DNA from: Dehalococcoidia bacterium
GTDB lineage: Bacteria > Chloroflexota > Dehalococcoidia > Lucifugimonadales > UBA3495
Direction of reading: 5' to 3'
Assembly: GCA_965226825.1 (NCBI GenBank)
Contig: CBDDED010000003.1
Span: 2,985,240-3,049,239 of the forward strand
Length of the DNA: 64,000 bases
Position 1 is the first letter of the stretch; the number at the start of each line of letters is the position of its first letter. Both the position numbers and the translations under genes were made by a program. The notes under the pieces were generated by a model. The model did not search any database. It was given only the letters and a program-made list of their open reading frames with translations, and had not been told where the DNA came from. This document shows, in pieces, positions 1 through 64,000 of the stretch.

Positions 1-497
1 CGGCTGCGCCGACCCCGCCAAGGCCACCGCGGCGGCGTTGATCATTATCTCCTTGGACCGCTCTGCCACTATTTCGGGCAGCGAGTCGTCGGAGCTGCGT
101 TCCCAGATATATTGAACTAAACGGCGGGTGAAAGCCTGAGCCACGAGAGCCCGTTCCTGTGAAGCGCATCTCGACCCCTTAGCAGGGTGGGCAACAGGGG
201 CCGCGGGGGATTTCCGGGAGCATACCGGAGCATTCTGGCTGCTGCAACTTCGGTACAGGGATCCTGAGTCCGGCGGGGCGAGAACGGGGGTGGCAAGTGG
301 GAATAGCAGTGGTTACCTGCGAGGCCGGCGCGGCGGCCAAATCGGGCGGAGCCATTTGGGTTTACTTTGGATTGCAAGTGTGTTTTAGTAAAATCTCGAC
401 CCACCGGCCCAGGCAATCTGAAACCGGGCAGTCGGGGACCCGGAAAATCGCTGGCAATAAAGCAATCACAGCCACACTGGCTGAGGAGTTTTCGAAC

Positions 498-1271
498 ATG
501 AGCTACGAGGTAATTGAAGTTGACAGGCAGGACCGTGTGGCCGTGGTGACCCTGAACCGGCCCGAGGTTCTCAACGCGTTGAGCTACCAGTTGGTCCGGG
601 AACTGGACGAGGCCGTCACCGAGATAGCGGAGGACGACGGTGTGGGAGCGATCGTTCTAACCGGCACGGGGGAGCGGGCATTTTCCGCCGGAGCCGACAT
701 CCACGAGAACCGGGAGCTTGGGGACGAGGAAAGGGACCGCATCACTACGGAGCGCGCGGACTTCACCTGGCGTTTGGCCGCGAGCCCTAAACCCATAATC
801 GGAGCCATCAACGGGCTGTGTTACGGCGGCGGGACCGTTATGGCCACCAGCCTGGACTTTCTGATTGGGTGTGAGCGCTCCAGTTTTCGGTTTCTGGCGG
901 TCAACTACGGTCAGATGAACGCCACCTGGAGCCTTCCCACCATGGTTGGTTGGCCCCGGGCCAAGGAACTGCTCTACAGCGGTCGCGAGGTTTTTGCGGA
1001 TGAGGCCTACCACATTGGCCTGCTGAACCACCTGGTGCCCTCCGAACAGTTGATGGATAAGGCGGTGGAGGCTGCCGCCGGGATTGCCAAGAACCGGGCA
1101 GAGGGCGTGGCCAACATCAAGCAAATACTAATGGAGCACACCGGGAATTCTCTGGAGGAACAATTCAGGGACGAAGTGGACGCTCGGGCCGGCCGGTTTC
1201 GAGGCCTCTCGGTGGAAGAGGGCTTCAAGGACTTCCTGGACCGGAAGGGTCGGAAACCCAGGGTTTCGTAA
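498..1271 (+). CDS. enoyl-CoA hydratase/isomerase (crotonase family)
   Basis: Internal ATG at 498 of ORF 297..1271 gives MSYEVIEVDRQDRVAVVTLNRPEVLNALS, a typical crotonase N-terminus, followed by FSAGADI and GLCYGGG motifs. Confidence 0.9.
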   Translation: MSYEVIEVDRQDRVAVVTLNRPEVLNALSYQLVRELDEAVTEIAEDDGVGAIVLTGTGERAFSAGADIHENRELGDEERDRITTERADFTWRLAASPKPIIGAINGLCYGGGTVMATSLDFLIGCERSSFRFLAVNYGQMNATWSLPTMVGWPRAKELLYSGREVFADEAYHIGLLNHLVPSEQLMDKAVEAAAGIAKNRAEGVANIKQILMEHTGNSLEEQFRDEVDARAGRFRGLSVEEGFKDFLDRKGRKPRVS

Positions 1272-1437
1272 GGCAACGGCGAATCCGGATGTGCGGTCGA
1301 AGCGCCGGGTTCGCTCCAAGCGGCTCGCTGCTATCAACCCACCTGGGTTGCCCCGAGGTGGTCGCCGGCGGTGAGCCACCAACCGCCACCGCCGGGCCGC
1401 GGCGGGGTTGAACCAGACGCCATCGCTCCGGACGGCT

Positions 1438-1463
1438 CTGTTGCATTAGCGGGGTAGCGTAAC
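1438..1463. repeat. Left terminal inverted repeat of GIY-YIG element
   Basis: CTGTTGCATTAGCGGGGTAGC (1438-1458) is the exact reverse complement of 2170-2190. GTAAC extends the match after a 3-nt indel. Confidence 0.85.
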
Positions 1464-1486
1464 CCCTAGCACACAAGGAGGATGCC

Positions 1487-2170
1487 ATGGCACTAAACCA
1501 CGAAGAGCGAAAGGCGACGGCGGACCAGTGGGCACAGCCTGAGTTCTATTACAGCTACATCCTCCGATTTGAGGACGGCGGCTTTTACGTTGGGTCTACC
1601 AACAACCCAGCGGCTCGCTTCACCGAACATGCGGTGGGCGTTGGGGCGGTCGCGACGGCAGGGCGGCGGTTCAAGGTGTGCTTGGTGCACCAGTTCGGCA
1701 CCCGCAAAGAGGCCGAGTACAACGAGAGTCGTATCCAGCGAGCCCTCGCTAGAGGACCTGTCAACGTCGAGGCGATGGTCGACAACTTTGGCCGGATCTC
1801 TTCGATGATACGGCCCGAGAAGACGCTACGAGAGCTTGAGGATGAAGATCGTGCCTTCCAGTTGGAGATGAGAAGCCACTACCACATGCTCCAGGGCAGG
1901 GCTGGTGGCTTCTGGAGCGTAGGCGTTTTTTCTCGGACCGCCTGCGGGTGGGAAATCCCGCCCAAAATCACACCGCATGGTGGGGTCATCTCTGCCGAGA
2001 GCGTCCACTATCCGGCGCATGGTACGGGTCAGTGGCCCACGTTCATCCAAACTGCTCGCGAAGAAGAAGCACTGAGAGCGGTCGGAGGCCGTCCTAAAGA
2101 AGTACCCGTCTGTCGTCGGTGTCTAGACAAGGTGCCCCAAGAACCTACGGAGGAATCCGTTGTTACGTAG
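1487..2170 (+). CDS. GIY-YIG domain nuclease (227 aa) with Cys-containing C-terminal region
   Basis: AAGGAGG at 1475-1481, 5 nt before the ATG. N-terminus YYSYILRFEDGGFYVGSTNNPAARFTEH fits the GIY..YIG..R..H pattern. C-terminal ..TACGW...VCRRC.. could be a zinc-binding DNA-binding part. The stop codon lies inside the right TIR. Confidence 0.8.
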   Translation: MALNHEERKATADQWAQPEFYYSYILRFEDGGFYVGSTNNPAARFTEHAVGVGAVATAGRRFKVCLVHQFGTRKEAEYNESRIQRALARGPVNVEAMVDNFGRISSMIRPEKTLRELEDEDRAFQLEMRSHYHMLQGRAGGFWSVGVFSRTACGWEIPPKITPHGGVISAESVHYPAHGTGQWPTFIQTAREEEALRAVGGRPKEVPVCRRCLDKVPQEPTEESVVT

Positions 2171-2190
2171 CTACCCCGCTAATGCAACAG
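2163..2190. repeat. Right terminal inverted repeat of GIY-YIG element
   Basis: GTTACGTAGCTACCCCGCTAATGCAACAG; the inner 21 bp are the reverse complement of 1438-1458. Confidence 0.85.
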
Positions 2191-2623
2191 AACCCTCCCG
2201 ACGGCTCGGAGATACGCTTGCTCATCGACGACCGCCACGGCGCAACACGCGGTAGCTTGGTGGAGGTCACGCTGCCGGCGGGCCAGGTTTCTCGCCCCGT
2301 ATTGCGCCGGACCGTCGAGGAAGTCCGATATGTCCTGGAAGGCCGGGGCCAGGTCTGGCGCTGTCCGGCTGGCGCCCCCGCTGAATCTGCGCCGCCGGTG
2401 GATGTATCCCCCGGTGACGCTGTAAGCATCCCCACAGGGTGGCGATTCCAGTTCAGTTCCGCCCACCAAGCTGGGCAAAATCAAGAACCTTCGTGATCAG
2501 GTTCACCCTGGCAGCGTAGCCCCTCCTCGGGGGCAAGTCTGCTAATCTTTGCCGGACGCTCCTGCGAGTAGCGCCGGGGAGTGCGACTCCCCGCTCCCAA
2601 GTGTAGGTGAAGAGGGTAAGGCA

Positions 2624-3352
2624 ATGTCACCGAGCGTGGTTACGTGGAATGTCCAATGGGCTACGCCCGCCTCACGCCGGACCCCTGAGATCCTGAGCCG
2701 TATCGATCGACATGCCCCCGGCGTCGTATGTCTCACCGAGACGAACGACCAACTGCTGTCTCAAAATGGGCACACTATCTGCTCCCGGGCCGACTACGGG
2801 TACACAATCAAGGAAGGTCGGCGGAAGGTTACGCTCTGGTCGAGGGAACCTTGGGAGCAAGTCGATGATGTGGGAATCGATTCTATGCCGCCCGGACGGT
2901 TTGTGTCCGGAGTCACCCAGACATCCGTGGGCGAAGTTGCAGTCATAGGAGTCTGTATTCCCTGGTTCGGGTCACGGACTGAGGCTAAACGAAAGTTGGA
3001 ACGCAAGATGCAGTGGGAAGACCATGAACAGTATCTGGCCAGCCTCGCTGAAGTTCCAGGACTGGGTTCTGCAAAGCGTCTGATATTGATGGGGGACTTC
3101 AATCAGATTGTCGGACCCGGCAGCCGCGCTCGCCCTGAACTTCGGTTGGCGCTTCAAGGAGCCTTTCCGCCAAGCATGACAATTGCCACATCGGGTCTTG
3201 CCTTCCTGGGACGCGGAAGCATTGACCACATTGCACTGAGTGAGGATTTGGTAGTCGAGTCCCTGGATGTAATCGGCAACATCCACGACGGGAGGAAGCT
3301 GTCAGACCATTTTGGAGTGGTTGCCGGCGTGTCTGCCCGACAGTTACGATAG
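2624..3352 (+). CDS. endonuclease/exonuclease/phosphatase (EEP) family protein
   Basis: MSPSVVTWNVQW.., ..VVCLTETN.., ..LMGDFNQ.., ..GSIDHI.., ..LSDHFGV match the ordered EEP catalytic motifs. The internal ATG at 2624 is preferred over the ORF-track start at 2549. Confidence 0.8.
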   Translation: MSPSVVTWNVQWATPASRRTPEILSRIDRHAPGVVCLTETNDQLLSQNGHTICSRADYGYTIKEGRRKVTLWSREPWEQVDDVGIDSMPPGRFVSGVTQTSVGEVAVIGVCIPWFGSRTEAKRKLERKMQWEDHEQYLASLAEVPGLGSAKRLILMGDFNQIVGPGSRARPELRLALQGAFPPSMTIATSGLAFLGRGSIDHIALSEDLVVESLDVIGNIHDGRKLSDHFGVVAGVSARQLR

Positions 3353-3380
3353 CGTATATTTGCCAAACAGGCGCCTTGCG

Positions 3381-3574
3381 GCCGGGATAGCCAAGAACCG
3401 GGCCGAGGGCATGGCCAACATCAAGCAGATATTGATCGAACACACCGGGAATTCGCTGGAGAACAATTCAGGGATGAAGTCGAAGCCCTGGCCGGGAGGT
3501 TTCGAGGCATGTCGGTGGAAGAGGGCTTCAAGGATTTCCTGGACCGGAAGGGTCGGAAACCCCGGGTTTAGTAA
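3381..3574 (+). pseudogene. crotonase gene 3' fragment (duplicate of 1078..1271), frameshifted
   Basis: AAGIAKNRAEGMANIKQILIEHTGNSLE matches the C-terminus of 498..1271. It then loses frame through a small deletion; there is no 5' part. Confidence 0.8.
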
Positions 3575-3998
3575 GGCAATCGCGAATCCAGACGTGAGGT
3601 CGAAGCGGCGGGTTCGCTCCGTGGGGGTCGCGGCTATCATCCCGCCCGGATATCCCCGAGGAGTAAGCTAGTGGTGAGCCATCAACCGCCACCGCCGGGC
3701 CGCCGCGGGGTTGAACCCGACGCTATCGCTCCGGACGGCTCGAAGATACGTTTGCTCATCGACGATCGCCACGGCGCTACCCGCGGCAGCCTGGTGGAGG
3801 TCACTCTGCCGGCGGGCCAGGTCTCCCGCCCGGTGTGGCACCGGACAGTCGAGGAAGTCTGGTATGTGCTGGAAGGCCGGGGCAAGGTCTGGCGCTGTGC
3901 GGCCGGCGCCCCCGCTGAATCTGTGCCTCCGGTGGACGTGTCTCCGGGCGACGCTGTAAGCATCCCCACAGGGTGGCGGTTCCAGTTCAGTTCCGCCC
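3381..3998. repeat. Segmental duplication, copy B
   Basis: Colinear with copy A (1078..1438 + 2208..2464). Contains a decayed crotonase 3' fragment and the 5' part of the intact cupin gene. Confidence 0.85.
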
Positions 3999-4102
3999 CC
4001 GAAACTCCCCTCCGGTTCCTCTGCTTCACCACCCCACCCTGGCCCGGCGCTCACGAAGCCGTGCCATCGGAGGAAGGTGGTCTGGGCCAGCCAACGGTTT
4101 AA
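3671..4102 (+). CDS. cupin domain protein (143 aa)
   Basis: Intact ORF with GTG start. GSLVEVTLPAG...HRTVEEVWYVLEGRG...GDAVSIPTGWRFQF resembles the two-motif cupin beta-barrel pattern. Confidence 0.7.
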   Translation: MVSHQPPPPGRRGVEPDAIAPDGSKIRLLIDDRHGATRGSLVEVTLPAGQVSRPVWHRTVEEVWYVLEGRGKVWRCAAGAPAESVPPVDVSPGDAVSIPTGWRFQFSSAPETPLRFLCFTTPPWPGAHEAVPSEEGGLGQPTV

Positions 4103-4174
4103 TTGGGCCCGGCTTAATGAGGCTCGGCGGGCCGCTCGGAAAATGCAACTGCCCGCTGAAGCCGGATTCGGCGA

Positions 4175-5560
4175 TCAGTCATTGTCAAACTCTTCGGGCA
4201 TCAGGACAAATTCGGGGTAGGATTCAATGCCCAATTCCGCGGCGTCCTGACCCAACTCTTCTACCTGCCGCGACACCCTGGCGCCCATCGTCAGGGCCAT
4301 TACTTTCCACAGCACCCACGAGGTCCCGAACACGAAAACTCCAACGGCTGCCACCCCGGCTAGCTGCGCTAGAATGTTGCCGCCGGCGGCGATACAAACA
4401 GCCAGGGTGCCCCAAATGCCAGCGAACAGGTGGGCTGGCACCGCTCCTACTACATCGTCCAGCTTGACAATCTCCAGGAGCTTGATGGCGCAGGTGCACA
4501 GGACCCCACCAATGGCGCCGATGACGACCGCCCAATAGTGGTCGACGAAATCCGGGCCGGCCGTAATCGATACCAGCCCGGCGAGCGCGCCATTCAGGCA
4601 GGCAAACAGGTCGATGCGCCCAAGGACTGGGCGTGCGATCAACAGGGCAGCGATGGACCCGGCGGCGGCGGCCAGGTTGGTGTTGACCAGGACGATGCTC
4701 ATAGCCACCGCATCGGAGGCGCTGCCCAGCGCCAACTGTGATCCGCCGTTGAAGCCGAACCAGCCGAACCACAGGATAAAAACGCCCAATGTCACCAATA
4801 CGACATTGGAGGGTGGGGTAGCCCGGACCGCGCCGTCACGGCGGAATTTGCCGAGCCTTGGCCCGACTACCACCATACCGGCAAGGGCTGCCCAGCCTCC
4901 GGTGCTGTGCACGATAGTTGAACCGGCGAAGTCCTGGAATCCCAACTGGTCCAGCCACCCTCCGCCCCAGGTCCATGCGCCGACGATGGGATAGATGGCG
5001 GCGGTGAGGAACAGCGTGAATAGGAAAAATGCCCACAGCTTCACGCGTTCCGCCAGGGCCCCCGACACTATGGACGCCGCGGTGGCCACAAAAACCATCT
5101 GGAAAAACCAGTCCGACATAACGGAGTGGCCGGCGTCAACCACGGTCTGGAGCGCGCCCTCATCTCCGGCCAATAAGGCTATCTCGTCGGCGGACGGTCC
5201 GTAGAGGAAGTGAAATGACCCGATGACATACTGGACATCGACGTACATCAGGTTGTAGCCGATAAAGAAGTAGGCCAGGCCGGCGATGGAGTAGAGACCG
5301 ATGTTCTTGAGGCAGATCATGGAGGCGTTTTTGGTGCGGACGGAGCCAGCCTCGAGCATAGTGAACCCGGCGCACATCCACATGACCATCGCTCCCCAGA
5401 TCAGGAACGAGAAGGTGTTGATGATGAACTGCGTCTCATCGCTAACGCCGGCCGCATGAGCAACCGACGGCCACCCAAAGAGGAAACCCAGGGATAGGAG
5501 CACTGCTACCGCCAGGAAGGCAACCCGAAAGTGTTGAGGAATGACTTTTAAAATCATCAT
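4175..5560 (-). CDS. amt: ammonium transporter (Amt family)
   Basis: 461 aa, multi-TM, with a signal-like N-terminus. Contains Amt motifs such as AGFTMLEAGSVRTKN and VHSTGGWAALAG. Confidence 0.92.
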   Translation of the reverse strand: MMILKVIPQHFRVAFLAVAVLLSLGFLFGWPSVAHAAGVSDETQFIINTFSFLIWGAMVMWMCAGFTMLEAGSVRTKNASMICLKNIGLYSIAGLAYFFIGYNLMYVDVQYVIGSFHFLYGPSADEIALLAGDEGALQTVVDAGHSVMSDWFFQMVFVATAASIVSGALAERVKLWAFFLFTLFLTAAIYPIVGAWTWGGGWLDQLGFQDFAGSTIVHSTGGWAALAGMVVVGPRLGKFRRDGAVRATPPSNVVLVTLGVFILWFGWFGFNGGSQLALGSASDAVAMSIVLVNTNLAAAAGSIAALLIARPVLGRIDLFACLNGALAGLVSITAGPDFVDHYWAVVIGAIGGVLCTCAIKLLEIVKLDDVVGAVPAHLFAGIWGTLAVCIAAGGNILAQLAGVAAVGVFVFGTSWVLWKVMALTMGARVSRQVEELGQDAAELGIESYPEFVLMPEEFDND

Positions 5561-5815
5561 CCGTACCCGAAGGTCTGCATTGCGAATGACCGGCGTTAGC
5601 TTACCAAAAATTTAGCGTTTTGGGCCTCTTGCGCCGCCGGTATCTGCGGTTCACCAGATGGGGGTTCGAGCCTACGCAGCAGGTATGTGGAGGTAGCCAG
5701 GGCAGCTCAGCAGTTGCTCGGGGCAATATCACCCGTGTCCGGCGTTGGATTTTGAGCGGGAGACGACGCGCGGCTCGGCCTTGGTGGGCCCAGCTTCTAT
5801 GCTGAGTGTCCGGGC

Positions 5816-7084
5816 TCAGGGAATAAAAAGGTAGACGACGGGTAGGCTGGCAACATCGGTGACGCTGGAATTGGTATGGTGCGATACGTGAACGTGCCCG
5901 GTGCCGCAGTCGCCACAGGAGATGGCCCCAATGATGCCGCTGAAATCGCTGGTGGCGGTGAGGGCGTCCCGGAGCTTGGCGCGGTCGATGAATAAAGTAT
6001 TCCCATCGGCAACGGGCACGTCGTCTACCGCCCGGAGGAGAATAGTGGCGGCGTCATAGGCGTGAGCCAGGTAGGCGGATGTTGGCGCCCCACCGTACTT
6101 CTCGCGATAGTCGCCGAAGAGTTCTTCGCCGCTCTTGCCGGTCGCCTCGTTGTTGTTGCCGGTGAAATGGGATTCCGGGCCTGGGAAGTAAACGCCGTCC
6201 GACTCCGGAAGGGAGAGGAAATTGGAGACCAGCAGGGCCGAGCCGCCGATCAGCGTCACTCCTTCGAGCCCCGAGGTTTGGTCGATTTGGCGGACTATAT
6301 GTGCGCCCTCGGCGGGGAAAAGCGGGGAAAAGCGGGGGAAAAAGCCCGTCGGGCGAGCCGGCGGCAATTTAGGTCAGGACGGGGAGCATGTCCGGGTCGC
6401 CTCTGTTGGTGGCGACAGTGGCGACGGAGCCGCCAAGCTCCTCGAAGGAGGCAGTGAAAGCGCCGGTGAGGCCGGATGTGTACGGGTCACCATCGTGAAT
6501 AGCAGCCATGGTGCGCAGACGGCGTTCGTTGTAAGCAAAGATGGCTACCGCCCGTGCTTGGTAGAGATCATTGTGGGCAGTCCGGTAGTAGCCGGGATGG
6601 TAGTTGGACCCCGCGGCGCCGTTGAGGTCGGAAGTAAGCGAAGGGGACGTGGTGGAGGGAGCGACCATCACGAGGCCGGCCTTGCTGAGCATCGGCGAAG
6701 CGGCGGCGGCAGCGACTGAGCATGAAGCGCCAATGACGCCGACGACTCGGGGGCCGCTGGGCACAGAATTGGCCGCGGCGCGGCCTCCCTCTCCGGTTCA
6801 GAGACAGTCGAGGCCTGCGCCCATCGAGACATTGTGCCCTTGTTAGGCCATAGTCCGCCAACGCGAGCATGACACCCCGCTGACTGGGAACGCCCAGATC
6901 CCCGATACCCGACAGCACCGCCATACAACGAATCTGTATATCATCGCCGGGAGCCACTTCCACGGCGCCAAGGGGGCCCGCTTCGAATTTCTCCGTGCCG
7001 CAGGAAACCCAGGCAAGCGCCACGAGAGAAAGCAGGCCAAGAAGGAAAATGGGCTTGAAACCGGGGCTGTGGAACCTTCGGATA
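5816..7084 (-). pseudogene. ABC-type (LivK-like, branched-chain amino acid type) periplasmic substrate-binding lipoprotein gene, multiply disrupted
   Basis: Recognisable pieces lie in three frames: signal/lipobox ..LLSLVALAWVSCG; ..PRVVGVIGASCS..; ..GLEGVTLIGGSALL..AYLAHAYDAATILL. In-frame TGA and TAA codons and at least 2 frameshifts are present. Confidence 0.75.
6312..6343. repeat. Tandem decamer GCGGGGAAAA x3 (imperfect) inside the SBP pseudogene
   Basis: Directly visible. It coincides with one of the frame changes of the pseudogene. Confidence 0.8.
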
Positions 7085-7147
7085 TTTTAAAATCCCCGGT
7101 CCGTGGCGCTCCGGTCGTGGCACTCCTGTCGTGGGAGGCCAACAGCC

Positions 7148-7391
7148 GGGTCTTTCGATGATAATCGAATCCCCCGTGGCTCTTGCCGCAACGGGAATCT
7201 GGAGCCCATTTTGACTCCTACCCCGTCATTCTCGCCGCAGCGGGAATCCAGAGCCCTTTTCCCTATCCAACCTGGGGCGTGTCTGAAGGAATGTTCCAAG
7301 TGGGACGTCGACCTGTCCATCCGGCGCGTCTTAGTTGGCATAACAGTCTTGTCACATAATCAGGGTTCTGGATTCCCGCTGCGGCGAGAAT
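7148..7391. repeat. ~269-bp nested-TIR MITE-like element (three REP units), left part up to the IS110 insertion point
   Basis: Together with 8841-8864 it is the reverse complement of 59615-59883 along its whole length (about 85-90% by eye). Confidence 0.8.
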
Positions 7392-7612
7392 TGCCATGGC
7401 CTTGTCCAGGCCACACATGAGGATGAAAATGGGGTGGCGTCGGCTGGCAGAGTAGGCGGTTGTCATTGGCGCCTTGAGCCCGTGCGAGAATTTGCCTCGG
7501 TGACCTGTAGGCACCCATGATTGTAGCCCCGCTTTGGCGGTGAGCACGAATAGTAACGTCTTGAATTTTAAGGTCGCCCGCCGGCTGGCAGCATTCGAAT
7601 TGGAGCTTGGAG
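7392..7612 (+). ncRNA. Candidate IS110 bridge (guide) RNA region in the 5' non-coding end
   Basis: 221 bp between the IS left end and the recombinase ATG. It contains GCGAGAAT (7484-7491), identical to the 8 nt of target immediately left of the insertion point (7384-7391). No structure model was run. Confidence 0.3.
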
Positions 7613-8822
7613 ATGGACAGCATCATAGAGAGGTGTTGCGGGCTGGACGTGCACAAGAAGTCGGTGGTGGCTTGCGCCGTCACCCCCGAGGGCCAGGAAG
7701 TCCGCACTTTCCGCACCATGACCAAAGACCTTCTGGAATTGTCCGACTGGCCAAGGACCACCGGGTGACCCACGCGGCCATGGAGAGCACCGGGGTCTAC
7801 TGGAAGCCGGTCTACAATCTGTTGGAGGCGGACTTCACCGTCTGGGTGGTCAACGCACACCACATGAAGGCGGTGCCGGGGCGCAAGACCGACGTGAAGG
7901 ATGCCGAGTGGATCGCCGATCTGCTGCGACATGGTCTGTTGCGGCCCAGCTTCATCCCGGACCGACCCCAGAGCGGGAACTGCGGGAACTGACCCGCTAC
8001 CGGCGGAGTCTGATCCAGGAGCGCACCCGGGCGGCGAACCGGATTCAACAGGTGCTGGAGGGGGCTAACATCAAGCTGGGATCGGTGGCCTCCAACGTGC
8101 TGGGGGTATCGGGACGGGCCATGCTGGCATCGCTGGCGCAGGGGGAGGAAGACCCCAAGGCATTGGCCGACCTGGCCCAGGGGAAGCTCCGGGATAAGAT
8201 TGGCGAACTGGAGGAGGCGCTGCGGGGCGTAATGGGCCCGCATCAACGCTTCATGTTGAGCCGCCTGCTGCGCCACTTCAGTTTCCTGGACGAGGAAATC
8301 GATGCTCTGAGCGAGGAGGTGGCCCAGCGGGTGGACCCTTTTGAGGAGATAGTGGCGGCGGTGGACGCCATTCCGGGGGTGGGGCGGCGCACCGCCGAGG
8401 TCATCGTGGCGGAGATGGGCACGGACATGAGCCGGTTTCCCAGTGCGGGCCACCTGGCTTCCTGGGCCGGGGTGTGTCCGGGGAACAACCGGAGCGCGGA
8501 GAAGCATAAGCGGGCCCCCACGACAAAGGGCAACAACTGGCTGAAGCCGGCCTTGGTGGAGGCGGCCAAGGCGGCGGGACGGACCAAGACCTATCTGGGG
8601 GCCCAGTACCAGCGCCTCGCCCGGCGCATCGGGGCCAACCGGGCGGCCATGGCAGTAGCCCACTCCATCGCCGTCATCCTCTACCAGGTCATCAAGACCG
8701 GAAAGCCCTTCTTAGACCTGGGCCAACAGTACTTCGAACAACGCCAAGGCGCCGCCGCCACCCGCCGGTATGTCCGCCAACTCGAACGCCTCGGCCACCA
8801 AGTCACACTACAACCAGCCTGA
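7613..8822 (+). pseudogene. IS110-family DEDD recombinase/transposase gene with two frameshifts
   Basis: MDSIIERCCGLDVHKKSVVAC.. (frame 1) shifts near 7750 to ..THAAMESTGVYWKPVYNLLE.., and again near 7965 to ..ELRELTRYRRSLIQERTRAANRIQ.. and the C-terminal ..IPGVGRRTAEVIVAEMG.. domain. Confidence 0.85.
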
Positions 8823-8840
8823 ACACGCTATTTTCATAGT

Positions 8841-8864
8841 AATGACGGGGGACAATCGAAAGAC
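8841..8864. repeat. Right remainder of the REP/MITE interrupted by IS110
   Basis: AATGACGGGGGACAATCGAAAGAC completes the unit begun at 7361-7391. Confidence 0.75.
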
Positions 8865-9066
8865 ACTAAGGCCAACAGCCGGGACCATCGCCTCCACACA
8901 CCGGAGGACTCTTCGAAGCTAACTACATCAGAAGGTTGGCCCTCTGTAAGAATGACGGAACGCGTGCGCGGTTGGGCATCTGGCGACCTGCCGTAATATT
9001 CGATTCAGAATTCGCCCGACGCATTGGAATGGGGTTGCCCCGTTGCCCGCGTTACCCTTCAAATTG

Positions 9067-9999
9067 TCACCGGATCACCAACACCGGTAGGCTGGAGTGG
9101 CGCACCACGCGGTCCGTTACGCTGCCCAACACCAACCGCCCTATGCCGCTGCGGCCGTGGGTGGTCATCACCACCAGGGAAGGTTGCTCCATCGCTTTGT
9201 CTATGATGACCTGGGCTACATTCTGGCTCAGTTGATGGTAGGTGGCTACTTCGTGAACGTTGTTGACTGCCAGCCGGCCCTTTACACCGGACAGGTATGC
9301 GCTCACCTCGCCGGCGTCGGCGTCCACCATTTCATTGGCCGACATAGGTGCGGAGTCCGCAGCGGCCCCCATCCGGAGAGTGGCGGCGCTCAGATGATGG
9401 CGATAGTAATCTGCAGTTGGCGTAACCCGCAGCAGCGATATGGGGACGGTCAATGCGGCGGCCATCCCCGCGGCGTGGGGCAGGGACAGCTCCGCACGGG
9501 CGGACCCGTCCAACGGCACCAGCACCGTCTTGAGCGAAGTTTCCGCCGATGCCGGGTGGGCGGCATTGGCGCGGACGATGAGCATGGGGTTGGAGACAGT
9601 GTGGAGGACCTTGTCGGCGACGCTGCCCAGCGCCCAGCGGGCGATCCCGCCTCGCCCGTGGGTTGACATCACAACCAGCGCATCCGGGTCGGCGCTGGCC
9701 AGGGCGACGATGGCGTCGGACGGCGCGCCGTACAGCAATGAAACGGATGCCGCATTGCCAGCCGCCTCCAGGCGTTCCCGGATGCTCGTCAGGTAGGTTT
9801 CCGAACGCCGCCATGCATCCGACAGCATCTCGCTGACGACCTGACTCGTGTGCCGGTCATGCACCGCCGGCGGCAGAATGTCGTAGGCCTCAATCAGTTC
9901 GATGGGGACTGACATCGAACTGGCGACGAACTGGCAGAAGGGCAAAGCCTGCTCGGATAGCTCCGACCCGTCCAGCGGAACGATTACTTTGGAATACAT
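9067..9999 (-). CDS. universal stress protein, tandem UspA domains
   Basis: MYSKVIVPLDGSELSEQAL.. and a second ..TVLVPLDGSARAE.. half, each ending in ..THGRxGIxRxxLGSV....S..PVLxxR. Confidence 0.88.
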   Translation of the reverse strand: MYSKVIVPLDGSELSEQALPFCQFVASSMSVPIELIEAYDILPPAVHDRHTSQVVSEMLSDAWRRSETYLTSIRERLEAAGNAASVSLLYGAPSDAIVALASADPDALVVMSTHGRGGIARWALGSVADKVLHTVSNPMLIVRANAAHPASAETSLKTVLVPLDGSARAELSLPHAAGMAAALTVPISLLRVTPTADYYRHHLSAATLRMGAAADSAPMSANEMVDADAGEVSAYLSGVKGRLAVNNVHEVATYHQLSQNVAQVIIDKAMEQPSLVVMTTHGRSGIGRLVLGSVTDRVVRHSSLPVLVIR

Positions 10000-10135
10000 G
10001 GTGATTGCTCGCCCCCTGGTCCGTATTGAAAGGCATCTGATGAGCAACGATAGATTACCATTAACCGGAGCGATGGGTTAGTAAGTCCGCCAGGGCAATC
10101 GCATTTACAAAGCCAATACGCGAGTAACCCCCACG

Positions 10136-10315
10136 CGTCTTTCTCGCCGCAGCGGGAATCCAGAGCCCTTCCCCACATCCACGTACGTGTGGCAATGCAG
10201 GAGTGGTCTACATGGGACCGGCCTGCTTGGCTGGGAGGCGAGGCGTCCTACGTATCCTAATCAAGTCTATTGAGGGAAGGGCTCTGGATTCCCGCTGCGG
10301 CGAGAAAGACGGGGG
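10136..10315. repeat. MITE-like unit: inverted pair of REP motifs around a ~110-bp core
   Basis: ..TTTCTCGCCGCAGCGGGAATCCAGAGCCC (10136-10168) and GGGCTCTGGATTCCCGCTGCGGCGAGAAAGACGGGGG (10279-10315) are inverted copies. Confidence 0.75.
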
Positions 10316-10378
10316 TGGGATTGTGCTCCCATCCTTGCTTCTCCTACTCGCGGGAGGGAGGACATTTAGGGCGCACTA

Positions 10379-10545
10379 GCCGCAGCGAGAATCTAAAGCC
10401 CTGATCATGCGCCAAGACGGTTGAACCAACCAAGACGCGTCGGGTGGACAGGTCGACGTCCCACCTGGACCATCCCTGCAATCCCCCATCATATCGGATG
10501 GGAGAAAGGGCTCTGGATTCCCCCCGCGGGGAGAATGACGGTGGG
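10379..10545. repeat. MITE-like unit with the same core as 7258-7360 and 59666-59772
   Basis: Core ..CTGATCATGCGCCAAGACGG..GACAGGTCGACGTCCCACCTGGA.. lies between a diverged inverted REP and a forward REP. Confidence 0.7.
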
Positions 10546-10624
10546 GGATTTAATGACACCTGCGGCGTGCCTGGTGTGGTACGCTTTTCGGCGGAAATGA
10601 GACGCCGCAAATCCGGAGCCAGAC

Positions 10625-11830
10625 TTGGCAGAGTCGGTCAGTAACCGCCACCACTGGACAACCCTTGTAGTCACCCTGTTGCTGGGGTTGCCCGCCGCCG
10701 CGCTCCTGTTTTCGGGCAGTCACATCAATCCACTCGCCGCCGCCTGCGTATACGGAGTGGGTATTTTGGCCGGCGCTTCCCTGGGCCGCCGAGGTGGCCG
10801 AACTCGACATTTCGGCGTCTCTGGCTATCGCTATTCTCGCCTTGCTCGCCATTCTCCCGGAATATGCCATCGAGTCGGTGCTCGCCTGGGACGCCGGCGC
10901 GTCGTTCAATACCGAGACTCGAGAAATCACGGCAGAGACGCAATGAGTGGCGGCCAACGTAACCGGGGCCAACCGGTTGCTTATCGGCGTGGGTTGGTCC
11001 GTCGTTATCCTGATCTACTGGCTCAAACACCGGGGCGTTCTGGATTTGCGTGGAAAGATGGGGCCCGCGGTGACCTTTCTGACGGTAGCAACGCTTTTGA
11101 CATTTGTCATCTTCTTCAGGCGGGAGTCCATATCCTGCTTGCGGCGGCTCTCATCGGCATCTACATCGCCTACGTGTGGATCAGTTCCACCAGGCCTGCA
11201 GAAGAGCCCGAACTCATCGGCGCTGCGGCGATGATCGGGGCCTTGCCCGCGAAGTGGCGCCGGACGATGGTCGTTTTTTTGCTCGTGTATGCCGCGGGCG
11301 TAATCGTAATCGCCGCGGAGCCCTTTGTGGAAGGACTCGTAGAGGCTGGCGAGGGCTTGGGCGTAGACGATTTCATACTCATCCAGTGGGTCGCGCCGCT
11401 GGCTTCCGAGACCCCGGAGATCATCGTGGCCGTGCTCTTCGGCTTGCGGGCCAATCCCGCTGCTGGTCTGACGGTGCTGATCTCTTCTGAAGTTAACAAG
11501 TTCACCTTGCTGGTAAGCAGCATGGTTGTGATATTCAGCGCATCGGCGGGCCAGATAATCGCATTCCCATTGGACGGCAGGCAGGCCATCGAGTTCCTGC
11601 TGACGACCGCGGTTGCTTTGTTCGGTCTTGTGTTGATCGCCAGGCGGACTGTCGACTGGCGGGCGGGGTCGGCGTTATTGGGCCTGTTCGTTGTTCACCT
11701 GTTCTTCCCTCAGCCGCAACACCGCTTGTGGATCACGTACGGGTATTTTGGACTGACGATATTGCTGATCATCCTGGACTGGCGCCGGGTCAAATTCCTG
11801 GTCCGCGAGGAGCGGCAGCAACCGGATTAG
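10625..11830 (+). pseudogene. Ca2+/cation antiporter (CaCA, Na_Ca_ex repeats) gene, disrupted
   Basis: The protein-like sequence switches frame near 10790 (..WAAEVAELDISASLAIAILALLAILPEYAIE..) and back near 11100. It carries an in-frame TGA at 10944-10946 (..ETQ*VAANVTGANRLLIG..). The C-terminal half is good (..APLASETPEIIVAV..). Confidence 0.7.
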
Positions 11831-12066
11831 CGGCCGCCCTCCAGGATATGGTCACGTCCATACCCAGGGCGGCGGCGCGGGATGAAGGCACCCGGACCAA
11901 GGATAGGCAGTAGTGGGGATGGTGGGAAAAGTCGGCGTCCGCTGCGTTTAATTCAACAGCGGCTATTGGTCTAATTTGGGGCGGGTCAAGCACCGGGGGC
12001 TCAGCGTTGGGCCATCAGAAGGCTGGGTAACCGCCCAAGTTGGTAGTCTGGCGGGAGTGCGCTCCC

Positions 12067-13347
12067 TCAGCTGAGGCCGAATTGGTCTCTGGCGTTTCCG
12101 CACATCATCTGGGCGATGATGGGGGGATCTATGTCTGCCTGGGTGAGGGCTTGGATGGCATCCCAGGCGCTGGTGGTGTCATGGTGGGGGTAGCGGGAGC
12201 CCCAGACGATTTTCTTGGCGAAGGAGTGCGGCAGCTCCTGGATCAACCGCTCCTCGGCGTCGAAACCGAGCATGACGCGGCCCTCCTCCCACATTTCCTC
12301 CGGGTCTGTCCTGACCGGGTAGTAATGTTGAAGAGGAATCACCCGCGTCGAAGCCTCCATTTTCTCCAGGACTTCTTCCATCCAGGACGCCTTCCCGTGG
12401 GCTACCACCACCTTCATATCGGGGAACCGCTGCATAACCGTATAGCCCACTAACGTGGATGCGACGAACAGGTGGTTGTCGAGCCAGTGGGAGAGTATCG
12501 GCGCCACCGGATGCCCCATCGGGACCATCCCGGTCGCCGGAGATACCCGGTTTCGGTCGCCGGTGCTACCGCCCGCGTCGGGGCCTCCGCCACCGCCCCC
12601 CAGGGCGTTGGTCTGCGAGAGCCGCCCCTTGACCTTTTCGATGAAGGGACCGTGGGACGTCCACTCCGGGTTCCACAAACCGGCGGCAGGGTGCACCGCG
12701 GCGGCCATCCCTAAACTTTCCAGTTCATTCCACAGCGGCTCGTAGTAGGGGTGAGTGAGGTACCGCCCCTCCATGAACATGGGGCGGATGAATGCGCCGC
12801 GGAAACATTGGATTCCGGCGGCGCGTCGCAACTCCGCCAGGGCGAAGTCCATGTTCCCGAGGGGGACCATCGCGGCAGCGAAGAGGCGGTCGGGGGCTGC
12901 CTGGCAGAAGTCTGCAACCCAGTCGTTGTATGCCCGCGCCAGGGCGTAGGCTACGTCCGGGTCTTCGACCAGGTGGAAACCTTCGGCGAACCACGTGGGG
13001 TAAAGGAAGGTCTGGTCGATACCCATGGCGTCCATGTCCCGGAGCCTCGCCCGCGGGTCCCAGGCGCCTTCACTCATTGGATGGCGGACGTCCGGGTCCA
13101 GTTCACCGACGGAGTCCCAGGTCATTCCGGGCTTCCAGATGGCGTGTCGGGGGATGTTGGGGTTGCCGCTGTCCCGAAACACCTGGCCGTTGACTTTCAG
13201 GTACGAGTCAAACCGTCCTTCTTCCCGCCAGAGGGCGTGTTTGCCCAGGACGCGGTACTCGGGTTCCAGGTATTTCTCCCACAGCTCCCGGGGCTCCACG
13301 ACGTGGGAGTCGCTGTCGAAAACCTCGAAGTCTTTCCTGGTAGTCAT
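12067..13347 (-). CDS. amidohydrolase-2 family metal-dependent hydrolase
   Basis: N-terminus ..FEVFDSDSHVVEPRELWEKYLEPEY.. is typical of the PF04909-type family. 426-aa intact ORF. Confidence 0.8.
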   Translation of the reverse strand: MTTRKDFEVFDSDSHVVEPRELWEKYLEPEYRVLGKHALWREEGRFDSYLKVNGQVFRDSGNPNIPRHAIWKPGMTWDSVGELDPDVRHPMSEGAWDPRARLRDMDAMGIDQTFLYPTWFAEGFHLVEDPDVAYALARAYNDWVADFCQAAPDRLFAAAMVPLGNMDFALAELRRAAGIQCFRGAFIRPMFMEGRYLTHPYYEPLWNELESLGMAAAVHPAAGLWNPEWTSHGPFIEKVKGRLSQTNALGGGGGGPDAGGSTGDRNRVSPATGMVPMGHPVAPILSHWLDNHLFVASTLVGYTVMQRFPDMKVVVAHGKASWMEEVLEKMEASTRVIPLQHYYPVRTDPEEMWEEGRVMLGFDAEERLIQELPHSFAKKIVWGSRYPHHDTTSAWDAIQALTQADIDPPIIAQMMCGNARDQFGLS

Positions 13348-13372
13348 CGTTCGCTAACCAATGGAATTCCGG

Positions 13373-14761
13373 CTACCAGCGCGTCACAGAGGATTCCGGC
13401 TTGAGCGACTCCCTGATTTCGTCCTGGTCAGGCCACCAGTCCGGGCGTTGGATCTCGGTTACCCGTTCCCGGATGATCTTGCTGGGAGGCTCGATGTTGT
13501 AAAGCCTGCGGGCGTTCGCCCCCAGGAACCTGGCCTGATCGGCGATTGGCAACTCACAGGCTTCCATTGTCTCGATAGCTCTCCAGGCGTCGTCTCCGTC
13601 GTGATGGTACACGTCCGAGGCCCAGGCGAGGATATCGCGGTAGAAGTTTGGCAGGCGCGAGGGCGGCGCCTCGTCTCCTTCGAACCCGGTGACGCAATGC
13701 TGGAAGAAGGTCTCGCTGGGCAGTTGCTTCAGCGGGGGCAGCATGCGGTCGTTGCGGTAGAGCCGGTAGGTCTTGTCGCACTCATCCAGCAGGAAGCTGA
13801 GCCAGGTAGAGGAGGCCTCAAACACCGCGGCTTGAATCTTTGGATGCCTCTCGAAGAACCCGGACATCAGCACCAGGGTAACCCAAAGGGCCGCCTCGGC
13901 CTGAAAGTTCTGCACGTTGGTAAGGAGGGTGTGGGGTAAGCCGGAAGTGGAGACGGCCCTCCTGATAAGCTCCGCGCCCGAATACTGGTCTGAGTAGCCC
14001 GGCGGTTTGTTGACTCCCGTGGCCGGGAAGGGATGCATGCCGTAGACCAACCCGGTATCCTCCAGGGCGTTCCACACGACTTCGTACTTGGGCTGAATGG
14101 GGTAGTTGCCCATGGCATCCATGGGTCGGATGAGGGCAACCCGGCAGCCTTGGGCGGCGACGCGATAGACTTCTTCGGCGGCATATTGGGGGCTTTGCAT
14201 GGGAATGAGGGCCGCGAAGAAGAGCCGTTCCGGGTCTTCCTGCGTGAACTCATGGGCCCATTCGTTGTAGGCCTTGCACATGGCCCGGGCCCCCAGGGCG
14301 TTCTGCAGCCAGGGGTAAGTGTCGATGCTGGTGGGAATAAGCATCACCTGGTCTATACCCTGGATGTCCATGTCCCGCAGCCGCGGCCCGGGTTCCTCGG
14401 CTCCGGCGTGGGCCAGGTAATCAGACTGCTCTTTGGTCAGGGCGGTCTCAGGATTGAGGTTGCGGACGTTGAGGGCGCGTTGAATGTCGTGCTTCAGTCC
14501 GGGACCGGCCAGCCGCACGATGTCGATGATTCCGGGGCCGGTCTTCGGTATCGGCGAAAAGCTGTTCACGTCGGCTTTCCCGTTGACCAGCAACTGGTTC
14601 GTTTCGGCGTGGTACCACATAGTGGACTTCAGAGCTTCCAGCTCATCTTTGGTGAGGTGGTCGGCGGCTTGGGCCCAAACCTTCGCCGGCTCCACGACGT
14701 GGGCGTCACAGTCGAACGTGGGGAAATCCTTGGTCATTGGCCTGAATCTCTGGACCGGCAA
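13373..14761 (-). CDS. amidohydrolase-2 family metal-dependent hydrolase (paralog)
   Basis: ..FPTFDCDAHVVEPAKVWAQ.., 462 aa, adjacent to and on the same strand as 12067..13347. Confidence 0.8.
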   Translation of the reverse strand: MPVQRFRPMTKDFPTFDCDAHVVEPAKVWAQAADHLTKDELEALKSTMWYHAETNQLLVNGKADVNSFSPIPKTGPGIIDIVRLAGPGLKHDIQRALNVRNLNPETALTKEQSDYLAHAGAEEPGPRLRDMDIQGIDQVMLIPTSIDTYPWLQNALGARAMCKAYNEWAHEFTQEDPERLFFAALIPMQSPQYAAEEVYRVAAQGCRVALIRPMDAMGNYPIQPKYEVVWNALEDTGLVYGMHPFPATGVNKPPGYSDQYSGAELIRRAVSTSGLPHTLLTNVQNFQAEAALWVTLVLMSGFFERHPKIQAAVFEASSTWLSFLLDECDKTYRLYRNDRMLPPLKQLPSETFFQHCVTGFEGDEAPPSRLPNFYRDILAWASDVYHHDGDDAWRAIETMEACELPIADQARFLGANARRLYNIEPPSKIIRERVTEIQRPDWWPDQDEIRESLKPESSVTRW

Positions 14762-14923
14762 GGCGGACCTCCTCTAGGCAATGCGGAGGGTTGTTTCGGG
14801 GGTATTGAGCCCAATCTAGCAAGAGGCGTTACCATTGTCAACGGACTGACCGGTTGCTTGGGCTAGAATCGTAGCAATACAATCATGGCGCTAAACGTTT
14901 AACTCGACAGGAGCAGGACTTCG

Positions 14924-15916
14924 ATGGAATATCGGAGATTTGGACCTACAGACATAACGGTATCGGCCCTGGGGTTTGGTTGTTGGGAGATGGGAGGCAC
15001 CTACGGAGACGTTACAGAGCCGGAAGTGGCGGCTGCCGTCAACCGCGCTATAGACCTTGGCATCAACTGCTTCGACACGGCCCCGGCATACGGAAGAGGC
15101 GAGTCCGAGATTCTATTGGGCAGAGCTCTGGGACCCAGACGGAAGGACGTGGTGGTGATCACCAAGTGCGGGGTTGGCTACCCCGACCGTCCAAAGGGCA
15201 GGGATAGCCGGATGGTGTCTATCTTTGCCTCGGTCGAGCAGAGCCTGCGGAACCTGGGGACTGATTACGTGGACGCTTTGCTCATTCACTGGCCGGACGT
15301 CAGCACGCCTTTCGATGAAACCATGCATGCGCTGGACAGCCTGGTGCGCCAGGGAAAAGTCCGCGCCGTTGGGGTCTCCAATTTTAGCATCGACCAGATT
15401 GAAGAATGTGAAGCCGTGCGGAGTGTCGACGTCGTGCAGTACGGCCTCAACATGTTTGACCGGCGCATGGAGCAGGAGATATTTCCCCACTGCCAGCAGC
15501 GGGGGACAGGCGTAATGGTCTACGGCCCGCTGGCATTTGGCCTGCTGTCCGGCGCATTTACCGCGGAAACGACGTTCGGGAGCAACGATTGGCGATCCAC
15601 CGGCGGGCGTCCGGGGTGGAACGTTGGAGTGTTTGCCGAGGAGCACTTTCAGCGAAACTTACATGTCGTGGAGGAACTGAAACCCATCGCCGCCGCACGG
15701 GGAAAAAAGATGCCGCATCTTGCTTTGCGATGGGTCCTGTCAAATCCCGCGGTAAGCGTGGCATTGGTAGGCACTCGCACCGTTCAGGAAGTGGAAGACA
15801 ACGTCGCCGGGCTGGAGTGGGCCCTGTCGGGAGCGGAAATGGAGCAGATTGACGAGGTGTTCGCCCGCTACGGCGTGGACACGCACCCGGACATAGTCAT
15901 AGACCCGCCGGAATAG
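14924..15916 (+). CDS. aldo/keto reductase
   Basis: MEYRRFGPTDITVSALGFGCWEMGG..FDTAPAYGRGESE..DALLIHWPD.. Confidence 0.9.
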   Translation: MEYRRFGPTDITVSALGFGCWEMGGTYGDVTEPEVAAAVNRAIDLGINCFDTAPAYGRGESEILLGRALGPRRKDVVVITKCGVGYPDRPKGRDSRMVSIFASVEQSLRNLGTDYVDALLIHWPDVSTPFDETMHALDSLVRQGKVRAVGVSNFSIDQIEECEAVRSVDVVQYGLNMFDRRMEQEIFPHCQQRGTGVMVYGPLAFGLLSGAFTAETTFGSNDWRSTGGRPGWNVGVFAEEHFQRNLHVVEELKPIAAARGKKMPHLALRWVLSNPAVSVALVGTRTVQEVEDNVAGLEWALSGAEMEQIDEVFARYGVDTHPDIVIDPPE

Positions 15917-16872
15917 GGAACCGGCGACTTGACCGGGATATTCTCACCGATGCCACCACACAGCACTGCATCTCTCTGATAATGGTCACGCCCAGCCAAG
16001 GCGTAATGAAACGTCATTCTTCTGTCAATGTAGCCTTGATTGTACGCGGTGAGCTGAGGGAAGAGTATCCTTGCGCCCGATTGGATGGCGGAGGACGCAC
16101 ACTGTGTCGATGCGGAGTTGGATTTCCCACGTAAGGGGCCCCAAGAGTTGTTTAAATAGAAGATACTTCAATTGGTAGTACCACTGCAGTAGAAGTTCTG
16201 GTTGTCAGCGTCGGCCTTGTCCAACGGAGAGGCGATGCGGGAGAACTGATCCTGGGCTGGAGCAAGGGCTCTGGCGGCGCGACCCCTATTACAGCGCACG
16301 GAACTAGAGAAAGTGGGCAAAGGAGCACTGTATACAAAATTCGAGTTGGTGGGACTCAGTGAGCCTGCCAGGATCTGCACTCACCACTGGGATGGGACGG
16401 TAAATGTAGCGGCAACAGCAGTTGTAGTGAACAGACCTCTAACTCGCAGAGCGTGGAGACGGAACCAAGCGTATCCGGACAACCATGCTGGACTTGCAAT
16501 AGCGCAGTCTTGGAACTTACCGAGGAACAAAGGGTGGCGGGTTCCAAGCGTCGCGAGAGCTAAGAAACCTCTGAATAAGTTGTTGGATTGCCCCAGACCA
16601 CGGCTTAGCTAGGCACGATTCCAACAGAGGATCGCCGTCGTTCCCGACTTGTTCAGAGGTTTCCTAAACATGTTGGGAGAAGAGTTGCTGAGTCCGCCAG
16701 ATGTGCCGGCTGTGGCATTGACACAGCAGGTTTGCCAACCTTTACCACAGCCGCGCTACATGGTTGCAGATGTGCCATGAGGACGTTTACGCTCCCGTAG
16801 CCGCAGGCGGCGGCTGGAGGAAGGTTGGGGTAGCGGATGTTCTGGAGCGAGCGGGGGAGTGAGGTTGGGTAT

Positions 16873-17988
16873 TTATCCCTGCTCCTCGGCCGGCCCAATT
16901 TCTTCCAAGGTAAGTGTCTTGCCTTTACGTATGGCGTGTACGACAACTTCGCGATCCCAAAGAGGGCGGACTATGTCGTTCATCATTCCTGGCGGAACGA
17001 TGATCCGGCTTGACAAATTTCCGTCGATGACTTGGATAGTATTATTGTTCCCTCGCCGAGCATCAGCGAAGCGTAAAGTCCCCTTCATCTCCACCGGCTC
17101 GGCAGGGGTCGCACGCGAATCGGCGAGGTTTGGGGACGGGAGTTCCGCCGCCGGCGTCGTCAACTCTACGGAACGTTCACTTCCGCCGCGTGTTGCGGTA
17201 AATCCTACCTGACGAAATCGTTCGCCATCGGGTGCTATATTTCTTGCTAAGCCGTAGAAATTTCGCAGATATGCTTGGTCAGGGATAAGATCTTGGATTT
17301 CGTCAACGCGGGATTTGTTGACCAGTTCTATCAGGTCCATAAACTCGTCCACGATGACAGCAGAAGGAGACATCCCCGGCAAAGGAGGCTGAACAGGGCT
17401 GCCGAATTGCATCATTACAGCGAAGCTGCCGTTTCTGGGTGGGGAAAGCAGCAACCGATGATTTTCCCGTATTTCCTTGGGAGGCCCACCCCTCTCTCGA
17501 AACGGCAGACCTTGCTTCCGCTCGGCTGTGCGGTAAATCAGTTGCGCTGAGGTATTAACACGCCCATATACCGCACCTAACTCGGCGACTCCCTTGCCCA
17601 CTTCGGGGCCGGATAGGCTGAATTGGAGTTGGGAGTCCTGGAAAACGATGCCTTTTAGTGCAAGGTGTCGATGAAAGTAAATGTTCTCCAAGAGGTCCCG
17701 TAATTCTTCAGCGATCTCCGGGTCGGGGTCGCCAGCAAGGGCGGTAGCCGCTATCTGTTCGGCTTGGCGAAACCGGCGGCAGTCCAATGCAAGTGAACCG
17801 GCACTACGGTGTAGGACCGACCACAGTAGTCCATCAGAGGCATCCAGTTCGGCGATGGCGGCTAGTTCGGACTCCAATGCCTGCACAAAGTATCCCTGCG
17901 AACGATCCGCGTCGCCGCGAGCACGTTCCCGTATAGCGCGGTCAGTGAACTCCATAGCTTGGTCGTGCAAATCCCTAACGCTGCTCAT
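16873..17988 (-). CDS. hypothetical protein (371 aa), no recognisable domain
   Basis: Long intact ORF in a lower-GC island. Its start overlaps the stop of the upstream gene (ATGA at 17985-17988), suggesting an operon. Confidence 0.6.
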   Translation of the reverse strand: MSSVRDLHDQAMEFTDRAIRERARGDADRSQGYFVQALESELAAIAELDASDGLLWSVLHRSAGSLALDCRRFRQAEQIAATALAGDPDPEIAEELRDLLENIYFHRHLALKGIVFQDSQLQFSLSGPEVGKGVAELGAVYGRVNTSAQLIYRTAERKQGLPFRERGGPPKEIRENHRLLLSPPRNGSFAVMMQFGSPVQPPLPGMSPSAVIVDEFMDLIELVNKSRVDEIQDLIPDQAYLRNFYGLARNIAPDGERFRQVGFTATRGGSERSVELTTPAAELPSPNLADSRATPAEPVEMKGTLRFADARRGNNNTIQVIDGNLSSRIIVPPGMMNDIVRPLWDREVVVHAIRKGKTLTLEEIGPAEEQG

Positions 17989-18566
17989 TTCGCTCTAACC
18001 TCGGCAAGTGGCCTGCCAAACTCAACCACTACCACGTAAGCTGGCAACCCCCGGACGTCTGACCGATTCGTCTGGTTCATTTTACGTTTGACCCGTGCCC
18101 TTATCCTGGAGTCGTTGCCAAGTTGAATGCCGGATACCTCCATCCTTCCCCTGACGATCAGGCCATTGCCTTGAAGTGCCTCGCGCAATGCCATGGTTGT
18201 CGCCTGTTCAGCCTCAGATATGTTGTTCAGGTCGTTGTCGCCCAGCCAATAATCAATTCCGGTGGTCTTGCGGGAGCGGAGGATGACAGCGTATCCGATT
18301 TCTCCAATTGCTAATAGTGCTGCTATGCCGGCTGCGCCATCCTCAGCGGCTTCATCAGGGTCATTCCAAGTCCGTTTGGCTTGATCAGTGGCTGGAGGCC
18401 AAGCCAACGTATAGGTTTTTCTGAAGTCACCGCGGACTTCGAAATGAACCCCTTGCTGGTGCAGATGCGACTCCAAACATACAGCCCCCGCTTGCGCCAG
18501 ATCGTTTCCCTTTTCTCGTGTTATGCCCGGAATATCATCGGTATCCAGTTTGTTCAAGTCCAGCAT
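17985..18566 (-). CDS. hypothetical protein (193 aa) with a weak restriction-endonuclease-fold-like pattern
   Basis: Helix with acidic residues (EAAEDGAAGIAALLAIGEIGY), then ..TGIDYWLGD.., then ..GRMEVSGIQ.. in the order E..D..ExS. This is only a loose resemblance to PD-(D/E)xK. Confidence 0.55.
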   Translation of the reverse strand: MLDLNKLDTDDIPGITREKGNDLAQAGAVCLESHLHQQGVHFEVRGDFRKTYTLAWPPATDQAKRTWNDPDEAAEDGAAGIAALLAIGEIGYAVILRSRKTTGIDYWLGDNDLNNISEAEQATTMALREALQGNGLIVRGRMEVSGIQLGNDSRIRARVKRKMNQTNRSDVRGLPAYVVVVEFGRPLAEVRAK

Positions 18567-18745
18567 TTATACCTTAGAGCCGGGTCTGTTTGATCATGGG
18601 ATACGGTCATTAAGAGCTCACAATTTCCTGCCTCGGAGATAGTCGTCGGATTTTTTGACCGTCGTCTTTCTGACAACTTTCCGCGCCATGGCAGGCATTC
18701 CCACTCCCGGGGTGTATCTACGCGGAGTAGGTGGGGCATCGCTCT

Positions 18746-18934
18746 TTAAGAGGTGCTCTTTTCCCCAATGACTTTCCCTATTCGGCGCCTTTTATCTACC
18801 GATTCCTTTTCTTTGTAAATCCGCGCCAGTGCGGCCTCTAGAGACACGCCCAGCCGCCGGTTATTATCTCGAGCCATCACCAATCCCATTGCCCTTACTT
18901 CGTGTTCTTCCTTCCTGATATTCAATTGCTCCAA
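18746..18934 (-). CDS. small hypothetical protein (62 aa)
   Basis: ORF upstream of, and on the same strand as, the two-gene unit. Charged and helical in appearance. Coding status uncertain. Confidence 0.3.
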   Translation of the reverse strand: MEQLNIRKEEHEVRAMGLVMARDNNRRLGVSLEAALARIYKEKESVDKRRRIGKVIGEKSTS

Positions 18935-19037
18935 TATCCAGAACGCTGTTGCCCGTCATGCTCCTTTCATCAGTATGGCAAACATGGCGTAAACGACCAA
19001 ACCCCACAATCAAACGGAACCACGGGCGTGGCCTGGA

Positions 19038-19817
19038 TCAGAACTCTGGCTGGCGCTTTTCCTTGAATGCCTGGATGCCTTCGGATGGGTGGGGAGAGGT
19101 GGCCACGTATTGGGCGAAAGCCATGATTTCGTTGGCGACTCCCTCCCGCAGCGGAAGGTCTTGCCCCCGACGGGCGATGGACTTGATCCAACCCAGCCCC
19201 GGCCGGCTCTTGGTCCGCAGGGGCGTCAGCAGCTTTTCCAATTCCTCATCCAGGTCTTCGGCCGGGGCGGCCCGCAACACCAATCCCCATTCTGCAGCCT
19301 CACGCCCGGAAAGCCAGCGGCCGGTGGTCAGCAGGTCCATGGCGCGTTGCATGCCGATCCTGCGGGGCAGTCTTTGGGTGGACCCTCCGCCCGGCATCAA
19401 CCCAAAATTCACGTGCTGGTCGCCGATCCGGGCGTCGTCCGCCGCCAGAGCCATGTCGCAGGCCATCATCAGCTCCAGTCCGCCGGCCAGGGCGAACCCG
19501 TGGACCACGGCGATAACCGGCACCGGTAAGGATTCCAACTGGAAAAGGCAGTCGTTGAATTGCTGAAGGTATGGCGTGAGCAGGTCCGGCTGGGCAAATG
19601 CCGTCTGGAAGTAGATAAGGTCGGCCCCAGCCGAAAAGGCGCGGCCTTCGCCGCGGATAACCAGGGCCTTGATGCTCTGGTCGTCTTGGACGTTGGCGAC
19701 GGCGCCCGATAGGTCTTCCAGCAAGGCGGGACTCAACGCGTTCATTGCATCGGGGCGGTTGAGGCCGATGGTGGCCACCGCGCCTTCTTTCTCCAACTTG
19801 ATGTTGGTATACTCCAC
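19038..19817 (-). CDS. enoyl-CoA hydratase/isomerase (crotonase family)
   Basis: MEYTNIKLEKEGAVATIGLNRPDAMNAL..RAFSAGADL.. Confidence 0.9.
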   Translation of the reverse strand: MEYTNIKLEKEGAVATIGLNRPDAMNALSPALLEDLSGAVANVQDDQSIKALVIRGEGRAFSAGADLIYFQTAFAQPDLLTPYLQQFNDCLFQLESLPVPVIAVVHGFALAGGLELMMACDMALAADDARIGDQHVNFGLMPGGGSTQRLPRRIGMQRAMDLLTTGRWLSGREAAEWGLVLRAAPAEDLDEELEKLLTPLRTKSRPGLGWIKSIARRGQDLPLREGVANEIMAFAQYVATSPHPSEGIQAFKEKRQPEF

Positions 19818-19884
19818 GGGTTCCTCCTGAGTGTTGAAAATGAAATCGGCTTAATATATCAGACGCCGTCAACGCTAATATGTC

Positions 19885-20111
19885 GTGACCCAACCTCAAA
19901 GCCAATCCACGCAGTTTTCTACTCTACGGATCAGGGTGCAACCCAAGGCCTCCAGGTCCAGGGTCGTGGGCTTCCAGGAGTTGGGTTTCCAGGCAACGGG
20001 TTCGAGCGAAGACGTGCTGCACCTTCGGGTCACCGCTCCGCCTGAGGAAGGGAAAGCCAACGCCGCAGTGGTCGCTTTGGTGGCGAAATCCCTGCGAGTG
20101 CCTCCCAGCAG
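19885..20111 (+). pseudogene. DUF167/YggU-family gene, 5' part (split by integrated element)
   Basis: ..LRIRVQPKASRSRVVG...LHLRVTAPPEEGKANAAVVALVAKSLRVPPS is the conserved YggU core. The reading frame leaves the family pattern right after 20111. Confidence 0.8.
20100..20111. repeat. attL-like core, GCCTCCCAGCAG
   Basis: An identical 12-mer occurs at 31605-31616, in the same reading-frame phase of the split gene. Confidence 0.75.
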
Positions 20112-20114
20112 GCG

Positions 20115-20393
20115 TTGTCAATAGAAAGAACTTATCAGTTTTTCATTAAGCTGGAGCGCCCAACCAAGGGACGCAAACCTGCAAACCCATCAATTACCAA
20201 CAAGGCCTACCACAACGACTACACCATCCAGGACCGAAAACGGCGTAGCGAACTTGGCAGATGCAGGAGTTGCCCCGAACCAGCCGTACCCGGACAGACT
20301 CGCTGCACCACTTGCGCAGAGAGGCACAACGAGTTAAGTCGTGCCTACCGAAAACGCCTCAAAGAACGAGAATCAGGGCAGGAAATTTCCTGA
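20115..20393 (+). CDS. small CxxC...CxxC (zinc-ribbon-like) protein, 92 aa
   Basis: ..GRCRSCPEPAVPGQTRCTTCAERHNELSRAYRKRL... It is the first ORF inside attL. The TTG start is uncertain. Confidence 0.4.
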   Translation: MSIERTYQFFIKLERPTKGRKPANPSITNKAYHNDYTIQDRKRRSELGRCRSCPEPAVPGQTRCTTCAERHNELSRAYRKRLKERESGQEIS

Positions 20394-20616
20394 TCAGATA
20401 CAACCCCAAATACCCCCAACATCAACTGCCCAAAGCTTCATGCGGTGATAATATACTCCCCGTATCTACCAATACGTCTACATCCTACCCCAGTACCCAA
20501 CGTTCAGCAGACATCCGAAGACACCAAATCGGGGAGACAATAACTGCGGGCACGTCCGAAATCTCCGACGACCACGCACTGACCAGCATGGAATTTAATT
20601 ACCAAAGGGATTAAAC

Positions 20617-21018
20617 ATGCCTCGAAAATCACCCGCGGGAATATCTACCAACGACCTGATCTTCAGTTCCTATATCGGAACGAACGACCAAGTCTTTCCT
20701 CACGTTCTCTCCCTTTATGTTGAACCAGGAAGCACCGTCGCAGACGTCACCTTCGGCAAAGGAGTATTTTGGAAAAAAGTACCAGTGGGAGTGTTCGACC
20801 TACGCCCTACGGACATCACCACCGGGACAGACTGCAAGAATTTACCATATGCCGACGGAGAGATTGATTGCGTTGTCTTTGATCCGCCATACATGCACAC
20901 CCCCGGAGGGACAGCTCATGTCGACCATCAAAACTACGACGGCGCCGGTGTCAACCATCATCCTCGCCAAATCCAGAGCCAACAGAAACTCGATCCAGGT
21001 CCCCCGGACCGCCAGTAA
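20617..21018 (+). pseudogene. N4/N6 DNA methyltransferase gene, truncated after the DPPY motif
   Basis: ..VADVTFGKGVFW.. (FxGxG-like) and ..DCVVFDPPYMH.. (DPPY). Protein-like sequence is lost about 20 codons later, so the 133-aa length is too short. Confidence 0.6.
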
Positions 21019-21109
21019 TCAGTTCACATAGCTTCGCTAAAGAAAATTCCTAATCCGAGCCATATGGAAACCTTAACGGATCAAGAGCCCCGCGATACAA
21101 TCTCCCACC

Positions 21110-21352
21110 GGAGCAGAACTGCTCTTTGAAATCTTCAACCAGCGCTAAGAGCGGGGCTCCATCCTGGTCACCACCAACCTGCCTTTCGATGAGTGGACCC
21201 AGGTGTTCGGATCGGAACGCCTGACCGGAGCGCTGCTGGACCGTCTCACCCACCATGTCCACATCCTGGAGATGAACGGCGACAGCTACCGCCTCCGGCG
21301 CAGCCGGGAGGACGCCGCCTCGCAAGCTCCGGACAAGCCGGAAGGCGCATAA
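21110..21352 (+). pseudogene. IS21 IstB helper-ATPase gene, C-terminal fragment with internal stop
   Basis: ..[61 protein letters not shown].. is the conserved IstB C-terminus. No N-terminal part and no istA are present. Confidence 0.8.
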
Positions 21353-21480
21353 CACACCGTCAAAACTGCTCCCTCCTACCCTGTAACGTCGCCACCTTGA
21401 CCAATTTTCTGCTGAACGTCAACAGGCCAGTGGTACACGGTTACTCCGCCACAGTGGTATGTTTTGTCGACGCCCTTGAC

Positions 21481-23134
21481 ATCCGGGCTCGAATTCGGGT
21501 AGATGAGGGGTTGGCGGCGGTCTGCAGGCGTTTTTGGGGGCGCCGATGGCGGCCTACAGTGGCTGCGGTGAGCGAGATGGCGGTGAGAGGGCACGGCAAG
21601 AGGCGCTCGCGGACCGGACTGGCGCGAGTTTGCGGGGAGGTTCAGTTTGCGGGGACGTTGGGACACTGGCGGACGGGCGCCGTCAGGCCGGGAGTGGAAT
21701 GGCTCGCAACCTGGCCAGGGCGCGACTGAACTGGGTTTCCCAGGGCCAACCCTTGGGAAGATGCAGGGTGAGGCGGCGTGCCGAGCGGGTGAGCCGTCCG
21801 GCCAGGGCGAAGACCCGCCGCCTGAGGGTCTTGGTGGTCACGATCTGCTCACCCAGGCCGATGCGGGCCGTCCAGCGGGCCAGGTTATGCGCCATCACCT
21901 GAACCGCCAGCCAGGCGCCGTTGGCGGCGAAGCACCCCGACGGCATGTGGTTCAGCCCGACGCCGTACTTGAGGTCGCGTATGGCGTTCTCGACCTCGGC
22001 GTGGCGGCGATGATCGGCCTCCAGTTCCAGCATCTCCCCGTCCCGGTCGGTGATGAAGCCGTGATAGCTGTATCTGGCGAAGAGGGCGAGCTGGGAACCG
22101 GGCGTCGGCTTCACCCGCCGGACAATGAGCCGCACCGGTGCGGCGTCCGGCTTGGTCTGGAACGGGGTGTAAGTAGTCTCGGCGACATCGGCGGCGCCGT
22201 CCATCCAGTAGGGAATGGGAGTCCAGTCCTGCTCTGGTATCGCCTCGATCAGGTCCCGCAGGCTTTTGTGCTGGCGGACGGTGATGGAGAAGCGGACATC
22301 CATTTCCCGGCAGGCGGAAACGACAGTGTGGGCGTAGAAGCCGCTGTCGGCCCGCGCCGTGAGTTGTCCGCTGGCTCCGCCGTAGCGCACCCGCCCCACC
22401 GTTTCACGCAGGAAGTGGGCGGCGCCGCGGGCGGTGTTGGCGCGGCCCTCGCGCAGCCGGGACATCAACACGTCGCCGGTGCCGGCGGCGATAGCCAGCA
22501 GTGGGTGATAGCCACGGGCGCCGGTATAGCCGTGGTGGCGTGCCCCCTCCTTGGCCATGCCGTAGGTTTCGCAGATGGTCGAATCCAGGTCGATGGTCAA
22601 AGGCGCATCGCCGGGTCCGGCCCCGGCCTGCCATGCCCGTGCCAGCAACTGGCGGCTCACGCGGTCGAGTTGACGGACGTGGCCCCAGCGAAAGCTGCGC
22701 AGGAAGGTCCCGAGGGTGGATGGCGCCTTGACCACGCAGCCGAGAACACCGACCGTCCCACCGGCACGCAGCGCATCGGCGTCGTCGATGCAGTCGCCGC
22801 CGGCCAGCGCGGAAGCGACCAGCGTCAGTAGCTTGTCCCCCGTGTTGGCCCGCCCCGGCGCGCCGCCGAGGTCGAGGTGACGGTCGACGAGTTCCCGCAG
22901 GCCCAGGCGCCGGGCGAGGGTGGCAGGAAGAAGCAGGCCGGCATTGGCCACCAGGCGGTGGTCGTCGAAGGTGATTTGGATCCGGTCGGGGTGGTTGCGT
23001 GGTAGCATCTAATGGGTGATCCTTTTCTGGGACTGTTTTTCTGTTCCAAAACCATTATCCCAGATTCAGAAGAGCACCTTTTTGCCCTTTCAGGAGGCCT
23101 CTCACACGCCCTTGTTCGGTGGATTGGGGCTTAT
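21481..23134 (-). mobile_element. IS1380-family IS, copy 1 (one terminus missing)
   Basis: Homology with copy 2 starts abruptly at 21481 (= 28470 of copy 2). The ~80 bp carrying the transposase-distal terminal IR are therefore absent. The other end, ..CGGTGGATTGGGGCTTA, is at 23117-23133. Confidence 0.75.
21683..23008 (-). CDS. IS1380-family DDE transposase (441 aa)
   Basis: MLPRNHPDRIQITFDDHRLVANAGLLLPATLARRLGL..GDCIDDADALR.. is characteristic of IS1380-type transposases. Intact ORF. Confidence 0.85.
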   Translation of the reverse strand: MLPRNHPDRIQITFDDHRLVANAGLLLPATLARRLGLRELVDRHLDLGGAPGRANTGDKLLTLVASALAGGDCIDDADALRAGGTVGVLGCVVKAPSTLGTFLRSFRWGHVRQLDRVSRQLLARAWQAGAGPGDAPLTIDLDSTICETYGMAKEGARHHGYTGARGYHPLLAIAAGTGDVLMSRLREGRANTARGAAHFLRETVGRVRYGGASGQLTARADSGFYAHTVVSACREMDVRFSITVRQHKSLRDLIEAIPEQDWTPIPYWMDGAADVAETTYTPFQTKPDAAPVRLIVRRVKPTPGSQLALFARYSYHGFITDRDGEMLELEADHRRHAEVENAIRDLKYGVGLNHMPSGCFAANGAWLAVQVMAHNLARWTARIGLGEQIVTTKTLRRRVFALAGRLTRSARRLTLHLPKGWPWETQFSRALARLRAIPLPA

Positions 23135-23294
23135 GAACCTGGTGCGCCAATTCCGCCGCCTAAAGGTAATCGCGTTACATCTGGGCGGATTCTACATGCT
23201 GGAGGTGGCGGAGCGGGAGTTGATTGGTCTGTAGGCGTCCCAGCGCGGTCTCGCGCCAAGAGGGCGTTTGAGGGGTTTATCCTCCCCCTCCGGC

Positions 23295-24365
23295 TTATCT
23301 GGTCAAGACCTGGGCCAAGCTCTCCAGGAAGCCGCCGATGTGGTCCTGTGTGATCAACCCAACGGTGCCCAGGCGGAAGGTAGTCTCGCTCAATGGACCC
23401 TGAGACTTGTAAATCAAGTACCCGCGCTCTTTCAAAGGCCGATGCAGGTCATTGTAGGAGAACCCGTCGGGCAGCATTACCGAGGTCATGGTGTTGGACA
23501 GGTTCTCTCGGGACACCAGGAAACTCAACTCCAGGGCTGCCAGTCCGTCGCGCAGCGAATGGGCGATGTCGCGGTAGTGGGCTATGCGGCGGTCCACGCC
23601 CTCCTCCAGCAATTCCCTGGCAGCCTCCCGGAGAGCATAAATGGTCTGGATGGGCGGCGTGAAGGGGGTCTCTCCTTCCTCTTCCCGGATCAAGGCGCCG
23701 ACCAGGTCGGTGGAAAAAGTCACCTGGCGCCGTTGGGCCACCACTTCCAGCAGCTCATTGGAGACCACCACGAAGGAGGCCCCGGGAATGCCGCGAAGGC
23801 ACTTGTTGGCCGACCCGATAATCAGGTCGACACCCCAACTGGGCAGGTCCAACTCCTCGCCGGCCACGCTGCTAACGGTATCCACCAGCACCCACTTTTG
23901 ACGGCCTTTGGCTATCTCGGCAACCTGGGCCAGGTCATTGAGGACACCCGTGGTGGTCTCGTGGTGGATCAGATACACCACATCGTGGGAGGTGGCGCCA
24001 ACCAACTCCTCCACTCGTTCCAGGGGCAGGGGAAGTGTCCAGTCGAAATTCTCCAGGGTGAAGGGAATCCCGAAGACCTGCGCGATCTGGGCGGCCCGCT
24101 CACCATAGACTCCATTGGACAGGACCAAGACGCCACTGGTAACGCCGGCCAGGGAGGTAATAGCGGCTTCGATGCCTGTGGTGCCGGAGCCGCTTAGCAC
24201 GGCGCAGGCGTATCCTTTGGGCACGCCACATACCTGAAGTAGCAGAGAGCGGGTTTCCAGCAGAAGCTCGGAGAACTCGGACTCACGGTGGCCAATGTCG
24301 GGCAGGGTGAGAGCCAGGCGAACGCGCTCGGAGATGTTGGCCGGGCCGGGCGAAAATATTATCAT
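23295..24365 (-). CDS. class-V aminotransferase, 2-aminoethylphosphonate:pyruvate transaminase-like
   Basis: MIIFSPGPANISERV.. N-terminus, 356 aa. It is the last gene of the pepM-ppd operon, so the function is assigned from context. Confidence 0.7.
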   Translation of the reverse strand: MIIFSPGPANISERVRLALTLPDIGHRESEFSELLLETRSLLLQVCGVPKGYACAVLSGSGTTGIEAAITSLAGVTSGVLVLSNGVYGERAAQIAQVFGIPFTLENFDWTLPLPLERVEELVGATSHDVVYLIHHETTTGVLNDLAQVAEIAKGRQKWVLVDTVSSVAGEELDLPSWGVDLIIGSANKCLRGIPGASFVVVSNELLEVVAQRRQVTFSTDLVGALIREEEGETPFTPPIQTIYALREAARELLEEGVDRRIAHYRDIAHSLRDGLAALELSFLVSRENLSNTMTSVMLPDGFSYNDLHRPLKERGYLIYKSQGPLSETTFRLGTVGLITQDHIGGFLESLAQVLTR

Positions 24366-24370
24366 CCCGT

Positions 24371-24943
24371 TCAGTCCTTCCGGTGGACGTTGCTCCGGAA
24401 CCGGTCCCTGATCTCGGTTGGCGGGTGGGACACCCGGGGAATACCCTCCACCGGGGCAATACCGGCCTTGACCAGAATCAGGTGGGGGCCCGGTACACCG
24501 GCCACCCCCAAAAGAGCGTCTTCCAAGTCTTCTATATCATCCACTCGCGCCACCTGCCGGTAGCCGCAGCTCTTGGCTACCTCGGCCAAGTCCACTTTGG
24601 AGCTAATGGTTGGCTGCCCTCCGGTGGACTCGTAGGATTCGTTGTCCAGGATAAAATGGACGAGGTTGCTGGGATTTTCGCCGGCGATGAGGGGCAAAGC
24701 ACCCAGGCTCATCAATGCGCTGCCATCTCCCTCCAGCACAAAAACCCGCTGCTCCGGCACCATCAGGGCCAGACCCAGACCGAAGGATGACAGGAGCCCC
24801 ATGGAGCCGATCATGTAGAAATTCCCGGGCCTGTCTTCGGTGAAGAATACCTCACGCGATATCATCCCCGTGGTGCTCAACACCAGGTCGGCGGGCCGGA
24901 CATGCGCCAGGATTTTCTCTATGGCCCTGTAGCGGCCGATCAA
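24371..24943 (-). CDS. phosphonopyruvate decarboxylase, beta (TPP-binding) subunit
   Basis: ..VFVLEGDGSALMSLGALPL..FILDNESYESTGGQ.. (GDG..N thiamine-diphosphate motif). A 4-nt overlap with the alpha subunit gene. Confidence 0.75.
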   Translation of the reverse strand: MIGRYRAIEKILAHVRPADLVLSTTGMISREVFFTEDRPGNFYMIGSMGLLSSFGLGLALMVPEQRVFVLEGDGSALMSLGALPLIAGENPSNLVHFILDNESYESTGGQPTISSKVDLAEVAKSCGYRQVARVDDIEDLEDALLGVAGVPGPHLILVKAGIAPVEGIPRVSHPPTEIRDRFRSNVHRKD

Positions 24944-25434
24944 TCCACCACTCCAGGCCTGATCAGCAGCGCTCCTGGTACCGATCGCCTGTGGATTTCC
25001 GCCAACAGCCGGTCCAAGGCGTACTCCAGTTGGTCCGGCTCCGGTACTTCGTAGGGGACTTCCAGAAGGTCAAAAATCTCCGGCGACTTCACACCCATGA
25101 TCCAATGCTCGGGAGCGTCGTTGGGTGGACCGCCATAACCTCGCCAGCCGACTACCAGCAGCACCGGAATCTTGTACATCAGGCTAAACGAGGTCAGGGG
25201 ATTTACGATGTTGCCGATTCCCGAGTTCTGCATCATGACGCCGCCCAGTTTCCCGGCGAAATAGGCGGCGCTGGCCACGCCCAGAGCCACGTCTTCCCGC
25301 ACCGCTGGCACGTAGCGCACCTCCGGGTCTTCCACCATATAGTTGTAGGATTGTTGAAACGTAGAGTCGGGCACACCGGAGAAGAAAGTCAAACCTCGCG
25401 CCTTCAGCACGTCCCAGAAAGCTCCTGCTTCCAT
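24940..25434 (-). CDS. phosphonopyruvate decarboxylase, alpha subunit
   Basis: N-terminal TPP-enzyme pyrimidine-binding-type sequence ..FFSGVPDSTF..MQNSGIGN... Located next to pepM. Confidence 0.7.
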   Translation of the reverse strand: MEAGAFWDVLKARGLTFFSGVPDSTFQQSYNYMVEDPEVRYVPAVREDVALGVASAAYFAGKLGGVMMQNSGIGNIVNPLTSFSLMYKIPVLLVVGWRGYGGPPNDAPEHWIMGVKSPEIFDLLEVPYEVPEPDQLEYALDRLLAEIHRRSVPGALLIRPGVVD

Positions 25435-25452
25435 GATCTAATAGCCGACCAA

Positions 25453-26472
25453 TTAGCCCGGTACGGCCTCTACCGCCGGTATCCCGGCGCCAGGGCCTGC
25501 TCCGTTTCTTCGGTTCTCCACCAGACGCATGTCCTCGGCCCGCTCCCGGTCTTTGCGGTTGATGCGGTCTAAGCCCACCGTGGCAAATATCTCGCCTACC
25601 GGCGCGCACAACGGGTCCACCTCCAGGCTGCGCCCGCTCTCCAGGATGGTCCGGGCCGCCTGGTTCATGGCTTTATAGGCGGCCCGGAGCAGATGGTTCG
25701 CGTGGATGATGATGTTGAAACCACACGCGACCAGCTCCGCGTCGCTGACGGTATTGTATGTGGTTGGCACGCTTACTAGGACCGGCCGGCGGCCCATGCG
25801 GCCGCACAGTGCCTCGTAGGCCTCCGCGAAGGCCAGAATGTCGTCGGGCCGCCGGTCGCTGGAGTGTACCATGAGGCCATCGGCCCCAGCCTGAATGTAC
25901 TGCTCTGCCCTTTCCAGGGCGTCCTCTAAACCTGCGCCGGCGATGAGGCTCTCCAGCCGGGCGATGACCATGAAATCATCGCTGATAACCATCTCTCTAC
26001 CCGCCCTAATCTTCTGGGCAAAGACCAACGGGTCCTCCAGGTCCTGGCTGGCGGACCCGTCGAGGCTGTTTCTCTTGGGAAACACCTTGTCTTCGATTAT
26101 CACGGCCGAAACACCCAACCGCTCCAGGTTCTTGACCATGTATTCGAACTGGGAGGCTTCACCGCCGGTGTCGCCGTCCACGATAATGGGCTTGGTAGTA
26201 ACATTGAGTATTTCGTCGATGGTGCGGGCGCGGGAGTCGTTGCCGACGATGGAGGCGTCGGGCAATCCCTTAGTGGCCGAGTCGGTGAGGCTGCTTTCCC
26301 ATATCCCGTCGTATTCGACAACCTGGCCGTTCATCTGGACCCGGGCATTTTCCACCACCAACCCGCTCAGGCCGCTGTGGGCTTCCAGGATACGGGCAAA
26401 TCCCTTCCGGGAGATGCACTCCCGCAAACCGCTGAGCCGTTCCCAGGGCCCGATTCTGTTTTCAATACTCAT
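25453..26472 (-). CDS. pepM: phosphoenolpyruvate mutase
   Basis: Isocitrate-lyase/PEP-mutase fold sequence carrying the PepM-diagnostic EDKxxxxxNS motif as IIEDKVFPKRNS. Confidence 0.85.
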   Translation of the reverse strand: MSIENRIGPWERLSGLRECISRKGFARILEAHSGLSGLVVENARVQMNGQVVEYDGIWESSLTDSATKGLPDASIVGNDSRARTIDEILNVTTKPIIVDGDTGGEASQFEYMVKNLERLGVSAVIIEDKVFPKRNSLDGSASQDLEDPLVFAQKIRAGREMVISDDFMVIARLESLIAGAGLEDALERAEQYIQAGADGLMVHSSDRRPDDILAFAEAYEALCGRMGRRPVLVSVPTTYNTVSDAELVACGFNIIIHANHLLRAAYKAMNQAARTILESGRSLEVDPLCAPVGEIFATVGLDRINRKDRERAEDMRLVENRRNGAGPGAGIPAVEAVPG

Positions 26473-26547
26473 ACGAACCTCCTCCTTTGTCCACTAGAGC
26501 CAGACTTAATAGGGGCGCCGCGCCGAATGGCTATGGAGTGTAGACAG

Positions 26548-27576
26548 TCAGGGCTCGGAAGGCTTCTCCGCTGTAACGAGCGCCAGTTGGGTAGGCAGGG
26601 CAATGGTTCTGGTATTTTGGAAACCCGAAGCCTCGAGCCACGAGGCTACCTCTTTGCCTTCCCGGTCGCCGGCACCGGGGTCGAAGGCAACCAGCACGTA
26701 CATGTCCTCGAAGGTGTCCAGCCTCTTTCGCTCGGCGCTCTCGTCAATGCGCATGTAGTCCTGGATGATTACCATGCCGCCGGGCAGCAAAAGGTCATAG
26801 GCCAGCCGGAACAGCTGGCGGCAGTCCTCTCCGGACTTGATCAGGACCACACCAGAGATGAGCACCACATCGTAGTCCGCACCCGCCTCCGCCTTGAAGA
26901 AGTCGCCTTCAAGCAGAGAAATCTGGCTTTGCAGGTTATGCTCTTCCACAAGGGTCTTGGCGATGATGAGGGGCTCTTTTTGGTCTAGCACGACGGCTTT
27001 GAGCTGAGGGTTGGCGGCGCATAAGGCGATACTGTAGCTGGCCGCTCCACCGCCCAGGTCCAGAAGCTTGCGCCGGTCCCGCAGGTCCACATTTTCCACC
27101 AAATGGTAGGCCTGCCCAGAGACGGCGCGGTTGTGCTGGCCCATCATGTAGTTGGTCCAGTAGGTGGGCGGGTCAACGAATCCGGTCTCGTAAGGCAACA
27201 GGGTCTTACCTTCGAGGATTATCTCGTCAAGTCGGCCCCAGGAGGCCCAAGTGTTGGTGTGGTGAAGGGCGTGGTCGCCCACATAGGCTTTCTTGGTTTT
27301 GACTAGGAATGATGAGGAAAGGGGAGAATTGCCGTATTTGTCCCCCTTGGTCTCCAGCAGGTCAAGGGCTACACACGAATCGAGAAACGCCTGGACATAT
27401 CGTGGAGAGGCGCCCAGGTTTTGGGCCACTTGGCCGTGGGTTAACTCCTGGTCCTCCAGCAGTGAAAATACGTCGAGCTTGATGGCAGCCCGCAGTATGG
27501 CCGAGTACCAGAAATTACGCGCCAACTCGTTGACGCGCTCCGCCTCCATGTGCGCGGGAGGGCTGGACCGGTCCAT
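26548..27576 (-). CDS. SAM-dependent O-methyltransferase (dimerisation domain + class I MTase)
   Basis: ..LLDLGGGAASYS.. glycine-rich SAM motif after a ~100-aa winged-helix-like N-terminal part. First gene of the phosphonate operon. Confidence 0.7.
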   Translation of the reverse strand: MDRSSPPAHMEAERVNELARNFWYSAILRAAIKLDVFSLLEDQELTHGQVAQNLGASPRYVQAFLDSCVALDLLETKGDKYGNSPLSSSFLVKTKKAYVGDHALHHTNTWASWGRLDEIILEGKTLLPYETGFVDPPTYWTNYMMGQHNRAVSGQAYHLVENVDLRDRRKLLDLGGGAASYSIALCAANPQLKAVVLDQKEPLIIAKTLVEEHNLQSQISLLEGDFFKAEAGADYDVVLISGVVLIKSGEDCRQLFRLAYDLLLPGGMVIIQDYMRIDESAERKRLDTFEDMYVLVAFDPGAGDREGKEVASWLEASGFQNTRTIALPTQLALVTAEKPSEP

Positions 27577-28096
27577 GCAGTTTCCTCCTCTGTGCTTTGG
27601 CGCCCGCTATCGTCGCTTTTGATGTTCCAGGCCGGTTACGTCCAGCCCCATAATAAAAATTAAATGCCAATAGACATTCGCAGGGAGTTTAGGGGCAATA
27701 CACCAGCTGATCCCGCCCCCAAGGGGACGGGAGTTAAAGGTATTTTTCAGGGAAGGGAAATTGAAACGGCGGCGCTAGGGGTCGAAAGGAAGGGCATGCT
27801 GGTATCTGGATTGCAAGTTGCTGCGGCGCGACCACCTGATGGGTGCCTTGCCGGTGCGACTACTCAGGCGGTTGATAGTCCCAGAATCGAGAGGGACTAC
27901 AACCGGTACGCTCGCACCTTTTATGCTACTTAGGACGGTCACATCTACATCCAGTCCCTTGGCGTACCCTACCACCCCCTAGAGAAAGGGGAGGTTTCTG
28001 ATGCTCGATGAGTGTAGCGGCGAGTGTAACAACGTTGACCCGCTTCGTCAACTTGTGCCCAACAGAAGCGAACCGCCATCACCGGTGCCTCCGTCA

Positions 28097-28387
28097 TCAG
28101 GGCTGATGAGCCGCCCCACCCTTGCGGGCGAACAACAGGCAATGCTCTACGGACTTGCTGTCGGTTAAATGTAGGAGAGCCGCCAGGTCGTCGGGTGAGT
28201 CGGGCCTGATTAGGGTTACTTTCTGCTGCCCTAGTATGCCCAGAATATCGTTCTCTTCGTAAAGCTGAAAGTTCCGCTCCATTCCGTAGTCCTGGTCGAA
28301 CACGGTGAGGATGCCACGCCCGTTCTTGAACATGAGCTGCAGGACGCCTTGGGGGCATAGTACCCGGGCCAGCTCGGGCAACACCAC
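28097..28387 (-). pseudogene. class I SAM methyltransferase gene, C-terminal fragment cut by IS1380 copy 2
   Basis: ..LPELARVLCPQGVLQLMF.. is the typical post-motif region. The ORF is open up to the IS terminus at 28390 and lacks SAM-binding motifs. Confidence 0.55.
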
Positions 28388-28389
28388 CT

Positions 28390-30123
28390 CTTAGCCCGAA
28401 TCCACCGGTGGACACTGATAGACGGCGTGAGGACAGCGGAAGGGTGGTGAGGGAGTTACAGACGCGATGATCCGGGCTCGAATTCGGGTAGATGAGGGAT
28501 TGGCGGCGGTCTGCAGGCGTTTTTGGGGGCGCCGATGGCGGCCTACAGAGGCTGTGGTGAGCGAGATGGCGGGATAGGACACGGCAAGAGGCGCTCGCGG
28601 GGACCGAGATGGCGCGAGTTGGCGGGGACGTTCAATTGGCCGGATGGCGGGTCAGTGGCAGACGGGCACCATCAGGCTCGGAGTGGAATCGCTCGCAGTC
28701 GGGTCAAGGCGCGACTGACCTTCTCCTCCCATGGCCAACCCTTGGGAAGATGCAGGGTGAGGCGGCGTGCCGAGCGGGTGAGCCGTCCGGCCAGGGCGAA
28801 GACCCGCCGCCTGAGGGTCTTGGTGGTCACGATCTGCTCACCCAGGCCGATGCGGGCCGTCCAGCGGGCCAGGTTATGCGCCATCACCTGAACCGCCAGC
28901 CAGGCGCCGTTGGCGGCGAAGCACCCCGACGGCATGTGGTTCAGCCCGACGCCGTACTTGAGGTCGCGTATGGCGTTCTCGACCTCGGCGTGGCGGCGAT
29001 GATCGGCCTCCAGTTCCAGCATCTCCCCGTCCCGGTCGGTGATGAAGCCGTGATAGCTGTATCTGGCGAAGAGGGCGAGCTGGGAACCGGGCGTCGGCTT
29101 CACCCGCCGGACAATGAGCCGCACCGGTGCGGCGTCCGGCTTGGTCTGGAACGGGGTGTAAGTAGTCTCGGCGACATCGGCGGCGCCGTCCATCCAGTAG
29201 GGAATGGGAGTCCAGTCCTGCTCTGGTATCGCCTCGATCAGGTCCCGCAGGCTTTTGTGCTGGCGGACGGTGATGGAGAAGCGGACATCCATTTCCCGGC
29301 AGGCGGAAACAACAGTGTGGGCGTAGAAGCCGCTGTCGGCCCGCGCCGTGAGTTGTCCGCTGGCTCCGCCGTAGCGCACCCGCCCCACCGTTTCACGCAG
29401 GAAGTGGGCGGCGCCGCGGGCGGTGTTGGCGCGGCCCTCGCGCAGCCGGGACATCAACACGTCGCCGGTGCCGGCGGCGATAGCCAGCAGTGGGTGATAG
29501 CCACGGGCGCCGGTATAGCCGTGGTGGCGTGCCCCCTCCTTGGCCATGCCGTAGGTTTCGCAGATGGTCGAATCCAGGTCGATGGTCAAAGGCGCATCGC
29601 CGGGTCCGGCCCCGGCCTGCCATGCCCGTGCCAGCAACTGGCGGCTCACGCGGTCGAGTTGACGGACGTGGCCCCAGCGAAAGCTGCGCAGGAAGGTCCC
29701 GAGGGTGGATGGCGCCTTGACCACGCAGCCGAGAACACCGACCGTCCCACCGGCACGCAGCGCATCCGCGTCGTCGATGCAGTCGCCGCCCGCCAGCGCG
29801 GAAGCGACCAGTGTCAGTAGCTTGTCCCCCGTGTTGGCCCGCCCCGGCGCGCCGCCGAGGTCGAGGTGACGGTCGACGAGTTCCCGCAGGCCCAGGCGCC
29901 GGGCGAGGGTGGCAGGAAGAAGCAGGCCGGCATTGGCCACCAGGCGGTGGTCATCAAAGACAATGCGGATCCGGTCGGGATTGTTCTGTGGCAGCATCTA
30001 TAGGGTGCTCCTTGTTTCCAGACGGTTTTCTGTTCCAAAACCATTATCCCAGATTCAGAAGAGCACCCTCCGGATTCTTCAAGGTCTGTCCCCAGGGCCG
30101 TCCTTCGGTGGATTCGGGCTAAG
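28390..30123 (-). mobile_element. IS1380-family IS, copy 2 (complete, 1734 bp)
   Basis: Perfect 18-bp terminal inverted repeats: CTTAGCCCGAATCCACCG (28390-28407) and its reverse complement at 30106-30123. No flanking direct repeat is visible. Confidence 0.85.
28672..29997 (-). CDS. IS1380-family DDE transposase (441 aa)
   Basis: Identical to the copy-1 protein except for about 4 N-terminal and about 5 C-terminal residues. Confidence 0.85.
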   Translation of the reverse strand: MLPQNNPDRIRIVFDDHRLVANAGLLLPATLARRLGLRELVDRHLDLGGAPGRANTGDKLLTLVASALAGGDCIDDADALRAGGTVGVLGCVVKAPSTLGTFLRSFRWGHVRQLDRVSRQLLARAWQAGAGPGDAPLTIDLDSTICETYGMAKEGARHHGYTGARGYHPLLAIAAGTGDVLMSRLREGRANTARGAAHFLRETVGRVRYGGASGQLTARADSGFYAHTVVSACREMDVRFSITVRQHKSLRDLIEAIPEQDWTPIPYWMDGAADVAETTYTPFQTKPDAAPVRLIVRRVKPTPGSQLALFARYSYHGFITDRDGEMLELEADHRRHAEVENAIRDLKYGVGLNHMPSGCFAANGAWLAVQVMAHNLARWTARIGLGEQIVTTKTLRRRVFALAGRLTRSARRLTLHLPKGWPWEEKVSRALTRLRAIPLRA

Positions 30124-31652
30124 GAATTCATTCAGCGCCAGCGCTGGATGCTAGTCGCCATCTACACCGACGATGCCCAAACCGGTCGTTCCAGCGATCG
30201 TCCCCGGTTCCTCGACATGATTTCAGACGGCACCCGCAACCGTGAATTTGACATCGTCGTCGTCTGGAAATTGAACAGATTCGCCCGCGACAAATACGAC
30301 AGTATCGTCCTTAAGAACAGGCTATCCAAAGCGAAAATTCAGGTTGTATCCATCAACGAACCCAACGACGGTTCTCCCCAAGGAATGCTCATGGAAGGAA
30401 TCGTCGAATCCATGGATGAGTATTATTCAGCCAGCCTCTCCCAGGATGTCAGACGCGGCACCAGACGTCTCGCCGAGCGCGGCTTCTACGTGAGTAGCAC
30501 AGCCCCCTACGGGTACAGAATCGTAGACGTGATGGACGGCGATAGACGCTGACATAAACTGGACCTGGCCCCCTCACTGCGCCCATTGCCAGGCGGATCT
30601 GGGAGATGGCCCTCGATGGAGTCACCGTCCACAAGATCATGAAAACCCTCAATCATGAAGGAATTCCCGGCCCACAGGGCGGAAGATGGGCCTATGGCAC
30701 ATTACGGAACATGCTGAAACATGAACAATACACAGGGACCATAGTACGCGGCCTCGCGGGCCCCCGCAGAGACGAGCCGGTCCGAACGCCAAACTGCCAT
30801 CCTGCATTCGTTTCTCAGGAGGAGCACGACCGCGTACAGACAATCATCGCCGAAAGAGCGCCTAAACTATCAAACCCCCGAGCAGTACATCCCCGACAAA
30901 CAGGAAGCAAGCACCTATTCTCAGAACTCAGTTGGTGTGAGAACTGCGGTCAAAAAGCGATCCACCAATCGGGCCACGGCGGCAAGTACGTATATGTCTA
31001 CTGCAAAGACTATAGCCAACAGGATCCAAGCGGGTGTACCTGCCCTCACCGCAACGTGAAGCATGTTGAGCCCAAGATCATGGACGCTCTCATGGAAGAC
31101 ATCCTAACTGAGCCCAACATCCAGAATCTCATCGACCGGATAAAGTCGGAGACGGACAAAACCCAATCAGGCCACCAACAAGACACCAATGCTCTCCACC
31201 AACAATTGGAAGAGGTGATCAAGAGACAAAACCGGGTCGAACTCGCCTATGAAACGAGCCGGATGTCCCTGGAAAAATACGTGGAGCGCATGGACGAACT
31301 CAATGAGCAACAGGCCAACCTGGAAGCTTTGAAGGCTGAAGCCCAGGCAAGCGTGGGAGACGAAGCAGCCATTCTGGAAAACCCCGAAACGGTCCTATCC
31401 TACGCAGAGCGGATCCGAGAATCTCTGAAAACCGCCGACCCCAGCGAGTCCAAGCCTCTCATCAAAAAGTTCGTCAAGCGCGTGCTGTTCGGCGGCGAGG
31501 GTCTCACCATTGAGTACAAGCTCCCACTACCCGAGGGAGGCCCATTCAGCGGATTGAGACGCCGACGCCTTGACCTGGGGAAGAAAGTTCCGTCTATCGA
31601 TAACGCCTCCCAGCAGCGTCAGCATAATCAAAGGGTTAATCTCGCGGGATAA
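30124..31652 (+). pseudogene. large serine recombinase gene: 5'-truncated by IS1380, plus in-frame TGA and frameshift
   Basis: Starts mid-domain (..LVAIYTDDAQTGRSSDRPRFLDMI..DIVVVWKLNRFARD..) without the catalytic-Ser region. PYGY.., stop at 30550 and frame change near 30570. Then the recombinase domain, Cys-rich zinc ribbon (WCENCG..CKDY..CTCPH) and coiled coil. Confidence 0.8.
31605..31616. repeat. attR-like core, GCCTCCCAGCAG
   Basis: Identical to 20100-20111. It lies inside the last codons of the recombinase ORF. Confidence 0.75.
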
Positions 31653-31716
31653 AGTCTTGCGGATCAATCTTCTTACCTTGGATGAAATCAAAGAGCGACT
31701 GGCGGCCTCCCAGTGA
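31617..31716 (+). pseudogene. DUF167/YggU-family gene, 3' part
   Basis: In the phase set by the 5' part it reads ..SVSIIKGLISRDKVLRINLLTLDEIKERLAASQ*. This matches the V.I..G..SR.K...I C-terminal pattern of YggU proteins. Confidence 0.75.
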
Positions 31717-31871
31717 GTCCCTGTCACTCCCGCCCAACCTGACCCCGTGGGCCGCCCCTTTTTGTGAGCGCCGTCAGGCCGTTATAATTGCCCTCAGAGG
31801 CCCGCATTAGATTAGGTCCTCTGGATTCCCCTCGCGGCGGTCTAACACTGCCGGGACAAGGAGCGTGACTC

Positions 31872-32363
31872 TTGCCCTACATGGATTTTGAGTGGATCCT
31901 TGAAGGCGCATTGGCGGCCGCTCGGGGGCCCACCTCCTCAAGAGACCTGACCTTCCTCAAACTCCAAGAGGTCAAGGCCATCATTCGCATGGAACCCGGG
32001 ACCATCTCGGGTGAATCCCATGACCTGGCGGACCTGTTTGAGCCGGTGGAGGACGGCCAGCCTCCGACCATGGAGCAGATCAGCCGGATGACCCGGTTTA
32101 TCGAAGCTGAAGTCGAAACCTGGGAGCATCCGGTGGCCGTAACCTGCCATGCCGGTTTGGGAAGGACGGGCACGGTGCTGGCCTGTTACATGGTCTACGT
32201 GGGCTACCAGCCCGACGCAGCCATCGATTACATCCGCCAGCGGCGGCCGGGGGCTATCGAAACCGCCTCCCAGGAGGCCGCGGTTCACGAGTACTACGCT
32301 CTGCTGAAAGATGAGGAACGGGAGCGGCGGCGCAAAGCGCTTGGAGCCCTGGGAGACCTTTAA
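31872..32363 (+). CDS. dual-specificity/tyrosine protein phosphatase (CX5R)
   Basis: Active-site motif VTCHAGLGRTG (HCxxGxxRT-type). Confidence 0.8.
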   Translation: MPYMDFEWILEGALAAARGPTSSRDLTFLKLQEVKAIIRMEPGTISGESHDLADLFEPVEDGQPPTMEQISRMTRFIEAEVETWEHPVAVTCHAGLGRTGTVLACYMVYVGYQPDAAIDYIRQRRPGAIETASQEAAVHEYYALLKDEERERRRKALGALGDL

Positions 32364-32421
32364 TTCCGCCCCGGGACCGGGACGCGGCGACACTCATCCA
32401 TTGGTCAGGAGATAACTGCCG

Positions 32422-32832
32422 GTGCAAATTCAACAGCGGTTCGTGGACGAAATGATAGCGCATTCCCGGGAATCCATGCCCAACGAATGTTGCGGGATTC
32501 TGGCGGGAGCCGGGGAGGCCGTGGAAAAGTCGTACCGGATGACGAATGTGGAAGCCAGCCCGTTCCGCTTCTCCATGGACCCTCTGGAAATCATGAAGGT
32601 GGATGAGGAAGCCGGAGAAATGAGTTGGGAACTCCTGGCCATTTACCATTCCCACACCCACAGTGAAGCGTATCCGTCGGACACCGACGTAAGAATCGCC
32701 GGCGGCACCAACGAGCTTTGGCCGGAGGTCCGCTATATCCTCGTTTCCCTCATGGACCTCGCCGACCCCAAGGTCCGCCTGTTCCGCATCAACCAACATG
32801 TAATCACCGAAGAAACGCTGCAGGTTGTCTGA
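32422..32832 (+). CDS. JAMM/MPN+ metalloprotease (Mov34 family)
   Basis: ..ECCGILAG.. and the JAMM motif HSHTHSEAYPSDTD (HxHx7Sx2D). Confidence 0.85.
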   Translation: MQIQQRFVDEMIAHSRESMPNECCGILAGAGEAVEKSYRMTNVEASPFRFSMDPLEIMKVDEEAGEMSWELLAIYHSHTHSEAYPSDTDVRIAGGTNELWPEVRYILVSLMDLADPKVRLFRINQHVITEETLQVV

Positions 32833-32926
32833 GAGGGCGGTTCCCAACTAGGCAATCGCATTTCAGACCGCTGGCGCGGCCTCCGAATAGCACCACACCA
32901 CGGCCGGGAAAAGGTCAGATGAAGAC

Positions 32927-33165
32927 GGGGGGTGGGGCTGATTTGCGGGCGTCGGATGGCTCGTCGGCGGTTCCATGACCGTATTGGTGCACAGCGGGGG
33001 CTCTGGATTCCCGTTGCGACGAGAATGACGGGGGTGGGGCCGCATTGCAGGCGTCGGACGGCTCGTCGGCGGCGCCATAACCATGTTGGCGCACAGCGAA
33101 GGCTCTGGATTCCCGTTGCGCGGAGAATGACGGGGGAACCGGGTTGGGGGCGTCGGACGGGCGCG
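32927..33165. repeat. Tandem ~104-bp REP-containing units (2 full + partial)
   Basis: Units ending in GGCTCTGGATTCCCGTTGCG(A/C)(C/G)GAGAATGACGGGGG. The spacer part resembles the units of the 54.4-55.0 kb array. Confidence 0.8.
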
Positions 33166-33179
33166 GTAGGATCCCCCGG

Positions 33180-34229
33180 TTATTGCGCCCCCATGGCGAC
33201 CACGACCCCGGCGCCGGCTACCCAAGCGGCGCACATCAGGACCAAACCGGTGACCGCGGCCCAGCCGGGCAGGCGATCTCTGCCCAGGATCAGTAGCAAT
33301 CCCGCCAGAATTAGCGCGACGGCAAGTCCTCCGGCCACAAAGTGGGCCGGTCCGGCCTGGTTGACCAAAATGCCGCCCCGGTAGAATGGGTCGGCATAGG
33401 CCAGGATGGATGCGTTGAACACGGCGCTGCCGAAAAGCCCCGCGACGCCCAGGTCAGCGGCTCCCATACGCGCCGCGGCGACGGCGGCCGAGAGTTCGGG
33501 CAGGGTGGTTATGACCGAGACCGCGAGAATTCCCAGTGTACTTGACGCCACGCCGGTTATGTCGGCGATGCGGTCGGTGCTCCACGCCAGGAATATGCCC
33601 GCTGCGATCACCCCGCAGGAGACCAGGAAAAACATCAACCAGGCCCGGCCCAGTGTCATCGAGGGCTCGCTTTCCGGCCCGGCTCCGCCGTCCCCCGAGG
33701 CGACAGCTCCATCCCCCGAGGCTACCACAGCCTGGGGACGTTTCTGGTAAACCACCCACATTCCTACTACATACACCACCAGCAGCAACACGGAAGAAAG
33801 GCCCACTTTCCAGTAGCCGACGTCCAGCTTCAACGCTCCAAACACCACGGCCAACCCGGTCATCGCCGCCGCCAGCACGATCAAATAACCTTGCTCCGGC
33901 GCAATTTGTCTCAGGAAACGCTGCCCACCGAACAGCAAGGCGACCATCGCAAAGATGAACAGGTCCAGCATATTGGCGCCCAGCACGTTGCCGACGGCCA
34001 GGTCCGGATTTGGCGGGTTCAGCCGGACGGCGGATATGTTGATGGAGAGTTCGGGGAGAGAGGTGGCCAGGGCGACCAGAATGCTGCCGACGAAGAGCCG
34101 CCCCAATCCGGTGAGGTCTGCCAACGCGTCGCCGTACTTGGAAAGGCCGGCGCCCAAGACCCAAACCGCGGCGGCGCTGGCAAGAAAGACGAACACCGCA
34201 ATGGCCAACTCACCACTCATGCTGGGCAA
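33180..34229 (-). CDS. Ca2+/Na+ (CaCA family) antiporter, intact
   Basis: 349 aa, multi-TM, with two alpha-repeat motifs: ..GNVLGANMLDLF.. and ..GSAVFNASIL.. Confidence 0.85.
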   Translation of the reverse strand: MPSMSGELAIAVFVFLASAAAVWVLGAGLSKYGDALADLTGLGRLFVGSILVALATSLPELSINISAVRLNPPNPDLAVGNVLGANMLDLFIFAMVALLFGGQRFLRQIAPEQGYLIVLAAAMTGLAVVFGALKLDVGYWKVGLSSVLLLVVYVVGMWVVYQKRPQAVVASGDGAVASGDGGAGPESEPSMTLGRAWLMFFLVSCGVIAAGIFLAWSTDRIADITGVASSTLGILAVSVITTLPELSAAVAAARMGAADLGVAGLFGSAVFNASILAYADPFYRGGILVNQAGPAHFVAGGLAVALILAGLLLILGRDRLPGWAAVTGLVLMCAAWVAGAGVVVAMGAQ

Positions 34230-34419
34230 CTCCTCCGGCAGCGCAGGATTTTGCTTTCGACAACGTCAAAGGTAATGCTTGGGAGAAAATCCGGGCGACA
34301 CTCAGGCGGGTTGGTCACCCTTGGACCGGCCATTGAACCGACCATCGAACGAACAGGGGGGCCAACCAGGCCGGAAGTGGAGCGCCGGGCCGGTAAGGCA
34401 ACCCGAAATTGGGAGGGGA

Positions 34420-35517
34420 TTACCCACCGGACCTCAAGGCCGAAATAACCAGGTCGGCCATCTCGGAGGTGCTGGCCGCGGCCTCGCCGGCGGCGATGTC
34501 CCTGGTCCGGGCTCCCTCGCCCAGCGTTTGGTCCACCGCCCGCTCAACCCAGGCGGCCTCTTCGGTAAGTCCCAGGGAGTACCGCAGCATCATGGCGACG
34601 CTGAGGATGGACCCAATGGGGTTGGCGATGCCCTGTCCGGCAATGTCGGGAGCGGTGCCGTGGATTGGCTCGTAGAACCCGGGAGTCCGCTCGCCGCTCA
34701 CGGGGACGCCGGAAAGGCTGGCCGAGGGCAGCAGTCCCATAGACGACGCCAGCACTGACGCTTCATCGGTCAGAATGTCGCCAAACATGTTGCCGGCGAC
34801 TATCACGTCAAACTTGCCGGGCTGTTGAATCAGCTGCATGGCGCAGGAATCAACCAGGATGTGCTCCAGTTCCACGTCGGGGTACTCGGGCGCCATCTGG
34901 GTAGCGATCTGACGCCACAACCGCGAGCACTCCAATACGTTGGCCTTGTCCACCGAGGCCAGCTTTCGCCGCCGGACCATGGCTAACTCAAAGCCGACCC
35001 GGAGGATTCGCGCAATTTCCCCTTCGCCGTAGCGCATGGTGTCCACTGCCGACCAACCCTGCGGCGTCTTGGTCCGCTGCTTGGGCAGGGCGTAATAGAG
35101 GCCGCCGGTGAGTTCACGGACCACCACCAGATCCACGCCTTCCAGGACTGAGGGTTTGAGCGCGCTGGAGTCGGCCAACCAGGGATAGACCTTAACCGGC
35201 CGGATGTTGGCGAAAACGCCCAGGTGGCTCCTCAACTGGAGTATTGCGTCTTCAGGGCGCACGGAGGCTGCGGGATCATCCCACTTGGGACCGCCGACGG
35301 CTCCAAACAGCACCGCGTCCGCTCCGGCGGCCAGGTCTGCCACCTCCGGTTGGAGGGCAATCCCGTGTTGGTCGATGGACACGCCGCCCACGTCACCGTA
35401 GGCGAGGTTGAACCGGTGCCCCGACAATGTCTCAAGTTCTTGAAGGACCCGCACCGCCTGGCTGGTGACCTCGGGACCGATGCCATCTCCACCCAACACG
35501 GCTATCTGAAATTCCAC
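34420..35517 (-). CDS. leuB: 3-isopropylmalate dehydrogenase
   Basis: MEFQIAVLGGDGIGPEV.. and ..NMFGDILTDEASVLASSMGLLPSASL.. Confidence 0.92.
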   Translation of the reverse strand: MEFQIAVLGGDGIGPEVTSQAVRVLQELETLSGHRFNLAYGDVGGVSIDQHGIALQPEVADLAAGADAVLFGAVGGPKWDDPAASVRPEDAILQLRSHLGVFANIRPVKVYPWLADSSALKPSVLEGVDLVVVRELTGGLYYALPKQRTKTPQGWSAVDTMRYGEGEIARILRVGFELAMVRRRKLASVDKANVLECSRLWRQIATQMAPEYPDVELEHILVDSCAMQLIQQPGKFDVIVAGNMFGDILTDEASVLASSMGLLPSASLSGVPVSGERTPGFYEPIHGTAPDIAGQGIANPIGSILSVAMMLRYSLGLTEEAAWVERAVDQTLGEGARTRDIAAGEAAASTSEMADLVISALRSGG

Positions 35518-35661
35518 GCTATTTCACCCTGAAAACCTGCTTCTTGCCTTTGATTCTCCACGAGGCTCGCCGGAGCAAACCGGGCCTCAGTATACAAACA
35601 AACCGCCAGGGCAATCAAACGAGGGGCGCAAGGGGTAACTGTTCGGGTTTGGGGCCGGGGG

Positions 35662-35704
35662 CCCGCTTTTGGAAAAGCTGCGCAAAACTTTTTTCGTTGG
35701 GCGT
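35662..35704. repeat. ~43-bp intergenic direct repeat, copy 1
   Basis: CCCGCTTTTGGAAAAGCTGCGCAAAACTTTTTTCGTTGGGCGT; a near-identical copy is at 37229-37269. Confidence 0.7.
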
Positions 35705-35765
35705 GGGGGGATGACCGCGGTGCCCCGGGGTTGGGGCGTCACGGTACTATCACAGTCATATACGG

Positions 35766-36992
35766 TCAAATTGGGATGGTGCCCCAGCTATAGCCTTCGA
35801 CCGTGCCGCCATAGGCCCGGGCCCGGCGTCCTTCCTTGATGAGTTCGACCCAGTAGGGTAACTCCGTTGAATCCGGCGGGTCGACCCCCAAGTCCGGCGG
35901 GGACCGGTCCTCCGGGTACTCATCCTCCCCGGCCCGGCCCGATGAGACGTACAGATGCCGGGATGCTATGGGGAGCGCGGGGCCGTCTTTGGGTCCGGGC
36001 CGGAGCGCCGGATAGTCTTCGCCAGCCAGGGCGGCTTGCTTCCGGTGGTATTGGGCGGCGGCCCAGGCGGCTATCCTGGCGGCCTGCTCGGTGCCGAATT
36101 TCCTGAGCAGAGCTTTGTAGCCGTAGATGTTTTCGGGTTGGGGGCAGTCGTCGGGGAACTTGATCAGGTGGTCGCAGCCGTTGTGGTCCTGGCCGGTAGC
36201 CTTGGCAAGCTGCCGGGCATCATAGCGGAAGTCGTAGAGCGTCTTGTGGACTGCGCTGGCTGCCTCCTTACCACCGGAGATATGCTCCAGGGCGGCAGAG
36301 CCTTGGGTGTCGAAGTGGTATTCCTCGTCATCATAGGACCGGAAGTCAAAGGGGCCGTACTCCGTTTCGTAGCGGCTATAGCCAGCGGGGTAGCCGGCAT
36401 AGCGGCCCTTCAGGATGTGGGTCCAGGAGCGGGGCGCCGGGGGGCGTTTTTCAGCCGGGGCGGACTGCTCCGGGTCGGATTCCTGGGTGGCCGGGTTGCC
36501 GGTGTCGGGAGGGGTCGCGGTGTCGAAGCCGCGGCGCAGGAGTTCTTTAGCTGCTGACAGGCGGTGGTGGGGTTTGAAGTCGGGGATTGTGCCCTGCATG
36601 ACGTCGATCAGGAAGCGGACTGTGGTGCGGCCGTTGTCGGTCTCTTCACGGATCAGGGCCGCTAGTTCCTGGTGGAGGGGAGCGGTTTCAACGCCGAGGA
36701 CGCCGAGGGCGCGGGGGTTTTTTCGTGTTTGGGCGGCGGGGCTATTTTCGTTGATGAAGGATTGGGCCGTGTGGAAACCGAGGGTAAGGAGTTGACGGGC
36801 GGCGTCGAGACGGTGGCAGGGCTTGGAATGTTCGAGGAGGCCCTGCATGACTTCGATGAGGAAGCGGACTATTAGGCGGCCGTCGTCGGTCTCCTCGCGG
36901 ACTATGTCGGCGAGGGAGGGCGTGGTGGCTTCCGGGTTGTCGGCCTGGTTTTCTGTGTTAGAGAACATTGGTTCGATGATAGGGAGATGCAT
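35766..36992 (-). CDS. hypothetical protein (408 aa) with internally duplicated N-terminal module
   Basis: Two ~95-aa repeats (..IVREETDDGRLIVRFLIEVMQG..HRLDAARQLL..GF.. and ..LIREETDNGRTTVRFLIDVMQG..HRLSAAKELL..GF..), followed by a unique Tyr/Asp-rich C-terminal half. Confidence 0.6.
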   Translation of the reverse strand: MHLPIIEPMFSNTENQADNPEATTPSLADIVREETDDGRLIVRFLIEVMQGLLEHSKPCHRLDAARQLLTLGFHTAQSFINENSPAAQTRKNPRALGVLGVETAPLHQELAALIREETDNGRTTVRFLIDVMQGTIPDFKPHHRLSAAKELLRRGFDTATPPDTGNPATQESDPEQSAPAEKRPPAPRSWTHILKGRYAGYPAGYSRYETEYGPFDFRSYDDEEYHFDTQGSAALEHISGGKEAASAVHKTLYDFRYDARQLAKATGQDHNGCDHLIKFPDDCPQPENIYGYKALLRKFGTEQAARIAAWAAAQYHRKQAALAGEDYPALRPGPKDGPALPIASRHLYVSSGRAGEDEYPEDRSPPDLGVDPPDSTELPYWVELIKEGRRARAYGGTVEGYSWGTIPI

Positions 36993-37087
36993 TCGGGGGT
37001 GTCAAGGGGTGGGTGACGTGAATGAGTGGGTTGACGGAGTGGGTGCGGGGAATGGCAGGGAAGGGCGTCCAAACCATGTCCGAAGAC

Positions 37088-37185
37088 GGAAAGGGTCTCT
37101 GGATCCCCGCTGCGGCGAGGATGACGGGGGGTGGGGATGAAAGGGTCTCTGGATCCCCGCTGCGGCGAGGATGACGGGGGGGTTG
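37088..37185. repeat. Two tandem REP units (variant GGGTCTCTGGATCCCCGCTGCGGCGAGGATGACGGGG)
   Basis: Directly visible, with a period of ~54 bp. Confidence 0.8.
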
Positions 37186-37228
37186 GTGGGGTGGGTTCCA
37201 GTTACGACGGGCAGGGCGGGGGTGGCGA

Positions 37229-37269
37229 CCCGCTTTTGGAAAAACTGCGCAAAACTTTTCGTTGGGTGT
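37229..37269. repeat. ~43-bp intergenic direct repeat, copy 2
   Basis: CCCGCTTTTGGAAAAACTGCGCAAAACTTTTCGTTGGGTGT. Confidence 0.7.
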
Positions 37270-37415
37270 CTGTTGGGTTGGTGTAGCGAGGGTGTTTTCT
37301 TGCCAGTGTGGTGGTGGTGGTCTATGATTCCGAAATCCCCACTCTTGGGATGCAACCCGGGGATGCCTCCGGCGGAATTCGCCGGTGGTGAGCCGCCTAA
37401 GCGAGGAACGTTTCG

Positions 37416-38864
37416 TTGGCGCAGCTACAGTTCACACAGTTCCTCGAAGACCTGCGCGAAATTGTCGGCGAGAGAAATGTCATCTCCCATCCTGACGATT
37501 TGCTCGTTTACGAATACGACGGCTCCATTGACCGCGGTATGCCGCGGGTGGTGGTGCTGCCGGATTCGGGACAAGAAGTCTCCCGGGTGATGGCCCGGGC
37601 TTACCAGGAAGGGATACCCGTCGCCGGGAGAGGCTCCGGGACCGGACTGAGCGGCGGCGCAATCTCGCCACCGGACGGGATGCAGATTTCCTTCTCCAGG
37701 ATGAACCGGATTTTGCAGGTGGATACAGCCAACCGGGCCGCCGTGGTGCAACCCGGCGTGATTAACCTGGACCTGGATAATCACGTTCATAAATTCGGCA
37801 TGCGCTATGCCCCGGACCCGTCAAGCCAGCGGGCGTGCAGCATCGGGGGCAATGTGGCCGAAAACGCCGGCGGTCCCCATTGCCTGGTGTACGGCTCCAC
37901 CACTAACCACATTCTGGGTCTGGAGGTGGTCCTGGAAGACGGTGAGATGGTCCGGTTGGGCAGCCTGACCACGGCACCGGTGAGAGAACAACCCGGCTAC
38001 GATCTTCGGGGAGTTTTCGTGGGTTCCGAAGGTACGTTTGGGGTTGCTACCGAGGTGGCTGTCCGGTTGCTGCCCGTGCCGCCCGCGGTCAAAACCTTTC
38101 TCGGCATTTTCCACGGAATCGATTCCGCGTGCACCGCCGTGTCGGCAATCATCGCGCAGGGGATAGTCCCGGCGGCCCTGGAGATGATGGACTCGGTGAC
38201 CATCCGGGCGGTGCAGAAAACCACCGACGCGGGATTTCCTGACGACGCCGGTGCAGTGCTGCTCATCGAGTTGGAAGGACTGCCGGAAGAAGTTGAGGAC
38301 GTGGGGGTCCAGGTAGAGGCATGCCTGTGGGACACCGGGGCGGTCAGGGTCAACGTGGCCCTGGAGGAGGAGCACCGGGCGAAGTTGTGGGCGGGCCGGA
38401 AAAGCGCTTTTGGAGCTTTTGGCAACATCGCCCCCAACCTATACCTGGTCGATGGAGTGGTTCCGCGCACCAAGCTAACCCAGGTACTGGCCGACGTGGG
38501 GGACATTGGACGGGACTACGGGCTAACCATTGCCAACGTGTTCCACGCGGGAGACGGCAACCTTCACCCGTGTATTCTGTTTAATGAACGCGAGCCCGGT
38601 ACGCTGGACCGGGTGATCGAGGCCGCCGGGGAAATGCTCAAGGTCTGCGTGGCCGCCGGGGGGGCGCTGACCGGCGAACACGGGGTTGGCTTGGAGAAAA
38701 AGGAATACATGCCCTTGATGTTTACCGGTGAAGACATGGACGCCATGAAAAAGGTCCGTGACTCCTTTGCTCCGGCCAACCGGCTGAACCCCGGCAAGAT
38801 TTTCCCCGACGGGCAGCCGTATCAACCGCCTTCACACCGGGTAACGCCGGGAATGACGGTGTAG
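37416..38864 (+). CDS. glcD: glycolate oxidase subunit GlcD (FAD-linked oxidase)
   Basis: FAD_binding_4-type N-terminus and ..GDGNLHP.. plus ..GALTGEHGVGLEK.. C-terminal motifs. Followed by glcE and glcF. TTG start. Confidence 0.85.
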   Translation: MAQLQFTQFLEDLREIVGERNVISHPDDLLVYEYDGSIDRGMPRVVVLPDSGQEVSRVMARAYQEGIPVAGRGSGTGLSGGAISPPDGMQISFSRMNRILQVDTANRAAVVQPGVINLDLDNHVHKFGMRYAPDPSSQRACSIGGNVAENAGGPHCLVYGSTTNHILGLEVVLEDGEMVRLGSLTTAPVREQPGYDLRGVFVGSEGTFGVATEVAVRLLPVPPAVKTFLGIFHGIDSACTAVSAIIAQGIVPAALEMMDSVTIRAVQKTTDAGFPDDAGAVLLIELEGLPEEVEDVGVQVEACLWDTGAVRVNVALEEEHRAKLWAGRKSAFGAFGNIAPNLYLVDGVVPRTKLTQVLADVGDIGRDYGLTIANVFHAGDGNLHPCILFNEREPGTLDRVIEAAGEMLKVCVAAGGALTGEHGVGLEKKEYMPLMFTGEDMDAMKKVRDSFAPANRLNPGKIFPDGQPYQPPSHRVTPGMTV

Positions 38865-39065
38865 GTCAGGGGGCCCCCTCCCGGACGGCTGACGCGCATC
38901 GTTCATACTCATGATCGCCAATCGGAAGCGCCTGGAAACCCAGGCAAGGCGTCTGACCCAAGGCCTTTCAAGTGCCTCCCGTTATTCTAGCCGCAGCGGG
39001 AATGACGGGGCGGGGGTCGTCCCACACCCGGGGTGTCCCTGCCAGCACAATCTGCACTACACACG

Positions 39066-39206
39066 AAAAGGGCTCTGGATTCCCGCTGCGGCGAGAATGA
39101 CGGGAGTAGGGGACAAAAGGGCTCTGGATTCCCGCTGCGGCGAGAATGACGGGAGTGGGGGACAAAAGGGCTCTGGATTCCCGCGGCGGCAACAGTGACG
39201 GGGGAA
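39066..39206. repeat. Three tandem REP units (period 49 bp) between glcD and glcE
   Basis: AAAAGGGCTCTGGATTCCCGCTGCGGCGAGAATGACGGGAGT(A/G)GGGGAC x2, plus a diverged third unit. A partial REP lies at 38985-39010. Confidence 0.85.
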
Positions 39207-39288
39207 TTAATGACAATTGAAACACCCTGGGGCCTGACCTACGCCTAATGCCAGCCAGCATGAGCATCCACACCTTCCGGAGTGGCCC

Positions 39289-40710
39289 ATGACCGCGTCC
39301 TGGATCGAGCAACTGACCGACCTGGTTGGACCGACTGGCGTGGCCGGGGCCGAGGCCTTGCCCGGTTATGCCATAGACGGGCAGACGCCCTGGGCGGCGG
39401 TGCAGCCCGCAGACCGGGCCGCCGTATCCTCGGTCATGCAATGGGCCGGAGCGCAGGACGCCTCGGTAGCTCCCAGGGGCGGCGGCACCATGTCCGGGTT
39501 AGGAAACGTGCCGGCACGGCTGGATCTGGCCCTGGATTTGCGCAAATGCAGCCGGGTGTTGGACTTTCAACCCGATGACCTGACGGTGACGGTGGAAGCC
39601 GGAATGACGCTGGATGTCTTGCATGCCGCGCTGGCCCAGGGGCGCAAGTACCTTCCGTTGGAAGCCCCGCATCCGGCCAGTGCCACCATTGGAGGCATTC
39701 TGTCTACCAACTGCACCGGGCCAAGACGGTTTGCCTATGGCCTGCCCCGGGACTGGCTCATTGGCATTGCCGTGGTGTCGCCGGGCGGCGTGGAGTCCAA
39801 AGCCGGCGGCCGGGTGGTCAAGAACGTCACTGGCTACGACCTGAACAAACTGTATACTGGTTCCCTGGGCACCCTGGGGGTCATAGTTGAAGCCAGCTTC
39901 AAATTAACTCCGGTCCCGCTCCACTCAAAGGCCCTGATCGCCTGCTTCCAACCTTCCTCCGGGGGTGCCGATGCGCCGATCGGGGCGGCCCAAGCCTTGG
40001 TGAACCAGGGTTACTCTCCTCAGGGGATTCAAGTCCTGGACCTAACGGCGGCACGGCGGATAGCCGTTCCGGTCATCCAGGATATGATGCGCGGGACCGA
40101 CCCCGGCCCCTGGCTGGTCTTGGGATTTTACGAAGGGCGGGATGAGGCCGTGGTCCAGCAGCGCTCCTCAATAGGGGCCGACCTCATGGGTTTCCTGGGC
40201 GCCTTGGAAGTGGTCCAAGCCGGACAGGCAGACACCGACGCGCTTTTGGCAGAAACAACAGCCTTGGGGTGGGAGCGGGAAACCCCGCCGTATCTGTCAA
40301 TCAAAATCAACGTCCCTCCTTCGGCCATGCCGGCCCTGGTCATGGAGGCGGCGCAACCCCCGCCTTCGGGCCGCGCCCCCGCTCCAGCCATAGTGGCGGA
40401 TCCCGGTTTCGGCACGATTAAGCTCCTGTGGTGGCCAGATGCGGACCAATACCCGCAAGGTCCGTCAGAAAATGCGGGAGGGCCCGATAGCACGGGGCTG
40501 CGGGAAATACTCGAAACAATCCGAGACCTAACCCACCAAGCCGGGGGGACCGCGGTCGTCGAGCAGTGCCCCCTGCCGTTAAAACGCGGAATTGACGTGT
40601 GGGACGGTTCGGCCTACGGCGACCGGGAGGTCGAAATAATGAGGGAGATCAAAGGGAAATTCGACCCAACGGGCATCCTCAACCCCGGCCGTTTCCTGGG
40701 AGGGATCTGA
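39289..40710 (+). CDS. glcE: glycolate oxidase FAD-binding subunit GlcE
   Basis: FAD-binding PCMH-type sequence (..RGGGTMSGLGN.., ..VKNVTGYDLNKL..). Lies between glcD and glcF. Confidence 0.8.
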   Translation: MTASWIEQLTDLVGPTGVAGAEALPGYAIDGQTPWAAVQPADRAAVSSVMQWAGAQDASVAPRGGGTMSGLGNVPARLDLALDLRKCSRVLDFQPDDLTVTVEAGMTLDVLHAALAQGRKYLPLEAPHPASATIGGILSTNCTGPRRFAYGLPRDWLIGIAVVSPGGVESKAGGRVVKNVTGYDLNKLYTGSLGTLGVIVEASFKLTPVPLHSKALIACFQPSSGGADAPIGAAQALVNQGYSPQGIQVLDLTAARRIAVPVIQDMMRGTDPGPWLVLGFYEGRDEAVVQQRSSIGADLMGFLGALEVVQAGQADTDALLAETTALGWERETPPYLSIKINVPPSAMPALVMEAAQPPPSGRAPAPAIVADPGFGTIKLLWWPDADQYPQGPSENAGGPDSTGLREILETIRDLTHQAGGTAVVEQCPLPLKRGIDVWDGSAYGDREVEIMREIKGKFDPTGILNPGRFLGGI

Positions 40711-42038
40711 TGATTCTGCCGGACTTGACGCCATCGGGCTTGACGCCATCGGGTTTTGCGGGGGCCGACGCGCCGGTAGAGGCTGACCTTTACCGGTGTG
40801 TCCACTGCGGCCTGTGCCTCAGCGCCTGTCCCACCTACATCCAACTGGGCGTGGAGACAGAATCGCCGCGAGGCCGGTTGGCGTTGATGAAAGCGGTCAA
40901 CGAGGGGCGCACACCCATCACCGACCGCATCGCGTCCCATTGGGACCTGTGCCTACAGTGCCGGGCCTGTGAAGCCGTTTGCCCGTCGGGAGTCCCCTAC
41001 GGCCGGATCATGGAACAAACCAGGGCCCAGGTTTTGGACCAGGGAATGCGGTCGGACAACATGAAGACCATCAGCCGCTGGTTTCTCCGGGCGGCTCTGC
41101 CCCATCCGGGGCGGTTGCGGTTTGGCGCGCACCTGCTCCGGGCGTACCAACGTTCGGGGTTGCAGTGGCTGGTACGGAGATTCGGTCTGCTCCGGTTGTT
41201 GCCGGGAGCGTTGGGCCGCTTCGAGTCGCAGATTCCGGCTCTGGGTGGCCGTTTCTTCGGCCCATCGGACCAGGTCCACGCGGCCAAAGGTTCCAGGCGT
41301 ATGACAGTCGGCCTCCTTTCAGGCTGCGTTATGCCGCTGGTCCACGGCGACACGATGGATGCCTCGGTGGAGGTGTTGACCCGCAACGGATGCGACGTAG
41401 TAACACCCAAAGGTCAGGGCTGCTGCGGGTCGTTGAACGCTCACAGCGGCGACCTGGAATACGCCCGAATTATGGCCCGCCGTAACATCGATATTTTCCT
41501 TCAGGCCGGGGTGGACCGGGTGGTGGTTGCTTCGGCGGGTTGCAGTTCGACCATGAAGGAATACGGGGAACTGCTGGCCGACGACCCGGCCTACTCCGCC
41601 AAGGCCGAGGTTTTCGGCGCCAAGACGGTGGACATCACCGAGTTTCTGGCACAACTGCCCCTGGAGCAGCCCCGCGGCCGGGTCGAGCGGCGGGTGACCT
41701 ACCAGGACCCCTGCCACCTGGCCCATTCCCAGCGAATCACCAAGGAGCCCAGGGCCGTTCTCGCTGCGATACCGGGCCTGGAGTTGGCGGAGATGGAGCA
41801 GGCCAGCATGTGCTGCGGGAGCGCCGGATATTATTCGATAGTGCAGCCGGAGATGTCGCAGGGCCTGCTGGCCCGCAAGATGGACCACATCGTGGCGACC
41901 GGGGCGACCCAGGTGGTTACGGCCAACCCCGGCTGCATGCTCCAGATAGACCGCGGAATGCGCGAGCGCGGCCTTCCCGGGGCTGTCTGCCACGTGGTGG
42001 ACGTTCTGGCCGAGGCCTACCGGAACGAGAGCGGGTAG
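40710..42038 (+). CDS. glcF: glycolate oxidase iron-sulfur subunit GlcF
   Basis: The start overlaps the glcE stop (TGATG). Two 4Fe-4S motifs (CVHCGLCLSACP, CLQCRACEAVCP) and CCG domains (..CCGS..). Confidence 0.88.
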   Translation: MILPDLTPSGLTPSGFAGADAPVEADLYRCVHCGLCLSACPTYIQLGVETESPRGRLALMKAVNEGRTPITDRIASHWDLCLQCRACEAVCPSGVPYGRIMEQTRAQVLDQGMRSDNMKTISRWFLRAALPHPGRLRFGAHLLRAYQRSGLQWLVRRFGLLRLLPGALGRFESQIPALGGRFFGPSDQVHAAKGSRRMTVGLLSGCVMPLVHGDTMDASVEVLTRNGCDVVTPKGQGCCGSLNAHSGDLEYARIMARRNIDIFLQAGVDRVVVASAGCSSTMKEYGELLADDPAYSAKAEVFGAKTVDITEFLAQLPLEQPRGRVERRVTYQDPCHLAHSQRITKEPRAVLAAIPGLELAEMEQASMCCGSAGYYSIVQPEMSQGLLARKMDHIVATGATQVVTANPGCMLQIDRGMRERGLPGAVCHVVDVLAEAYRNESG

Positions 42039-42125
42039 GGCCAAGCCGGTGACACGGATAGAAGTTGGCTTTGACGGCTCTGCAAGGACGGGACCAACGC
42101 AAAGAGTACCCAGGACAACCACAAA

Positions 42126-43316
42126 TTGAGAATCGCCCTGTGGCTAAGCGTGCTGGTTGCGCTGGCCCTAATCTTGGCCTGCGGAACCCCAACAGCTACT
42201 CCGACAGAGCTACCTCTTACCGAGACCCAGGAGCAGTCTCCGTCTACACCGGCAGAGCAGTCAGCGACCGGGACCCCGGAGCCGACCACAGGCACGTCGA
42301 CAATGCCACCGCTTACCGACATCCCAAAGCCAACGGCAGCTACGACGGCAGAGCGGCCAGCGACGTTGACCGTGGAGTCGCCTGCGGAAACGACGCCGGG
42401 ACCGCTGGCAACGGAGGTTTCAGAGCGGCCAGCGGCGACACCGGCGGAACAACCGGCGACCGATTCCACTTCGAACGATCCATCTGCGCTTCTCGCAATG
42501 CTGCCAGCCGGGGCCTCGCAGTTTACGTTTGTTAACCTCGAAGCCGCAATGGAGAGGCCTGCTTTTCGCGAGGTGGTTGAGTTTCAACTCAGCGACTTCG
42601 TTAACCTGGACGAGATACTGCTTGCCGAGGAGTTGCTTCGCTCCACGCACGTCAGCGCTATAGTTATGGGGGATTTTTACACCCGGTTCGAATGGGCCTG
42701 CATCTTAAGCGGCGATTTTGCTCTGGTTCAGGGCGCCCTGCGTTTGGCCGCCTCCGTTGATTCAGTGGGCGGTTTGTCTGCCAGCATGATTGATGCGCAC
42801 CGGGACGTGGAAATCTTCTCCCTCGTCAGAAAGACGCGTCGTTCGGAAATCCAAGTGTATCTGGCCATTCTGGACCGTAAGACGCTGGCAGCAAGCCAAG
42901 ACTTGGAACTGGTGAAGGAGATGATTGAGCGGCAGCGGGACGGCCTCAGCCTACCGCAGTCTCTTGCGGTAATGCTGGAGGAATGGGGACACCCCGATTA
43001 CCTGGATGCCTTGAGATTGGGAAGCGATCCTAACCAAACGTTGCCGGGCCCTCTGGGCGCCGCGAAGTACTACGCCTTCCACGCTACGCTGGGAGAAAAT
43101 GCGACCACTACGATGCGCGTTCTGCAACAGTTCAGCGACGATGACCAAGCCGCCGCTGCTGCCGCCTGGCTTGGTGAACAGGAGGATGCGTTCTGGCGGA
43201 GGATCGGTTACGGAAGCGGCGCCCAGATTGACCAGTGGAGAGCGAAAGGGCAGTCGGCCTACGGCGAGGCCAATGTTGCCGACGAGGATGTTCTTGGTCT
43301 GATTCAGCCCAACTAG
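42126..43316 (+). CDS. hypothetical lipoprotein with Thr/Pro/Glu-rich linker
   Basis: MRIALWLSVLVALALILACG lipobox signal, a ~110-aa low-complexity region and then a globular part. Confidence 0.65.
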   Translation: MRIALWLSVLVALALILACGTPTATPTELPLTETQEQSPSTPAEQSATGTPEPTTGTSTMPPLTDIPKPTAATTAERPATLTVESPAETTPGPLATEVSERPAATPAEQPATDSTSNDPSALLAMLPAGASQFTFVNLEAAMERPAFREVVEFQLSDFVNLDEILLAEELLRSTHVSAIVMGDFYTRFEWACILSGDFALVQGALRLAASVDSVGGLSASMIDAHRDVEIFSLVRKTRRSEIQVYLAILDRKTLAASQDLELVKEMIERQRDGLSLPQSLAVMLEEWGHPDYLDALRLGSDPNQTLPGPLGAAKYYAFHATLGENATTTMRVLQQFSDDDQAAAAAAWLGEQEDAFWRRIGYGSGAQIDQWRAKGQSAYGEANVADEDVLGLIQPN

Positions 43317-43497
43317 CCTGAGCAGGCCCGGCCGGCGCAGCCCGGTCGAGGGGGCTTGGGCTTTTCAGATCGGGCATCCCCCAAGTTTTACTTCGACCCT
43401 GGTTCCTTCCCTTTCGAGGCGCATGGGGGTGATTGCAGACTTTGTTTGTAGAACGGGCTCGAAGCAGGTAACAAGACGGCGGCGAGGGGGAACACCG

Positions 43498-43704
43498 TCA
43501 AGCGTTGTTTCCGTTGGCAGCGGGACTGGACTGCCTTTCCGACGGCGGGGGTTCGTCGAACGGACGGCCGTCTGCCCTGGCTTGATTGAACCTATTCAGC
43601 CAGGCTTCCCATTCTTGACGCTCCAGTTGACGTCCTCGCTGTTCGCCCCTTGCCTCCGCTCTTTTCCGAAGCCACTCCGCGAACCATTCCGAGAGCATGG
43701 ACAT
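43498..43704 (-). CDS. small protein, truncated paralog 1 of 44088..44492
   Basis: Shares ..LSEWFAEWLRKRAE..RGRQLERQEWEAWLNRFNQARADGRPFDEPPPSE.. with the other two copies. A stop codon sits 14 codons upstream of the ATG, so the TM region is missing. Confidence 0.45.
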   Translation of the reverse strand: MSMLSEWFAEWLRKRAEARGEQRGRQLERQEWEAWLNRFNQARADGRPFDEPPPSERQSSPAANGNNA

Positions 43705-43781
43705 AACCTCAACTACAACAGTTAGGAAAGTGGTTCTAAGGGGCGGCTATTGGCAGGTTGATATGGCGACGGGGAAAACGG

Positions 43782-44003
43782 TCAAGCAATGTGTGCGTAG
43801 GAAGCAGTTCTAGACTGCTTTTCCGACGGAGGGGGTTCATCGAACGGACGGCCGTCTGCCCTGGCTTGATTGAACCTATTCAGCCAGGCTTCCCATTCTT
43901 GACGCTCCAGTTGGCGCCCTCGCTCTTGCCCTCTAATCTCCTCTCCAATCTCCCTTAGCTCCCTTTTTTTCCGAAGCCACTCTGCGAACCATACCGAGAG
44001 CAT
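43782..44003 (-). CDS. small protein, truncated paralog 2
   Basis: Same conserved C-terminal module and the same upstream stop position as paralog 1. Confidence 0.45.
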   Translation of the reverse strand: MLSVWFAEWLRKKRELREIGEEIRGQERGRQLERQEWEAWLNRFNQARADGRPFDEPPPSEKQSRTASYAHIA

Positions 44004-44087
44004 GAAAATAACCTCTACTACAACGGTTAAGAGAGTGATTCCAAGAGGAGGCTATGCGCAGGTTGACAAGCCAACGGGGGTAACCGG

Positions 44088-44492
44088 TCAAGCGTTGTTT
44101 TCGTTGGCAGCGGGACTGGACTCCCTTTCCGACGGCGGGGGTTCGTCGAACGGCCGGCCGTCTGCCTGAGCCTGCTTAAACCTGTTCAGCCAGGCTTCCC
44201 ACTCGCGGCGTTCCAGTTGGCGTCCTCTTTTCTCCGCTCTTTTCTGAAGCCACTCTGAGAGCATGAAGATAACCTCTACGATAACTGTTGTGCTTACGAC
44301 TGATATGAGGACGAATGGGCTGGAATTACGCCCTATAGCGATGAAAGTCTCGAAAAAATTATCATGGGTACGGACGATGATTTCATACCACGACACGATT
44401 CCCGTATGCAATCCCACCTGGAGCGGGAAGAGGACCCAGAAAAATATGCGCCATGATGCAGGCACGATCCAAATGGATTCTCTGTCTTGCAA
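44088..44492 (-). CDS. small membrane protein (134 aa), full-length member of the tandem family
   Basis: Two hydrophobic segments (IFFWVLFPLQVGLHTGIV, FVLISVVSTTVIVEVIFML) followed by the conserved RGRQLERREWEAWLNRF..DGRPFDEPPP tail. Confidence 0.55.
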   Translation of the reverse strand: MQDRESIWIVPASWRIFFWVLFPLQVGLHTGIVSWYEIIVRTHDNFFETFIAIGRNSSPFVLISVVSTTVIVEVIFMLSEWLQKRAEKRGRQLERREWEAWLNRFKQAQADGRPFDEPPPSERESSPAANENNA

Positions 44493-44620
44493 GCAATCGC
44501 TCCGTTGCTATTTCCGTTGTTGGTGCATTTGTGGGCCATGATGGTAGCACATAGGTGTCACACTCTTGACGTGAGAGTGTTTGCGGTGCGATACACTCCG
44601 GAAAAGACATGAAATGAAGG

Positions 44621-45142
44621 GTGGTTAATTTGACAGAAGAACGGATTAACACCGAGGACGAGCCCCGGATCGCCGAGCGGGTCAAGTTCTGGGAAGAAGA
44701 GGACCGAATCAACCAGGAGCTAATTCCCCGAGTTATCCGCCAGCATGAATTGCTCACCAGCCACATCGCCGACCACGAAAACCTGCCTTTGATAGCGGGC
44801 AACGCCATTAGCGAGGCTTTGGCCGAAGCTCGGGAGGAACAGAGCCAGCAATTGGCAGCGGCTAGAGCCGAGCGGGAAGAGCAGGGCCGGCAGCAAGAAG
44901 CAGAATTGGCGGCGGTCCGAACCGAACGGGTAGAACAGAACCGTCGACACGAAGCGGAGTTGGCGGCGGCCAAGGCCGAGCGTGAAGAGCAGGACCGTCA
45001 ATACCAAACGTCATTGGCCGCGTTGCAAGAACAAACCCTTAAGGTGCGAAACCTGATCATCGGGGTCTCCGCCGGAGCCGCCGTCATCAGCGTCGCCGCA
45101 ATAGTTGTAGCTATTCTTTCCTACGTTGGGGGAACGGCATGA
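44621..45142 (+). CDS. coiled-coil protein with C-terminal transmembrane anchor (173 aa)
   Basis: Repetitive ..AEREEQGRQQEAELAAVRTERVEQNRRHEAELAAAKAEREEQDRQ.., then LIIGVSAGAAVISVAAIVVAIL. Start codon uncertain (GTG 44621 or TTG 44630). Confidence 0.6.
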   Translation: MVNLTEERINTEDEPRIAERVKFWEEEDRINQELIPRVIRQHELLTSHIADHENLPLIAGNAISEALAEAREEQSQQLAAARAEREEQGRQQEAELAAVRTERVEQNRRHEAELAAAKAEREEQDRQYQTSLAALQEQTLKVRNLIIGVSAGAAVISVAAIVVAILSYVGGTA

Positions 45143-46338
45143 CTATGCAATCATTAAGCTTGCTGCCGGCATTGCAGGAACTTCCTGGCGGCAACGACGG
45201 CACCCGCCAGTCATTTCGGGAGATTATGACCGGTTTGGTGAGCACCGACCGGGCCATGTACGCTGCAGAATTCGCCTCTGCCGTTTCCTTCGGGATGTGG
45301 CCCATTTTTGATGACATTAACGTTGACGATAGCCTAGCCGAATCCTACGCAACCCGCTGGCCTGACATGGCTACCGACCACTCTCTGCACGAAAAGTGGC
45401 AAATGTTGGTGGAGAGTGGACAGGGTACTGGAGAAAGTGAGTGGTTCTACAGTGGGCTAAAGGGGCAACTGGCCGAGTTTAAAGTCCCGGACCTGCTGAA
45501 ACAAGATGGGTTCACCAACATAGATTTCCCTCGAAACGAACAAGGTGAAATTAATCCCACTAATGAGGGCCACGATATCAGTGCTATTGCTCCTGACGGT
45601 CAGGAAGTCCTGATTCAAGTAAAAACCGGCGAATCACTCTCTTCCAGCGACTTCCGGAATCTTATGGTAGAAAACCCGGGCATTAATATTTGGGCAATTG
45701 GCACCGAGTATCACGACAAAGCTGTTAGGGCTGCTGAGTCTGTGCCGGACATGGTAGATAGAATAATAATGGAAATCGGCCCAGACCATGAAGTGGTGGA
45801 CGGGATCACCGATGGCCTAACCACGTTAAGCGCAAACATGGGCATCGACGTACCCGACGGCATTGTGCACATCGTCCCTTTCGCCGGCGCCATCTTTGCC
45901 GGCGCACGGTTGGTTTATAGCGTAATCAAGACCGAGGGGGAGTTCAGAGCGGTTGACCGCACAGCCAAAAACAAGATTCAGGTGGTGCAAAGCCTGACGT
46001 TGATGTCCCGAATGGGAATTAACACCGTTCTTTCAATCGCAGGAGGTAAGGGAGGTGCATTGGGAGGAACGGTGGCAGGAACGTTAGCTGGAACTGTGGT
46101 GCCGGGTGTCGGCAATGCTGTTGGTGGCACGGTTGGAGGGATCGGCGGCGGTATTGTTGGCGCGTTAGTCGGCTGGCGCATGGGGAGGTTCCTGAACCAG
46201 CACCTCCAGCCGCACATGCTCGACCTGGCCCTGAACATTACCGGGCTAGGCCATGACGACCTGTTCTACTACAAGAACAAGGTCCGCATTGACGAGGTAG
46301 CGTTTTCTATCCGACAAACCGCCGGGCAACTGGAGTAG
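45139..46338 (+). CDS. hypothetical protein (399 aa): N-terminal PD-(D/E)xK-like region + C-terminal glycine-zipper membrane region
   Basis: The start overlaps the upstream stop (ATGA). ..GQLAEFKVPD..EGHDISAIAPDGQEVLIQVKTG.. (E...D...QVK order). C-terminus GGKGGALGGTVAGTLAGTVVPGVGNAVGGTVGGIGGGIVGALVGW. Confidence 0.65.
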   Translation: MTMQSLSLLPALQELPGGNDGTRQSFREIMTGLVSTDRAMYAAEFASAVSFGMWPIFDDINVDDSLAESYATRWPDMATDHSLHEKWQMLVESGQGTGESEWFYSGLKGQLAEFKVPDLLKQDGFTNIDFPRNEQGEINPTNEGHDISAIAPDGQEVLIQVKTGESLSSSDFRNLMVENPGINIWAIGTEYHDKAVRAAESVPDMVDRIIMEIGPDHEVVDGITDGLTTLSANMGIDVPDGIVHIVPFAGAIFAGARLVYSVIKTEGEFRAVDRTAKNKIQVVQSLTLMSRMGINTVLSIAGGKGGALGGTVAGTLAGTVVPGVGNAVGGTVGGIGGGIVGALVGWRMGRFLNQHLQPHMLDLALNITGLGHDDLFYYKNKVRIDEVAFSIRQTAGQLE

Positions 46339-46390
46339 GTTCCTCGTCTGCCTGCTCTGCCGGCCGCCACCTGATTTTCCAGCCTGGCGG

Positions 46391-47578
46391 CTACGCTGCG
46401 TCGTCAAAACTTGCCAGGGCTTGTTGGGCGGCGGCTAGGCTGGCGCCGGAGGCAACCTCGAATTCCATGCCGGCCAGGATGCGTTCCAGGGCGGAGAGCA
46501 GGGCGAACACGTTGGCTTCTCTGGCCGATTCGCCCATCAGGCCGATTCGCCAGGCCTTGCCCCGCAGGTCGCCGAGGCCGCCTCCGATTTCTATGTTGTA
46601 GTCGTTGAGCAGCTTGCCCCGCACCCCGGCGTCTTCGATTTCCTCGGGAATCACCACGGTGGTCAGCGGGTTGAGCCGGTAGGCGGGATCGGCCAACAAC
46701 TCCAGCCCCATGGCTTCCAGTCCCGCTCGGAGCGCCCCGGCCGTCCGGGCGTGGCGGCGGATCCGGTTGTCTATTCCTTCTTCCATCATCATCCGCAGCG
46801 ACTCCCGCAACGCGTAGGTCATGGAGATGGGGGAGGTGTGGTGGTAGGCGCGGGTCTGGTTCCAATATTCCTGCAGGTCCTTGAGGTTGAAATAGAAGCT
46901 CTGGACCTTGGACTCCCGTTTATTGATGATCTCCATGGCGCGGGGGCCGATGCTGATTGGCGATAGACCTGGGGGTGCGCCAAGGCACTTCTGGGTGGCG
47001 CTATAGCACACGTCCAGGTCCCACTGGTCCATCTGGACCTCGTGTCCACCCAGGGAGGTGACGGCGTCAACCACCAGAAGAGCGCCGTGTTGATGCACCA
47101 CCTCGGAAACCTCGGTAAGGGGGGTGATCACGCCGGTTGAGGTCTCCGCGTGGACCACGCCGACGGCCTTGACCCGGGGGTGTTTGTCCAGTTCGTCGGC
47201 CAACGCTTGAACGTCAACCGGTTTTCCCCAGGGCGCATCCAGCGTGATGGTCTCCGCGCCGCAGCGTTCGGCGATGTCCGCCAACCTGTCCCCGAAGTAA
47301 CCGTTGCGGCAGACGATCATGGTGTCGCCACGCTCCAGGACATTGGCGCAGGCCGCCTCCATGCCGCCGGTTCCGGTGGATGATAGGGGAACAGTCATGT
47401 AATTTGTGGTGTGAAAGACCTGCCGGAGCATGTGCCCCACTTCATCCATGATCTGGAAGAACTTGGGGTCAAGGTGTCCGACCACCGGCTGGGTCATTGC
47501 CTGAAGCACCCTCGGATGGACGGTACTCGGCCCTGGTCCCAACAAAAGCCTGCTGGGCAGATCTGCTTCATTCATGTG
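46391..47578 (-). CDS. class-V aminotransferase (serine/alanine--glyoxylate aminotransferase type)
   Basis: MNEADLPSRLLLGPGPSTVHPRVLQAM... Internal ATG at 47578 preferred. ..SATQKCLGAPPGLSPIS.. contains the PLP-lysine context. Confidence 0.85.
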   Translation of the reverse strand, partial: HMNEADLPSRLLLGPGPSTVHPRVLQAMTQPVVGHLDPKFFQIMDEVGHMLRQVFHTTNYMTVPLSSTGTGGMEAACANVLERGDTMIVCRNGYFGDRLADIAERCGAETITLDAPWGKPVDVQALADELDKHPRVKAVGVVHAETSTGVITPLTEVSEVVHQHGALLVVDAVTSLGGHEVQMDQWDLDVCYSATQKCLGAPPGLSPISIGPRAMEIINKRESKVQSFYFNLKDLQEYWNQTRAYHHTSPISMTYALRESLRMMMEEGIDNRIRRHARTAGALRAGLEAMGLELLADPAYRLNPLTTVVIPEEIEDAGVRGKLLNDYNIEIGGGLGDLRGKAWRIGLMGESAREANVFALLSALERILAGMEFEVASGASLAAAQQALASFDDAA

Positions 47579-47759
47579 GGTGTCGGTCAAAAGGGTCCTC
47601 CTGTTAACCACCGATGAACTGAATTGTTCCTGCGGCGGGGCAATATCACGCTGCGCGGAACGATGGGTCCAGATTCCTTGCAACGTCTGAGTTGATGAGA
47701 CCAGGCAAAACACCGGGTATGTTTTGGCGAGTCGAAGGCCTGTTCATCCGGACGGGAGC

Positions 47760-48563
47760 TTAAACTACTGCCGACGTTCCACCGTCGATGTTGACGGCGA
47801 TTCCGGTGAGGTAGCTGGCCCGCTCGGATGCCAGAAATGCTATCACGTCACCAGCTTCCTCTGCTTCTCCCATCCGGCCCAGGGGCACACCACGGCGCGC
47901 TACTGTGTCGCCCCAGAATTGGTCGATGGACAGACTTGGGTCGGACTCTTTCAGCCGCGCGTACCGCGTCTCGTGTTGGCCGCTCTTGATGAGACCGATA
48001 CAGACCGTGCTGACCAGGATGTTGTCCTTGGCCAGGTCTTTGGACAAGCCCTTGGTGATAGCGATGCCAGCCGCCCGGGAAATGGAAGTAGGCATCGAGG
48101 CAGGCCCCGGGGTCCGGCCGCCCAGGTTTGTCACGTTGATGATCCTTCCGCCGCCAACTTTCCGCATTTCCGGCACGGCCATTCGTATGAGTCTGACCGC
48201 TCCCCAAACCTTCAGGTCAAAATCATACTCCCACTCTTCGTCGCTAACCTCTTCGAACTCTTTCGCCAGGGACGTTCCGGCGTTGTTCACCAGAATGTCC
48301 AGGCGGCCGTAGCGGTCGAGCGTCGTCTGCAACACCATGCGGCTGGATTCCGGGTCGGTAACGTCGGCAGACAGGGCCAGTACGTCACCTTCGGTAGCGG
48401 TCTTAATCTCCTGGGCCGCCGCGTCAAGCACCTCTTGGCGACGGGCCACAATTACAACCTTGGAACCTTCACGGGCCAGACTCAACGCCGCGGCCTTGCC
48501 GATTCCCTCACTGCCGCCGGTTATGATGGCAACCTTGTTTTCCAACCCCATGTCCATAAACAA
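47760..48563 (-). CDS. short-chain dehydrogenase/reductase (SDR)
   Basis: ..KVAIITGGSEGIGKA.. (TGxxxGxG) plus the NNAG motif. The start may be a few codons downstream. Confidence 0.88.
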   Translation of the reverse strand: MFMDMGLENKVAIITGGSEGIGKAAALSLAREGSKVVIVARRQEVLDAAAQEIKTATEGDVLALSADVTDPESSRMVLQTTLDRYGRLDILVNNAGTSLAKEFEEVSDEEWEYDFDLKVWGAVRLIRMAVPEMRKVGGGRIINVTNLGGRTPGPASMPTSISRAAGIAITKGLSKDLAKDNILVSTVCIGLIKSGQHETRYARLKESDPSLSIDQFWGDTVARRGVPLGRMGEAEEAGDVIAFLASERASYLTGIAVNIDGGTSAVV

Positions 48564-48683
48564 TTACCCCTGCTTAGATTAGTTGAACAGTAGACTAGTA
48601 TTCCAACGGCGTAAAGTCCAACACGTCGTCTGATTCTTCAGATTCGGCCGCGATCGAGCTTTTGCGATAAGTTCATTGAGTAG

Positions 48684-48727
48684 TTGTCAGGTCCAAATCG
48701 GCCGCGAAAATCGCCCTGCTAGATCAA
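48684..48727. repeat. ~45-50-bp direct repeat flanking the 48825..50048 gene, copy 1
   Basis: TTGTCAGGTCCAAATCGGCCGCGAAAATCGCCCTGCTAGATCAA, compared with 50250-50300. Confidence 0.6.
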
Positions 48728-48824
48728 CCGGCGTTGTAATACCGGCGCGAACCATGAAAAGCTAAAGCCGAGACGGCTGCCATGTCCATCCTCGTGAGTC
48801 GCGTCCCTTTCAAGTGGTGTCTAA

Positions 48825-50048
48825 TCATGGGGCGACTGGAGCCGGCGCGGCGGTGAACTCCTCTCCCACTGCCCAATAGGGACTTGAGCAAGCCGGCGTT
48901 ATCTCATCCAGCCCTCCATGCTCCACGGCCTGCTGGAAGGAGATGGCAAAAGCGCTGAACTGGACCTCATCTCCGACGCGTGCGACAACTCGCCCAGTTG
49001 CGTCGACTATCCCGACTACCCCATCTTCCACGTTCAGCGTAAAAGCGCTTGGCCAGATGATCAGCGCAGGCACCGGCATCTGGGAGCGGTCACTAATGCG
49101 AACAGCGGCATCGACCTCCAGGCATTTTCCGTTCAGCGCCAACGCTCCAACAAAGCGCTCCGCCTCCTGATCTGGCGCCAGCGTCCCATCCTGCCTGGGG
49201 AAGTAGACTTCAACATCCGGCAGGGCTTTGATCTTATTGGCCTGCCACACGGGTCCTGGACAGTCCCCGCCATCATGGTCGAAGAATCCGCCGCCCCCGG
49301 CAATTTCATCCCCAACCTTAACTATAATTCGACCTGCTCCATTGCGGACGTGGACCACGCCGTTGTGAACATGAGGGGTAAACCCAGCAGGCCAAATTAT
49401 CGTGGTGGAACTGTCTTTCAGGCGAAGGCACCGGCCGGCTAAAACCAGCTCTCCAATGCCTGCCGCAGTCATGAGCACCTGGGTACTCGCGATTACAGTC
49501 TTTTGCCTGAGGAACAGGACATCGGGGTCTGACAACCGCAGTTCGGTGGCCTCGTTCCTGGGATCGAAGGCGGTAACCTCGTCGCCCACCAGGAAATAGG
49601 GCTCTGCACAAGCCGCGGACAGCCCCTTTACCAATCCCAGATCCATGGCCTGCTGATATGTGACCGCGGCCCGGCTGAGTCGAACATGGTCTCCGACGTG
49701 CGCAGCGATCCGGCCTAGTCCATCGACTGTCCGCACCGCACCAAATTCCGCTTCGAGTCTGAACGCGCTTGGCCAGATGAGCAACCAGGATGGTCGGGGG
49801 TTGGCAGCATCATTGGAGGGAACTCCAGCACGGGAGGGAACTTCGGCGCGTAGACACCCATCGTTCAGGACCAACTGCCCGGCGAAGTATTCTCCCCCAC
49901 TGTCGGTTCCCAGCGGCGCGTCGTGCAGCGGGAAAACTATTGAAGAGGCCGACCAGGCCTCTGCCAACGGAGTGTCGAGCTTTGGGGAAATCTCTGTAGA
50001 CGATTGATCGAATTCCTGGCTGTCGCTGCATCCGGCGGCCACTACCAC
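48825..50048 (-). CDS. hypothetical lipoprotein with three internal ~120-aa repeats
   Basis: Repeat signature ..L(V/A)L(N/A)G(K/R)CL.....IIWP(S/A)(A/G)F...V.DG.V.(I/V)....GR(I/V)(A/V)..VGDE(V/I).. occurs three times. Lipobox VVVAAGC. The annotated GTG start lacks a signal n-region; an in-frame CTG at 50084 would give MGCLRLVIFSLLVVVAAGC. Confidence 0.65.
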   Translation of the reverse strand: MVVAAGCSDSQEFDQSSTEISPKLDTPLAEAWSASSIVFPLHDAPLGTDSGGEYFAGQLVLNDGCLRAEVPSRAGVPSNDAANPRPSWLLIWPSAFRLEAEFGAVRTVDGLGRIAAHVGDHVRLSRAAVTYQQAMDLGLVKGLSAACAEPYFLVGDEVTAFDPRNEATELRLSDPDVLFLRQKTVIASTQVLMTAAGIGELVLAGRCLRLKDSSTTIIWPAGFTPHVHNGVVHVRNGAGRIIVKVGDEIAGGGGFFDHDGGDCPGPVWQANKIKALPDVEVYFPRQDGTLAPDQEAERFVGALALNGKCLEVDAAVRISDRSQMPVPALIIWPSAFTLNVEDGVVGIVDATGRVVARVGDEVQFSAFAISFQQAVEHGGLDEITPACSSPYWAVGEEFTAAPAPVAP

Positions 50049-50249
50049 CAGCAGGCTGAAAATAACGAGTCGAAGGCAGCCCAGCCAGTGGCGGGTCGCA
50101 AACCAAAGGGGACCTGAAGTGGCTGAAACGCTGTCCGTTGCAAAGTCTCTAATGGGGGCACCCGTTTCGATATCTGGAAGCTACAGTTACCTGGAAGCTA
50201 CTGTTCTGCAACCACAGCACGTCAAGAAACGGAGGTTCATGGCCGTATC

Positions 50250-50300
50250 TTGTCAGGTTCCATTCGGCCGGCTGGCCGCGAAAATCACCCTGCTCGACAA
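50250..50300. repeat. ~45-50-bp direct repeat flanking the 48825..50048 gene, copy 2
   Basis: TTGTCAGGTTCCATTCGGCCGGCTGGCCGCGAAAATCACCCTGCTCGACAA (about 80% identical to copy 1, with a 6-nt indel). Confidence 0.6.
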
Positions 50301-50398
50301 ACTGTCGGTTCAAACCTAGATGCATGACTGAATTGAAGTGATTTCACCAGAAGACCTGCCTGCGGCGAACGCCTCAGCCATTCTGGGATTCGGACAGG

Positions 50399-51607
50399 TC
50401 AAATCTCCATTCCTGAAGCTTCAGCAACAACGTGGATGTCTTTGTCGCCCCGGCCGCTGAGGCAGACCAGGATGCTCTGTTCGGGCGATAATTCCCCTGC
50501 CAGCTGGGCGGCGTGGTAGATTGCGTGCGACGGCTCCAGCGCGGGGATGATCCCCTCAGTGCGCGATAGCAGATGGAATCCCTCGAGGGCCTGCTGGTCG
50601 TTGACGGCCAGGTATTCGGCGCGGCCGGCATCCTTCAGATAGCTATGCTCGGGCCCCACGCCGGGGTAGTCCAACCCGGCGGAGATGCTGTGGGCCTCTC
50701 GCACCTGCCCGTGTTCATCCTGGAGGAGGTACGACATGGACCCGTGGAGAACGCCCGGACGGCCGACGCTCAGGGTTGCCGAATGCTTGTCACCGTCGAG
50801 TCCTTCCCCGCCGGCTTCCACCCCGATCAAACCCACGGCTTCATCGGGGATAAAGGCATGGAAGGTCCCGATGGCGTTGCTGCCACCGCCCACGCAGGCC
50901 ATCACGTAGTCGGGAAGATGGCCTTGGGCCTCCAGGATTTGGCCTCGCGCCTCCTGACCGATGATCGATTGGAAATCCCGCACCAGCATCGGGTAGGGGT
51001 GGGGGCCGACCACGCTTCCGATCAGGTAGTGGGTCGTTTCCACGTTGGTGACCCAGTCCCGGATGGCTTCATTGATGGCATCCTTCAGGGTCTTGGCCCC
51101 CGACTCCACCGGCACGACTTCTGCTTCCAACAATCGCATTCGATACACGTTCAACGACTGCCGCCGCACGTCCTCCGCGCCCATGTAGACGAGGCATTCC
51201 AGCCCCATCATGGCGCAGACGGTGGCCGAGGCCACGCCGTGCTGACCGGCACCGGTTTCGGCGATGATTCTGCCTTTGCCCATATGCTTGGCCAGCAGGG
51301 CCTGGCCCAGGGCATTGTTTATCTTGTGGGCGCCGGTGTGGGCCAGGTCCTCGCGCTTGAGAAAGATCTTGGCCCCGCCGCAATGGCGGGTCAGATTTTC
51401 GGCAAAATACAGGGGTGTGGGCCGGCCGGCGTAGGTCGTCAACAACCGGGTCAATTCGGCCTGGAAATCGGCGCTCGCGCTGGCCTGTACGTAGGCCGAC
51501 TCCAACTCATCCAGGGCTGCCATCAGGGTTTCCGGGACGAATTTGCCCCCGAACATCCCAAAGCGCCCCCGCTGGTCGGGAAGGCTGGGCGAGTTATTGT
51601 CGGACAT
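50399..51607 (-). CDS. trpB: tryptophan synthase beta chain
   Basis: ..[16 protein letters not shown].., ..[16 protein letters not shown].. (PLP lysine), ..GGGSNAIG.. Confidence 0.95.
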
Positions 51608-52373
51608 GGTCAGATACCTCTACGCTGCTCCTACGCCGATGCCTGGACTCAGCCGGCGGCCTGAGCGAATCTCCCAACCCTCTGGCGACCTGGATGAAAT
51701 CTCTGATTTTGCCGGCGTCTTTAACTCCCCCGGTCTCCACACCGCTGGAAACGTCGACGCCCCAGGGCTGAACGTCCTCGATAGCCCGCCCGACCGTATC
51801 CGGCAGAAGTCCGCCAGCCAGAAGGAAGGAGTGGCCCCGGCGGGACAGTTCCGCGGCTACGCCCCAGTCAAAGCTCTCCCCGGTGCCACCGGGAATACCC
51901 TCTACCAACCGGTCGAGGGTGACCAAATTTCCGGCCAGTGAGTAGCTCTTGATCCGGTCCACCAGGGTTTGCCAAGCCGATTCGTCGGCGGTTGTATCGG
52001 CAGTTGCATCGCCGGTGAAGTCGGGTCCCTTGATACTGCTGGAGACGTGCACGACCTTAATGACCGGGCGGACGGCTCCGGCACAATACTCGGTGGACTC
52101 GCCGCCGCAGAGTTGCAGGAGGTCCAACCCGCAGGCATTGGCAGTGTGGTTGACTTCTTCCAGGGGTTGGTCGGCGAACAGACCCACTACCTTGGGAGCG
52201 GCAACCCCGTTGGCCTTTATCCCGGACACGATGGCCGCCGCTGTTGGAATGTCGACCCGGCGGGGCCTTCCGGGAACAAACACCAAGCCGATGTAATCAG
52301 CGCCGGCATCCGCGGCAACCACGGCGTCTTCCAAACGGCGGATGCCGCAAATTTTTACTTTAGGAATTGCCAC
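51594..52373 (-). CDS. trpF: phosphoribosylanthranilate isomerase (long form, 259 aa)
   Basis: [32 protein letters not shown].. and ..[15 protein letters not shown]... It carries an extra ~40-aa Thr/Asp-rich insertion and a C-terminal tail. Overlaps trpB by 14 nt. Confidence 0.85.
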
Positions 52374-53178
52374 TGGTTGGGGCCTCTTGTCCGGTTAACT
52401 CCCTTACCTTTTGTCCCACGTCCGGGGCGGTTACGAGGGCTTCTCCAACCAGCACAGCGTTCACCCCGACGGCCGACACCCGGCGAAGGTCGGCCGGGCT
52501 GAAAATGCCGCTTTCGCTGACAATGATCTTCCCGCGGGGAACCTTGGGCGCAACTGCTTCGGAAACCGCCAGGTCGGTGGTGAAGGTCCGGAGGTCGCGG
52601 TTGTTGATGCCGATGATTTCGGCGCCCGAATCCAGGGCGACGGCCAGTTCATCTTCGTCATGCACTTCAACGAGGCATTGCATCCAGAGTTCCTGACTGA
52701 GGCCCAACAACTCTTTTAACAGGTCTGGCTCGAGGATAGCCACGATCAGCAACATGGCGTCGGCGCCTGCGGCGCGGGCCTCATACACCTGGTATGGATC
52801 GAATATAAAGTCCTTCCGCAGCACCGGAGCCCGACCGGAAGACCCCGTGGACTTGATCTGGTCAAGGTGTTCCAGTTCGCCCTCGAACCTGGGGTCTGTC
52901 AGTACGGACAAAGCCGCCGCGCCGTTTTCGACATAGGTTCTGGCCAGGTCCAGCGGGTCAAAATTGGGACGCAGCAGTCCTCTTGACGGCGACGCCTTCT
53001 TTACTTCGGCGATCAACCGCACGCCACCGCCCAACAAAGCGCCCGACAAGTTCAACGGAGGCGGTTGCCGGGTGATTTTTTCCTGGAGGTTGGCGAGGGA
53101 GACCAACTCCTTCTGCCGAGCCAGTTCAGGCGTCTTGGCGGCTACTATGTCGCCCAGTATGTTGGCCGGTCCGGTCAT
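52360..53178 (-). CDS. trpC: indole-3-glycerol phosphate synthase
   Basis: Internal ATG at 53178: MTGPANILGDIVAAK..; ..IAEVKKASPS.., ..LSVLTD..F.G.. and ..IGINNRDL.. motifs. Confidence 0.92.
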   Translation of the reverse strand: MTGPANILGDIVAAKTPELARQKELVSLANLQEKITRQPPPLNLSGALLGGGVRLIAEVKKASPSRGLLRPNFDPLDLARTYVENGAAALSVLTDPRFEGELEHLDQIKSTGSSGRAPVLRKDFIFDPYQVYEARAAGADAMLLIVAILEPDLLKELLGLSQELWMQCLVEVHDEDELAVALDSGAEIIGINNRDLRTFTTDLAVSEAVAPKVPRGKIIVSESGIFSPADLRRVSAVGVNAVLVGEALVTAPDVGQKVRELTGQEAPTSGNS

Positions 53179-53292
53179 TGAACGATTGCCTGCCTCTGCT
53201 TTGATGCTACTACCTTTTGTGACACCCTTGGATGCGAATGGTGATCCCACCGGTCATGCCTCGGCTCTGGTCCGGGAAGCGGATTTGCTCGA

Positions 53293-54306
53293 CTAATCCA
53301 GCGTTTGGCTTAACGCCGCCAACCCTTCCAGTTTTTGCAGCGCTTCGCCACTGTCAATAACCGCTGCCGCTGCTGCTACTCCCTGGGGCAGATTGTCCAC
53401 TTTGTCTCCAGCCAACAACACGCCGGCCGAATTGAGCAAAACAGTGTCTCGAATCGGGCCTTTTTCGCCGTTGAACAGGCGGTGCATCGTGGCCGCGTTG
53501 GCGTCCTGGTCTCCACCGGCGATGTCCCCAATAGAGCAGGTGGGCAGGCCGGCGTCATCCGGTGTCAGCGTCCATCGCCGGACTTCCCCGCCTTGCAATT
53601 CCCAAACCGAGTTCTCTCCAGAAAGAGACAGTTCGTCCAGGCCGCCGTGGCCGTGGACCACCAGGACGTGGTGCGCGCCCAGCGTGTTCATCACCTGGGC
53701 CATCGTTTCGCCGATTTCAGGGATGCCCACTCCTAAAAGCTGGCTTTGGGCGCCCGCCGGGTTGGTCAGAGGTCCCAGGATGTTGAATACTGTCCGAATG
53801 CCGATCTCCCGGCGCACCGGTCCGGCATGACGCATCGCGGGGTGGAACGCCGGGGCAAACATGAACCCAATGCCCAACTCCTTGATGCAACGGGCTACTG
53901 AATCCGGGGCTAGCTCGAGCTTGACCCCCAGGGCTTCCAAGACGTCCGCGGCCCCGCAAGCGCCCGAGGCGGCGCGGTTTCCGTGTTTGGCAACGGTCAA
54001 CCCTGCGGCGGCGGCCACGAAAGCGCAGGCCGTGGAGATGTTGAAGGTGTTCTTGCCGTCACCCCCGGTGCCCACCGAGTCCACCAACGGTCCTTCCACC
54101 TCAACGCGCAGCGCCTTTTGCCGCATCACCGAGGCCATGCCGGCAATTTCCGGGACGGTCTCACCCTTCAATCGCAGGGCGGTCAAAAACGCGCCCAACT
54201 GGCCCGGAGTAGCTTCCCCATCCATGATTTCATTCATGACGGCGGATGCTTCCTGAAAATCCAGCGAGCGACCGGACACCAGGGCGTCTATGGCTTCACG
54301 AATCAT
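53293..54306 (-). CDS. trpD: anthranilate phosphoribosyltransferase
   Basis: ..VDSVGTGGDGKNTFNISTA.. and ..AKHGNRAASGACGAADVLEALG.. Confidence 0.95.
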   Translation of the reverse strand: MIREAIDALVSGRSLDFQEASAVMNEIMDGEATPGQLGAFLTALRLKGETVPEIAGMASVMRQKALRVEVEGPLVDSVGTGGDGKNTFNISTACAFVAAAAGLTVAKHGNRAASGACGAADVLEALGVKLELAPDSVARCIKELGIGFMFAPAFHPAMRHAGPVRREIGIRTVFNILGPLTNPAGAQSQLLGVGIPEIGETMAQVMNTLGAHHVLVVHGHGGLDELSLSGENSVWELQGGEVRRWTLTPDDAGLPTCSIGDIAGGDQDANAATMHRLFNGEKGPIRDTVLLNSAGVLLAGDKVDNLPQGVAAAAAVIDSGEALQKLEGLAALSQTLD

Positions 54307-54418
54307 TTACCAGTCTCGGAAGTTGGAATATTTGCACTCAATTTTGACCGAGACTTAGTATCTCGGAAGGCCCAAGTATATATCACGCTGAAAGACCCGT
54401 CATCGGATAGTGGCGATT

Positions 54419-54968
54419 AGAAAGGGCTCTGGATTCCCGTTGCGATCGGAAAGACGGAGGTTGGGCGCTGGCCGGCCCGCACGACGTGTCTGGGTTGCCA
54501 TAACCGTCTAGGCGCACGGAAAGGGCTCTGGATTCCCGTTGCGATGGGAAGACGGGGGTTGGGCTCTGGCCCGGCCCGCATGATGTGTCTCGGTTGCTAT
54601 AACCGTGTTGGGTCATAGAAAGGGCTCTGGATTCCCCCTTGCGGGGAGAATGATGGGAGTTGGGCGCTGGCCGTCCCACCCTGGCGTGGCTCTGTTGCCG
54701 TGACCGCAGTGGCGCATAGAAAGGGCTCTGGATTCCCACTGCGGTGAGAATGACGGGGGGTTGGGCACTGGCCGTCCCACCCTGGCGTGGCTCTGTTGCC
54801 GTGACCGCAGTGGCGCATAGAAAGGGCTCTGGATTCCCACTGCGGTGAGAATGACGGGGGTTGGGCACTGGCCGTCCCACCCTGGCGTGGCTCTGTTGCC
54901 GTGACCGCAGTGGCGCATAGAAAGGGCTCTGGATTCCCACTGCGGTGAGAATGACGGGGGTTGGGCAT
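54419..54968. repeat. Tandem array of six ~100-bp REP-containing units between trpD and trpG
   Basis: Units start at about 54420, 54519, 54618, 54719, 54818 and 54917. The last three are nearly identical, inter-REP part included. Confidence 0.9.
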
Positions 54969-54985
54969 TGGGAAAGCTGCTCCGG

Positions 54986-55567
54986 TCAGCCGGTCCACGA
55001 CTCGACTCGGTCCAGGAAATTTTGGAGGAGGGGCTTGCCCACCGGGGTCATGATGGACTCCGGATGAAATTGCACTCCCTCCACCGGGTACTCCTTGTGG
55101 CGCAAACCCATAATCAGGCCATTGTCGGTCCAGGCGGTGATTTCCAAACAGTCGGGCAATCCCTCCCGGTACACCACCAACGAGTGGTAGCGAATGCCGT
55201 CGAATGGGTCGGGGAGGCCGGCCAGCACGCCCTGGCCCGTGTGGTGGATGGTGGATGTCTTGCCGTGGCGTATCTCGCCGGCCCGGTCCACCGTGCCGCC
55301 ATAGACCTGGCCCATACACTGGTGCCCCAGGCAAACACCCAGGACCGGCAACCGGGGACCAAAATGGCGAATGACGTCGTTGGAAATTCCGGCCTCCCGC
55401 GGCGTGCAGGGCCCCGGGGAAACGACGATTCCCTGCGGAGCCATCGCCTCGATTTCTTCCAGGGTTATCTTGTCGTTCCGGACCGGAACCACCTCGGCGC
55501 CCAACTCGGCCAGGTATTGGTAGAGGTTGTAGGTAAAGCTATCGTAGTTGTCTATGAGTAACAGCAT
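54986..55567 (-). CDS. trpG: anthranilate synthase component II (glutamine amidotransferase)
   Basis: Internal ATG at 55567: [19 protein letters not shown]..; ..LGVCLGHQ.. (catalytic Cys); ..GVQFHPES.. Confidence 0.93.
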
Positions 55568-56007
55568 CACAGAACCTCTATAAACTCCAGCCAGTTGCCG
55601 TCGGGGTCCTGGGAGTAACAAACTTTCCGGTTCACGTTGCCTGCTTCATCGGTAAGCGAGGTTGGTGGGTTGACGTAGGTGAGGCCCCGCTGGGACGTTT
55701 CCTGGTAGAACCGGTCCATATCTTCAACGAAAAATGCCAGGTGGCTGGCTCCCAGGTCGTTGATTTTGATCGCCGACCTACCGCTGGGCGGGGAAATGTA
55801 CTGGATCAACTCCAACTGGTGGCCCTCATCCTTTTTCAGGAACGCGCCTTTGACGTGGGCGTTGGGGAATCCCAGTATCTGGTTGATGGTGTCACCCTCG
55901 CGTTCGATCCGGGTGGCAATCCTCATCCCCAGGACCTCGGAATAGAACGCAACCGATCTATCCAGATCTTCAACGACAAATCCGGTGTGATAAAACGACT
56001 TCAACAT
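55567..56007 (-). CDS. VOC (glyoxalase/bleomycin-resistance/dioxygenase) family protein
   Basis: [28 protein letters not shown]... Its stop overlaps the trpG start (TGATG) and its start is 3 nt after the trpE stop. Confidence 0.85.
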
Positions 56008-56010
56008 AAT

Positions 56011-57468
56011 TCACTCCTTGCCCTCGGCCAGGTCAATCGCCCTCAGCAGGGCCCCGGCTTTATGCCTGGTTTCCTGGTATTCATCCTCGGCGTTGCTGTC
56101 GGCAACAATTCCGCCGCCGGCCTGCACGTACATGACCCCGTCTTTGTAAATGCCGGTGCGCAGCACCAGGGCCGTGTCCATGTTGCCGGAATAGCTGAAA
56201 TAGCCCACCGCGCCGCCGTAGGCGCCCCGTTTTTCACCTTCTATCTCGGCGATAATCTCCATTGCCCTGATTTTGGGCGCGCCTGACACGGTCCCCGCCG
56301 GGAAGCAGGAACGCAGCGCGTCATAGGGAGTAAGTTCAGGCCGCATGCGCCCCTCCACGTGGGAGACCAGGTGCATTACGTGGGAGAAGCGCTCGACGTC
56401 CATCAACTGGGTGACTGACACCGTGCCGGGGATGCTTACCCGGCCAATGTCGTTGCGCCCCAGGTCCACCAGCATTATGTGTTCCGCACGTTGCTTCTCA
56501 CTGGTTTTGAGTTCCTCCTCCAGCGCGGCGTCTTCCTCGGGGGTCTGGCCGCGGGGGCGAGTGCCGGCGATGGGGTGGGTAGCGGCGATGCCGTCCTCAA
56601 CCATGACGACGGTTTCGATTGCGGCGCCGACAATCTGGAAATCGTCGAGCTGCAAATAGTACATGTAGGGTGATGGGTTGATGCTGCGCAAGCTCCGGTA
56701 CACCTGGAAGGGGTGGGCATCGGTGCGGCGGGAGAACCGCTGGGAGTTTACGACCTGTATCACGTCCCCGGAGTAGATGTACTCGATGCACTTGTCGATT
56801 GCATCCTCATACCCCTCGCGGTTGAAGTTGGAAACCACCTCTCCCGAGTCCTCCGACCTGCCGGGGTTGGACGACTGCAGTTCGGCGGGCAATTCCAGCG
56901 GCTTGGACAGCCGGTCGACCATTTCATCGATCTTTGCGGTGGCTGCGTTGTAAGCAGCCTCAATGTCGCCGTTCAGGTGGGCGTGGCTGACCACCTTGAT
57001 GTCATGTCTCAAGTGATCGAATACCAGCATGGTGTCGCCGAAGGTGAACACGGATTCGGGCAATCCCTGCGGATCGGCCGGCATCACTGGGACCCTGGGC
57101 TCGAAGTAGCTGATGGAATCGTAGGACAGGTAGCCAACTGCACCGCCGTGGAACGGGGGCAGGCCGTCGACAGGTATGAGGTTGAACCTGCTCATCTCTT
57201 CCTGGACCGGGGTCAAGGGGTCAACCTGGCCTTCGGGCTGGCCGGGGCCGGTCTTGATGACCCGGTATGGGTCGGTCCCGATGAAGCTGTAACGCCCGAT
57301 GCGTTCTCCTCCGGATACACTTTCCAGCAGGTAAGAGTAGGGCGGCCGGGCCACCTTCAAGTAGGCGGACACCGGGGTTTCCAGGTCGGCGTTGATCGAG
57401 CGGTACACCGGGACCAGGTTTCCCCGCCCGGCCATCGCCTTTACTTGTTCCAACGTTGGTTGGTACAT
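56011..57468 (-). CDS. trpE: anthranilate synthase component I
   Basis: Internal ATG at 57468: MYQPTLEQVKAMAGRGNLVPVY..; ..LLESV.GGE..GRYSFIG..; ..GAPKIRAMEII..E..RG.YGGAVGY.. Confidence 0.95.
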   Translation of the reverse strand: MYQPTLEQVKAMAGRGNLVPVYRSINADLETPVSAYLKVARPPYSYLLESVSGGERIGRYSFIGTDPYRVIKTGPGQPEGQVDPLTPVQEEMSRFNLIPVDGLPPFHGGAVGYLSYDSISYFEPRVPVMPADPQGLPESVFTFGDTMLVFDHLRHDIKVVSHAHLNGDIEAAYNAATAKIDEMVDRLSKPLELPAELQSSNPGRSEDSGEVVSNFNREGYEDAIDKCIEYIYSGDVIQVVNSQRFSRRTDAHPFQVYRSLRSINPSPYMYYLQLDDFQIVGAAIETVVMVEDGIAATHPIAGTRPRGQTPEEDAALEEELKTSEKQRAEHIMLVDLGRNDIGRVSIPGTVSVTQLMDVERFSHVMHLVSHVEGRMRPELTPYDALRSCFPAGTVSGAPKIRAMEIIAEIEGEKRGAYGGAVGYFSYSGNMDTALVLRTGIYKDGVMYVQAGGGIVADSNAEDEYQETRHKAGALLRAIDLAEGKE

Positions 57469-57528
57469 CGGTCTTCTCCAAAGATGCGTCGCCGCGGCCG
57501 GCCCCCTGGCTGTCCCAAGATTCCGGCC

Positions 57529-57563
57529 CAAAACAAAAAGCCCCGTCCACAAGGGACGGGGCT
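57529..57563 (-). terminator. Intrinsic terminator of the trp T-box leader
   Basis: Minus strand: AGCCCCGTCCC-TTGT-GGACGGGGCT followed by TTTTTGTTTT, about 60 nt upstream of the trpE ATG. Confidence 0.85.
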
Positions 57564-57840
57564 TTCCGTGTTGCCACCCTATTTTTCAGCCGGGCTCCCG
57601 AGATGTAGACGGAGCGTGCTGATTTCTCAACCGGCGGAGGAGTCCTGGTCCACTTGACCCCTAGTGCCGCGAGCCTTTAACGGCGCTCAACCGTCCCGGC
57701 CTAGCACGACCGTCATTCAGTGATGTACGGTTGTGATCGGCCTGCGGCTCCGGGGTCCATTGGAGCTTCTGCGCTTGGCGCCGGCTCTCACCTAACCCGG
57801 CTCTCTGTGCCTCGCTGGAAGCCTACTACTCCCCTTCACA
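57529..57840 (-). promoter_or_regulatory. T-box riboswitch leader with Trp (UGG) specifier
   Basis: Minus strand, in order: Stem I AGAGAG..GGUGAGAG (57806-57780), specifier ..AAUGGA.. (UGG = 57759-57757), F-box-like CCGUUA, T-box AAAUAGGGUGGCAACACGG (57584-57566). The alternative antiterminator is GGG[UGGCAAC]ACGG..CCGUCCC, sharing its 3' strand with the terminator. Confidence 0.85.
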
Positions 57841-58386
57841 GCCTTTAGATTATTCAATTTTAGTATCTTTCAGTATATGTATGCCCTGCCGTTGGTGTCA
57901 ATTTTTTCGTTGGAGGAGGGCGATCGACCAGAGCATGATACGCCAAGCGATTATTTACGAACCCGCACTCAAATGTGATGCAACACTTAACGTGATGGCC
58001 CTGCGCCAAGCGGCGTCACCGGCGACTGGCAACATGGCGGTGTTTGGCGCTCCGGGATGGGCCGTGTTTTGTAACGTGCATGAAACAGTGTTGTTGTAAG
58101 CTATTTAAAGGTCGAAGGGTCGTTATCGAAGGGTCGTTCCGACCGGCTAATCCCCCCGGTTGCGGTCGTCTCCAAGATTGGCAAGACGGTCCAGTTCCCG
58201 GTGGACCCAAAGGGGGGATACTGGAAAAAAACACTAAACTGACCGGCTGGATCGAGCCTCAGTTTCCGTGTTGCGGTGACCGTGCTTGTAGCTCTATACT
58301 TTTGATTAGAGTAACGTAACGACCACCGGGGCTCCCTTCGAATCCCAAAATAACGGCGCGTTCAGCGCCTAGCTGGAAGGATAGAG

Positions 58387-59406
58387 ATGGAGTATTACAA
58401 AGCTGAATACATTTGGATTGACGGGTCGGAACCGGTGTCCAAGCTCCGCTCCAAGGGCAAAGTAGTCGAGAAGGGGGAAGAGCCGCCTATCTGGGGTTAC
58501 GACGGCTCCAGCACGAACCAGGCCACCGGCGATAACTCCGACTGCGTGTTGAATCCGGTTTTCACCTGCAGTGACCCGATTCGGGGGGGCGACAACAAGC
58601 TGGTGATGTGTGAAGTGCTGCTGACGGATATGACCCCTCACCCGACGAACACCAGGGCGGCGTGCGCCGCCGCCGGGGAGAAGTTCGCCGATTTCGATAC
58701 CTGGTTCGGTATCGAACAGGAATACACTCTCTTCGACGGCATCAAGCCCTTGGGTTGGCCGGACAATGGCTACCCCGCCCCCCAGGGCGGATACTACTGC
58801 GGAGTAGGATCGGACGAGGTCCATGGCCGCCCGCTGGTAGAGGCCCACTTGGACGCCTGTCTCCGGGCGGGGCTATCGATAGGCGGGATCAACGGCGAGG
58901 TTATGCCCGCCCAGTGGGAGTTCCAGGTTGGGCCGGTTGGCGCGCCTGAAATCGGCGACCAGCTGTGGCTCGCCCGCTGGCTGCTGTACCGCCTCGGAGA
59001 GGACATTTTTATCGGGGACAAGAGGGGCGTGAGCGCGAAGCTAGACCCCAAGCCCGTCCAGGGCGATTGGAACGGCGCCGGCGCCCATACCAACTTCTCG
59101 ACCAAGCAGATGCGCGAGGCGTACGATCCCTGCGTGGCGGCGGCCGAGGCGCTTGGGGCAAACCACGATGAGCACATCGTCGACTATGGGCATCGGATCG
59201 AGGAGCGTTTGACCGGTCTCCACGAGACCTGCTCCTATAGGGAGTTCAGGTACGGGGTTTCGGACCGGGGGGCGTCCGTTCGTATCCCATGGCAGGTTTA
59301 CCGGGACGGCAAGGGGTACATCGAGGACAGGCGACCCAATGCCAATTGTGACCCTTACAAAGTGACCAGGCTCATTTTGAACACCGTGTGCGGAGCCGCT
59401 TCATAG
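58387..59406 (+). CDS. glnII: glutamine synthetase, type II (eukaryote-like GSII)
   Basis: 339 aa. MEYYKAEYIWIDG..LRSK.. N-terminus and ..GAGAHTNFS.. are typical of GSII rather than GSI. Confidence 0.88.
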   Translation: MEYYKAEYIWIDGSEPVSKLRSKGKVVEKGEEPPIWGYDGSSTNQATGDNSDCVLNPVFTCSDPIRGGDNKLVMCEVLLTDMTPHPTNTRAACAAAGEKFADFDTWFGIEQEYTLFDGIKPLGWPDNGYPAPQGGYYCGVGSDEVHGRPLVEAHLDACLRAGLSIGGINGEVMPAQWEFQVGPVGAPEIGDQLWLARWLLYRLGEDIFIGDKRGVSAKLDPKPVQGDWNGAGAHTNFSTKQMREAYDPCVAAAEALGANHDEHIVDYGHRIEERLTGLHETCSYREFRYGVSDRGASVRIPWQVYRDGKGYIEDRRPNANCDPYKVTRLILNTVCGAAS

Positions 59407-59457
59407 CCTAGCAACGAAGGGATCAGCCCTCCAGCATATCCCGTAAGGACCCCTGGA

Positions 59458-59489
59458 CTACCGGCCGATGCAGCGCCATCGGCCGGTAG
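59458..59489 (+). terminator. Perfect 13-bp-stem hairpin downstream of glnII (no U-tract)
   Basis: CTACCGGCCGATG-CAGCGC-CATCGGCCGGTAG, 52 nt after the stop codon. Without a T-run it may be an RNA-stability or bidirectional element rather than a canonical terminator. Confidence 0.4.
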
Positions 59490-59614
59490 TGCAAACCCCT
59501 GACCCGAGCAGCCTTAAGCCACGCGGCCCGGCGACGGCGGCACTCCACACTGCTTCGAAGCTTTCCTCTGATTTCACCGACCACGTCTGTCCCGACACCC
59601 CCGCCTGCCCTCGA

Positions 59615-59883
59615 GGGTCTTTCGATTGTCCCCCGTCATTCTCGCCGCCGCGGGAATCCAGAGCCCTGATTATGTACCAAGACGGTAATGCCAACTAACA
59701 CGCGCCGGGTGGACAGGTTGACGTCCCAACTGGAACATTCCAGCAGGCACGCATCCAGGTTGGATGGGGAAACGGGCTCTGGATTCCCGCTGCGGCGAGA
59801 ATGACGGGGGTAGGAGTCAAAATGGGCTCCAGATTCCCGTTGCGGCAAGAGCGACGGGGGATTCGATGATAATCGAAAGACCC
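59615..59883. repeat. ~269-bp nested-TIR MITE-like element (three REP units), uninterrupted copy
   Basis: Outer ends are GGGTCTTTCGAT.. / ..ATCGAAAGACCC. Inner inverted REP pair at 59634-59665 / 59773-59808, plus a third REP at 59828-59862. It is the reverse complement of 7148-7391 + 8841-8864. Confidence 0.85.
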
Positions 59884-60018
59884 TAACCCGGCCGCCCCAC
59901 CGTTAGACAGAGATTGGGGCCGATGCTATTATGAACTTTCTCCCCACACCCGCCTGTTCGGGCGCGTGTACATTTTTGGCCGCGGCCTAGGGTCAGTGGT
60001 TCTCGGATGAAGCGATAG

Positions 60019-60906
60019 GTGAAGATTAAAGACATTCTGGCGTCTGCCAGAACCATTTCCTACGAGTTCTTCCCGCCGAAGAACGCGGAAGGAATACCAG
60101 CGGTTTTCAGAGCGGTTGACCGGTTGACAGCCTTTCAACCCGATTTCGTTTCGGTGACATATGGAGCCGGCGGGACCACCAGGGGGTTTACCGAGGAGAT
60201 TACCAGGGGTCTCAAGGAGCGCTACGACGCTGAGGTGATGGCCCACCTGACCTGCGTTGGGCAGACCAAGGCGGAATTGAACCATGTCTTGGAGAGGTTG
60301 GACGGCGCGGGCATCGAAAACGTCATCGCGCTGCGCGGGGACCCTCCCCAGGGTGAGACCGCGTTCGTTCCGGTGGAGGATGGTTTTCAGCACGCTTCGG
60401 ACCTGGTGCAGCATATTCGAGAGAATTTCGAGTTCGGCGTTGCCGCTGCCTGCTATCCCGAGGGGCACCTGGAGTCGGGGGGCCTGGAAACCGACCTGCA
60501 GAATACCCGCTTTAAGGTAAATCAAGGCGTCGATTTCCTGATCACCCAGCTCTTTTACGACAACAGCGACTTCTTTGATTTCAGGGAACGGGCCCAAAAA
60601 GCCGGTGTCGACATCCCGATTATTCCGGGCATCCTGCCCATCCTGAGCGCTCCCCAGATCCGCCGGTTTACCTCGTTGTGCGGGGCCAAGCTGCCTCCAG
60701 ATTTGGACCGTAAACTGGAGGCTTGTGCGGACGACGATACCGCAGCCAGGGAGTTGGGCATTGAGTATGCAACCCGGCAGGTGGAAGAGCTGTGGGACAA
60801 TGACGTTGCGGGGATACACTTCTACGTTCTGAATCGGAGCTACTCGGTTTCAAAGATCCTGCAGAACCTGGGACTTCCCGGGCACGAGGCCTCCGCCGGG
60901 GATTAG
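60019..60906 (+). CDS. metF: methylenetetrahydrofolate reductase
   Basis: ..ISYEFFPPKN..FVSVTYGAGGTTR..MAHLTCVG..ALRGDPP.. GTG start. Confidence 0.92.
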   Translation: MKIKDILASARTISYEFFPPKNAEGIPAVFRAVDRLTAFQPDFVSVTYGAGGTTRGFTEEITRGLKERYDAEVMAHLTCVGQTKAELNHVLERLDGAGIENVIALRGDPPQGETAFVPVEDGFQHASDLVQHIRENFEFGVAAACYPEGHLESGGLETDLQNTRFKVNQGVDFLITQLFYDNSDFFDFRERAQKAGVDIPIIPGILPILSAPQIRRFTSLCGAKLPPDLDRKLEACADDDTAARELGIEYATRQVEELWDNDVAGIHFYVLNRSYSVSKILQNLGLPGHEASAGD

Positions 60907-61042
60907 CAAAACCGGTACAATCCCTAAAACCGGCACAATCCCAGGAAACTCACAGCTGATATAAAGGCGGCGCCCGACCGGGCCAAGCCGGTTGCCGGGC
61001 GACAGAGTTTCAAAAGCCCATACCGCTTCCGGTCTGCCGTTA

Positions 61043-61426
61043 ATGCTTACGACGGGTGTCGACATCATAGAAATTTCCCGGATCCGCCAAGTGTTGGAGC
61101 GCTACGGCCAGCGCTTTTTGAACCGGGTGTTCACTCCGGGCGAGATTGAGTATTGCCGGGGACGGGCGCCCAATCTGGCGGCCCGTTTTGCCGCAAAGGA
61201 AGCCGCAATGAAGGCCCTCGGCACCGGATACCGGGGCGTTAGCTGGAAGGACGTTGAGGTTGTCCGGGCAGAGAGCGGCGCTCCCAGCATCCAGCTTCAC
61301 GGACGGGCCGAAAGCCGGGCGCAACGCCTGGGACTCCAGGAGATGGCCCTGAGCCTGTCCCACTCCCGCGAATATGCCGTAGCCTCCGTGGTAGCCCAAA
61401 ACCAACCTCCGCCCTCCACGCCATGA
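61043..61426 (+). CDS. acpS: holo-[acyl-carrier-protein] synthase
   Basis: Internal ATG at 61043: MLTTGVDIIEISRI..RFLNRVFTPGE..FAAKEAAMKALGTG..LSLSHSREYA.. Confidence 0.9.
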   Translation: MLTTGVDIIEISRIRQVLERYGQRFLNRVFTPGEIEYCRGRAPNLAARFAAKEAAMKALGTGYRGVSWKDVEVVRAESGAPSIQLHGRAESRAQRLGLQEMALSLSHSREYAVASVVAQNQPPPSTP

Positions 61427-63006
61427 AAATTGTGACTGCTTCCCAGATGGTTGCCCTGGAGCAAGCTGCAGTTAGCCGCGGCGTCAGCAATGACTCCATG
61501 ATGGAAAATGCCGGATTGGCCGTCGCCCAGGCGGCTCGGAAGCAACTTGGCGGGGTTGCCGGCGCCAAGGTGGCGGTGCTGGTTGGCCCGGGAAACAACG
61601 GCGGCGACGGTTTGGTTACGGCCAGGCATCTCCGGCGGTGGGGCGCCGAGGTTGCCGCCTGGATGCTCACCGCCCGGCCGGATGTGGACCCGAAGCTGGA
61701 CGAAGCGCGCCTTTATGGGGTCCGGTTGCTCTTCCCTGCGGGAATCTCCGGAGACTCGGACCCGTCGCTTTCCGACCTGGATGCCTGGTTGTCCGGTTGC
61801 CGGCTGGCGGTCGACGCGGTTCTGGGCACCGGCAGGGCGCGGCCCCTGGACGGTTTGCTGGAACGGGCGTCAGGGCTTTTGTCCGATCATCGCTCCAGGG
61901 GCCGCCTGGCGGTGTTGGCCCTGGACATGCCCTCGGGCCTCGATGCCGACACCGGTGAGGTAGATCCGGCATGCTATCCCGCAGACTTGACGGTGTCGTT
62001 GGGGTTTCCAAAGGTTGGGCTGGTGACCATGCCCGGAGCCGCCCAGGCGGGACGCCTGGAAGTGGCGGGCATCGGGCTGCCGCCAGGGTTGGTGGAAGAG
62101 GTTGAATCCGAGCTTGGTCTGGACCTGGAATTGCTGACCCGCCGGTGGGTGGCCGAACGGCTGCCGGCGCGTCCCGCTGATGCCCACAAGGGCTCCTTCG
62201 GCCATGCTCTTGTGGTTGCCGGGTCTCGCAACTATGTAGGTGCGGCTTCTCTGGCGTCCCAGGCTGCGGTCAGGGTAGGCGCCGGGCTGGTCACGTTGGC
62301 ATCGCCCCGCAGCGTTTACCCGATTGCCGCTGGTAAAGTTACTGAAGCCATCCACCTGCCTCTTCCAGAAGATGAGGAGGGACGGACCCATCTGGATGCC
62401 GCCAAGGTTATTGGCGATTCCGCAGCCCGTTATACGGCGGTGTTGGCCGGCTGCGGGCTGGGGTGGTCCGGCGCCACGGCGGGGTTCGTGGAAGAGCTTT
62501 TGCTGGGCGACGCGGTCCGCGGAATTCCGTTGATTGTCGACGCCGATGGCTTGAACAACCTGTCCCAAGCGCCCGACTGGTGGCAGCGTTTGGGGTCGCC
62601 GGCTGTGTTGACTCCCCATCCCGGGGAAATGGCGACCCTGACCGGACAGGCGATTGCCGAAATTCAATCCGACCGGCTTGCCCAGGTTCTGGAATGGTCG
62701 TCCCGTTGGGGAGTGACCGTGACGCTCAAAGGGGCCTATACCCTGGTTGGCGAACCGGGGGGGCCGGTCAGGGTGTCGCCCTTTGCCAATCCGGGCTTGG
62801 CTTCCGGGGGCACCGGAGACGTGCTATCCGGGATAATAGTTGGGTTGATGGCCCAGGGACTGGCCCCCGGCGAAGCGGCGGCGTGCGGAGTGTACCTCCA
62901 CGGACTGGCCGGAGAAGCGGCGGTGGAGAGGAAAGGGAATGCAGGGACCACCGCCACCGACTTGCTCGATCTTTTGCCCGAGACCATAGCACAAGTCAAG
63001 CTTTAA
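61423..63006 (+). CDS. nnr: bifunctional NAD(P)H-hydrate repair enzyme (epimerase + ADP-dependent dehydratase)
   Basis: YjeF N-terminal domain (..GPGNNGGDG..) fused to a carbohydrate-kinase-like C-terminal domain (..GSRNYVGAA..GGTGDVLSG..). 4-nt overlap with acpS. Confidence 0.9.
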   Translation: MKIVTASQMVALEQAAVSRGVSNDSMMENAGLAVAQAARKQLGGVAGAKVAVLVGPGNNGGDGLVTARHLRRWGAEVAAWMLTARPDVDPKLDEARLYGVRLLFPAGISGDSDPSLSDLDAWLSGCRLAVDAVLGTGRARPLDGLLERASGLLSDHRSRGRLAVLALDMPSGLDADTGEVDPACYPADLTVSLGFPKVGLVTMPGAAQAGRLEVAGIGLPPGLVEEVESELGLDLELLTRRWVAERLPARPADAHKGSFGHALVVAGSRNYVGAASLASQAAVRVGAGLVTLASPRSVYPIAAGKVTEAIHLPLPEDEEGRTHLDAAKVIGDSAARYTAVLAGCGLGWSGATAGFVEELLLGDAVRGIPLIVDADGLNNLSQAPDWWQRLGSPAVLTPHPGEMATLTGQAIAEIQSDRLAQVLEWSSRWGVTVTLKGAYTLVGEPGGPVRVSPFANPGLASGGTGDVLSGIIVGLMAQGLAPGEAAACGVYLHGLAGEAAVERKGNAGTTATDLLDLLPETIAQVKL

Positions 63007-63216
63007 CCCCCGGCTCACCCGCTGGCGCAACCGGGATTTTCGTGTTTTAGCTACGATTTTGACCTTCGCCCAAACCCACCTTATGTTATACTGGGCTCGA
63101 GCAACTTAGAATAAACATTATCTTTTTACAAAGGATGAAGCAACAAATAATAGCTGCTCCAGTCCCGGTTTTGGGAGACAGAGCCCGAACTATTGGGACT
63201 ATTTTGGAACAATGCC

Positions 63217-64000
63217 ATGTCTTTGGAAGCTTTTCTTGACACGCTAGCAGAATCCGGAACGGACACACCGGCTTCGGAATTCGTCGAGTTGTCCGACCTA
63301 TCTCCTTCGGAATTGGGCGCATTCGTTCGCACCTGGTGCGATCTTTCCTTGGAACACCAGCGTTGGATAGTTTCCACCCTGGTGCAGTTGGCCGAAGGGA
63401 ACCCCGAATTGGATTTCGACGCTGTTTTCAAGATGTGCTTGAAAGACAGCGATGAAGTGATCCTTGAAAAAGCGATGGAAGGCCTCTGGGAGCATGAAGA
63501 ACGGTCGGTGATACCCAGCTTCCTCAGGATTCTCCGCTCGGACCATAGCGCGGCCGTGAGAGCCGCCGCCGCCGTTGCGCTGAGCAAATTCCCGTTGCTG
63601 GCACAAGAAGGAAAACTGTTGGCGCGGGACGGCGAGTCAATTCATCAAACCTTGATGGAAGTGCTTCAGGACCCGGAGCAGGATATTGACGTCCGCCGCC
63701 GCAGCCTGGAAGCGATCGCTCCTTTCAACACTTCGGATATCCGGCAGTTTGTCTGCTGGGCCTACGAAAACTCCGACATCAAACTGAAGTCCAGCTCGAT
63801 ATATGCGATGGGACGCACCGGCGAGCCCAGCTGGCTTCCGACCGTGTTGAAGGAATTGGATGACCGGGAGCCCACTATCCGCTACGAGGCGGCCCACGCC
63901 TGCGGGGAGTTGGGGGACGAGGACGCGGTGCCCTATCTTATCCCCCTGTTGGAAGATGACGACTACCAGGTCCAACTGGCTGGCGTGTTCGCCCTAGGTC
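63217..64000 (+). CDS. HEAT-repeat protein, 5' partial (runs off window end)
   Basis: Not in the ORF track because it has no stop codon. ATG 63217 opens a frame to 64000: MSLEAFLDTLAES...VRAAAAVALSKF...DVRRRSLEAIAP...IRYEAAHACGELGDEDAVPYLIPLLEDDD (PBS-lyase/HEAT-like repeats). Confidence 0.7.
   Translation, partial: MSLEAFLDTLAESGTDTPASEFVELSDLSPSELGAFVRTWCDLSLEHQRWIVSTLVQLAEGNPELDFDAVFKMCLKDSDEVILEKAMEGLWEHEERSVIPSFLRILRSDHSAAVRAAAAVALSKFPLLAQEGKLLARDGESIHQTLMEVLQDPEQDIDVRRRSLEAIAPFNTSDIRQFVCWAYENSDIKLKSSSIYAMGRTGEPSWLPTVLKELDDREPTIRYEAAHACGELGDEDAVPYLIPLLEDDDYQVQLAGVFALG

Follow-up and report, generated by a model that had tools for sequence, protein, structure and literature searches.

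A small transposable element family with IS6/IS26-type ends and a predicted GIY-YIG nuclease as its only conserved gene

One of two paralogous cupin genes in the 64-kb window (the whole stretch of DNA analysed here) is split by a compact segment that is bounded by terminal inverted repeats (TIRs) and contains a single gene, for a GIY-YIG protein. The locus raises the question of what this segment is and which enzyme moved it. The prokaryotic transposases known to us are DDE/RNase-H-like, DEDD, HUH, serine or tyrosine recombinases, or Cas1, and we know of no GIY-YIG enzyme that moves a TIR-bounded element. The first-pass annotation had considered either a new type of mobile element, with the GIY-YIG protein as its only enzyme, or a homing endonuclease gene whose invasion left transposon-like scars.

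The uninterrupted paralog allows the insertion to be delimited. Copy A of the cupin gene (1073-1438 plus 2195-2472) is 86-88% identical to copy B (3377-4006), and their alignment bears out the initial definition of 1439-2194 as extra DNA. Positions 3729-3741 of copy B align twice in copy A, at 1426-1438 and at 2195-2207, which had been taken for a 13-bp target duplication. This length is only apparent: the target continues with GGCTC, five bases that look like the TIR tip GGTTC. The corrected target-site duplication (TSD) is 8 bp (CTCCGGAC/CTCCCGAC, 7/8), and the unoccupied target, CTCCGGAC at 3729-3736 of copy B, represents the empty site. With 1434-2194 and one 8-bp copy excised, the cupin frame is continuous again, and 100 of its 112 residues are identical to those of paralog B. 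Since its homology to copy B stops at 2472, copy A is truncated at the 3′ side as well.

Comparison with relatives also refined the ends. The 21-bp perfect inverted repeat recognized at first, CTGTTGCATTAGCGGGGTAGC, is present at 1438-1458 (plus strand) and 2170-2190 (minus strand), but its proposed extension to ~26 bp did not hold. Alignment of the relatives L009, L011 and L015, whose TIRs start GGTTCTGTTGCA, places the boundary of the left repeat (IRL) such that the full TIR is 25 bp, GG(C/T)TCTGTTGCATTAGCGGGGTAGC, with 24/25 positions paired between 1434-1458 and 2170-2194, and extends outward too. The revised element is 1434-2194, or 761 bp (Table 1). No further copy of CTGTTGCATTAGCGGGGTAGC was found at ≤3 mismatches in the 64-kb window, and there were 0 in 100 shuffles. 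A group I intron carrying the ORF in a loop had been named as one finding that would speak against such an element; scanning positions 1-6000 of the window returned neither a group I intron nor any other Rfam family at E ≤ 1. Together, these findings show a mobile element that is bounded by TIRs, has duplicated its target, contains a GIY-YIG nuclease as sole gene and restores the cupin frame when removed: transposition that duplicates 8 bp placed it there.

Table 1. Positions of the inserted element, the interrupted cupin gene and the intact paralog within the window
Feature	Position	Strand	Remarks
Disrupted cupin copy A, 5′ fragment, codons 1-21	1371-1433	+	Joins 2203-2472 in the restored frame
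Left TSD copy CTCCGGAC	1426-1433	.	7/8 against 2195-2202; identical to the single copy at 3729-3736 in the paralog
IRL GGCTCTGTTGCATTAGCGGGGTAGC	1434-1458	+	IS6-family-type tip; 24/25 complementary to 2170-2194
RBS AAGGAGG	1475-1481	+	ATG 5 nt downstream; direct sequence reading
Sole ORF of the element, 227 aa	1487-2170	+	TAG stop 2168-2170 at the right repeat
IRR, reverse complement GGTTCTGTTGCATTAGCGGGGTAGC	2170-2194	-	Innermost base overlaps the TAG stop of the ORF
Right TSD copy CTCCCGAC	2195-2202	.	One substitution; 7/8 against the left copy
Disrupted cupin copy A, 3′ continuation	2203-2472	+	Homology to copy B stops at 2472
Intact cupin paralog, copy B	3671-4102	+	Pfam Cupin_2, E 5.4e-10

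The ORF begins 28 nt past the IRL and ends at the right repeat (IRR). Its product consists of an N-terminal GIY-YIG nuclease domain (residues 21-87, nt 1547-1747; Pfam PF01541, E 2.3e-9, 37.9 bits against a gathering cut-off of 22.6), a helical linker and a C-terminal His/Cys part. An alignment of 27 sequences shows Y24, Y34, G36, R44, E47, H48, E77, N79 and E80 to be invariant or nearly so, and the GIY-YIG catalytic residues are thus present. The same alignment identifies conserved His133, Cys153, Cys209 and Cys212 (nt 1883-2122) in the C-terminal part, which probably binds zinc; structural comparison of this part gave no significant match. Remote homology and structure point to the UPF0213/Slx1 nucleases, with profile matches in the PDB to the UPF0213 protein EF2693 (E 6.8e-10), BH0048 (2.1e-7) and Slx1 (1.4e-4), and UPF0213 and Slx1 as the best Foldseek matches (AlphaFold model, mean pLDDT 85). 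Judged by its sequence, the ORF product is a predicted nuclease of the GIY-YIG superfamily, of UPF0213/Slx1 type. By analogy with these nearest solved structures, its clade would be structure-specific rather than sequence-specific. PHROGs gave only a weak ‘endonuclease’ match.

We found no trace of a DDE enzyme in this protein. A Pfam scan of the ORF returned GIY-YIG alone and no DDE domain, and a DDE fusion elsewhere in the family was rejected, as longer members show GIY-YIG only. Aligning the family with the IS26 transposase Tnp26 by hhalign gave a probability of 0.5%, that is, no detectable homology to the IS6 transposase, and offered no support for the C-terminal part as a homolog of that enzyme's DNA-binding domain. 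Family matches covering only the C-terminal part resemble truncated or decayed copies.

The locus is not unique. At E < 1e-10, related proteins form 59 clusters (about 60) among 1.84 billion representatives, and wherever the source organism of a family locus is named, it is a Dehalococcoidia/Chloroflexota MAG. Elements measure 0.66-0.76 kb with an ORF of about 200-230 aa, and at least one recognizable end is kept at about two thirds of roughly 20 independent sites examined. Relatives at many other sites have their own TIRs and 8-bp TSDs. Both ends and a TSD were found for nine elements at nine unrelated targets with no target consensus: six TSDs match at 8/8 positions (L011 GGGTGCAG, L005 GATTGAAT, L004 TAAGAAAT, L019 TAATACAC, L020 CCACGGCG and L032 GCCGGATG) and three at 7/8 (the window element, L009 and L015). 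Near-identical elements of one TIR class, T3, to which the copies in L019 and L020 belong, occupy three different sites, and a single 1.47-Mb contig carries two element copies, so the family transposes. Relatives have thus recently inserted at many unrelated sites in the same way as the window element; example carriers of recent transposition are ctg124950 of ERZ28763718, OZ242191.1, OZ244824.1 and the source genome of the window, and elements are also carried by CBDHFB010000016.1 and GCA_047514375.1. In viral contigs we found neither protein relatives nor TIR matches, and blastn of plasmids with the T1 and T2 TIRs gave chance matches only.

The ends also move DNA other than the compact element. 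L032 is a 3.1-kb transposed unit that contains passenger genes and a 69-bp TIR-TIR mini-element and whose ends agree over no more than about 12 terminal nt, while L004 transposed via an outer third TIR; the element ends therefore function without matched internal sequence. Selection on the nuclease ORF follows a pattern typical of a transposable element: it is conserved across element lineages (dN/dS 0.20-0.26), and comparisons of recent copies give about 0.5-1.1, though from small counts. Window positions 1434-2194 are one copy of this previously undescribed small transposable element family; our literature search retrieved no published account of a GIY-YIG nuclease inside an IS6-type element.

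The ends themselves, in contrast to what had first been suspected, are not novel: TIR tips, 8-bp TSD, size and one-ORF layout form the signature of IS6/IS26. According to a review of the IS6 family, its members measure 700-890 bp, have 8-bp repeats and GG tips with cTGTt/caaa motifs, and encode 213-254 aa in one ORF that starts at the left end and spans the entire element. Likewise, the single ORF of the 761-bp window element runs from IRL to IRR, and its repeats read GG(C/T)TCTGTTGCATT, with CATT at the position of ‘caaa’. Family TIRs start GG(T/C)TCTGTTGCA, the tips of the element classes include GGTTCTGTTGCA, GGTTTCGTTTGC and GGGGATTATATACG, and the T1 tip is retained even in the distant member L034. 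Reported inverted repeats are GGTTCTGTTGCAAAGTT for IS257/IS431 and GGCACTGTTGCAAA for IS26; the L015 TIR, GGTTCTGTTGCAAAG, is identical to that of IS257/IS431 over 15 nt. Not all classes conform: the ‘cTGTt’ core of IS6 is altered in T3 ends, and T2 ends show no relation to IS6. The T2 tip, GGGGATTAT, may match the IS1595/ISNwi1 group (‘ggnnatTAT’, 8-bp TSD), a resemblance that plays no part in the argument here. An ISL3 shell (GG tip, 8-bp TSD; TIR start GGCTCTTCG) was considered and rejected: published ISL3 examples, GGCTCTTCGCGG, fit much worse, with T1 tips matching IS6 at 12-15 of 15 positions versus ISL3 at 6-7 of the first 9.

The window element has no HTH-DDE transposase (DDE_Tnp_IS240 / rve) and is therefore not a strict IS6 member but an IS6-type shell. 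With IS-family TIRs, a TSD and no transposase gene, it has the structure expected of a non-autonomous IS derivative. A TSD fixed at 8 bp is characteristic of DDE transpososomes; in combination with the IS6-type ends, this footprint points to DDE chemistry, not to the GIY-YIG protein.

Could the elements be moved by the GIY-YIG/His-Cys protein itself, acting as transposase or as a cis-encoded catalytic subunit that they cannot do without? They would then form an autonomous superfamily that inherited IS6-type ends, with the GIY-YIG site cutting ends and target and joining performed by the enzyme or the host. The ORF is the sole one in every compact copy, packed exactly between the TIRs, and is intact in all perfect-TSD copies across three TIR classes, with Y24, Y34, R44, E47, H48 and E77/E80 as the invariant or nearly invariant catalytic residues. 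Its dN/dS behaves as in transposase genes, being low when lineages are compared and close to 1 when fresh copies are. We found no DDE gene near any element copy at the loci examined, and the mini-element and passenger-carrying derivatives occur, with the same tips, in a genome that has two nuclease-bearing copies.

The relationship between protein and ends argues against such a role. P0003, which lies between T2 ends, is 82% identical to P0004, which lies between T3 ends, and only 70% identical to P0002, again with T2 ends; conversely, the same TIR of 12-25 nt is found with proteins that are only 40-47% identical. When T2 and T3 elements are compared, homologous DNA begins about 12 nt before the ATG and ends at the stop codon. 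Nor does the C-terminal variable region co-vary with TIR class, as a variable insert there is common to the window protein (T1) and P0002 (T2). Because 82%-identical proteins occur between unrelated repeats, the nuclease probably does not read the TIR sequence. Furthermore, the tips equal the consensus that IS6 HTH-DDE transposases read, and no similarity between this protein and those enzymes was detected; the 11 loci recovered from species-representative genomes each came from a separate genome, one per genome. GIY-YIG enzymes are hydrolytic nucleases for which we know of no strand-transfer activity. Given that TIR class is independent of the protein and the footprint is of IS6 type, we consider it rather unlikely that the GIY-YIG protein is the transposase.

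The reading we favor, to which we assign about an even chance, is that the element derives from IS6, lacks a transposase of its own and depends on a DDE transposase acting in trans, with the nuclease as selfish cargo. A UPF0213/Slx1-type GIY-YIG nuclease would have taken the place of the DDE transposase gene in an IS6/IS26-type shell, and a DDE transposase from elsewhere in the cell would cut and transfer strands at the element ends, an IS6-type enzyme serving T1 and T3 ends and another family T2 ends. The nuclease, itself without TIR recognition, would be retained as selfish cargo that aids the spread or persistence of the element. It could do so by cutting branched transposition or recombination intermediates, for example by helping to resolve IS6-type replicative cointegrates. 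By analogy with its structural relatives, structure-specific cutting of branched intermediates seems the most plausible role for the nuclease; it is also the weakest, purely inferential step of this proposal. A weaker version of the transposase reading, though still a novel one, would see the nuclease as an obligate ‘hyperparasite’ that hijacks DDE IS shells and processes branched transposition intermediates.

As to the partner that mobilization in trans calls for, tblastn with Tnp26 was negative in the window and the other loci (about 262 kb total), and a large-database protein search seeded with Tnp26 listed only IS26-like enterobacterial relatives. Two statements in the IS6 review weaken the trans model and thereby favor the nuclease as transposase: the data imply that the IS26 transposase acts exclusively in cis, and only two IS6-derived MITEs are listed, so trans-mobilization is not typical of the IS6 family. 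Since T3 ends deviate from IS6 and T2 ends are unrelated to it, extra matching transposases must be assumed. Moreover, the nuclease ORF is intact in each clearly mobile copy and is the only gene conserved there, as would be expected of an autonomous element, an observation that speaks against movement in trans.

IS6-type ends, the independence of TIR class from the protein and derivatives with other passengers would equally suit a mobile insertion cassette, moved by resident DDE transposases, in which the nuclease benefits the host through DNA repair or defense and has no role in mobility. One lineage is carried on a serine-recombinase island beside PIN and RHH genes, in keeping with such a function, and L007, L016 and L041 have an intact ORF and no recognizable TIR, which counts against the trans model as well. 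However, the nuclease matches no PADLOC defense model and no NCBIfam family, and the gene is rarely found outside a TIR shell, judging from the two thirds of sites that keep an end. The shell is kept down to about 35-40% identity, unusual for casual cargo, and dN/dS near 1 in recent copies, albeit from small counts, argues against host-level selection, as does the tiny size of the family against host-beneficial cargo in general. We regard a host-serving cassette as distinctly unlikely.

The idea of a homing endonuclease can be posed in two forms. In its classical form, as a homing gene whose invasion left scars, it finds no support: the nine unrelated sites each have a fixed 8-bp TSD, and no intron or other Rfam match (E ≤ 1) is present. 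A free-standing GIY-YIG homing endonuclease might instead invade IS/MITE shells, cutting copies that have no nuclease and being copied into them through double-strand-break repair, and then hitch-hike on their transposition. The conserved unit is exactly the RBS plus ORF, in at least two unrelated TIR shells, the 69-bp TIR-TIR mini-element offers a possible landing pad, and many homing endonucleases are GIY-YIG enzymes. Against this, the nuclease belongs to the UPF0213/Slx1 clade and not to I-TevI/Seg, homing-type DNA-binding modules were not detected, and the shell provides only about 25 bp on each side of the ORF, scant homology for repair. Transposase-gene remnants are absent, insertion of the whole element is not site-specific, and there is no group I intron. 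We consider invasion of IS shells by homing very improbable.

Whichever enzyme moves it, the family has transposed repeatedly and recently with a nuclease as its only conserved gene in an IS6-type shell. IS finders keyed to transposase genes would miss such elements, whose ORF is currently annotated merely as ‘GIY-YIG endonuclease’. If the nuclease replaced the transposase as a parasite of insertion sequences, as in our preferred reading, selfish elements would be related here in a novel way, and the family might be a natural source of a compact structure-specific nuclease tied to transposition intermediates. If it is instead a transposase, it would constitute a sixth catalytic class and the first prokaryotic cut-and-paste or copy-in superfamily to work with a GIY-YIG active site, having adopted IS6-type ends.

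Among known systems, the closest in architecture are IS26, IS257/IS431, IS6100 and IS1216, which at 0.7-0.89 kb compare with 0.66-0.76 kb for the GIY-YIG family. Shared features are short GG-tipped TIRs with a CTGTTGCA(AA) core (the window IRL starts GGCTCTGTTGCA), an 8-bp TSD without target consensus, a single ORF from IRL to IRR and passenger-carrying derivatives. In contrast to these elements, the ORF encodes a nuclease with a His/Cys C-terminal part rather than an HTH-DDE transposase, and not all lineages keep such TIRs, those of T3 being diverged and those of T2 unrelated. MICs, tIS, MITEs and Tn3-derived TIMEs similarly place IS-type TIRs and a family-typical TSD around non-transposase DNA, and they form mosaics from extra ends, as seen in the third TIR of L004 and the 3.1-kb unit of L032. 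The cargo of ordinary MICs and MITEs, where there is any, is arbitrary, and IS6-derived non-autonomous elements are reported to be rare, whereas the GIY-YIG family keeps one specific nuclease through deep divergence and in different shells, with constraint between element lineages.

For the protein, Slx1 and bacterial UPF0213 (YhbQ-like) proteins provide the closest solved folds and sequences over residues about 19-90. In Slx1, which cuts branched DNA, an N-terminal GIY-YIG domain is followed by a zinc-binding domain at the C terminus. The window protein likewise has an N-terminal GIY-YIG domain and a putative zinc-binding C-terminal part, but the latter gave no significant structural match that would tie it to the RING/PHD finger of Slx1; the protein has no Slx4 partner, is encoded inside a TIR element, and its activity is predicted. 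I-TevI, T4 Seg/Mob and Penelope-like retroelements also tie a GIY-YIG nuclease to a selfish mobile element. The window family differs from I-TevI and Seg/Mob in having no intron or site specificity, in its TIRs and fixed 8-bp TSD, and in its GIY-YIG clade. A Penelope-like retroelement was ruled out, as the single 227-aa ORF contains a GIY-YIG domain only and no reverse transcriptase. Finally, TnsA of Tn7, a nuclease with a restriction-enzyme fold, works next to the DDE protein TnsB and cleaves the 5′ ends. Tn7 encodes its own DDE partner, whereas the GIY-YIG element has no DDE gene; TnsA nonetheless provides a precedent for a non-DDE hydrolytic nuclease that, as an accessory catalytic protein, alters the outcome of DDE transposition.

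Segment 1439-2194 is extra DNA in the cupin gene (copy A), as the first-pass annotation had read it, since positions 3729-3741 of the paralogous copy B match both flanks of the interruption. The two copies (A, 1073-1438 plus 2195-2472; B, 3377-4006) form a diverged direct duplication with 86-88% identity, comprising the 3′ end of an enoyl-CoA hydratase gene and the 5′ two-thirds of the cupin gene, which is intact in copy B. Excising 1434-2194 in silico, together with one 8-bp copy of the target, gives an unbroken cupin frame identical to paralog B at 100 of 112 positions. Between the copies lies a unique 0.9-kb segment with an endonuclease/exonuclease/phosphatase-family gene (2624-3352); cupin copy A breaks off at 2472, and a fragment of a hydratase pseudogene occupies 3377-3571. 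The layout looks as if foreign DNA bearing a homeologous fragment had integrated by a single crossover.

The perfect 21-bp inverted repeats described earlier are present at 1438-1458 and 2170-2190; allowing up to 3 mismatches, no further copy occurs in the 64-kb window, and 100 shuffles gave none. They form the core of a longer terminal inverted repeat (TIR): TIRs of relatives start GGTTCTGTTGCA, which places the beginning 5 bases further out and gives a true TIR of 25 bp. The target-site duplication (TSD) is likewise real and measures 8 bp, its previous 13-bp reading having arisen because the 5 target bases past it (GGCTC) resemble the TIR tip by chance. Another ORF, probably fortuitous, begins within the 3′ end of the element and continues in frame through the right TIR into the cupin sequence beyond it; public annotation of this locus (L001) lists it as a 104-aa gene.

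Coordinates, ends and target duplications of the window element and related loci (T1-T3, TIR classes)
Feature	Locus	Position	Sequence	Details
Whole element	window	1434-2194		761 bp; ends set from relatives
Left TIR	window	1434-1458	GGCTCTGTTGCATTAGCGGGGTAGC	24/25 complementary to right TIR
Right TIR	window	2170-2194		24/25 complementary to left TIR
Left TSD copy	window	1426-1433	CTCCGGAC	8 bp
Right TSD copy	window	2195-2202	CTCCCGAC	8 bp
Sole sizeable ORF inside element	window	1487-2170		227 aa; AAGGAGG RBS before ORF; stops at right repeat
ORF leaving element	window	2119-2496
T1 TIR	window, L009, L011, L015		GGTTCTGTTGCAtttagcggggtag
T1 TIR, decayed	L010, L012, L013, L014, L017
T1 TIR, left end only	L034			distant member
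T2 TIR	L004, L005, L008		GGGGATTATATACGTGGCTACC	unrelated to T1/T3
T3 TIR	L019, L020-L030, L031/L032		GGTTTCGTTTGCCAATAGGGTATT	similar tip in L036
TSD	L011		GGGTGCAG	8/8
TSD	L005		GATTGAAT	8/8; element 2961-3673
TSD	L004		TAAGAAAT	8/8
TSD	L019		TAATACAC	8/8
TSD	L020		CCACGGCG	8/8
TSD	L032		GCCGGATG	8/8
TSD	window, L009, L015			7/8 each
Composite unit	L004	2959-4002
Inner right TIR	L004	3642-3665
Long T3 form	L032	2938-6035		3.1 kb; also in L031
TIR-TIR mini-element	L032	5429-5497		69 bp
Two ~60-bp direct repeats	L041	2790-2945		upstream of GIY-YIG gene
Extended inverted repeat	L012	3917-3942 / 4624-4649	GTGGWGGGTCCGA...

The window protein has 30 relatives at 90% clustering and, when 1.84 billion representatives were searched exhaustively with a profile, 59 at E<1e-10; past this only generic GIY-YIG domains match. 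All loci with a named source organism belong to Dehalococcoidia or Chloroflexota MAGs, the remainder being metagenome contigs; in species-representative genomes, 11 loci occur in 11 different genomes, one each. About two-thirds of ~20 independent sites have at least one recognisable end, and 9 have both ends and an 8-bp duplication, so the structure is not unique to this locus. The nine TSD-flanked targets share no consensus. The T3 TIR is an evident derivative of T1. Elements whose proteins are >90% identical occupy 3 different sites, and two copies lie ~500 kb apart on a single 1.47-Mb contig. The most abundant lineage (T3; L020-L030, L037-L039) occupies a fixed site in a large-serine-recombinase island that recurs across several samples, on at least 13 contigs, with genes for an HTH repressor-like protein, a PIN-domain protein, the large serine recombinase, a second resolvase and an RHH antitoxin, as well as many small ORFs. 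The island may carry the element from one genome to another.

Derivatives of the element also occur. The L004 unit contains three T2 TIR copies, with a perfect TSD around the outer pair, and encloses the inner right TIR and an ORF for a 98-aa membrane protein; it is a composite that arose through the alternative, outer third TIR. The long form in L032 moved as a single 3.1-kb unit, also with a perfect TSD; its ends are alike over only ~12 terminal bases, and it carries the GIY-YIG gene, a C4 zinc-ribbon ORF, a secreted metalloprotease-like ORF (HExxHxxGxxH), a possible lipoprotein, an 84-aa ORF and a DUF1508 gene, in addition to the mini-element. From the recent movements, the TSDs and these derivatives, it follows that members of the family transpose, cut their targets with an 8-bp stagger and require no more than ~12 terminal bases at each end. 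In L031, an insertion sequence with a 441-aa DDE_Tnp_1_4 transposase has also inserted immediately 3′ of the nuclease gene. The inverted repeat of the decayed T1 element in L012 runs outward past the expected tip, suggesting that the element either inserted into an existing palindrome or has a longer variant of the TIR.

Three loci (L041, L007 and L016) retain an intact GIY-YIG ORF without recognisable TIRs; direct repeats lie upstream of the gene in L041, and AAGGG(G)ATCACA flanks both sides in L007. These may be immobilised copies or may have a further, unrecognised shell. Retention of the ORF there would suit a gene that benefits the host and travels as ordinary cargo of a mobile insertion cassette, a reading that we regard as improbable given the tight and ancient association of gene and shells and the absence of matches to defence or repair families (PADLOC and NCBIfam returned none for the protein).

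The first-pass annotation had suggested that the element could be a new type of mobile element; its tips, size, TSD and layout match the IS6/IS26 family. IS6 elements are 700-890 bp long with 8-bp repeats, TIRs of 15-20 bp with G dinucleotide tips and cTGTt and caaa motifs, and a single 213-254-aa ORF that spans the whole IS and is read from its left end (Varani et al.). The IS257 TIR is GGTTCTGTTGCAAAGTT and IS26 starts GGCACTGTTGCAAA; the L015 TIR (GGTTCTGTTGCAAAG) matches IS257 perfectly over 15 nt, and the left tip in the window is GGCTCTGTTGCA. At 12-15 nt, this tip identity is too extensive for chance; the shell is thus of IS6 origin, with an almost perfect fit to the family. The T1 tip is ancestral, because distant family members also carry it. 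An ISL3 origin, first suspected from the GG tip and 8-bp duplication, fits poorly with published ISL3 TIRs (GGCTCTTCG...). The TIR-tip search also surfaced a tandem array at 54409-54971 (5.6 copies of a 101-bp unit, 86% matches), because each unit contains GGCTCTGTTGCC; it sits between large ORFs, one ending at 54306 and the next starting at 56011.

As anticipated from the sequence, the sole ORF, with its RBS and its stop at the right repeat, encodes a GIY-YIG N-terminus (residues 21-87, E 2.3e-9), the only Pfam family found; profile comparison with the IS26 transposase Tnp26 gave a probability of 0.5%, and a DDE identity was rejected. The catalytic residues are in place: across a 27-sequence alignment, Y24, Y34, G36, R44, E47, H48, E77, N79 and E80 of the nuclease domain are invariant or near-invariant, as are H133, C153, C209 and C212 of the C-terminal half, which suggest a zinc site. 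In the AlphaFold model (mean pLDDT 85), a GIY-YIG alpha/beta core is accompanied by three long helices and a small C-terminal part rich in beta structure. Among solved structures, the protein is closest to two bacterial UPF0213 proteins, EF2693 (E 6.8e-10) and BH0048, and to the eukaryotic Slx1. Between lineages dN/dS is 0.20-0.26, rising to ~0.5-1.1, on small counts, for recently separated copies, as is expected for a gene selected at the element level.

Protein and TIR class are uncoupled. The relative P0003, from an element with T2 ends, is 82% identical to P0004 (T3 ends) and only 70% to P0002 (T2 ends). Similarly, the window protein (T1) is closest to T2 and T3 proteins (60-66% identity), shares a variable C-terminal insert with P0002, and is only 40-47% identical (tblastn) to the L009, L011 and L015 proteins despite their near-same TIRs. 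Homology between T2 and T3 element DNA extends from ~12 nt 5′ of the ATG through the stop codon, with unrelated sequence on either side. These mismatches indicate that an RBS-plus-ORF cassette switched shells, whose sequence is set by something other than the protein; the nuclease probably does not read TIRs. Such exact cassette boundaries would also suit a homing endonuclease invading IS shells, but the different nuclease clade, flanks of only ~25 bp and absence of site specificity make this very unlikely. The alternative of a group I intron also fell away, with no Rfam family, group I introns included, matching window 1-6000 at E<=1.

Insertion by transposition with an 8-bp stagger and IS6-type ends, repeated recent mobility and a conserved Slx1/UPF0213-type nuclease gene as the sole constant gene are all observed, and the finding is genuine and recurs in different genomes. 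We give an even chance to a model in which DDE transposases supplied in trans, IS6-type for T1 and T3 and of another family for T2, cleave and join the ends, the nuclease then acting as a selfish accessory and not as the transposase itself. IS6 transposition is replicative and leaves cointegrates to be resolved by recombination (Varani et al.), so structure-specific cutting of branched intermediates is the one role that would fit the fold. Speculatively, the nuclease might resolve cointegrates or Holliday junctions, or cleave 5′ strands in the manner of Tn7 TnsA. Counting against supply in trans, tblastn with Tnp26 found no DDE partner in the window and the other loci searched (~262 kb in all), and the review notes that action of the IS26 transposase seems confined to cis, with just two IS6 MITEs known.

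That same lack of a nearby DDE gene favors the GIY-YIG protein itself being the transposase, as do its status as the sole, always-intact ORF of active copies and selection resembling that on transposase genes. We nevertheless consider this rather unlikely, given the uncoupling from TIR class, the IS6-type tips and the hydrolytic chemistry of GIY-YIG enzymes.

The literature searched contained no GIY-YIG protein paired with the IS6 family or with a prokaryotic TIR/TSD transposon. We rate the element as IS-derived and non-autonomous, an unusual, conserved nuclease taking the place of the transposase, and leaving a substantial minority chance that the family is categorically new. Its nuclease resembles Slx1, a structure-specific enzyme that also pairs GIY-YIG with a zinc domain, the family's own zinc site being predicted from conserved His and Cys residues. 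In size, TIRs, TSD and layout the element agrees with the IS6 family on four of five defining tests, but it lacks the decisive fifth, a DDE transposase, and is therefore an IS6-shelled, transposase-less element rather than a family member. It resembles the non-autonomous MICs, tIS and TIMEs; in contrast to these, one specific nuclease gene is its constant cargo across deep divergence and different shells.

Follow-up and report, generated by a model that had tools for sequence, protein, structure and literature searches.

The window, by which we mean the whole 64-kb stretch of DNA that was analysed, carries two overlapping minus-strand genes, A (193 aa) and B (371 aa), which a sequence-only reading had picked out as a possible defence- or toxin-like unit made of proteins without a family. 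Both open reading frames are present, and both of the neighbours named in that reading, an aldo/keto reductase and a crotonase, were located, meaning that the pair's own flanks in the window are metabolic genes. The features of the locus are:

14924-15916, plus strand: aldo/keto reductase (ORF), one flank of the pair
16873..17988, minus strand: gene B, ORF of 371 aa with three domains (BN, middle, OB fold)
16891..17106, minus strand: predicted OB fold, B residues 295-366 (Foldseek on the model)
17119..17652, minus strand: middle domain, B residues 113-290, alpha/beta (model and conservation)
17653..17988, minus strand: BN domain, B residues 1-112, acidic five-helix TPR-like bundle
17985..17988, minus strand: ATGA overlap, stop of A and start of B (direct sequence reading)
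17985..18566, minus strand: gene A, ORF of 193 aa, first gene of the module, conserved
18129..18143, minus strand: MEVSG, A residues 142-146 (conservation and model)
18246..18260, minus strand: GIDYW, A residues 103-107 (conservation and model)
18554-18739: 61-aa ORF, not conserved in 80 related loci
18572..18575, minus strand: putative ribosome-binding site AAGG, 5 nt 5' of the A start codon (direct sequence reading)
18746-18934: 62-aa ORF with a TTG start, not conserved in 80 related loci
19038-19817, minus strand: crotonase (ORF), other flank of the pair

The stop/start overlap claimed earlier can be read directly in the sequence (...GCG AAA TGA overlapping ATG AGC AGC), and this ATGA couples the translation of the two genes on one mRNA. 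The AAGG is likely the ribosome-binding site of A; AGGTATAA-ATG before A is common to the closest relatives (L001 and L081), and the remaining region upstream of A is not conserved. We found no conserved (palindromic) operator upstream of A, where the upstream regions of relatives do not align. Searches for non-coding features (Rfam, tRNA) gave no matches, promoter and terminator counts were at chance level, and repeats were short two-copy matches and nothing more. A 956-bp gene-free stretch, considered as a decayed gene, had matches confined to same-species contigs and was set aside.

The pair is of foreign composition. The GC content of positions 16873-18934 is 0.539 (A 0.534, B 0.552) compared with 60.4% window-wide, which places this span among the lowest 0.8% of same-size segments of the whole 64 kb, and GC3 is 0.55 for the pair compared with 0.70-0.80 for the flanking genes. 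The GC drop noticed from the letters was therefore real, but the figure given for it (47-52%) was too low, as about 0.51 is reached only in the intergenic 18.4-19.0 kb. Similarly, the 62-aa ORF proposed as a part of the unit does exist as an ORF, but because it is conserved in 0/80 related loci we place it outside the unit; the 61-aa ORF, also kept in 0/80, was rejected as a third component as well. A search for any other conserved third gene ended with a largest neighbour cluster reaching only 8/80 loci.

Domains of proteins A and B

We found 361 homologue clusters of A, all without annotation, and 972 of B, none with a Pfam domain; the public names of these homologues are 'hypothetical' throughout. 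Neither protein could be assigned to a family from four profile libraries (no match in Pfam, NCBIfam, PADLOC or PHROGs), as had been claimed, and A and B matched none of the toxin and antitoxin families known to Pfam, NCBIfam and PADLOC. The suggested check for a defence family came back negative: PADLOC-DB v2, candidate systems included, was searched with A, B and both small ORFs and gave no match at E <= 1. A literature search by concept and by accession number likewise returned no description of the pair.

The AlphaFold model of A (pLDDT 97, pTM 0.93) is an alpha/beta protein in which an N-terminal subdomain (residues 1-66, with invariant C30, H36 and W56) precedes a core of the order alpha-beta-beta-(insert)-beta-alpha-beta, the helical insert that separates strands 2 and 3 being dispensable in some members. 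Comparison of 81 orthologues, with identity down to 35%, revealed invariant E75, D105, E143, K162 and E182 and a nearly invariant S145, and the GIDYW and MEVSG segments singled out earlier rank with the best-conserved positions in the family. In the first segment, D105 (kept in 81/81 orthologues; Y106 and W107 in 78/81) occupies the 'PD' position, at the beginning of core strand 2 (modelled residues 106-110). In the second, E143 (81/81) and S145 (78/81) form an E143-x-S145 motif in core strand 3 (modelled residues 137-147) at the '(D/E)xK' position, with Ser replacing Lys. E75, D105 and E143 stand at the expected PD-(D/E)xK positions of the model, whose order of elements fits the restriction-endonuclease-like one that the sequence-only reading had made out; the lysine that it had missed is replaced by Ser. 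The PD-(D/E)xK superfamily includes variants without this Lys, and the invariant K162 and R158, in the helix after strand 3, could stand in for it.

Members of that superfamily chosen for comparison (Mrr_cat, the SPARDA DREN domain, phage YqaJ/Exo VIII-type nucleases and Cas4/DUF83) share with the modelled A the succession helix, three strands, helix, strand, as well as a Glu in the first helix, an Asp starting strand 2 and a Glu in strand 3. At the same time, A differs from them in the Ser at the place of the motif Lys, the extra N-terminal subdomain, the helical insert after strand 2 and the obligatory downstream BN gene, and it has no significant sequence or structure match among them. The weak Foldseek matches of A include tRNA-splicing endonuclease, SPARDA nuclease and phage PD-(D/E)xK nucleases, and those with names are recurrently nucleases of restriction-endonuclease-like fold, but structural comparison with nucleases gave nothing significant (best Foldseek E = 0.027, TM <= 0.41). 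A PDB profile search with A gave no match, and a sequence link to Mrr_cat or SacI-like enzymes was rejected (hhalign probability < 1%). Judging by the model, A is likely a divergent restriction-endonuclease-like enzyme of the PD-(D/E)xK type. The lack of a significant nuclease match, the absence of the canonical Lys and the empty PADLOC search speak against a nuclease module of the toxin-antitoxin or abortive-defence kind.

B was modelled with a pLDDT of 83.7, and its N-terminal third is helical in the model, in agreement with the earlier claim. This third, BN (helices spanning residues 2-111), is a TPR-like helical repeat of paired antiparallel helices; its profile matches designed consensus TPR proteins (E = 1.2e-8), while Pfam TPR models stayed below threshold. 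BN is acidic (pI 4.86, net charge -8), and a search for it at E <= 1e-10 gave 1,596 representatives, counted as clusters at 50% identity. The middle domain, which had no sequence match in the PDB, contains invariant R143, R153, Y240, F244 and P253-D254-G255 and is missing from variants of B described below (BN-only and BN+OB).

The C-terminus of B, as modelled, is an OB fold of the nucleic-acid-binding type, with strands at residues 297-366. Foldseek aligned it at probability 1.00 with the OB domains of the ExoVII large subunit, PolD, RPA, RecO and the anticodon-binding part of Lys/Asp-tRNA synthetases; across this set the best E is 1.4e-3, and the rmsd is 2.4-4.5 Å over 71-91 columns. The E-values, from 1e-3 to 3e-2, are marginal one by one; 49 of the top 50 PDB matches are OB-containing chains (probability 1.00, rmsd 2.4-6.5 Å), the exception being a chain of a DHS-eIF5A complex (8qzx_E, probability 0.80). 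Residues 295-366 superpose on tRNA_anti-type OB domains (ExoVII large subunit, RPA, PolD, class IIb aminoacyl-tRNA synthetases), although in B such a domain forms the C-terminus, shows mild acidity (pI 5.8) and is joined to unassigned domains, and it has no sequence-level match (Pfam, PDB).

Pairing, distribution and modularity

A lies directly upstream of B in 80/80 genomes from about 12 phyla, with the 4-nt overlap present in 67/80 related loci. When metagenomes were surveyed with A as the seed, a BN protein was found downstream in 77/78 evaluable loci, the single exception being an IS insertion that also clips A, and on provirus contigs BN follows A in 9/9 evaluable cases. An intact A is never seen without a BN-domain protein encoded immediately downstream. 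The co-occurrence of the pair's homologues, which had been proposed as a check, holds, and neither of the outcomes that would have spoken against the earlier reading, a metabolic assignment or a lack of co-localisation, was found. A and the different parts of B have diverged equally fast, with pairwise distances that correlate (r = 0.69-0.79) as tightly as those between B's own domains, and across phyla the two genes are inherited together. B equals A in conservation and exceeds it in size, unlike typical labile antitoxins, which speaks against a toxin-antitoxin type of module.

At some loci A is frameshifted or truncated beside an intact B or BN (L020, L047, L069, L080, L087), with no locus showing the reverse, an asymmetry confounded by locus selection and possible assembly errors. 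In one genome two BN copies flank A. The sole A-B fusion (L069) was discarded as Rosetta-stone evidence, as it is a deletion that removes the catalytic strand of A.

At least 238 of the 185,579 species representatives carry the pair. Its distribution is patchy over the roughly 12 phyla, Latescibacterota sequences being nearer to that of the window than many from Dehalococcoidia, and it is found on plasmids and proviruses; cultured carriers include Herpetosiphon aurantiacus DSM 785, Anabaena cylindrica PCC 7122 and Nostocales bloom-formers. The operon lies within 1594879-1611997 of CP000875.1 in the first of these and at 80261-81183 of pANACY.01 in the second, where the partner of A is BN alone. 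Among 276 flanking ORFs (a semi-quantitative count, without a matched background) the most frequent families were N6_Mtase (the commonest), Methylase_S, ResIII/SNF2, Eco57I, Schlafen AlbA_2 and AAA_21, and restriction-modification and Abi genes were more frequent than repair genes. Clear defence-type islands were seen at three loci (L095, L085, L190), the first with the gene row D12 methylase, SacI-like endonuclease, AbiV, A, B, and PIN, HicB and CopG toxin-antitoxin genes lie near some pairs. The proposed defence or mobile context was therefore borne out in part, by plasmids, proviruses and restriction-modification, AbiV or toxin-antitoxin neighbours, but most neighbours overall are housekeeping genes and many loci lie amid ordinary metabolic genes. 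Mostly housekeeping neighbours, the occurrence of BN without A and the lack of a conserved upstream operator are further observations that speak against a defence or toxin-antitoxin module.

BN is the only part of B that is constant with A, the remainder being swappable. The partners that follow A are BN alone (115-137 aa, 40 loci, carrying no DNA-binding domain), BN+OB, BN+middle+OB, BN-Dam methylase (a rare variant, encoded after A with a 4-nt overlap) and BN-Bac_transf, so that the minimal module consists of a ~180-aa enzyme and a ~125-aa acidic helical protein. BN is also fused to DNA-binding domains (HTH_3, LexA-type winged helix and HU). In addition, BN occurs without A, as an orphan BN+OB protein, as a fusion to an N6_N4 methylase in a phage-like region, and as a fusion to RecX in a recA-recX-alaS operon, and because of this we conclude that BN has some A-independent function. 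The 210-aa gene beside BN-RecX was tried as a hidden A and proved unrelated, PDB sequence searches with the alternative BN partners found nothing, and locus L089, considered as the same chromosomal site with a different variant, was dismissed (crotonases ~40-50% identical, downstream genes unrelated).

Possible functions of the pair

Association and fold together suggest a defence or toxin function. Our best explanation, held tentatively and with slightly less than even confidence, is that the two proteins make up a complete nuclease module that moves horizontally and belongs to the toxin-antitoxin or abortive-defence kind. A would be a metal-dependent endonuclease built on a divergent restriction-endonuclease-like core, in which E75, D105, E143 and E182 would bind the metal and K162 or R158 would provide the positive charge normally supplied by the canonical Lys, here Ser145. 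The acidic BN would bind A and restrain or regulate it. In the long form found in the window, the middle domain and the OB fold of B would bind nucleic acid, most likely ssDNA or replication/recombination intermediates of an invading element, and ligand binding would couple the nuclease to such molecules, either through its release or activation or through delivery to the target. Foreign or cellular nucleic acid would then be degraded, which would result in phage or plasmid exclusion or in post-segregational killing.

Comparison with toxin-first type II toxin-antitoxin systems (higBA, hicAB, mqsRA type) and the sensor-antitoxin CapRel(SJ46) shows both likeness and difference. The pair is a small, translationally coupled bicistron of an enzyme and a neutraliser-like acidic partner, and the two small proteins of its minimal form and the ATGA overlap fit the bicistronic operon that defines type II; also shared are BN fusions to DNA-binding heads, a presence on plasmids, prophages and defence islands, and an enzyme gene that decays first. 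On the other hand, A and B lie outside known toxin and antitoxin families, the partner is a folded TPR-like domain conserved as much as the enzyme, and in the window it has a 260-aa conserved extension. Two-gene nuclease defence, as in Hachiman (HamA PD-(D/E)xK nuclease and HamB helicase) or Gabija-, Shedu- and Lamassu-type effectors, resembles the pair in joining a candidate nuclease-fold effector to a predicted nucleic-acid-binding partner, in its horizontal mobility near restriction-modification and Abi genes and in the swappable sensing part. Unlike these systems, A-B contains no NTPase or helicase and matches no PADLOC model, and its partner is of the OB-fold/TPR-like kind.

A plain type II addiction module would work by the same mechanism and differ only in its biological role: A would be a nuclease toxin and BN its direct antitoxin, with no dedicated anti-phage role, the extra domains (OB in the window; elsewhere HTH, winged helix or HU) would be DNA-binding heads that autoregulate the operon, and the module would persist on plasmids, prophages and chromosomal islands by post-segregational killing. 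The minimal two-protein form with overlapping genes, the fusions of BN to what are classical antitoxin-type domains, the plasmid and provirus locations, the duplicated BN copies and the decay of A beside an intact partner are all consistent with this. However, toxin-first order with a folded, highly conserved partner is atypical, the many invariant residues of the 260-aa middle+OB extension go far beyond what binding an operator would require, a conserved palindromic operator was not found upstream, and the Dam and Bac_transf fusions misfit autoregulation, and we consider such a pure addiction role rather unlikely. Restriction is a decidedly improbable alternative, in which A is a restriction endonuclease tethered by BN to a DNA-reading or DNA-modifying head, so that BN-Dam or an adjacent methylase would complete a restriction-modification pair and the OB/middle head in the window would make a methylase-independent (type IV-like) enzyme. 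The BN-Dam and BN-N6_N4 methylase fusions point in that direction, as do the first rank of N6_Mtase among neighbour families, a truncated ORF with methylase motifs that in the window lies beside an IS at 2 kb from the pair, and the methylase-Mrr gene that stands head-to-head with A+BN in cyanobacteria. That methylase-Mrr gene decays while A+BN persist, though, and the N6_N4 fusion is found without A; moreover, restriction-modification systems include a cognate DNA methyltransferase, which the pair in the window and the commonest forms of the module do not have, and an unprotected nuclease with a BN-only partner would be without any DNA-recognition module.

An accessory role in DNA repair or recombination, with A as a structure-specific endonuclease (resolvase- or flap-nuclease-like) and B as an ssDNA-binding, RecA- or SSB-associated targeting subunit derived from the recombination modules of temperate phages, seems to us quite unlikely. 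It draws on the BN-RecX fusion, on the resemblance of the OB fold to those of ExoVII, RPA and RecO, on provirus contigs where the pair lies amid Rad52-type annealing proteins, SSB, a DnaC/IstB-like loader and Dam methylase, and on RecJ, DinB_2 and DNA ligase among the neighbours. The pair shows no conserved synteny with or linkage to repair genes, however, and its patchiness and rarity, its foreign composition, the repeated pseudogenisation of A, the excess of restriction-modification and Abi neighbours over repair genes and the short BN-only partner, with no DNA-binding domain, all argue against it. Very improbable, in our view, is an RNA-targeting toxin, where A would be a metal-independent endoribonuclease related to tRNA-splicing endonuclease, using Tyr/His/Lys chemistry from Y106, H36 and K162, and the OB fold would present tRNA to it in the manner of the Lys/Asp-tRNA synthetase anticodon-binding domain. 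Those three residues are nearly invariant, tRNA-splicing endonuclease subunits, which have the size and two-domain layout of A, are the most frequent family in A's weak PDB matches (top match 7zrz, probability 0.44; also 1a79, 2cv8 and 8hmy), and class IIb anticodon-binding OB domains dominate the matches of B. Yet all of the fold matches are non-significant (probability <= 0.44), with full-length rmsd of 11-14 Å, Pfam tRNA_int_endo models do not match, and H36 sits in the N-terminal subdomain and not in the C-terminal domain. In addition, the invariant set is mainly acidic (E75, D105, E143, E182), as is typical of metal-dependent DNases, the same OB type binds ssDNA too (ExoVII, RPA, PolD), and the other BN fusion partners are DNA-binding or DNA-modifying, none being RNA-related.

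The nuclease module that we prefer could also be one instance of something broader. It is conceivable, if still rather doubtful, that A+BN is the core of previously unrecognised, widespread modular conflict systems, in which a BN adaptor recruits interchangeable heads (OB, HU, winged helix, HTH, Dam or N4-N6 methylase), A is a dedicated nuclease with a novel version of the restriction-endonuclease fold, and the form in the window is an OB-fold-sensing anti-phage or anti-plasmid nuclease. On this view, the orphan BN proteins of phage-like regions might be decoys neutralising A. With about 1,600 clusters for BN and at least 238 species representatives, plasmids and proviruses for the pair, we are not looking at rare noise, and no database gives A or B a name, domain or function. 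Should A be confirmed as a BN-controlled nuclease, the pair would found a new toxin-antitoxin or defence family, with a very confidently predicted yet unmatched fold and an adaptor that reveals the shuffling of effectors and DNA-recognition heads. The cultured carriers make the A-B hypothesis directly testable. The BN-RecX fusion, finally, may reflect a so far unexplored connection with RecA biology.

A coupled gene pair in a compositionally foreign island

The pair consists of A (193 aa) and B (371 aa), encoded on the minus strand of the window in the following setting:

14924-15916, plus: aldo/keto reductase, one flank of the pair
16873-17988, minus: B, ORF of 371 aa
17985-18566, minus: A, ORF of 193 aa
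5 nt 5' of the A start, minus: AAGG, likely ribosome-binding site, read from the sequence
19038-19817, minus: crotonase, other flank of the pair
20617-21018, plus: truncated ORF of 133 aa with DNA-methyltransferase motifs I and IV (TFGKG...FDPPY)
21683-23008, minus: insertion sequence (IS) with DDE_Tnp_1_4 transposase, 69% GC

The sequence at the junction (GCG AAA TGA / ATG AGC AGC) has an ATGA common to the stop of A and the start of B, and the two genes are translationally coupled. Their composition is foreign: the span 16873-18934 has 53.9% GC against 60.4% window-wide, a value within the bottom 0.8% for windows of that size, and GC3 is 0.55 for A and B against 0.70-0.80 for the flanking genes. 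The low-GC island described in the sequence-only reading is thus a real anomaly, although the size of the drop had been overstated. A 62-aa ORF (18746-18934, TTG start), which that reading had noted upstream of the pair, and a second small ORF of 61 aa are each kept in none of 80 related loci and do not belong to the unit.

The methylase-motif ORF and the IS lie 2-4 kb from the pair, in a 20.1-23.0 kb block that is missing from a 99%-identical relative (L081) and is therefore a strain-specific insertion adjoining the island; together with a 92-aa ORF (block 20115-21018, plus strand), the methylase-motif ORF has a GC3 of ~0.54, like A and B. Between 15.8 and 21.7 kb we found no Rfam family, tRNA or unusual repeat, and promoter and terminator signals did not exceed chance. 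The 956 bp downstream of B (15917-16872, 55% GC) are without ORF, Rfam match or tRNA, are 96% identical to their counterpart in L081, and contain a 20-nt inverted repeat (16561-16580 / 16647-16666, 66 nt between arms). Another low-GC patch, at 43300-44500 (~53.4%, the window minimum), holds only small membrane/coiled-coil ORFs.

Predicted structures of A and B

Neither protein has a match at E <= 0.01 in Pfam, NCBIfam, PADLOC or PHROGs, and all public copies are labelled 'hypothetical' or 'uncharacterized', with homologues forming 361 (A) and 972 (B) clusters at 90% identity. The AlphaFold model of A, built from a 110-sequence alignment (pLDDT 97, pTM 0.93), has an N-terminal subdomain (residues 1-66) followed by a core of helix 70-90, strands 93-97 and 106-110, a helical insert at 118-131, strand 137-147, helix 152-172, and strands 176-182 and 187-192. 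Across 81 orthologues with identities down to ~35%, E75, D105, Y106, W107, E143, S145, R158, K162, E182, C30 and H36 are invariant (D105 and E143 in 81/81 each), and even the remotest members, from cyanobacteria and Bacteroidota, retain them. The sites follow the PD-(D/E)xK active-site layout, with Glu in the first helix, Asp opening strand 2 and Glu-x-Ser in strand 3; as suspected from the sequence alone, the usual lysine is missing, and Ser stands in its place. Foldseek returned no significant match for A in PDB or BFVD, and its weak matches with names mostly have a restriction-endonuclease-like fold (tRNA-splicing endonuclease subunits, the SPARDA nuclease, a phage 'PD-(D/E)XK nuclease', 'Endonuclease', YqaJ, Exo VIII-like and DUF83). 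On motif and topology, A is therefore a putative nuclease of this fold.

In the model of B (pLDDT 83.7), residues 1-111, here called BN, form an acidic five-helix TPR-like bundle (net charge -8, pI 4.9) whose profile matches consensus TPR proteins at E = 1.2e-8. An alpha/beta middle domain (115-276), rich in invariant Arg, Asp and Gly, had no match in any search made. Residues 297-366 fold as an OB domain, which can be superposed (probability 1.00) on those of ExoVII, PolD, RPA, RecO and Lys/Asp-tRNA synthetases.

Linkage and co-inheritance of A and BN

Screening one genome per species turned up B in at least 238 species, spanning Dehalococcoidia and other Chloroflexota, Latescibacterota, Binatia, Nitrospirota, Nitrospinota, Acidobacteriota, Alphaproteobacteria, Planctomycetota, Desulfobacterota and Spirochaetia, and including the cultured Herpetosiphon aurantiacus DSM 785. 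An A homologue lies directly upstream of B on the same strand at all 80 loci retained, with the 4-nt overlap at 67; flanking genes occur on either strand and no third gene is conserved nearby (top neighbour family, 8/80). The two proteins are co-inherited: they diverge at equal rates (mean pairwise identity 0.48 for A, 0.44-0.51 for the three parts of B), and their distances correlate (r = 0.69-0.79) as tightly as those among B's own domains. Latescibacterota copies are 57-58% identical to the window B against 39-49% for many Dehalococcoidia, which indicates horizontal transfer.

The linkage of A to BN is obligate. In an A-seeded metagenome survey a BN protein lay directly downstream at 77 of 78 evaluable loci (40 BN-only, 25 full B, 10 cut by the contig end, one BN+OB and one BN with another domain); at the exception (L172, 672-2773) a 459-aa IS transposase gene on the opposite strand directly follows A, and the BN gene is gone together with about five last codons of A. 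On the Anabaena cylindrica plasmid pANACY.01, found by plasmid search, the partner encoded after A is BN alone, at 127 aa. BN-only partners accompany even an A 67% identical to that of the window; in one 6.3-Mb genome this A lies between two paralogues of 126 and 122 aa (L198, 7556-8952); in a sister strain the upstream copy is shortened to 78 aa (L197, 7771-8952). Close to this double-BN locus there are also genes for a MULE transposase and a CopG antitoxin.

At E <= 1e-10 the BN profile retrieved 1,596 representatives. Of the top 150, half share the complete architecture of B and 28 consist of BN only; some lack just the middle domain (BN+OB), and about 30 end in other C-termini, including Dam, N6_N4 methylase, RecX, HTH_3, HU and a LexA-type winged helix. 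The BN-Dam gene is preceded, with a 4-nt overlap, by a bona fide A (hhalign 100%). On a Hymenobacter radiodurans plasmid (L088, 5926-7361) A precedes BN (residues 1-107, hhalign 98%) fused to Bac_transf, a bacterial sugar transferase; this odd, single case may be a fusion accident. BN also occurs without A, as BN-RecX behind recA, as an orphan BN+OB and as a BN-N6_N4 methylase in a phage-like region. The RecX fusion, on a JGI contig (3300013138; L090, 3643-6499), has BN at its N-terminal end and belongs to a recA-recX-alaS operon; the 210-aa gene that follows with an overlap was considered as an A and is unrelated. This fusion suggests a role for BN tied to RecA or DNA metabolism and independent of A. 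A is thus dependent on BN, which has a function of its own too.

Mobile neighbourhoods and possible roles

The module is mobile. Sequenced phage genomes gave no matches; in 11 provirus contigs from IMG/VR, A precedes B or BN, near Cro/CI repressors, serine integrase, terminase, Rad52-type annealing proteins, SSB, a DnaC/IstB-like loader and Dam. One provirus (UViG 3300028916_000081; L095, 3061-7631) encodes a compact defence cluster on one strand, with a D12 methylase, a SacI-like restriction endonuclease, AbiV (HEPN), A and B. In a Pfam census of 143 immediate and 133 second neighbours from 75 genomes, the top families were N6_Mtase (6), Methylase_S (4), ResIII (4 and 5), SNF2 (4), Eco57I (3), Schlafen AlbA_2 (3), AAA_21 (2 and 3) and HSDR_N_2 (3), with each metabolic family at two or fewer; PADLOC agreed, finding type I and II methylases and DrmD- and HmaA-like helicases. 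These raw counts, not background-matched, are suggestive, not proof, of enrichment for restriction-modification or defence-type genes. PIN, HicB and CopG toxin-antitoxin genes, transposases and integrases also recur, and surroundings are otherwise housekeeping at many loci, including the window and a trp-operon locus (L082-84). In eight Aphanizomenon/Dolichospermum strains (L189-L196, 4788-7384) a 520-545-aa N6_N4 methylase-Mrr_cat-NA-iREase1 fusion gene stands head-to-head with a short A+BN; in five of them the fusion gene is fragmented while A+BN is whole.

We tentatively favour a toxin-antitoxin-like or defence nuclease module, a reading almost as likely as not. A would be a metal-dependent endonuclease that BN binds and controls, and the middle and OB domains of the window's long form would bind nucleic acid, either coupling A activity to an invader or targeting A to it. 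The working logic would resemble that of toxin-first type II toxin-antitoxin pairs and of two-gene nuclease defence systems. While this general logic is known, the protein families are new, as are the putative active-site variant with Ser for Lys and the use of BN as an adaptor with swappable heads. None of the sequence-based tests places A-B in a known family, and no published description turned up in the literature searched. The family is widespread, confidently folded and wholly unannotated, its function being inferential, and cultured hosts make the hypothesis testable.

A plain addiction module seems unlikely. An accessory role in repair or recombination, to which the RecX fusion of BN, the ExoVII/RPA-like OB fold and the phage recombination genes among the neighbours would point, is less probable again, and a restriction-like enzyme with BN-tethered heads is slightly more doubtful still; most improbable would be a tRNA-directed RNase akin to the splicing endonuclease. 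Bearing on the favoured toxin-antitoxin-like or defence module, no locus has an intact A without BN, and five have a frameshifted or truncated A next to an intact B or BN. In Leptolyngbya, A is a frameshifted pseudogene adjoining BN. With selection bias and possible assembly errors as confounders, such decay beside an intact partner points weakly to a harmful A, of which it is the expected pattern.

Follow-up and report, generated by a model that had tools for sequence, protein, structure and literature searches.

The 11.5-kb interval that separates the two halves of a yggU gene in a Dehalococcoidia chromosome is, with a probability of roughly 0.9, a stranded integrative island that entered the gene by means of a large serine recombinase (LSR) and was later gutted by insertion sequences. 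The window, i.e. the whole stretch of DNA analysed, comprises 64,000 nt of Dehalococcoidia bacterium GCA_965226825.1 (contig CBDDED010000003.1, positions 2,985,240-3,049,239, forward strand). Site-specific integration into yggU is supported by empty sites in relatives, by the full-length DUF167 protein that is obtained when the interval is removed, and by an intact related LSR residing at the same site in another sample.

The split gene, its attachment sites and its counterparts in relatives

Deletion of 20112-31616 (11,505 bp) joins 19885-20111 to 31617-31716 and, as the first-pass annotation had claimed, restores an uninterrupted gene of 108 codons. A profile search with the reconstructed 108-aa protein, which that annotation had proposed as a check, gave an end-to-end match to Pfam DUF167 (PF02594; 4.4e-24, 84.8 bits against a gathering threshold of 30.9, profile positions 3-75 of 76), while the interrupted ORF encodes 79 aa and covers profile positions 3-58 only. 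The repaired protein aligns over its entire length with 17 relatives and is 91% identical to P0056 across the junction. The same 12-mer, GCCTCCCAGCAG, had been reported at both junctions, and the window does contain exactly two copies of it, both in + orientation, at 20100-20111 and 31605-31616, with unrelated sequence flanking them outside the 12 bp. Repeated 12-mers are common: chance predicts about 122 identical pairs in a sequence of 64 kb, and the window has 2052 12-mers that occur more than once. The weight of this repeat lies in the location of both copies at the exact two break points of one ORF, not in the repetition itself. The following features define the junctions:

19885..20111, + strand: yggU (DUF167) 5' part, codons 1-75; the ORF as found continues to a TAG at 20122-20124
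31617..31716, + strand: yggU 3' part, codons 76-108; stop at 31714-31716
20083..20131, no strand: attL, consisting of the host left half-site, the core (20100-20111) and the right attP arm of the element (20112-20131)
31581..31640, no strand: attR, consisting of the left attP arm of the element (31581-31604), the core (31605-31616) and the host right half-site

Both att sites remain intact in the window. Joining the ends of the element yields an attP, TTCCGTCTATCGATAACGCCTCCC followed by AGCAGGCGTTGTCAATAGAAAGAA, which is a 48-bp imperfect palindrome: 18 of the 24 arm positions are complementary around a centre between core positions 7 and 8, a score that none of 2000 shuffles reached. The symmetry scores of attB (10/24), attL and attR (all within 10-11/24) are at chance level. 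A palindrome centred on the CA inside the core is as expected for the attP of an LSR, while attB is devoid of such symmetry. As judged solely from this symmetry axis, the crossover, for a serine integrase a 2-bp staggered cut, most probably occurs at the central CA of GCCTCCCAGCAG. Neither an excised circle nor an attP junction was found in any collection searched, and attP is thus reconstructed, not observed. A conserved half-site motif, CTATTGACA, which is the reverse complement of the right arm in the window, TGTCAATAG, is present at the 3' end of the LSR gene in a relative with 33% identity (L091). The length of the core had been flagged as unusual for an LSR; it is not exceptional, since the sites of the SPbeta recombinase SprA share 16 bp (PMC5499854).

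Empty sites, sought in relatives as an earlier suggested check, are present in three. In one of these (L002) the locus corresponds base for base to the left side of attL, the core and the right side of attR, with none extra or missing, and is thus a precise empty site, in the gene order ECH, yggU, PTP, JAB, Na/Ca exchanger. The other two (L003 and L005, the latter Dehalococcoidia MAG CAXXRM010000004.1) carry an intact yggU in the same gene neighbourhood and match the empty site with variants of the core; L005 is collinear with the window at 91-94% on both sides. The attB variants of different strains diverge solely within the left portion of the core, and CAGCAG, with the central CA, is the same in all. 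An occupied site was identified in a different sample, where a contig (L001) harbours an intact LSR of 566 aa (P0001) at the same junction and in the same orientation as the LSR of the window, with the same attR and without an IS. The two recombinases are 82-84% identical in protein and 89.8% in DNA sequence, and the LSR has hence diverged further than the adjacent host DNA (96.5%), a difference which may reflect one ancestral integration or two independent integrations equally well. The L001 contig ends before its own attL, and the attL junction is known from the present window alone.

Contents of the interval and decay of the recombinase

The first-pass annotation had treated the full 11.5 kb as one integrated element. 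Its interval stands; the point that it missed is that about 75% of it is secondary, i.e. two IS1380 copies and a phosphonate cassette that did not belong to the original element. From left to right the interval contains:

20115..20393, + strand: zinc-ribbon (ZnR) gene, 92 aa; TTG start 4 nt past the core
20617..21018, + strand: DNA methyltransferase fragment; residues 3-95 only, matching positions 20-114 of the 238-position phrog_24333
21101..21349, + strand: 3' fragment of an IS21-family istB; 78% to residues 146-227 of the L089 IstB, with an in-frame stop
21481..23134, - strand: IS1380-family copy 1; transposase ORF 21683-23008; the window-left ~80-90 bp including the inverted repeat are missing
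23295..24365, - strand: class-V aminotransferase of the 2-aminoethylphosphonate aminotransferase type; TIGR03301, 313.8 bits, below the cut-off of 360.8
24371..25434, - strand: phosphonopyruvate decarboxylase (ppd) in two ORFs, beta 24371-24943 and alpha 24940-25434
25453..26472, - strand: phosphoenolpyruvate mutase (pepM); TIGR02320, 333.1 bits, above the cut-off of 319.55
26548..27576, - strand: O-methyltransferase with Methyltransf_2 and Dimerisation domains
28390..30123, - strand: IS1380-family copy 2, complete, 1734 bp; transposase ORF 28672-29997; 24-bp inverted repeats, 22/24 matching
30124..31652, + strand: LSR pseudogene; starts at about codon 62, TGA at 30550-30552, 1-nt deletion at 30566/30567

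The two ORF pieces of the LSR match Pfam PF00239 (Resolvase), PF07508 (Recombinase) and PF13408 (Zn_ribbon_recom), all three of which are also present in the intact homologue P0001. Consistent with the earlier description, the recombinase gene reads through the core at attR, and its final 12 codons come from host DNA past the core. In this LSR clade no stop precedes the crossover within the ORF, so that its last codons always stem from the DNA on the other side. The proposal that the recombinase is dead was likewise borne out, as three lesions are present. The Resolvase domain starts at profile position 36, residues 1-61 of P0001 have no match anywhere in the 64-kb window, and LSR codon ~62 directly abuts position 30123, where IS1380 copy 2 terminates with its right inverted repeat. 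The stop codon at 30550-30552 is CGG at the same place in L001, and the third lesion is the 1-nt deletion. As the first ~61 codons including the catalytic serine are gone and a stop and a frameshift are added, the element is a remnant and not a working LSR element, in line with its being stranded.

The ZnR protein is predicted to fold as a helix, a C4 zinc knuckle and a second helix, and its relatives are the first gene of methylase/nuclease modules. Relatives of the LSR are located at the edges of defence-gene islands, where they read into their targets, among them a tRNA gene; the ancestral element may thus have been a defence island. A former designation as a prophage or ICE remnant is not supported. 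All of the 11.5 kb is accounted for, and it holds no phage structural, packaging or lysis genes, the sole PHROG match being the DNA methylase; LSR and ZnR had no matches in viral contigs or the phage collection, and no relaxase, coupling protein or type IV secretion genes were detected among the ORFs of the interval or in the 10-kb flanks of related islands.

The IS1380-family transposase scores 328.7 bits against an NCBIfam equivalog cut-off of 180. The copies are mosaic, with a central stretch of 1,220 bp at 99.6% identity and ends at 55-86%, and are placed in direct orientation around the intact 5.3-kb cassette of pepM, ppd, aminotransferase and O-methyltransferase genes, in which the two Ppd ORFs (129.6 and 195.5 bits) each cover one half of TIGR03297. 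Target-site duplications, which are 4-5 bp in the IS1380 family, are absent at both copies and around the pair, whose flanks are unrelated. A 5-kb contig from a JGI sample (L085) reproduces, at 99.56% identity, the point where the cassette meets the inner end of copy 1.

Proposed history and alternative explanations

Based on the sequence comparisons, we propose that an LSR-encoding island, with an attP of ~48 bp that extended over the 3'-terminal codons of its LSR gene, recombined at this attP with an attB located within the yggU gene of a Dehalococcoidia chromosome. Exchange at the central CA of the core would have generated attL at 20100 and attR at 31605. Subsequently, one IS21 and two IS1380-family elements, together with rearrangements between them, may have removed LSR codons 1-~61 and the upstream part of the island. 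This activity would have left the ZnR gene and a DNA-methylase stub alone at the left end of the island and placed the 2-aminoethylphosphonate-type cassette between the IS1380 copies. The LSR would then have acquired its nonsense codon and 1-nt deletion, leaving an island unable to excise on its own and yggU split.

Among other explanations, a still active and regulated gene switch akin to SPbeta, skin or fdxN, in which excision restores yggU under some condition, is highly improbable. The layout is that of SPbeta in spsM, where an LSR element lies within a coding gene and excision retains the frame through a shared core; P0001 is intact in L001 and has weak NCBIfam matches to XisF and CcrB that stay well under the cut-offs. 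Against this stand the state of the LSR in the window, with the catalytic N-terminus lost and a stop and a frameshift added, and the absence from the window of a second LSR; no directionality factor was identified.

Even less can be said for a DDE-type transposon. The ends, GGCGTTGTCAATAG... and ...CTATCGATAACGCC, would then serve as terminal inverted repeats, with TCCCAGCA (8 bp) or all 12 bp of the core as the target-site duplication; imperfect inverted repeats with a flanking direct repeat are formally the signature of a cut-and-paste or replicative transposon. However, the interval holds no transposase for these ends, the interior ones being those of IS1380, which has its own, different inverted repeats, and of the IS21 fragment. 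The gene at the end is an LSR whose ORF passes through the repeat and whose relatives border islands at other targets, and a diverged copy occupies the base-exact same site in L001. In addition, an 8-bp duplication would require four more identical border bases by coincidence.

Equally hard to maintain is an assembly artefact in which contigs were joined across repeated IS copies. The order of segments across the two 1.7-kb copies does assume correct assembly, the long near-identical stretch shared by the copies is of the kind that could mislead it, and L085 ends 149 bp inside copy 1 and ~385 bp short of copy 2. Yet attR is independently reproduced in L001 and the inner junction of copy 1 in L085, the divergent ends, which are 80-86% identical, anchor each copy, and a random mis-join would not give an attL and attR that combine into a palindromic attP.

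Least credible is the insertion into yggU of a composite IS1380 transposon, in which two IS flank the phosphonate cassette, with recombinase and zinc-ribbon pieces as passengers: two direct copies do enclose an intact metabolic cassette, but their outer ends (21481 and 30123) fall short of the junctions at 20112 and 31604 by 1.4-1.5 kb, the outer inverted repeat of copy 1 is missing, no target duplication flanks the pair or either of its members, and L001 has the same attR without an IS. Composite transposition is thus ruled out for the yggU junctions and is left only as a possible route by which the cassette entered the island.

The attachment site as a possible switch, and comparison with known systems

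Placing the case as an LSR island, we consider it clean but ordinary, an element of a known kind that leaves the current understanding of serine recombinases unchanged. It provides a well-documented attB/attP pair, with a putative crossover and an intact enzyme sequence (P0001), for an uncharacterised Chloroflexota LSR clade, and hence a candidate new integrase/site combination. It also exemplifies how an IS-gutted integrative island becomes the fixed carrier of a metabolic (phosphonate) cassette, and the split permanently inactivates yggU, a conserved gene of unknown function. Wider interest would arise only if the att site indeed splits a recombinase-to-cargo unit. It might be speculated, although we regard this as unlikely, that in this LSR clade an attP at the boundary between recombinase and cargo acts as a switch, such that both the recombinase C-terminus and the expression of the cargo differ between the free element and the integrated one. 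In the reconstructed free circle the LSR ORF has no stop before the crossover and continues in frame into the ZnR gene for another 93 residues, and the ZnR start lies so close to the core that there is no room for a promoter. Integration would then trim the LSR C-terminus and bring the zinc-ribbon/methylase cargo, which lacks a promoter of its own, under that of the disrupted host gene. In the window the stop of the truncated yggU overlaps the TTG start of ZnR, and at another locus (L088) a truncated M20 peptidase gene continues in frame as the zinc-ribbon ORF.

This switch reading is the only aspect to which mycobacteriophage BPs is relevant. In that phage, attP is located within the repressor gene and integration alters the C-terminus of the protein (PMC4557955), similar to an attP in or at the end of an ORF as seen here; in BPs a tyrosine integrase acts and the repressor is affected, whereas here it would be the LSR itself.

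With composite-transposon-like cassettes, the island shares two IS of the same family in direct orientation around an intact pepM-ppd-aminotransferase-methyltransferase cluster; it differs by the missing outer IS end, the lack of target duplications and the mosaic copies, and is therefore not demonstrably a mobile composite transposon. The serine integrases of A118/LI, Bxb1 and phiC31 act at att sites of ~40-50 bp, in which half-sites flank a non-palindromic central dinucleotide (PMC3783163). The present element resembles them in the size of its att sites and in its three-domain recombinase, and would do so in this arrangement with CA as the putative dinucleotide; it differs in that its LSR belongs to a clade in which the ORF runs through the crossover. 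A close parallel is SPbeta of Bacillus subtilis, which is integrated in spsM by SprA. In both cases an LSR element resides inside a coding gene, the frame stays open upon removal owing to a shared core (16 bp in SPbeta, 12 bp in the island), and attP forms an extended inverted repeat around the crossover dinucleotide, which is putative in the island, while attB shows no evident symmetry (PMC5499854). SPbeta is inducible and complete as a phage, its SprA is active and SprB acts as directionality factor, in contrast to the island described here, which has no phage genes, an LSR pseudogene, yggU as its target and a Dehalococcoidia host.

The split yggU gene and its empty site

Our analysis supports the view that the 11.5-kb element is the stranded remnant of a serine-recombinase island, located in yggU and riddled with insertion sequences; elements of this type are known. 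Integration of a large serine recombinase (LSR) island into yggU with subsequent stranding, as proposed in the first-pass annotation, is borne out by the empty sites in three related contigs (L002, L003 and L005), by an LSR at the same site in a fourth (L001), and by the dead recombinase of the window itself.

The DUF167 (YggU) reading frame beginning at 19885 agrees with its family as far as ...SLRVPPS, continues through four foreign codons and then ends, and the missing C-terminus is located in phase directly after the second copy of the 12-mer GCCTCCCAGCAG. In the 64-kb window this 12-mer occurs exactly twice, at 20100-20111 and 31605-31616, as had been noticed at the two junctions, and the sequences flanking the two copies bear no relation to each other. 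A repeated 12-mer alone is a weak sign in a stretch of 64 kb, in which about 122 identical 12-mer pairs are expected and 2052 12-mers recur; its weight comes from the placement of both copies. Removal of 20112-31616 (11,505 bp) indeed restores the 108-codon gene that had been predicted, the product of which matches Pfam DUF167 over nearly the full profile (4.4e-24, positions 3-75 of 76), as compared to positions 3-58 for the interrupted ORF. With the repaired protein as query, close relatives were found to be continuous across the junction, such as P0056, which is 91% identical and reads ...SLRVPPSSVSIIKGL....

The contig L002 and the window are collinear to the left and right of the junction, in the order enoyl-CoA hydratase, yggU, phosphatase, JAB and Na/Ca exchanger, and its junction equals the left side of attL, the core and the right side of attR, base for base. 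In L003 and in L005, a Dehalococcoidia MAG (CAXXRM010000004.1) which is 91-94% identical over about 20 kb and thereby identifies the lineage of the host, yggU is likewise intact and resides in the same neighbourhood. The empty site, attB (window 20083-20111 joined to 31617-31640), is GCGAGTGCCTCCCAGCAGCGTCAGCATAATC; its core varies to GCCCCGCAGCAG in L003 and GTCCCCCAGCAG in L005, with the right part, CAGCAG, being invariant among the variants. L001, from a different sample (ERZ25069191), is a second occupied site with position and orientation as in the window, and its intact 566-aa recombinase P0001, which is 82-84% identical to that of the window, continues through CCCTCCCAGCAG into the 3' end of yggU. 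Hence, neither of the two outcomes named beforehand as refuting the proposal has come about, these being a restored protein that fails to align end-to-end with DUF167 members, or an 11.5-kb interval shared by all relatives with no empty site and no common core. In the right flank the window and L001 form the closest pair (96.6% identity; 96.2% for L002), whereas the LSR genes of the two are only 89.8% identical, a divergence that could be explained by relaxed constraint on the pseudogene. Both a single ancestral integration and two separate integrations are compatible with the occupancy of these two sites.

L003 harbours a GIY-YIG gene just upstream of yggU (9617-9946) and, between JAB and the Na/Ca exchanger, a gene of the GmrSD type (11584-13698), neither of which was called at these places in L002; thus, the neighbourhood varies between strains beyond the recombinase island. 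The window also contains a 306-bp tandem duplication (43662-44227; 1.9 copies, 81% identity) and a dispersed repeat of intergenic regions, built around the core GGCTCTGGATTCCC..GCG..GAGAATGAC, which is found as single copies as well as in tandem arrays with units of 49, 101 and 102 bp, looks like a REP/MITE-type repeat of the lineage, and forms a longer array in L005 (17090-17650).

Copies of the dispersed repeat in the window
31819-31839, 32928-33136, 39066-39202, 54409-54971
further copies near 7171-7261, 10277-10319, 59768-59860

Present content of the element

The 11.5-kb element is accounted for in full and contains no phage genes and no conjugation genes.

Features of the element (window coordinates, strand)
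20115-20393, plus: 92-aa zinc-ribbon gene
20617-21018, plus: DNA-methylase stub
21101-21349, plus: 3' fragment of IS21 istB (last 82 codons, in-frame stop)
21481-23134, minus: IS1380 copy 1, window-left end missing
23295-24365, minus: AEP-type aminotransferase
24371-25434, minus: phosphonopyruvate decarboxylase, two-subunit
25453-26472, minus: PEP mutase (above equivalog cut-off)
26548-27576, minus: O-methyltransferase
28390-30123, minus: IS1380 copy 2, complete
30124-31652, plus: recombinase pseudogene

The pseudogene is represented by the ORF pieces 30148-30552 and 30606-31652, in which Resolvase, Recombinase and Zn_ribbon_recom domains are recognized. That the recombinase is dead had been read from the window itself, and alignment with L001 confirms all three lesions: homology begins at about codon 62, abutting the right inverted repeat of IS1380 copy 2, a TGA at 30550-30552 takes the place of CGG, and one base is absent at 30566/30567. 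Residues 1-61 of P0001, including the region of the catalytic serine, have no match anywhere in the window. The region upstream of the intact LSR in L001 shows what the window has lost: it contains small ORFs as well as parts of another LSR, all without a match in the window. This second LSR (L001:722-2550) is split over three ORFs, of which one lies on the opposite strand, and its C-terminal end (...HYSIPLPSDSPLAGSQRQEIDLPTEILSS) is like that of the first.

Three classes of G+C content can be distinguished, about 0.51-0.56 for the element remnants, 0.67-0.70 for the IS copies and 0.58-0.63 for the phosphonate cassette between them. The IS1380 copies, compared over 21481-23134 and 28470-30123, are mosaic, with 99.6% identity over the central 1,220 bp and 55-86% at the ends, and target duplications were found neither for either copy nor for the pair. 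Judged from the mosaic, recombination or gene conversion between the copies appears more probable than a pair of clean insertions or a composite transposon that still works, and the copies may be derived from two different family members. The cassette, together with 149 bp of the inner end of copy 1 (window 22986-28005), recurs at 99.56% identity on the 5-kb contig L085 from another sample (JGI 3300064085). A look-up also reported an identical PEP mutase on contigs of more than 1 Mb. A 96-aa ORF (28097-28387, minus strand) abuts the left inverted repeat of IS1380 copy 2 and has no Pfam or PHROG match; on visual inspection it resembles the C-terminal portion of a SAM-dependent methyltransferase, and it may be a gene cut by the IS.

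Related islands and the zinc-ribbon gene

Related recombinases reside at the borders of islands with defence-type genes and read outward across the junction. The island of P0002 (L086) encodes a DEAD helicase and a PD-(D/E)XK nuclease, that of P0003 (L087) a DUF1156 methylase, TIR and SNF2/PLD proteins, and that of P0007 (L091) Prok-E2, ThiF and Prok_Ub proteins. Going by these relatives, a small LSR-borne defence or R-M island would be the most economical ancestor. The last 31 or so codons of P0003 are host DNA beside an alpha/beta-hydrolase gene (L087:11629-11722), and L088 holds the uninterrupted counterpart of this junction region. Similarly, the ORF of P0007 (L091:10001-11701) crosses a tRNA-Ala gene in antisense (11554-11629, minus strand), and P0004-P0006 end in the same tRNA-like peptide. 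Within this clade (P0004-P0007, L087, L091) no stop precedes the crossover, and the last codons are always host DNA.

The zinc-ribbon gene belongs to a family with 247 representatives in 1.84 billion proteins. Its sole possible start, the TTG at 20115, is located 4 nt beyond the core, which leaves no room for a promoter of its own, and overlaps the TAG of the truncated yggU; scanning the two junctions for consensus promoters and terminators gave no match. In the circularised element the LSR ORF would cross the core in frame into the zinc-ribbon ORF without a stop, adding 93 residues, and it might be speculated that the two are fused by design. A related zinc-ribbon ORF in L088 (10001-11215) is fused in frame to an M20 peptidase gene, within which lies the junction where the ORF begins; it is followed by an IS and a type I R-M system. 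However, in-frame continuity has a one-in-three chance, and no natural LSR::zinc-ribbon fusion was found among the LSR homologues examined or among the proteins examined or Pfam-scanned from the best 150 of 247 HMMER matches, the fusions seen being to an M20 peptidase fragment, an FN3 protein, a tyrosine integrase and an IstB tail. In addition, the N-termini of the family place TTG 20115 in register as an ordinary start, and the gene stands alone in three other contexts (L004, L089 and L090), at the head of methylase/nuclease modules that encode type II methylases and PLD-like or HEC-08 proteins. On these last two grounds the zinc-ribbon gene was rejected as a recombinase part in the main reading, and the designed fusion is a low-probability lead, not a finding.

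A search with the zinc-ribbon peptide gave no match in viral contigs, plasmids or phages. The fold, predicted with confidence (mean pLDDT 86), is a helix, a C4 zinc knuckle and a helix, with no significant match in the PDB (best YbiI and DksA2, E about 2-3). A piece of about 200 bp of the istB fragment (window 21101-21349) recurs at 83-88% identity near zinc-ribbon genes in L004 and L089, and in the database protein P0257 an IstB tail is fused to a zinc-ribbon module.

Attachment sites and crossover

Joining the element ends (31581-31616 and 20112-20131) yields TTCCGTCTATCGATAACGCCTCCC|AGCAGGCGTTGTCAATAGAAAGAA; the reconstructed attP is ATCGATAACGCCTCCCAGCAGGCGTTGTCAATAG. The joined ends form an imperfect palindrome of 48 bp, in which 18 of the 24 arm positions are complementary, a score reached by 0 of 2000 shuffles; attB, attL and attR stay at chance level (10-11 of 24). 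The palindromic nature of the joined ends is the strongest new evidence that a serine-recombinase mechanism would have operated. Positions 7 and 8 of the 12-bp core flank the axis of symmetry, so that, taking the axis as the position of cleavage, the crossover dinucleotide would be CA. Directionality requires a non-palindromic crossover dinucleotide, and CA qualifies. The recombinase P0007 (33% identical) carries in its 3' end the motif CTATTGACA, the reverse complement of the right arm TGTCAATAG in the window, suggesting that a half-site motif is kept across the clade. For the related islands, no attL could be located in the 10 kb flanking L091, whereas the available flanks stop short of the left end of the island in L001, L086 and L087. 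With P0001 as query, neither a free nor a second complete copy was confirmed from the pattern matches obtained in viral contigs, GTDB genomes and JGI metagenomes, and a single degenerate pattern for attB, attP, attL and attR had no match in the JGI metagenomes.

The defined attB/attP pair together with the sequence of an intact enzyme (P0001) from Chloroflexota is a useful product, and the element documents a case in which a mobile island has decayed and become the fixed carrier of a phosphonate cassette. The core had been considered long for an LSR site; it is on the long side, but not exceptional, as SprA of SPbeta uses a symmetric attP and an asymmetric attB with a shared core of 16 bp within a coding gene (PMC5499854). 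The element described here is similar in that attP is symmetric, attB is asymmetric and the shared core, here of 12 bp, resides in a coding gene.
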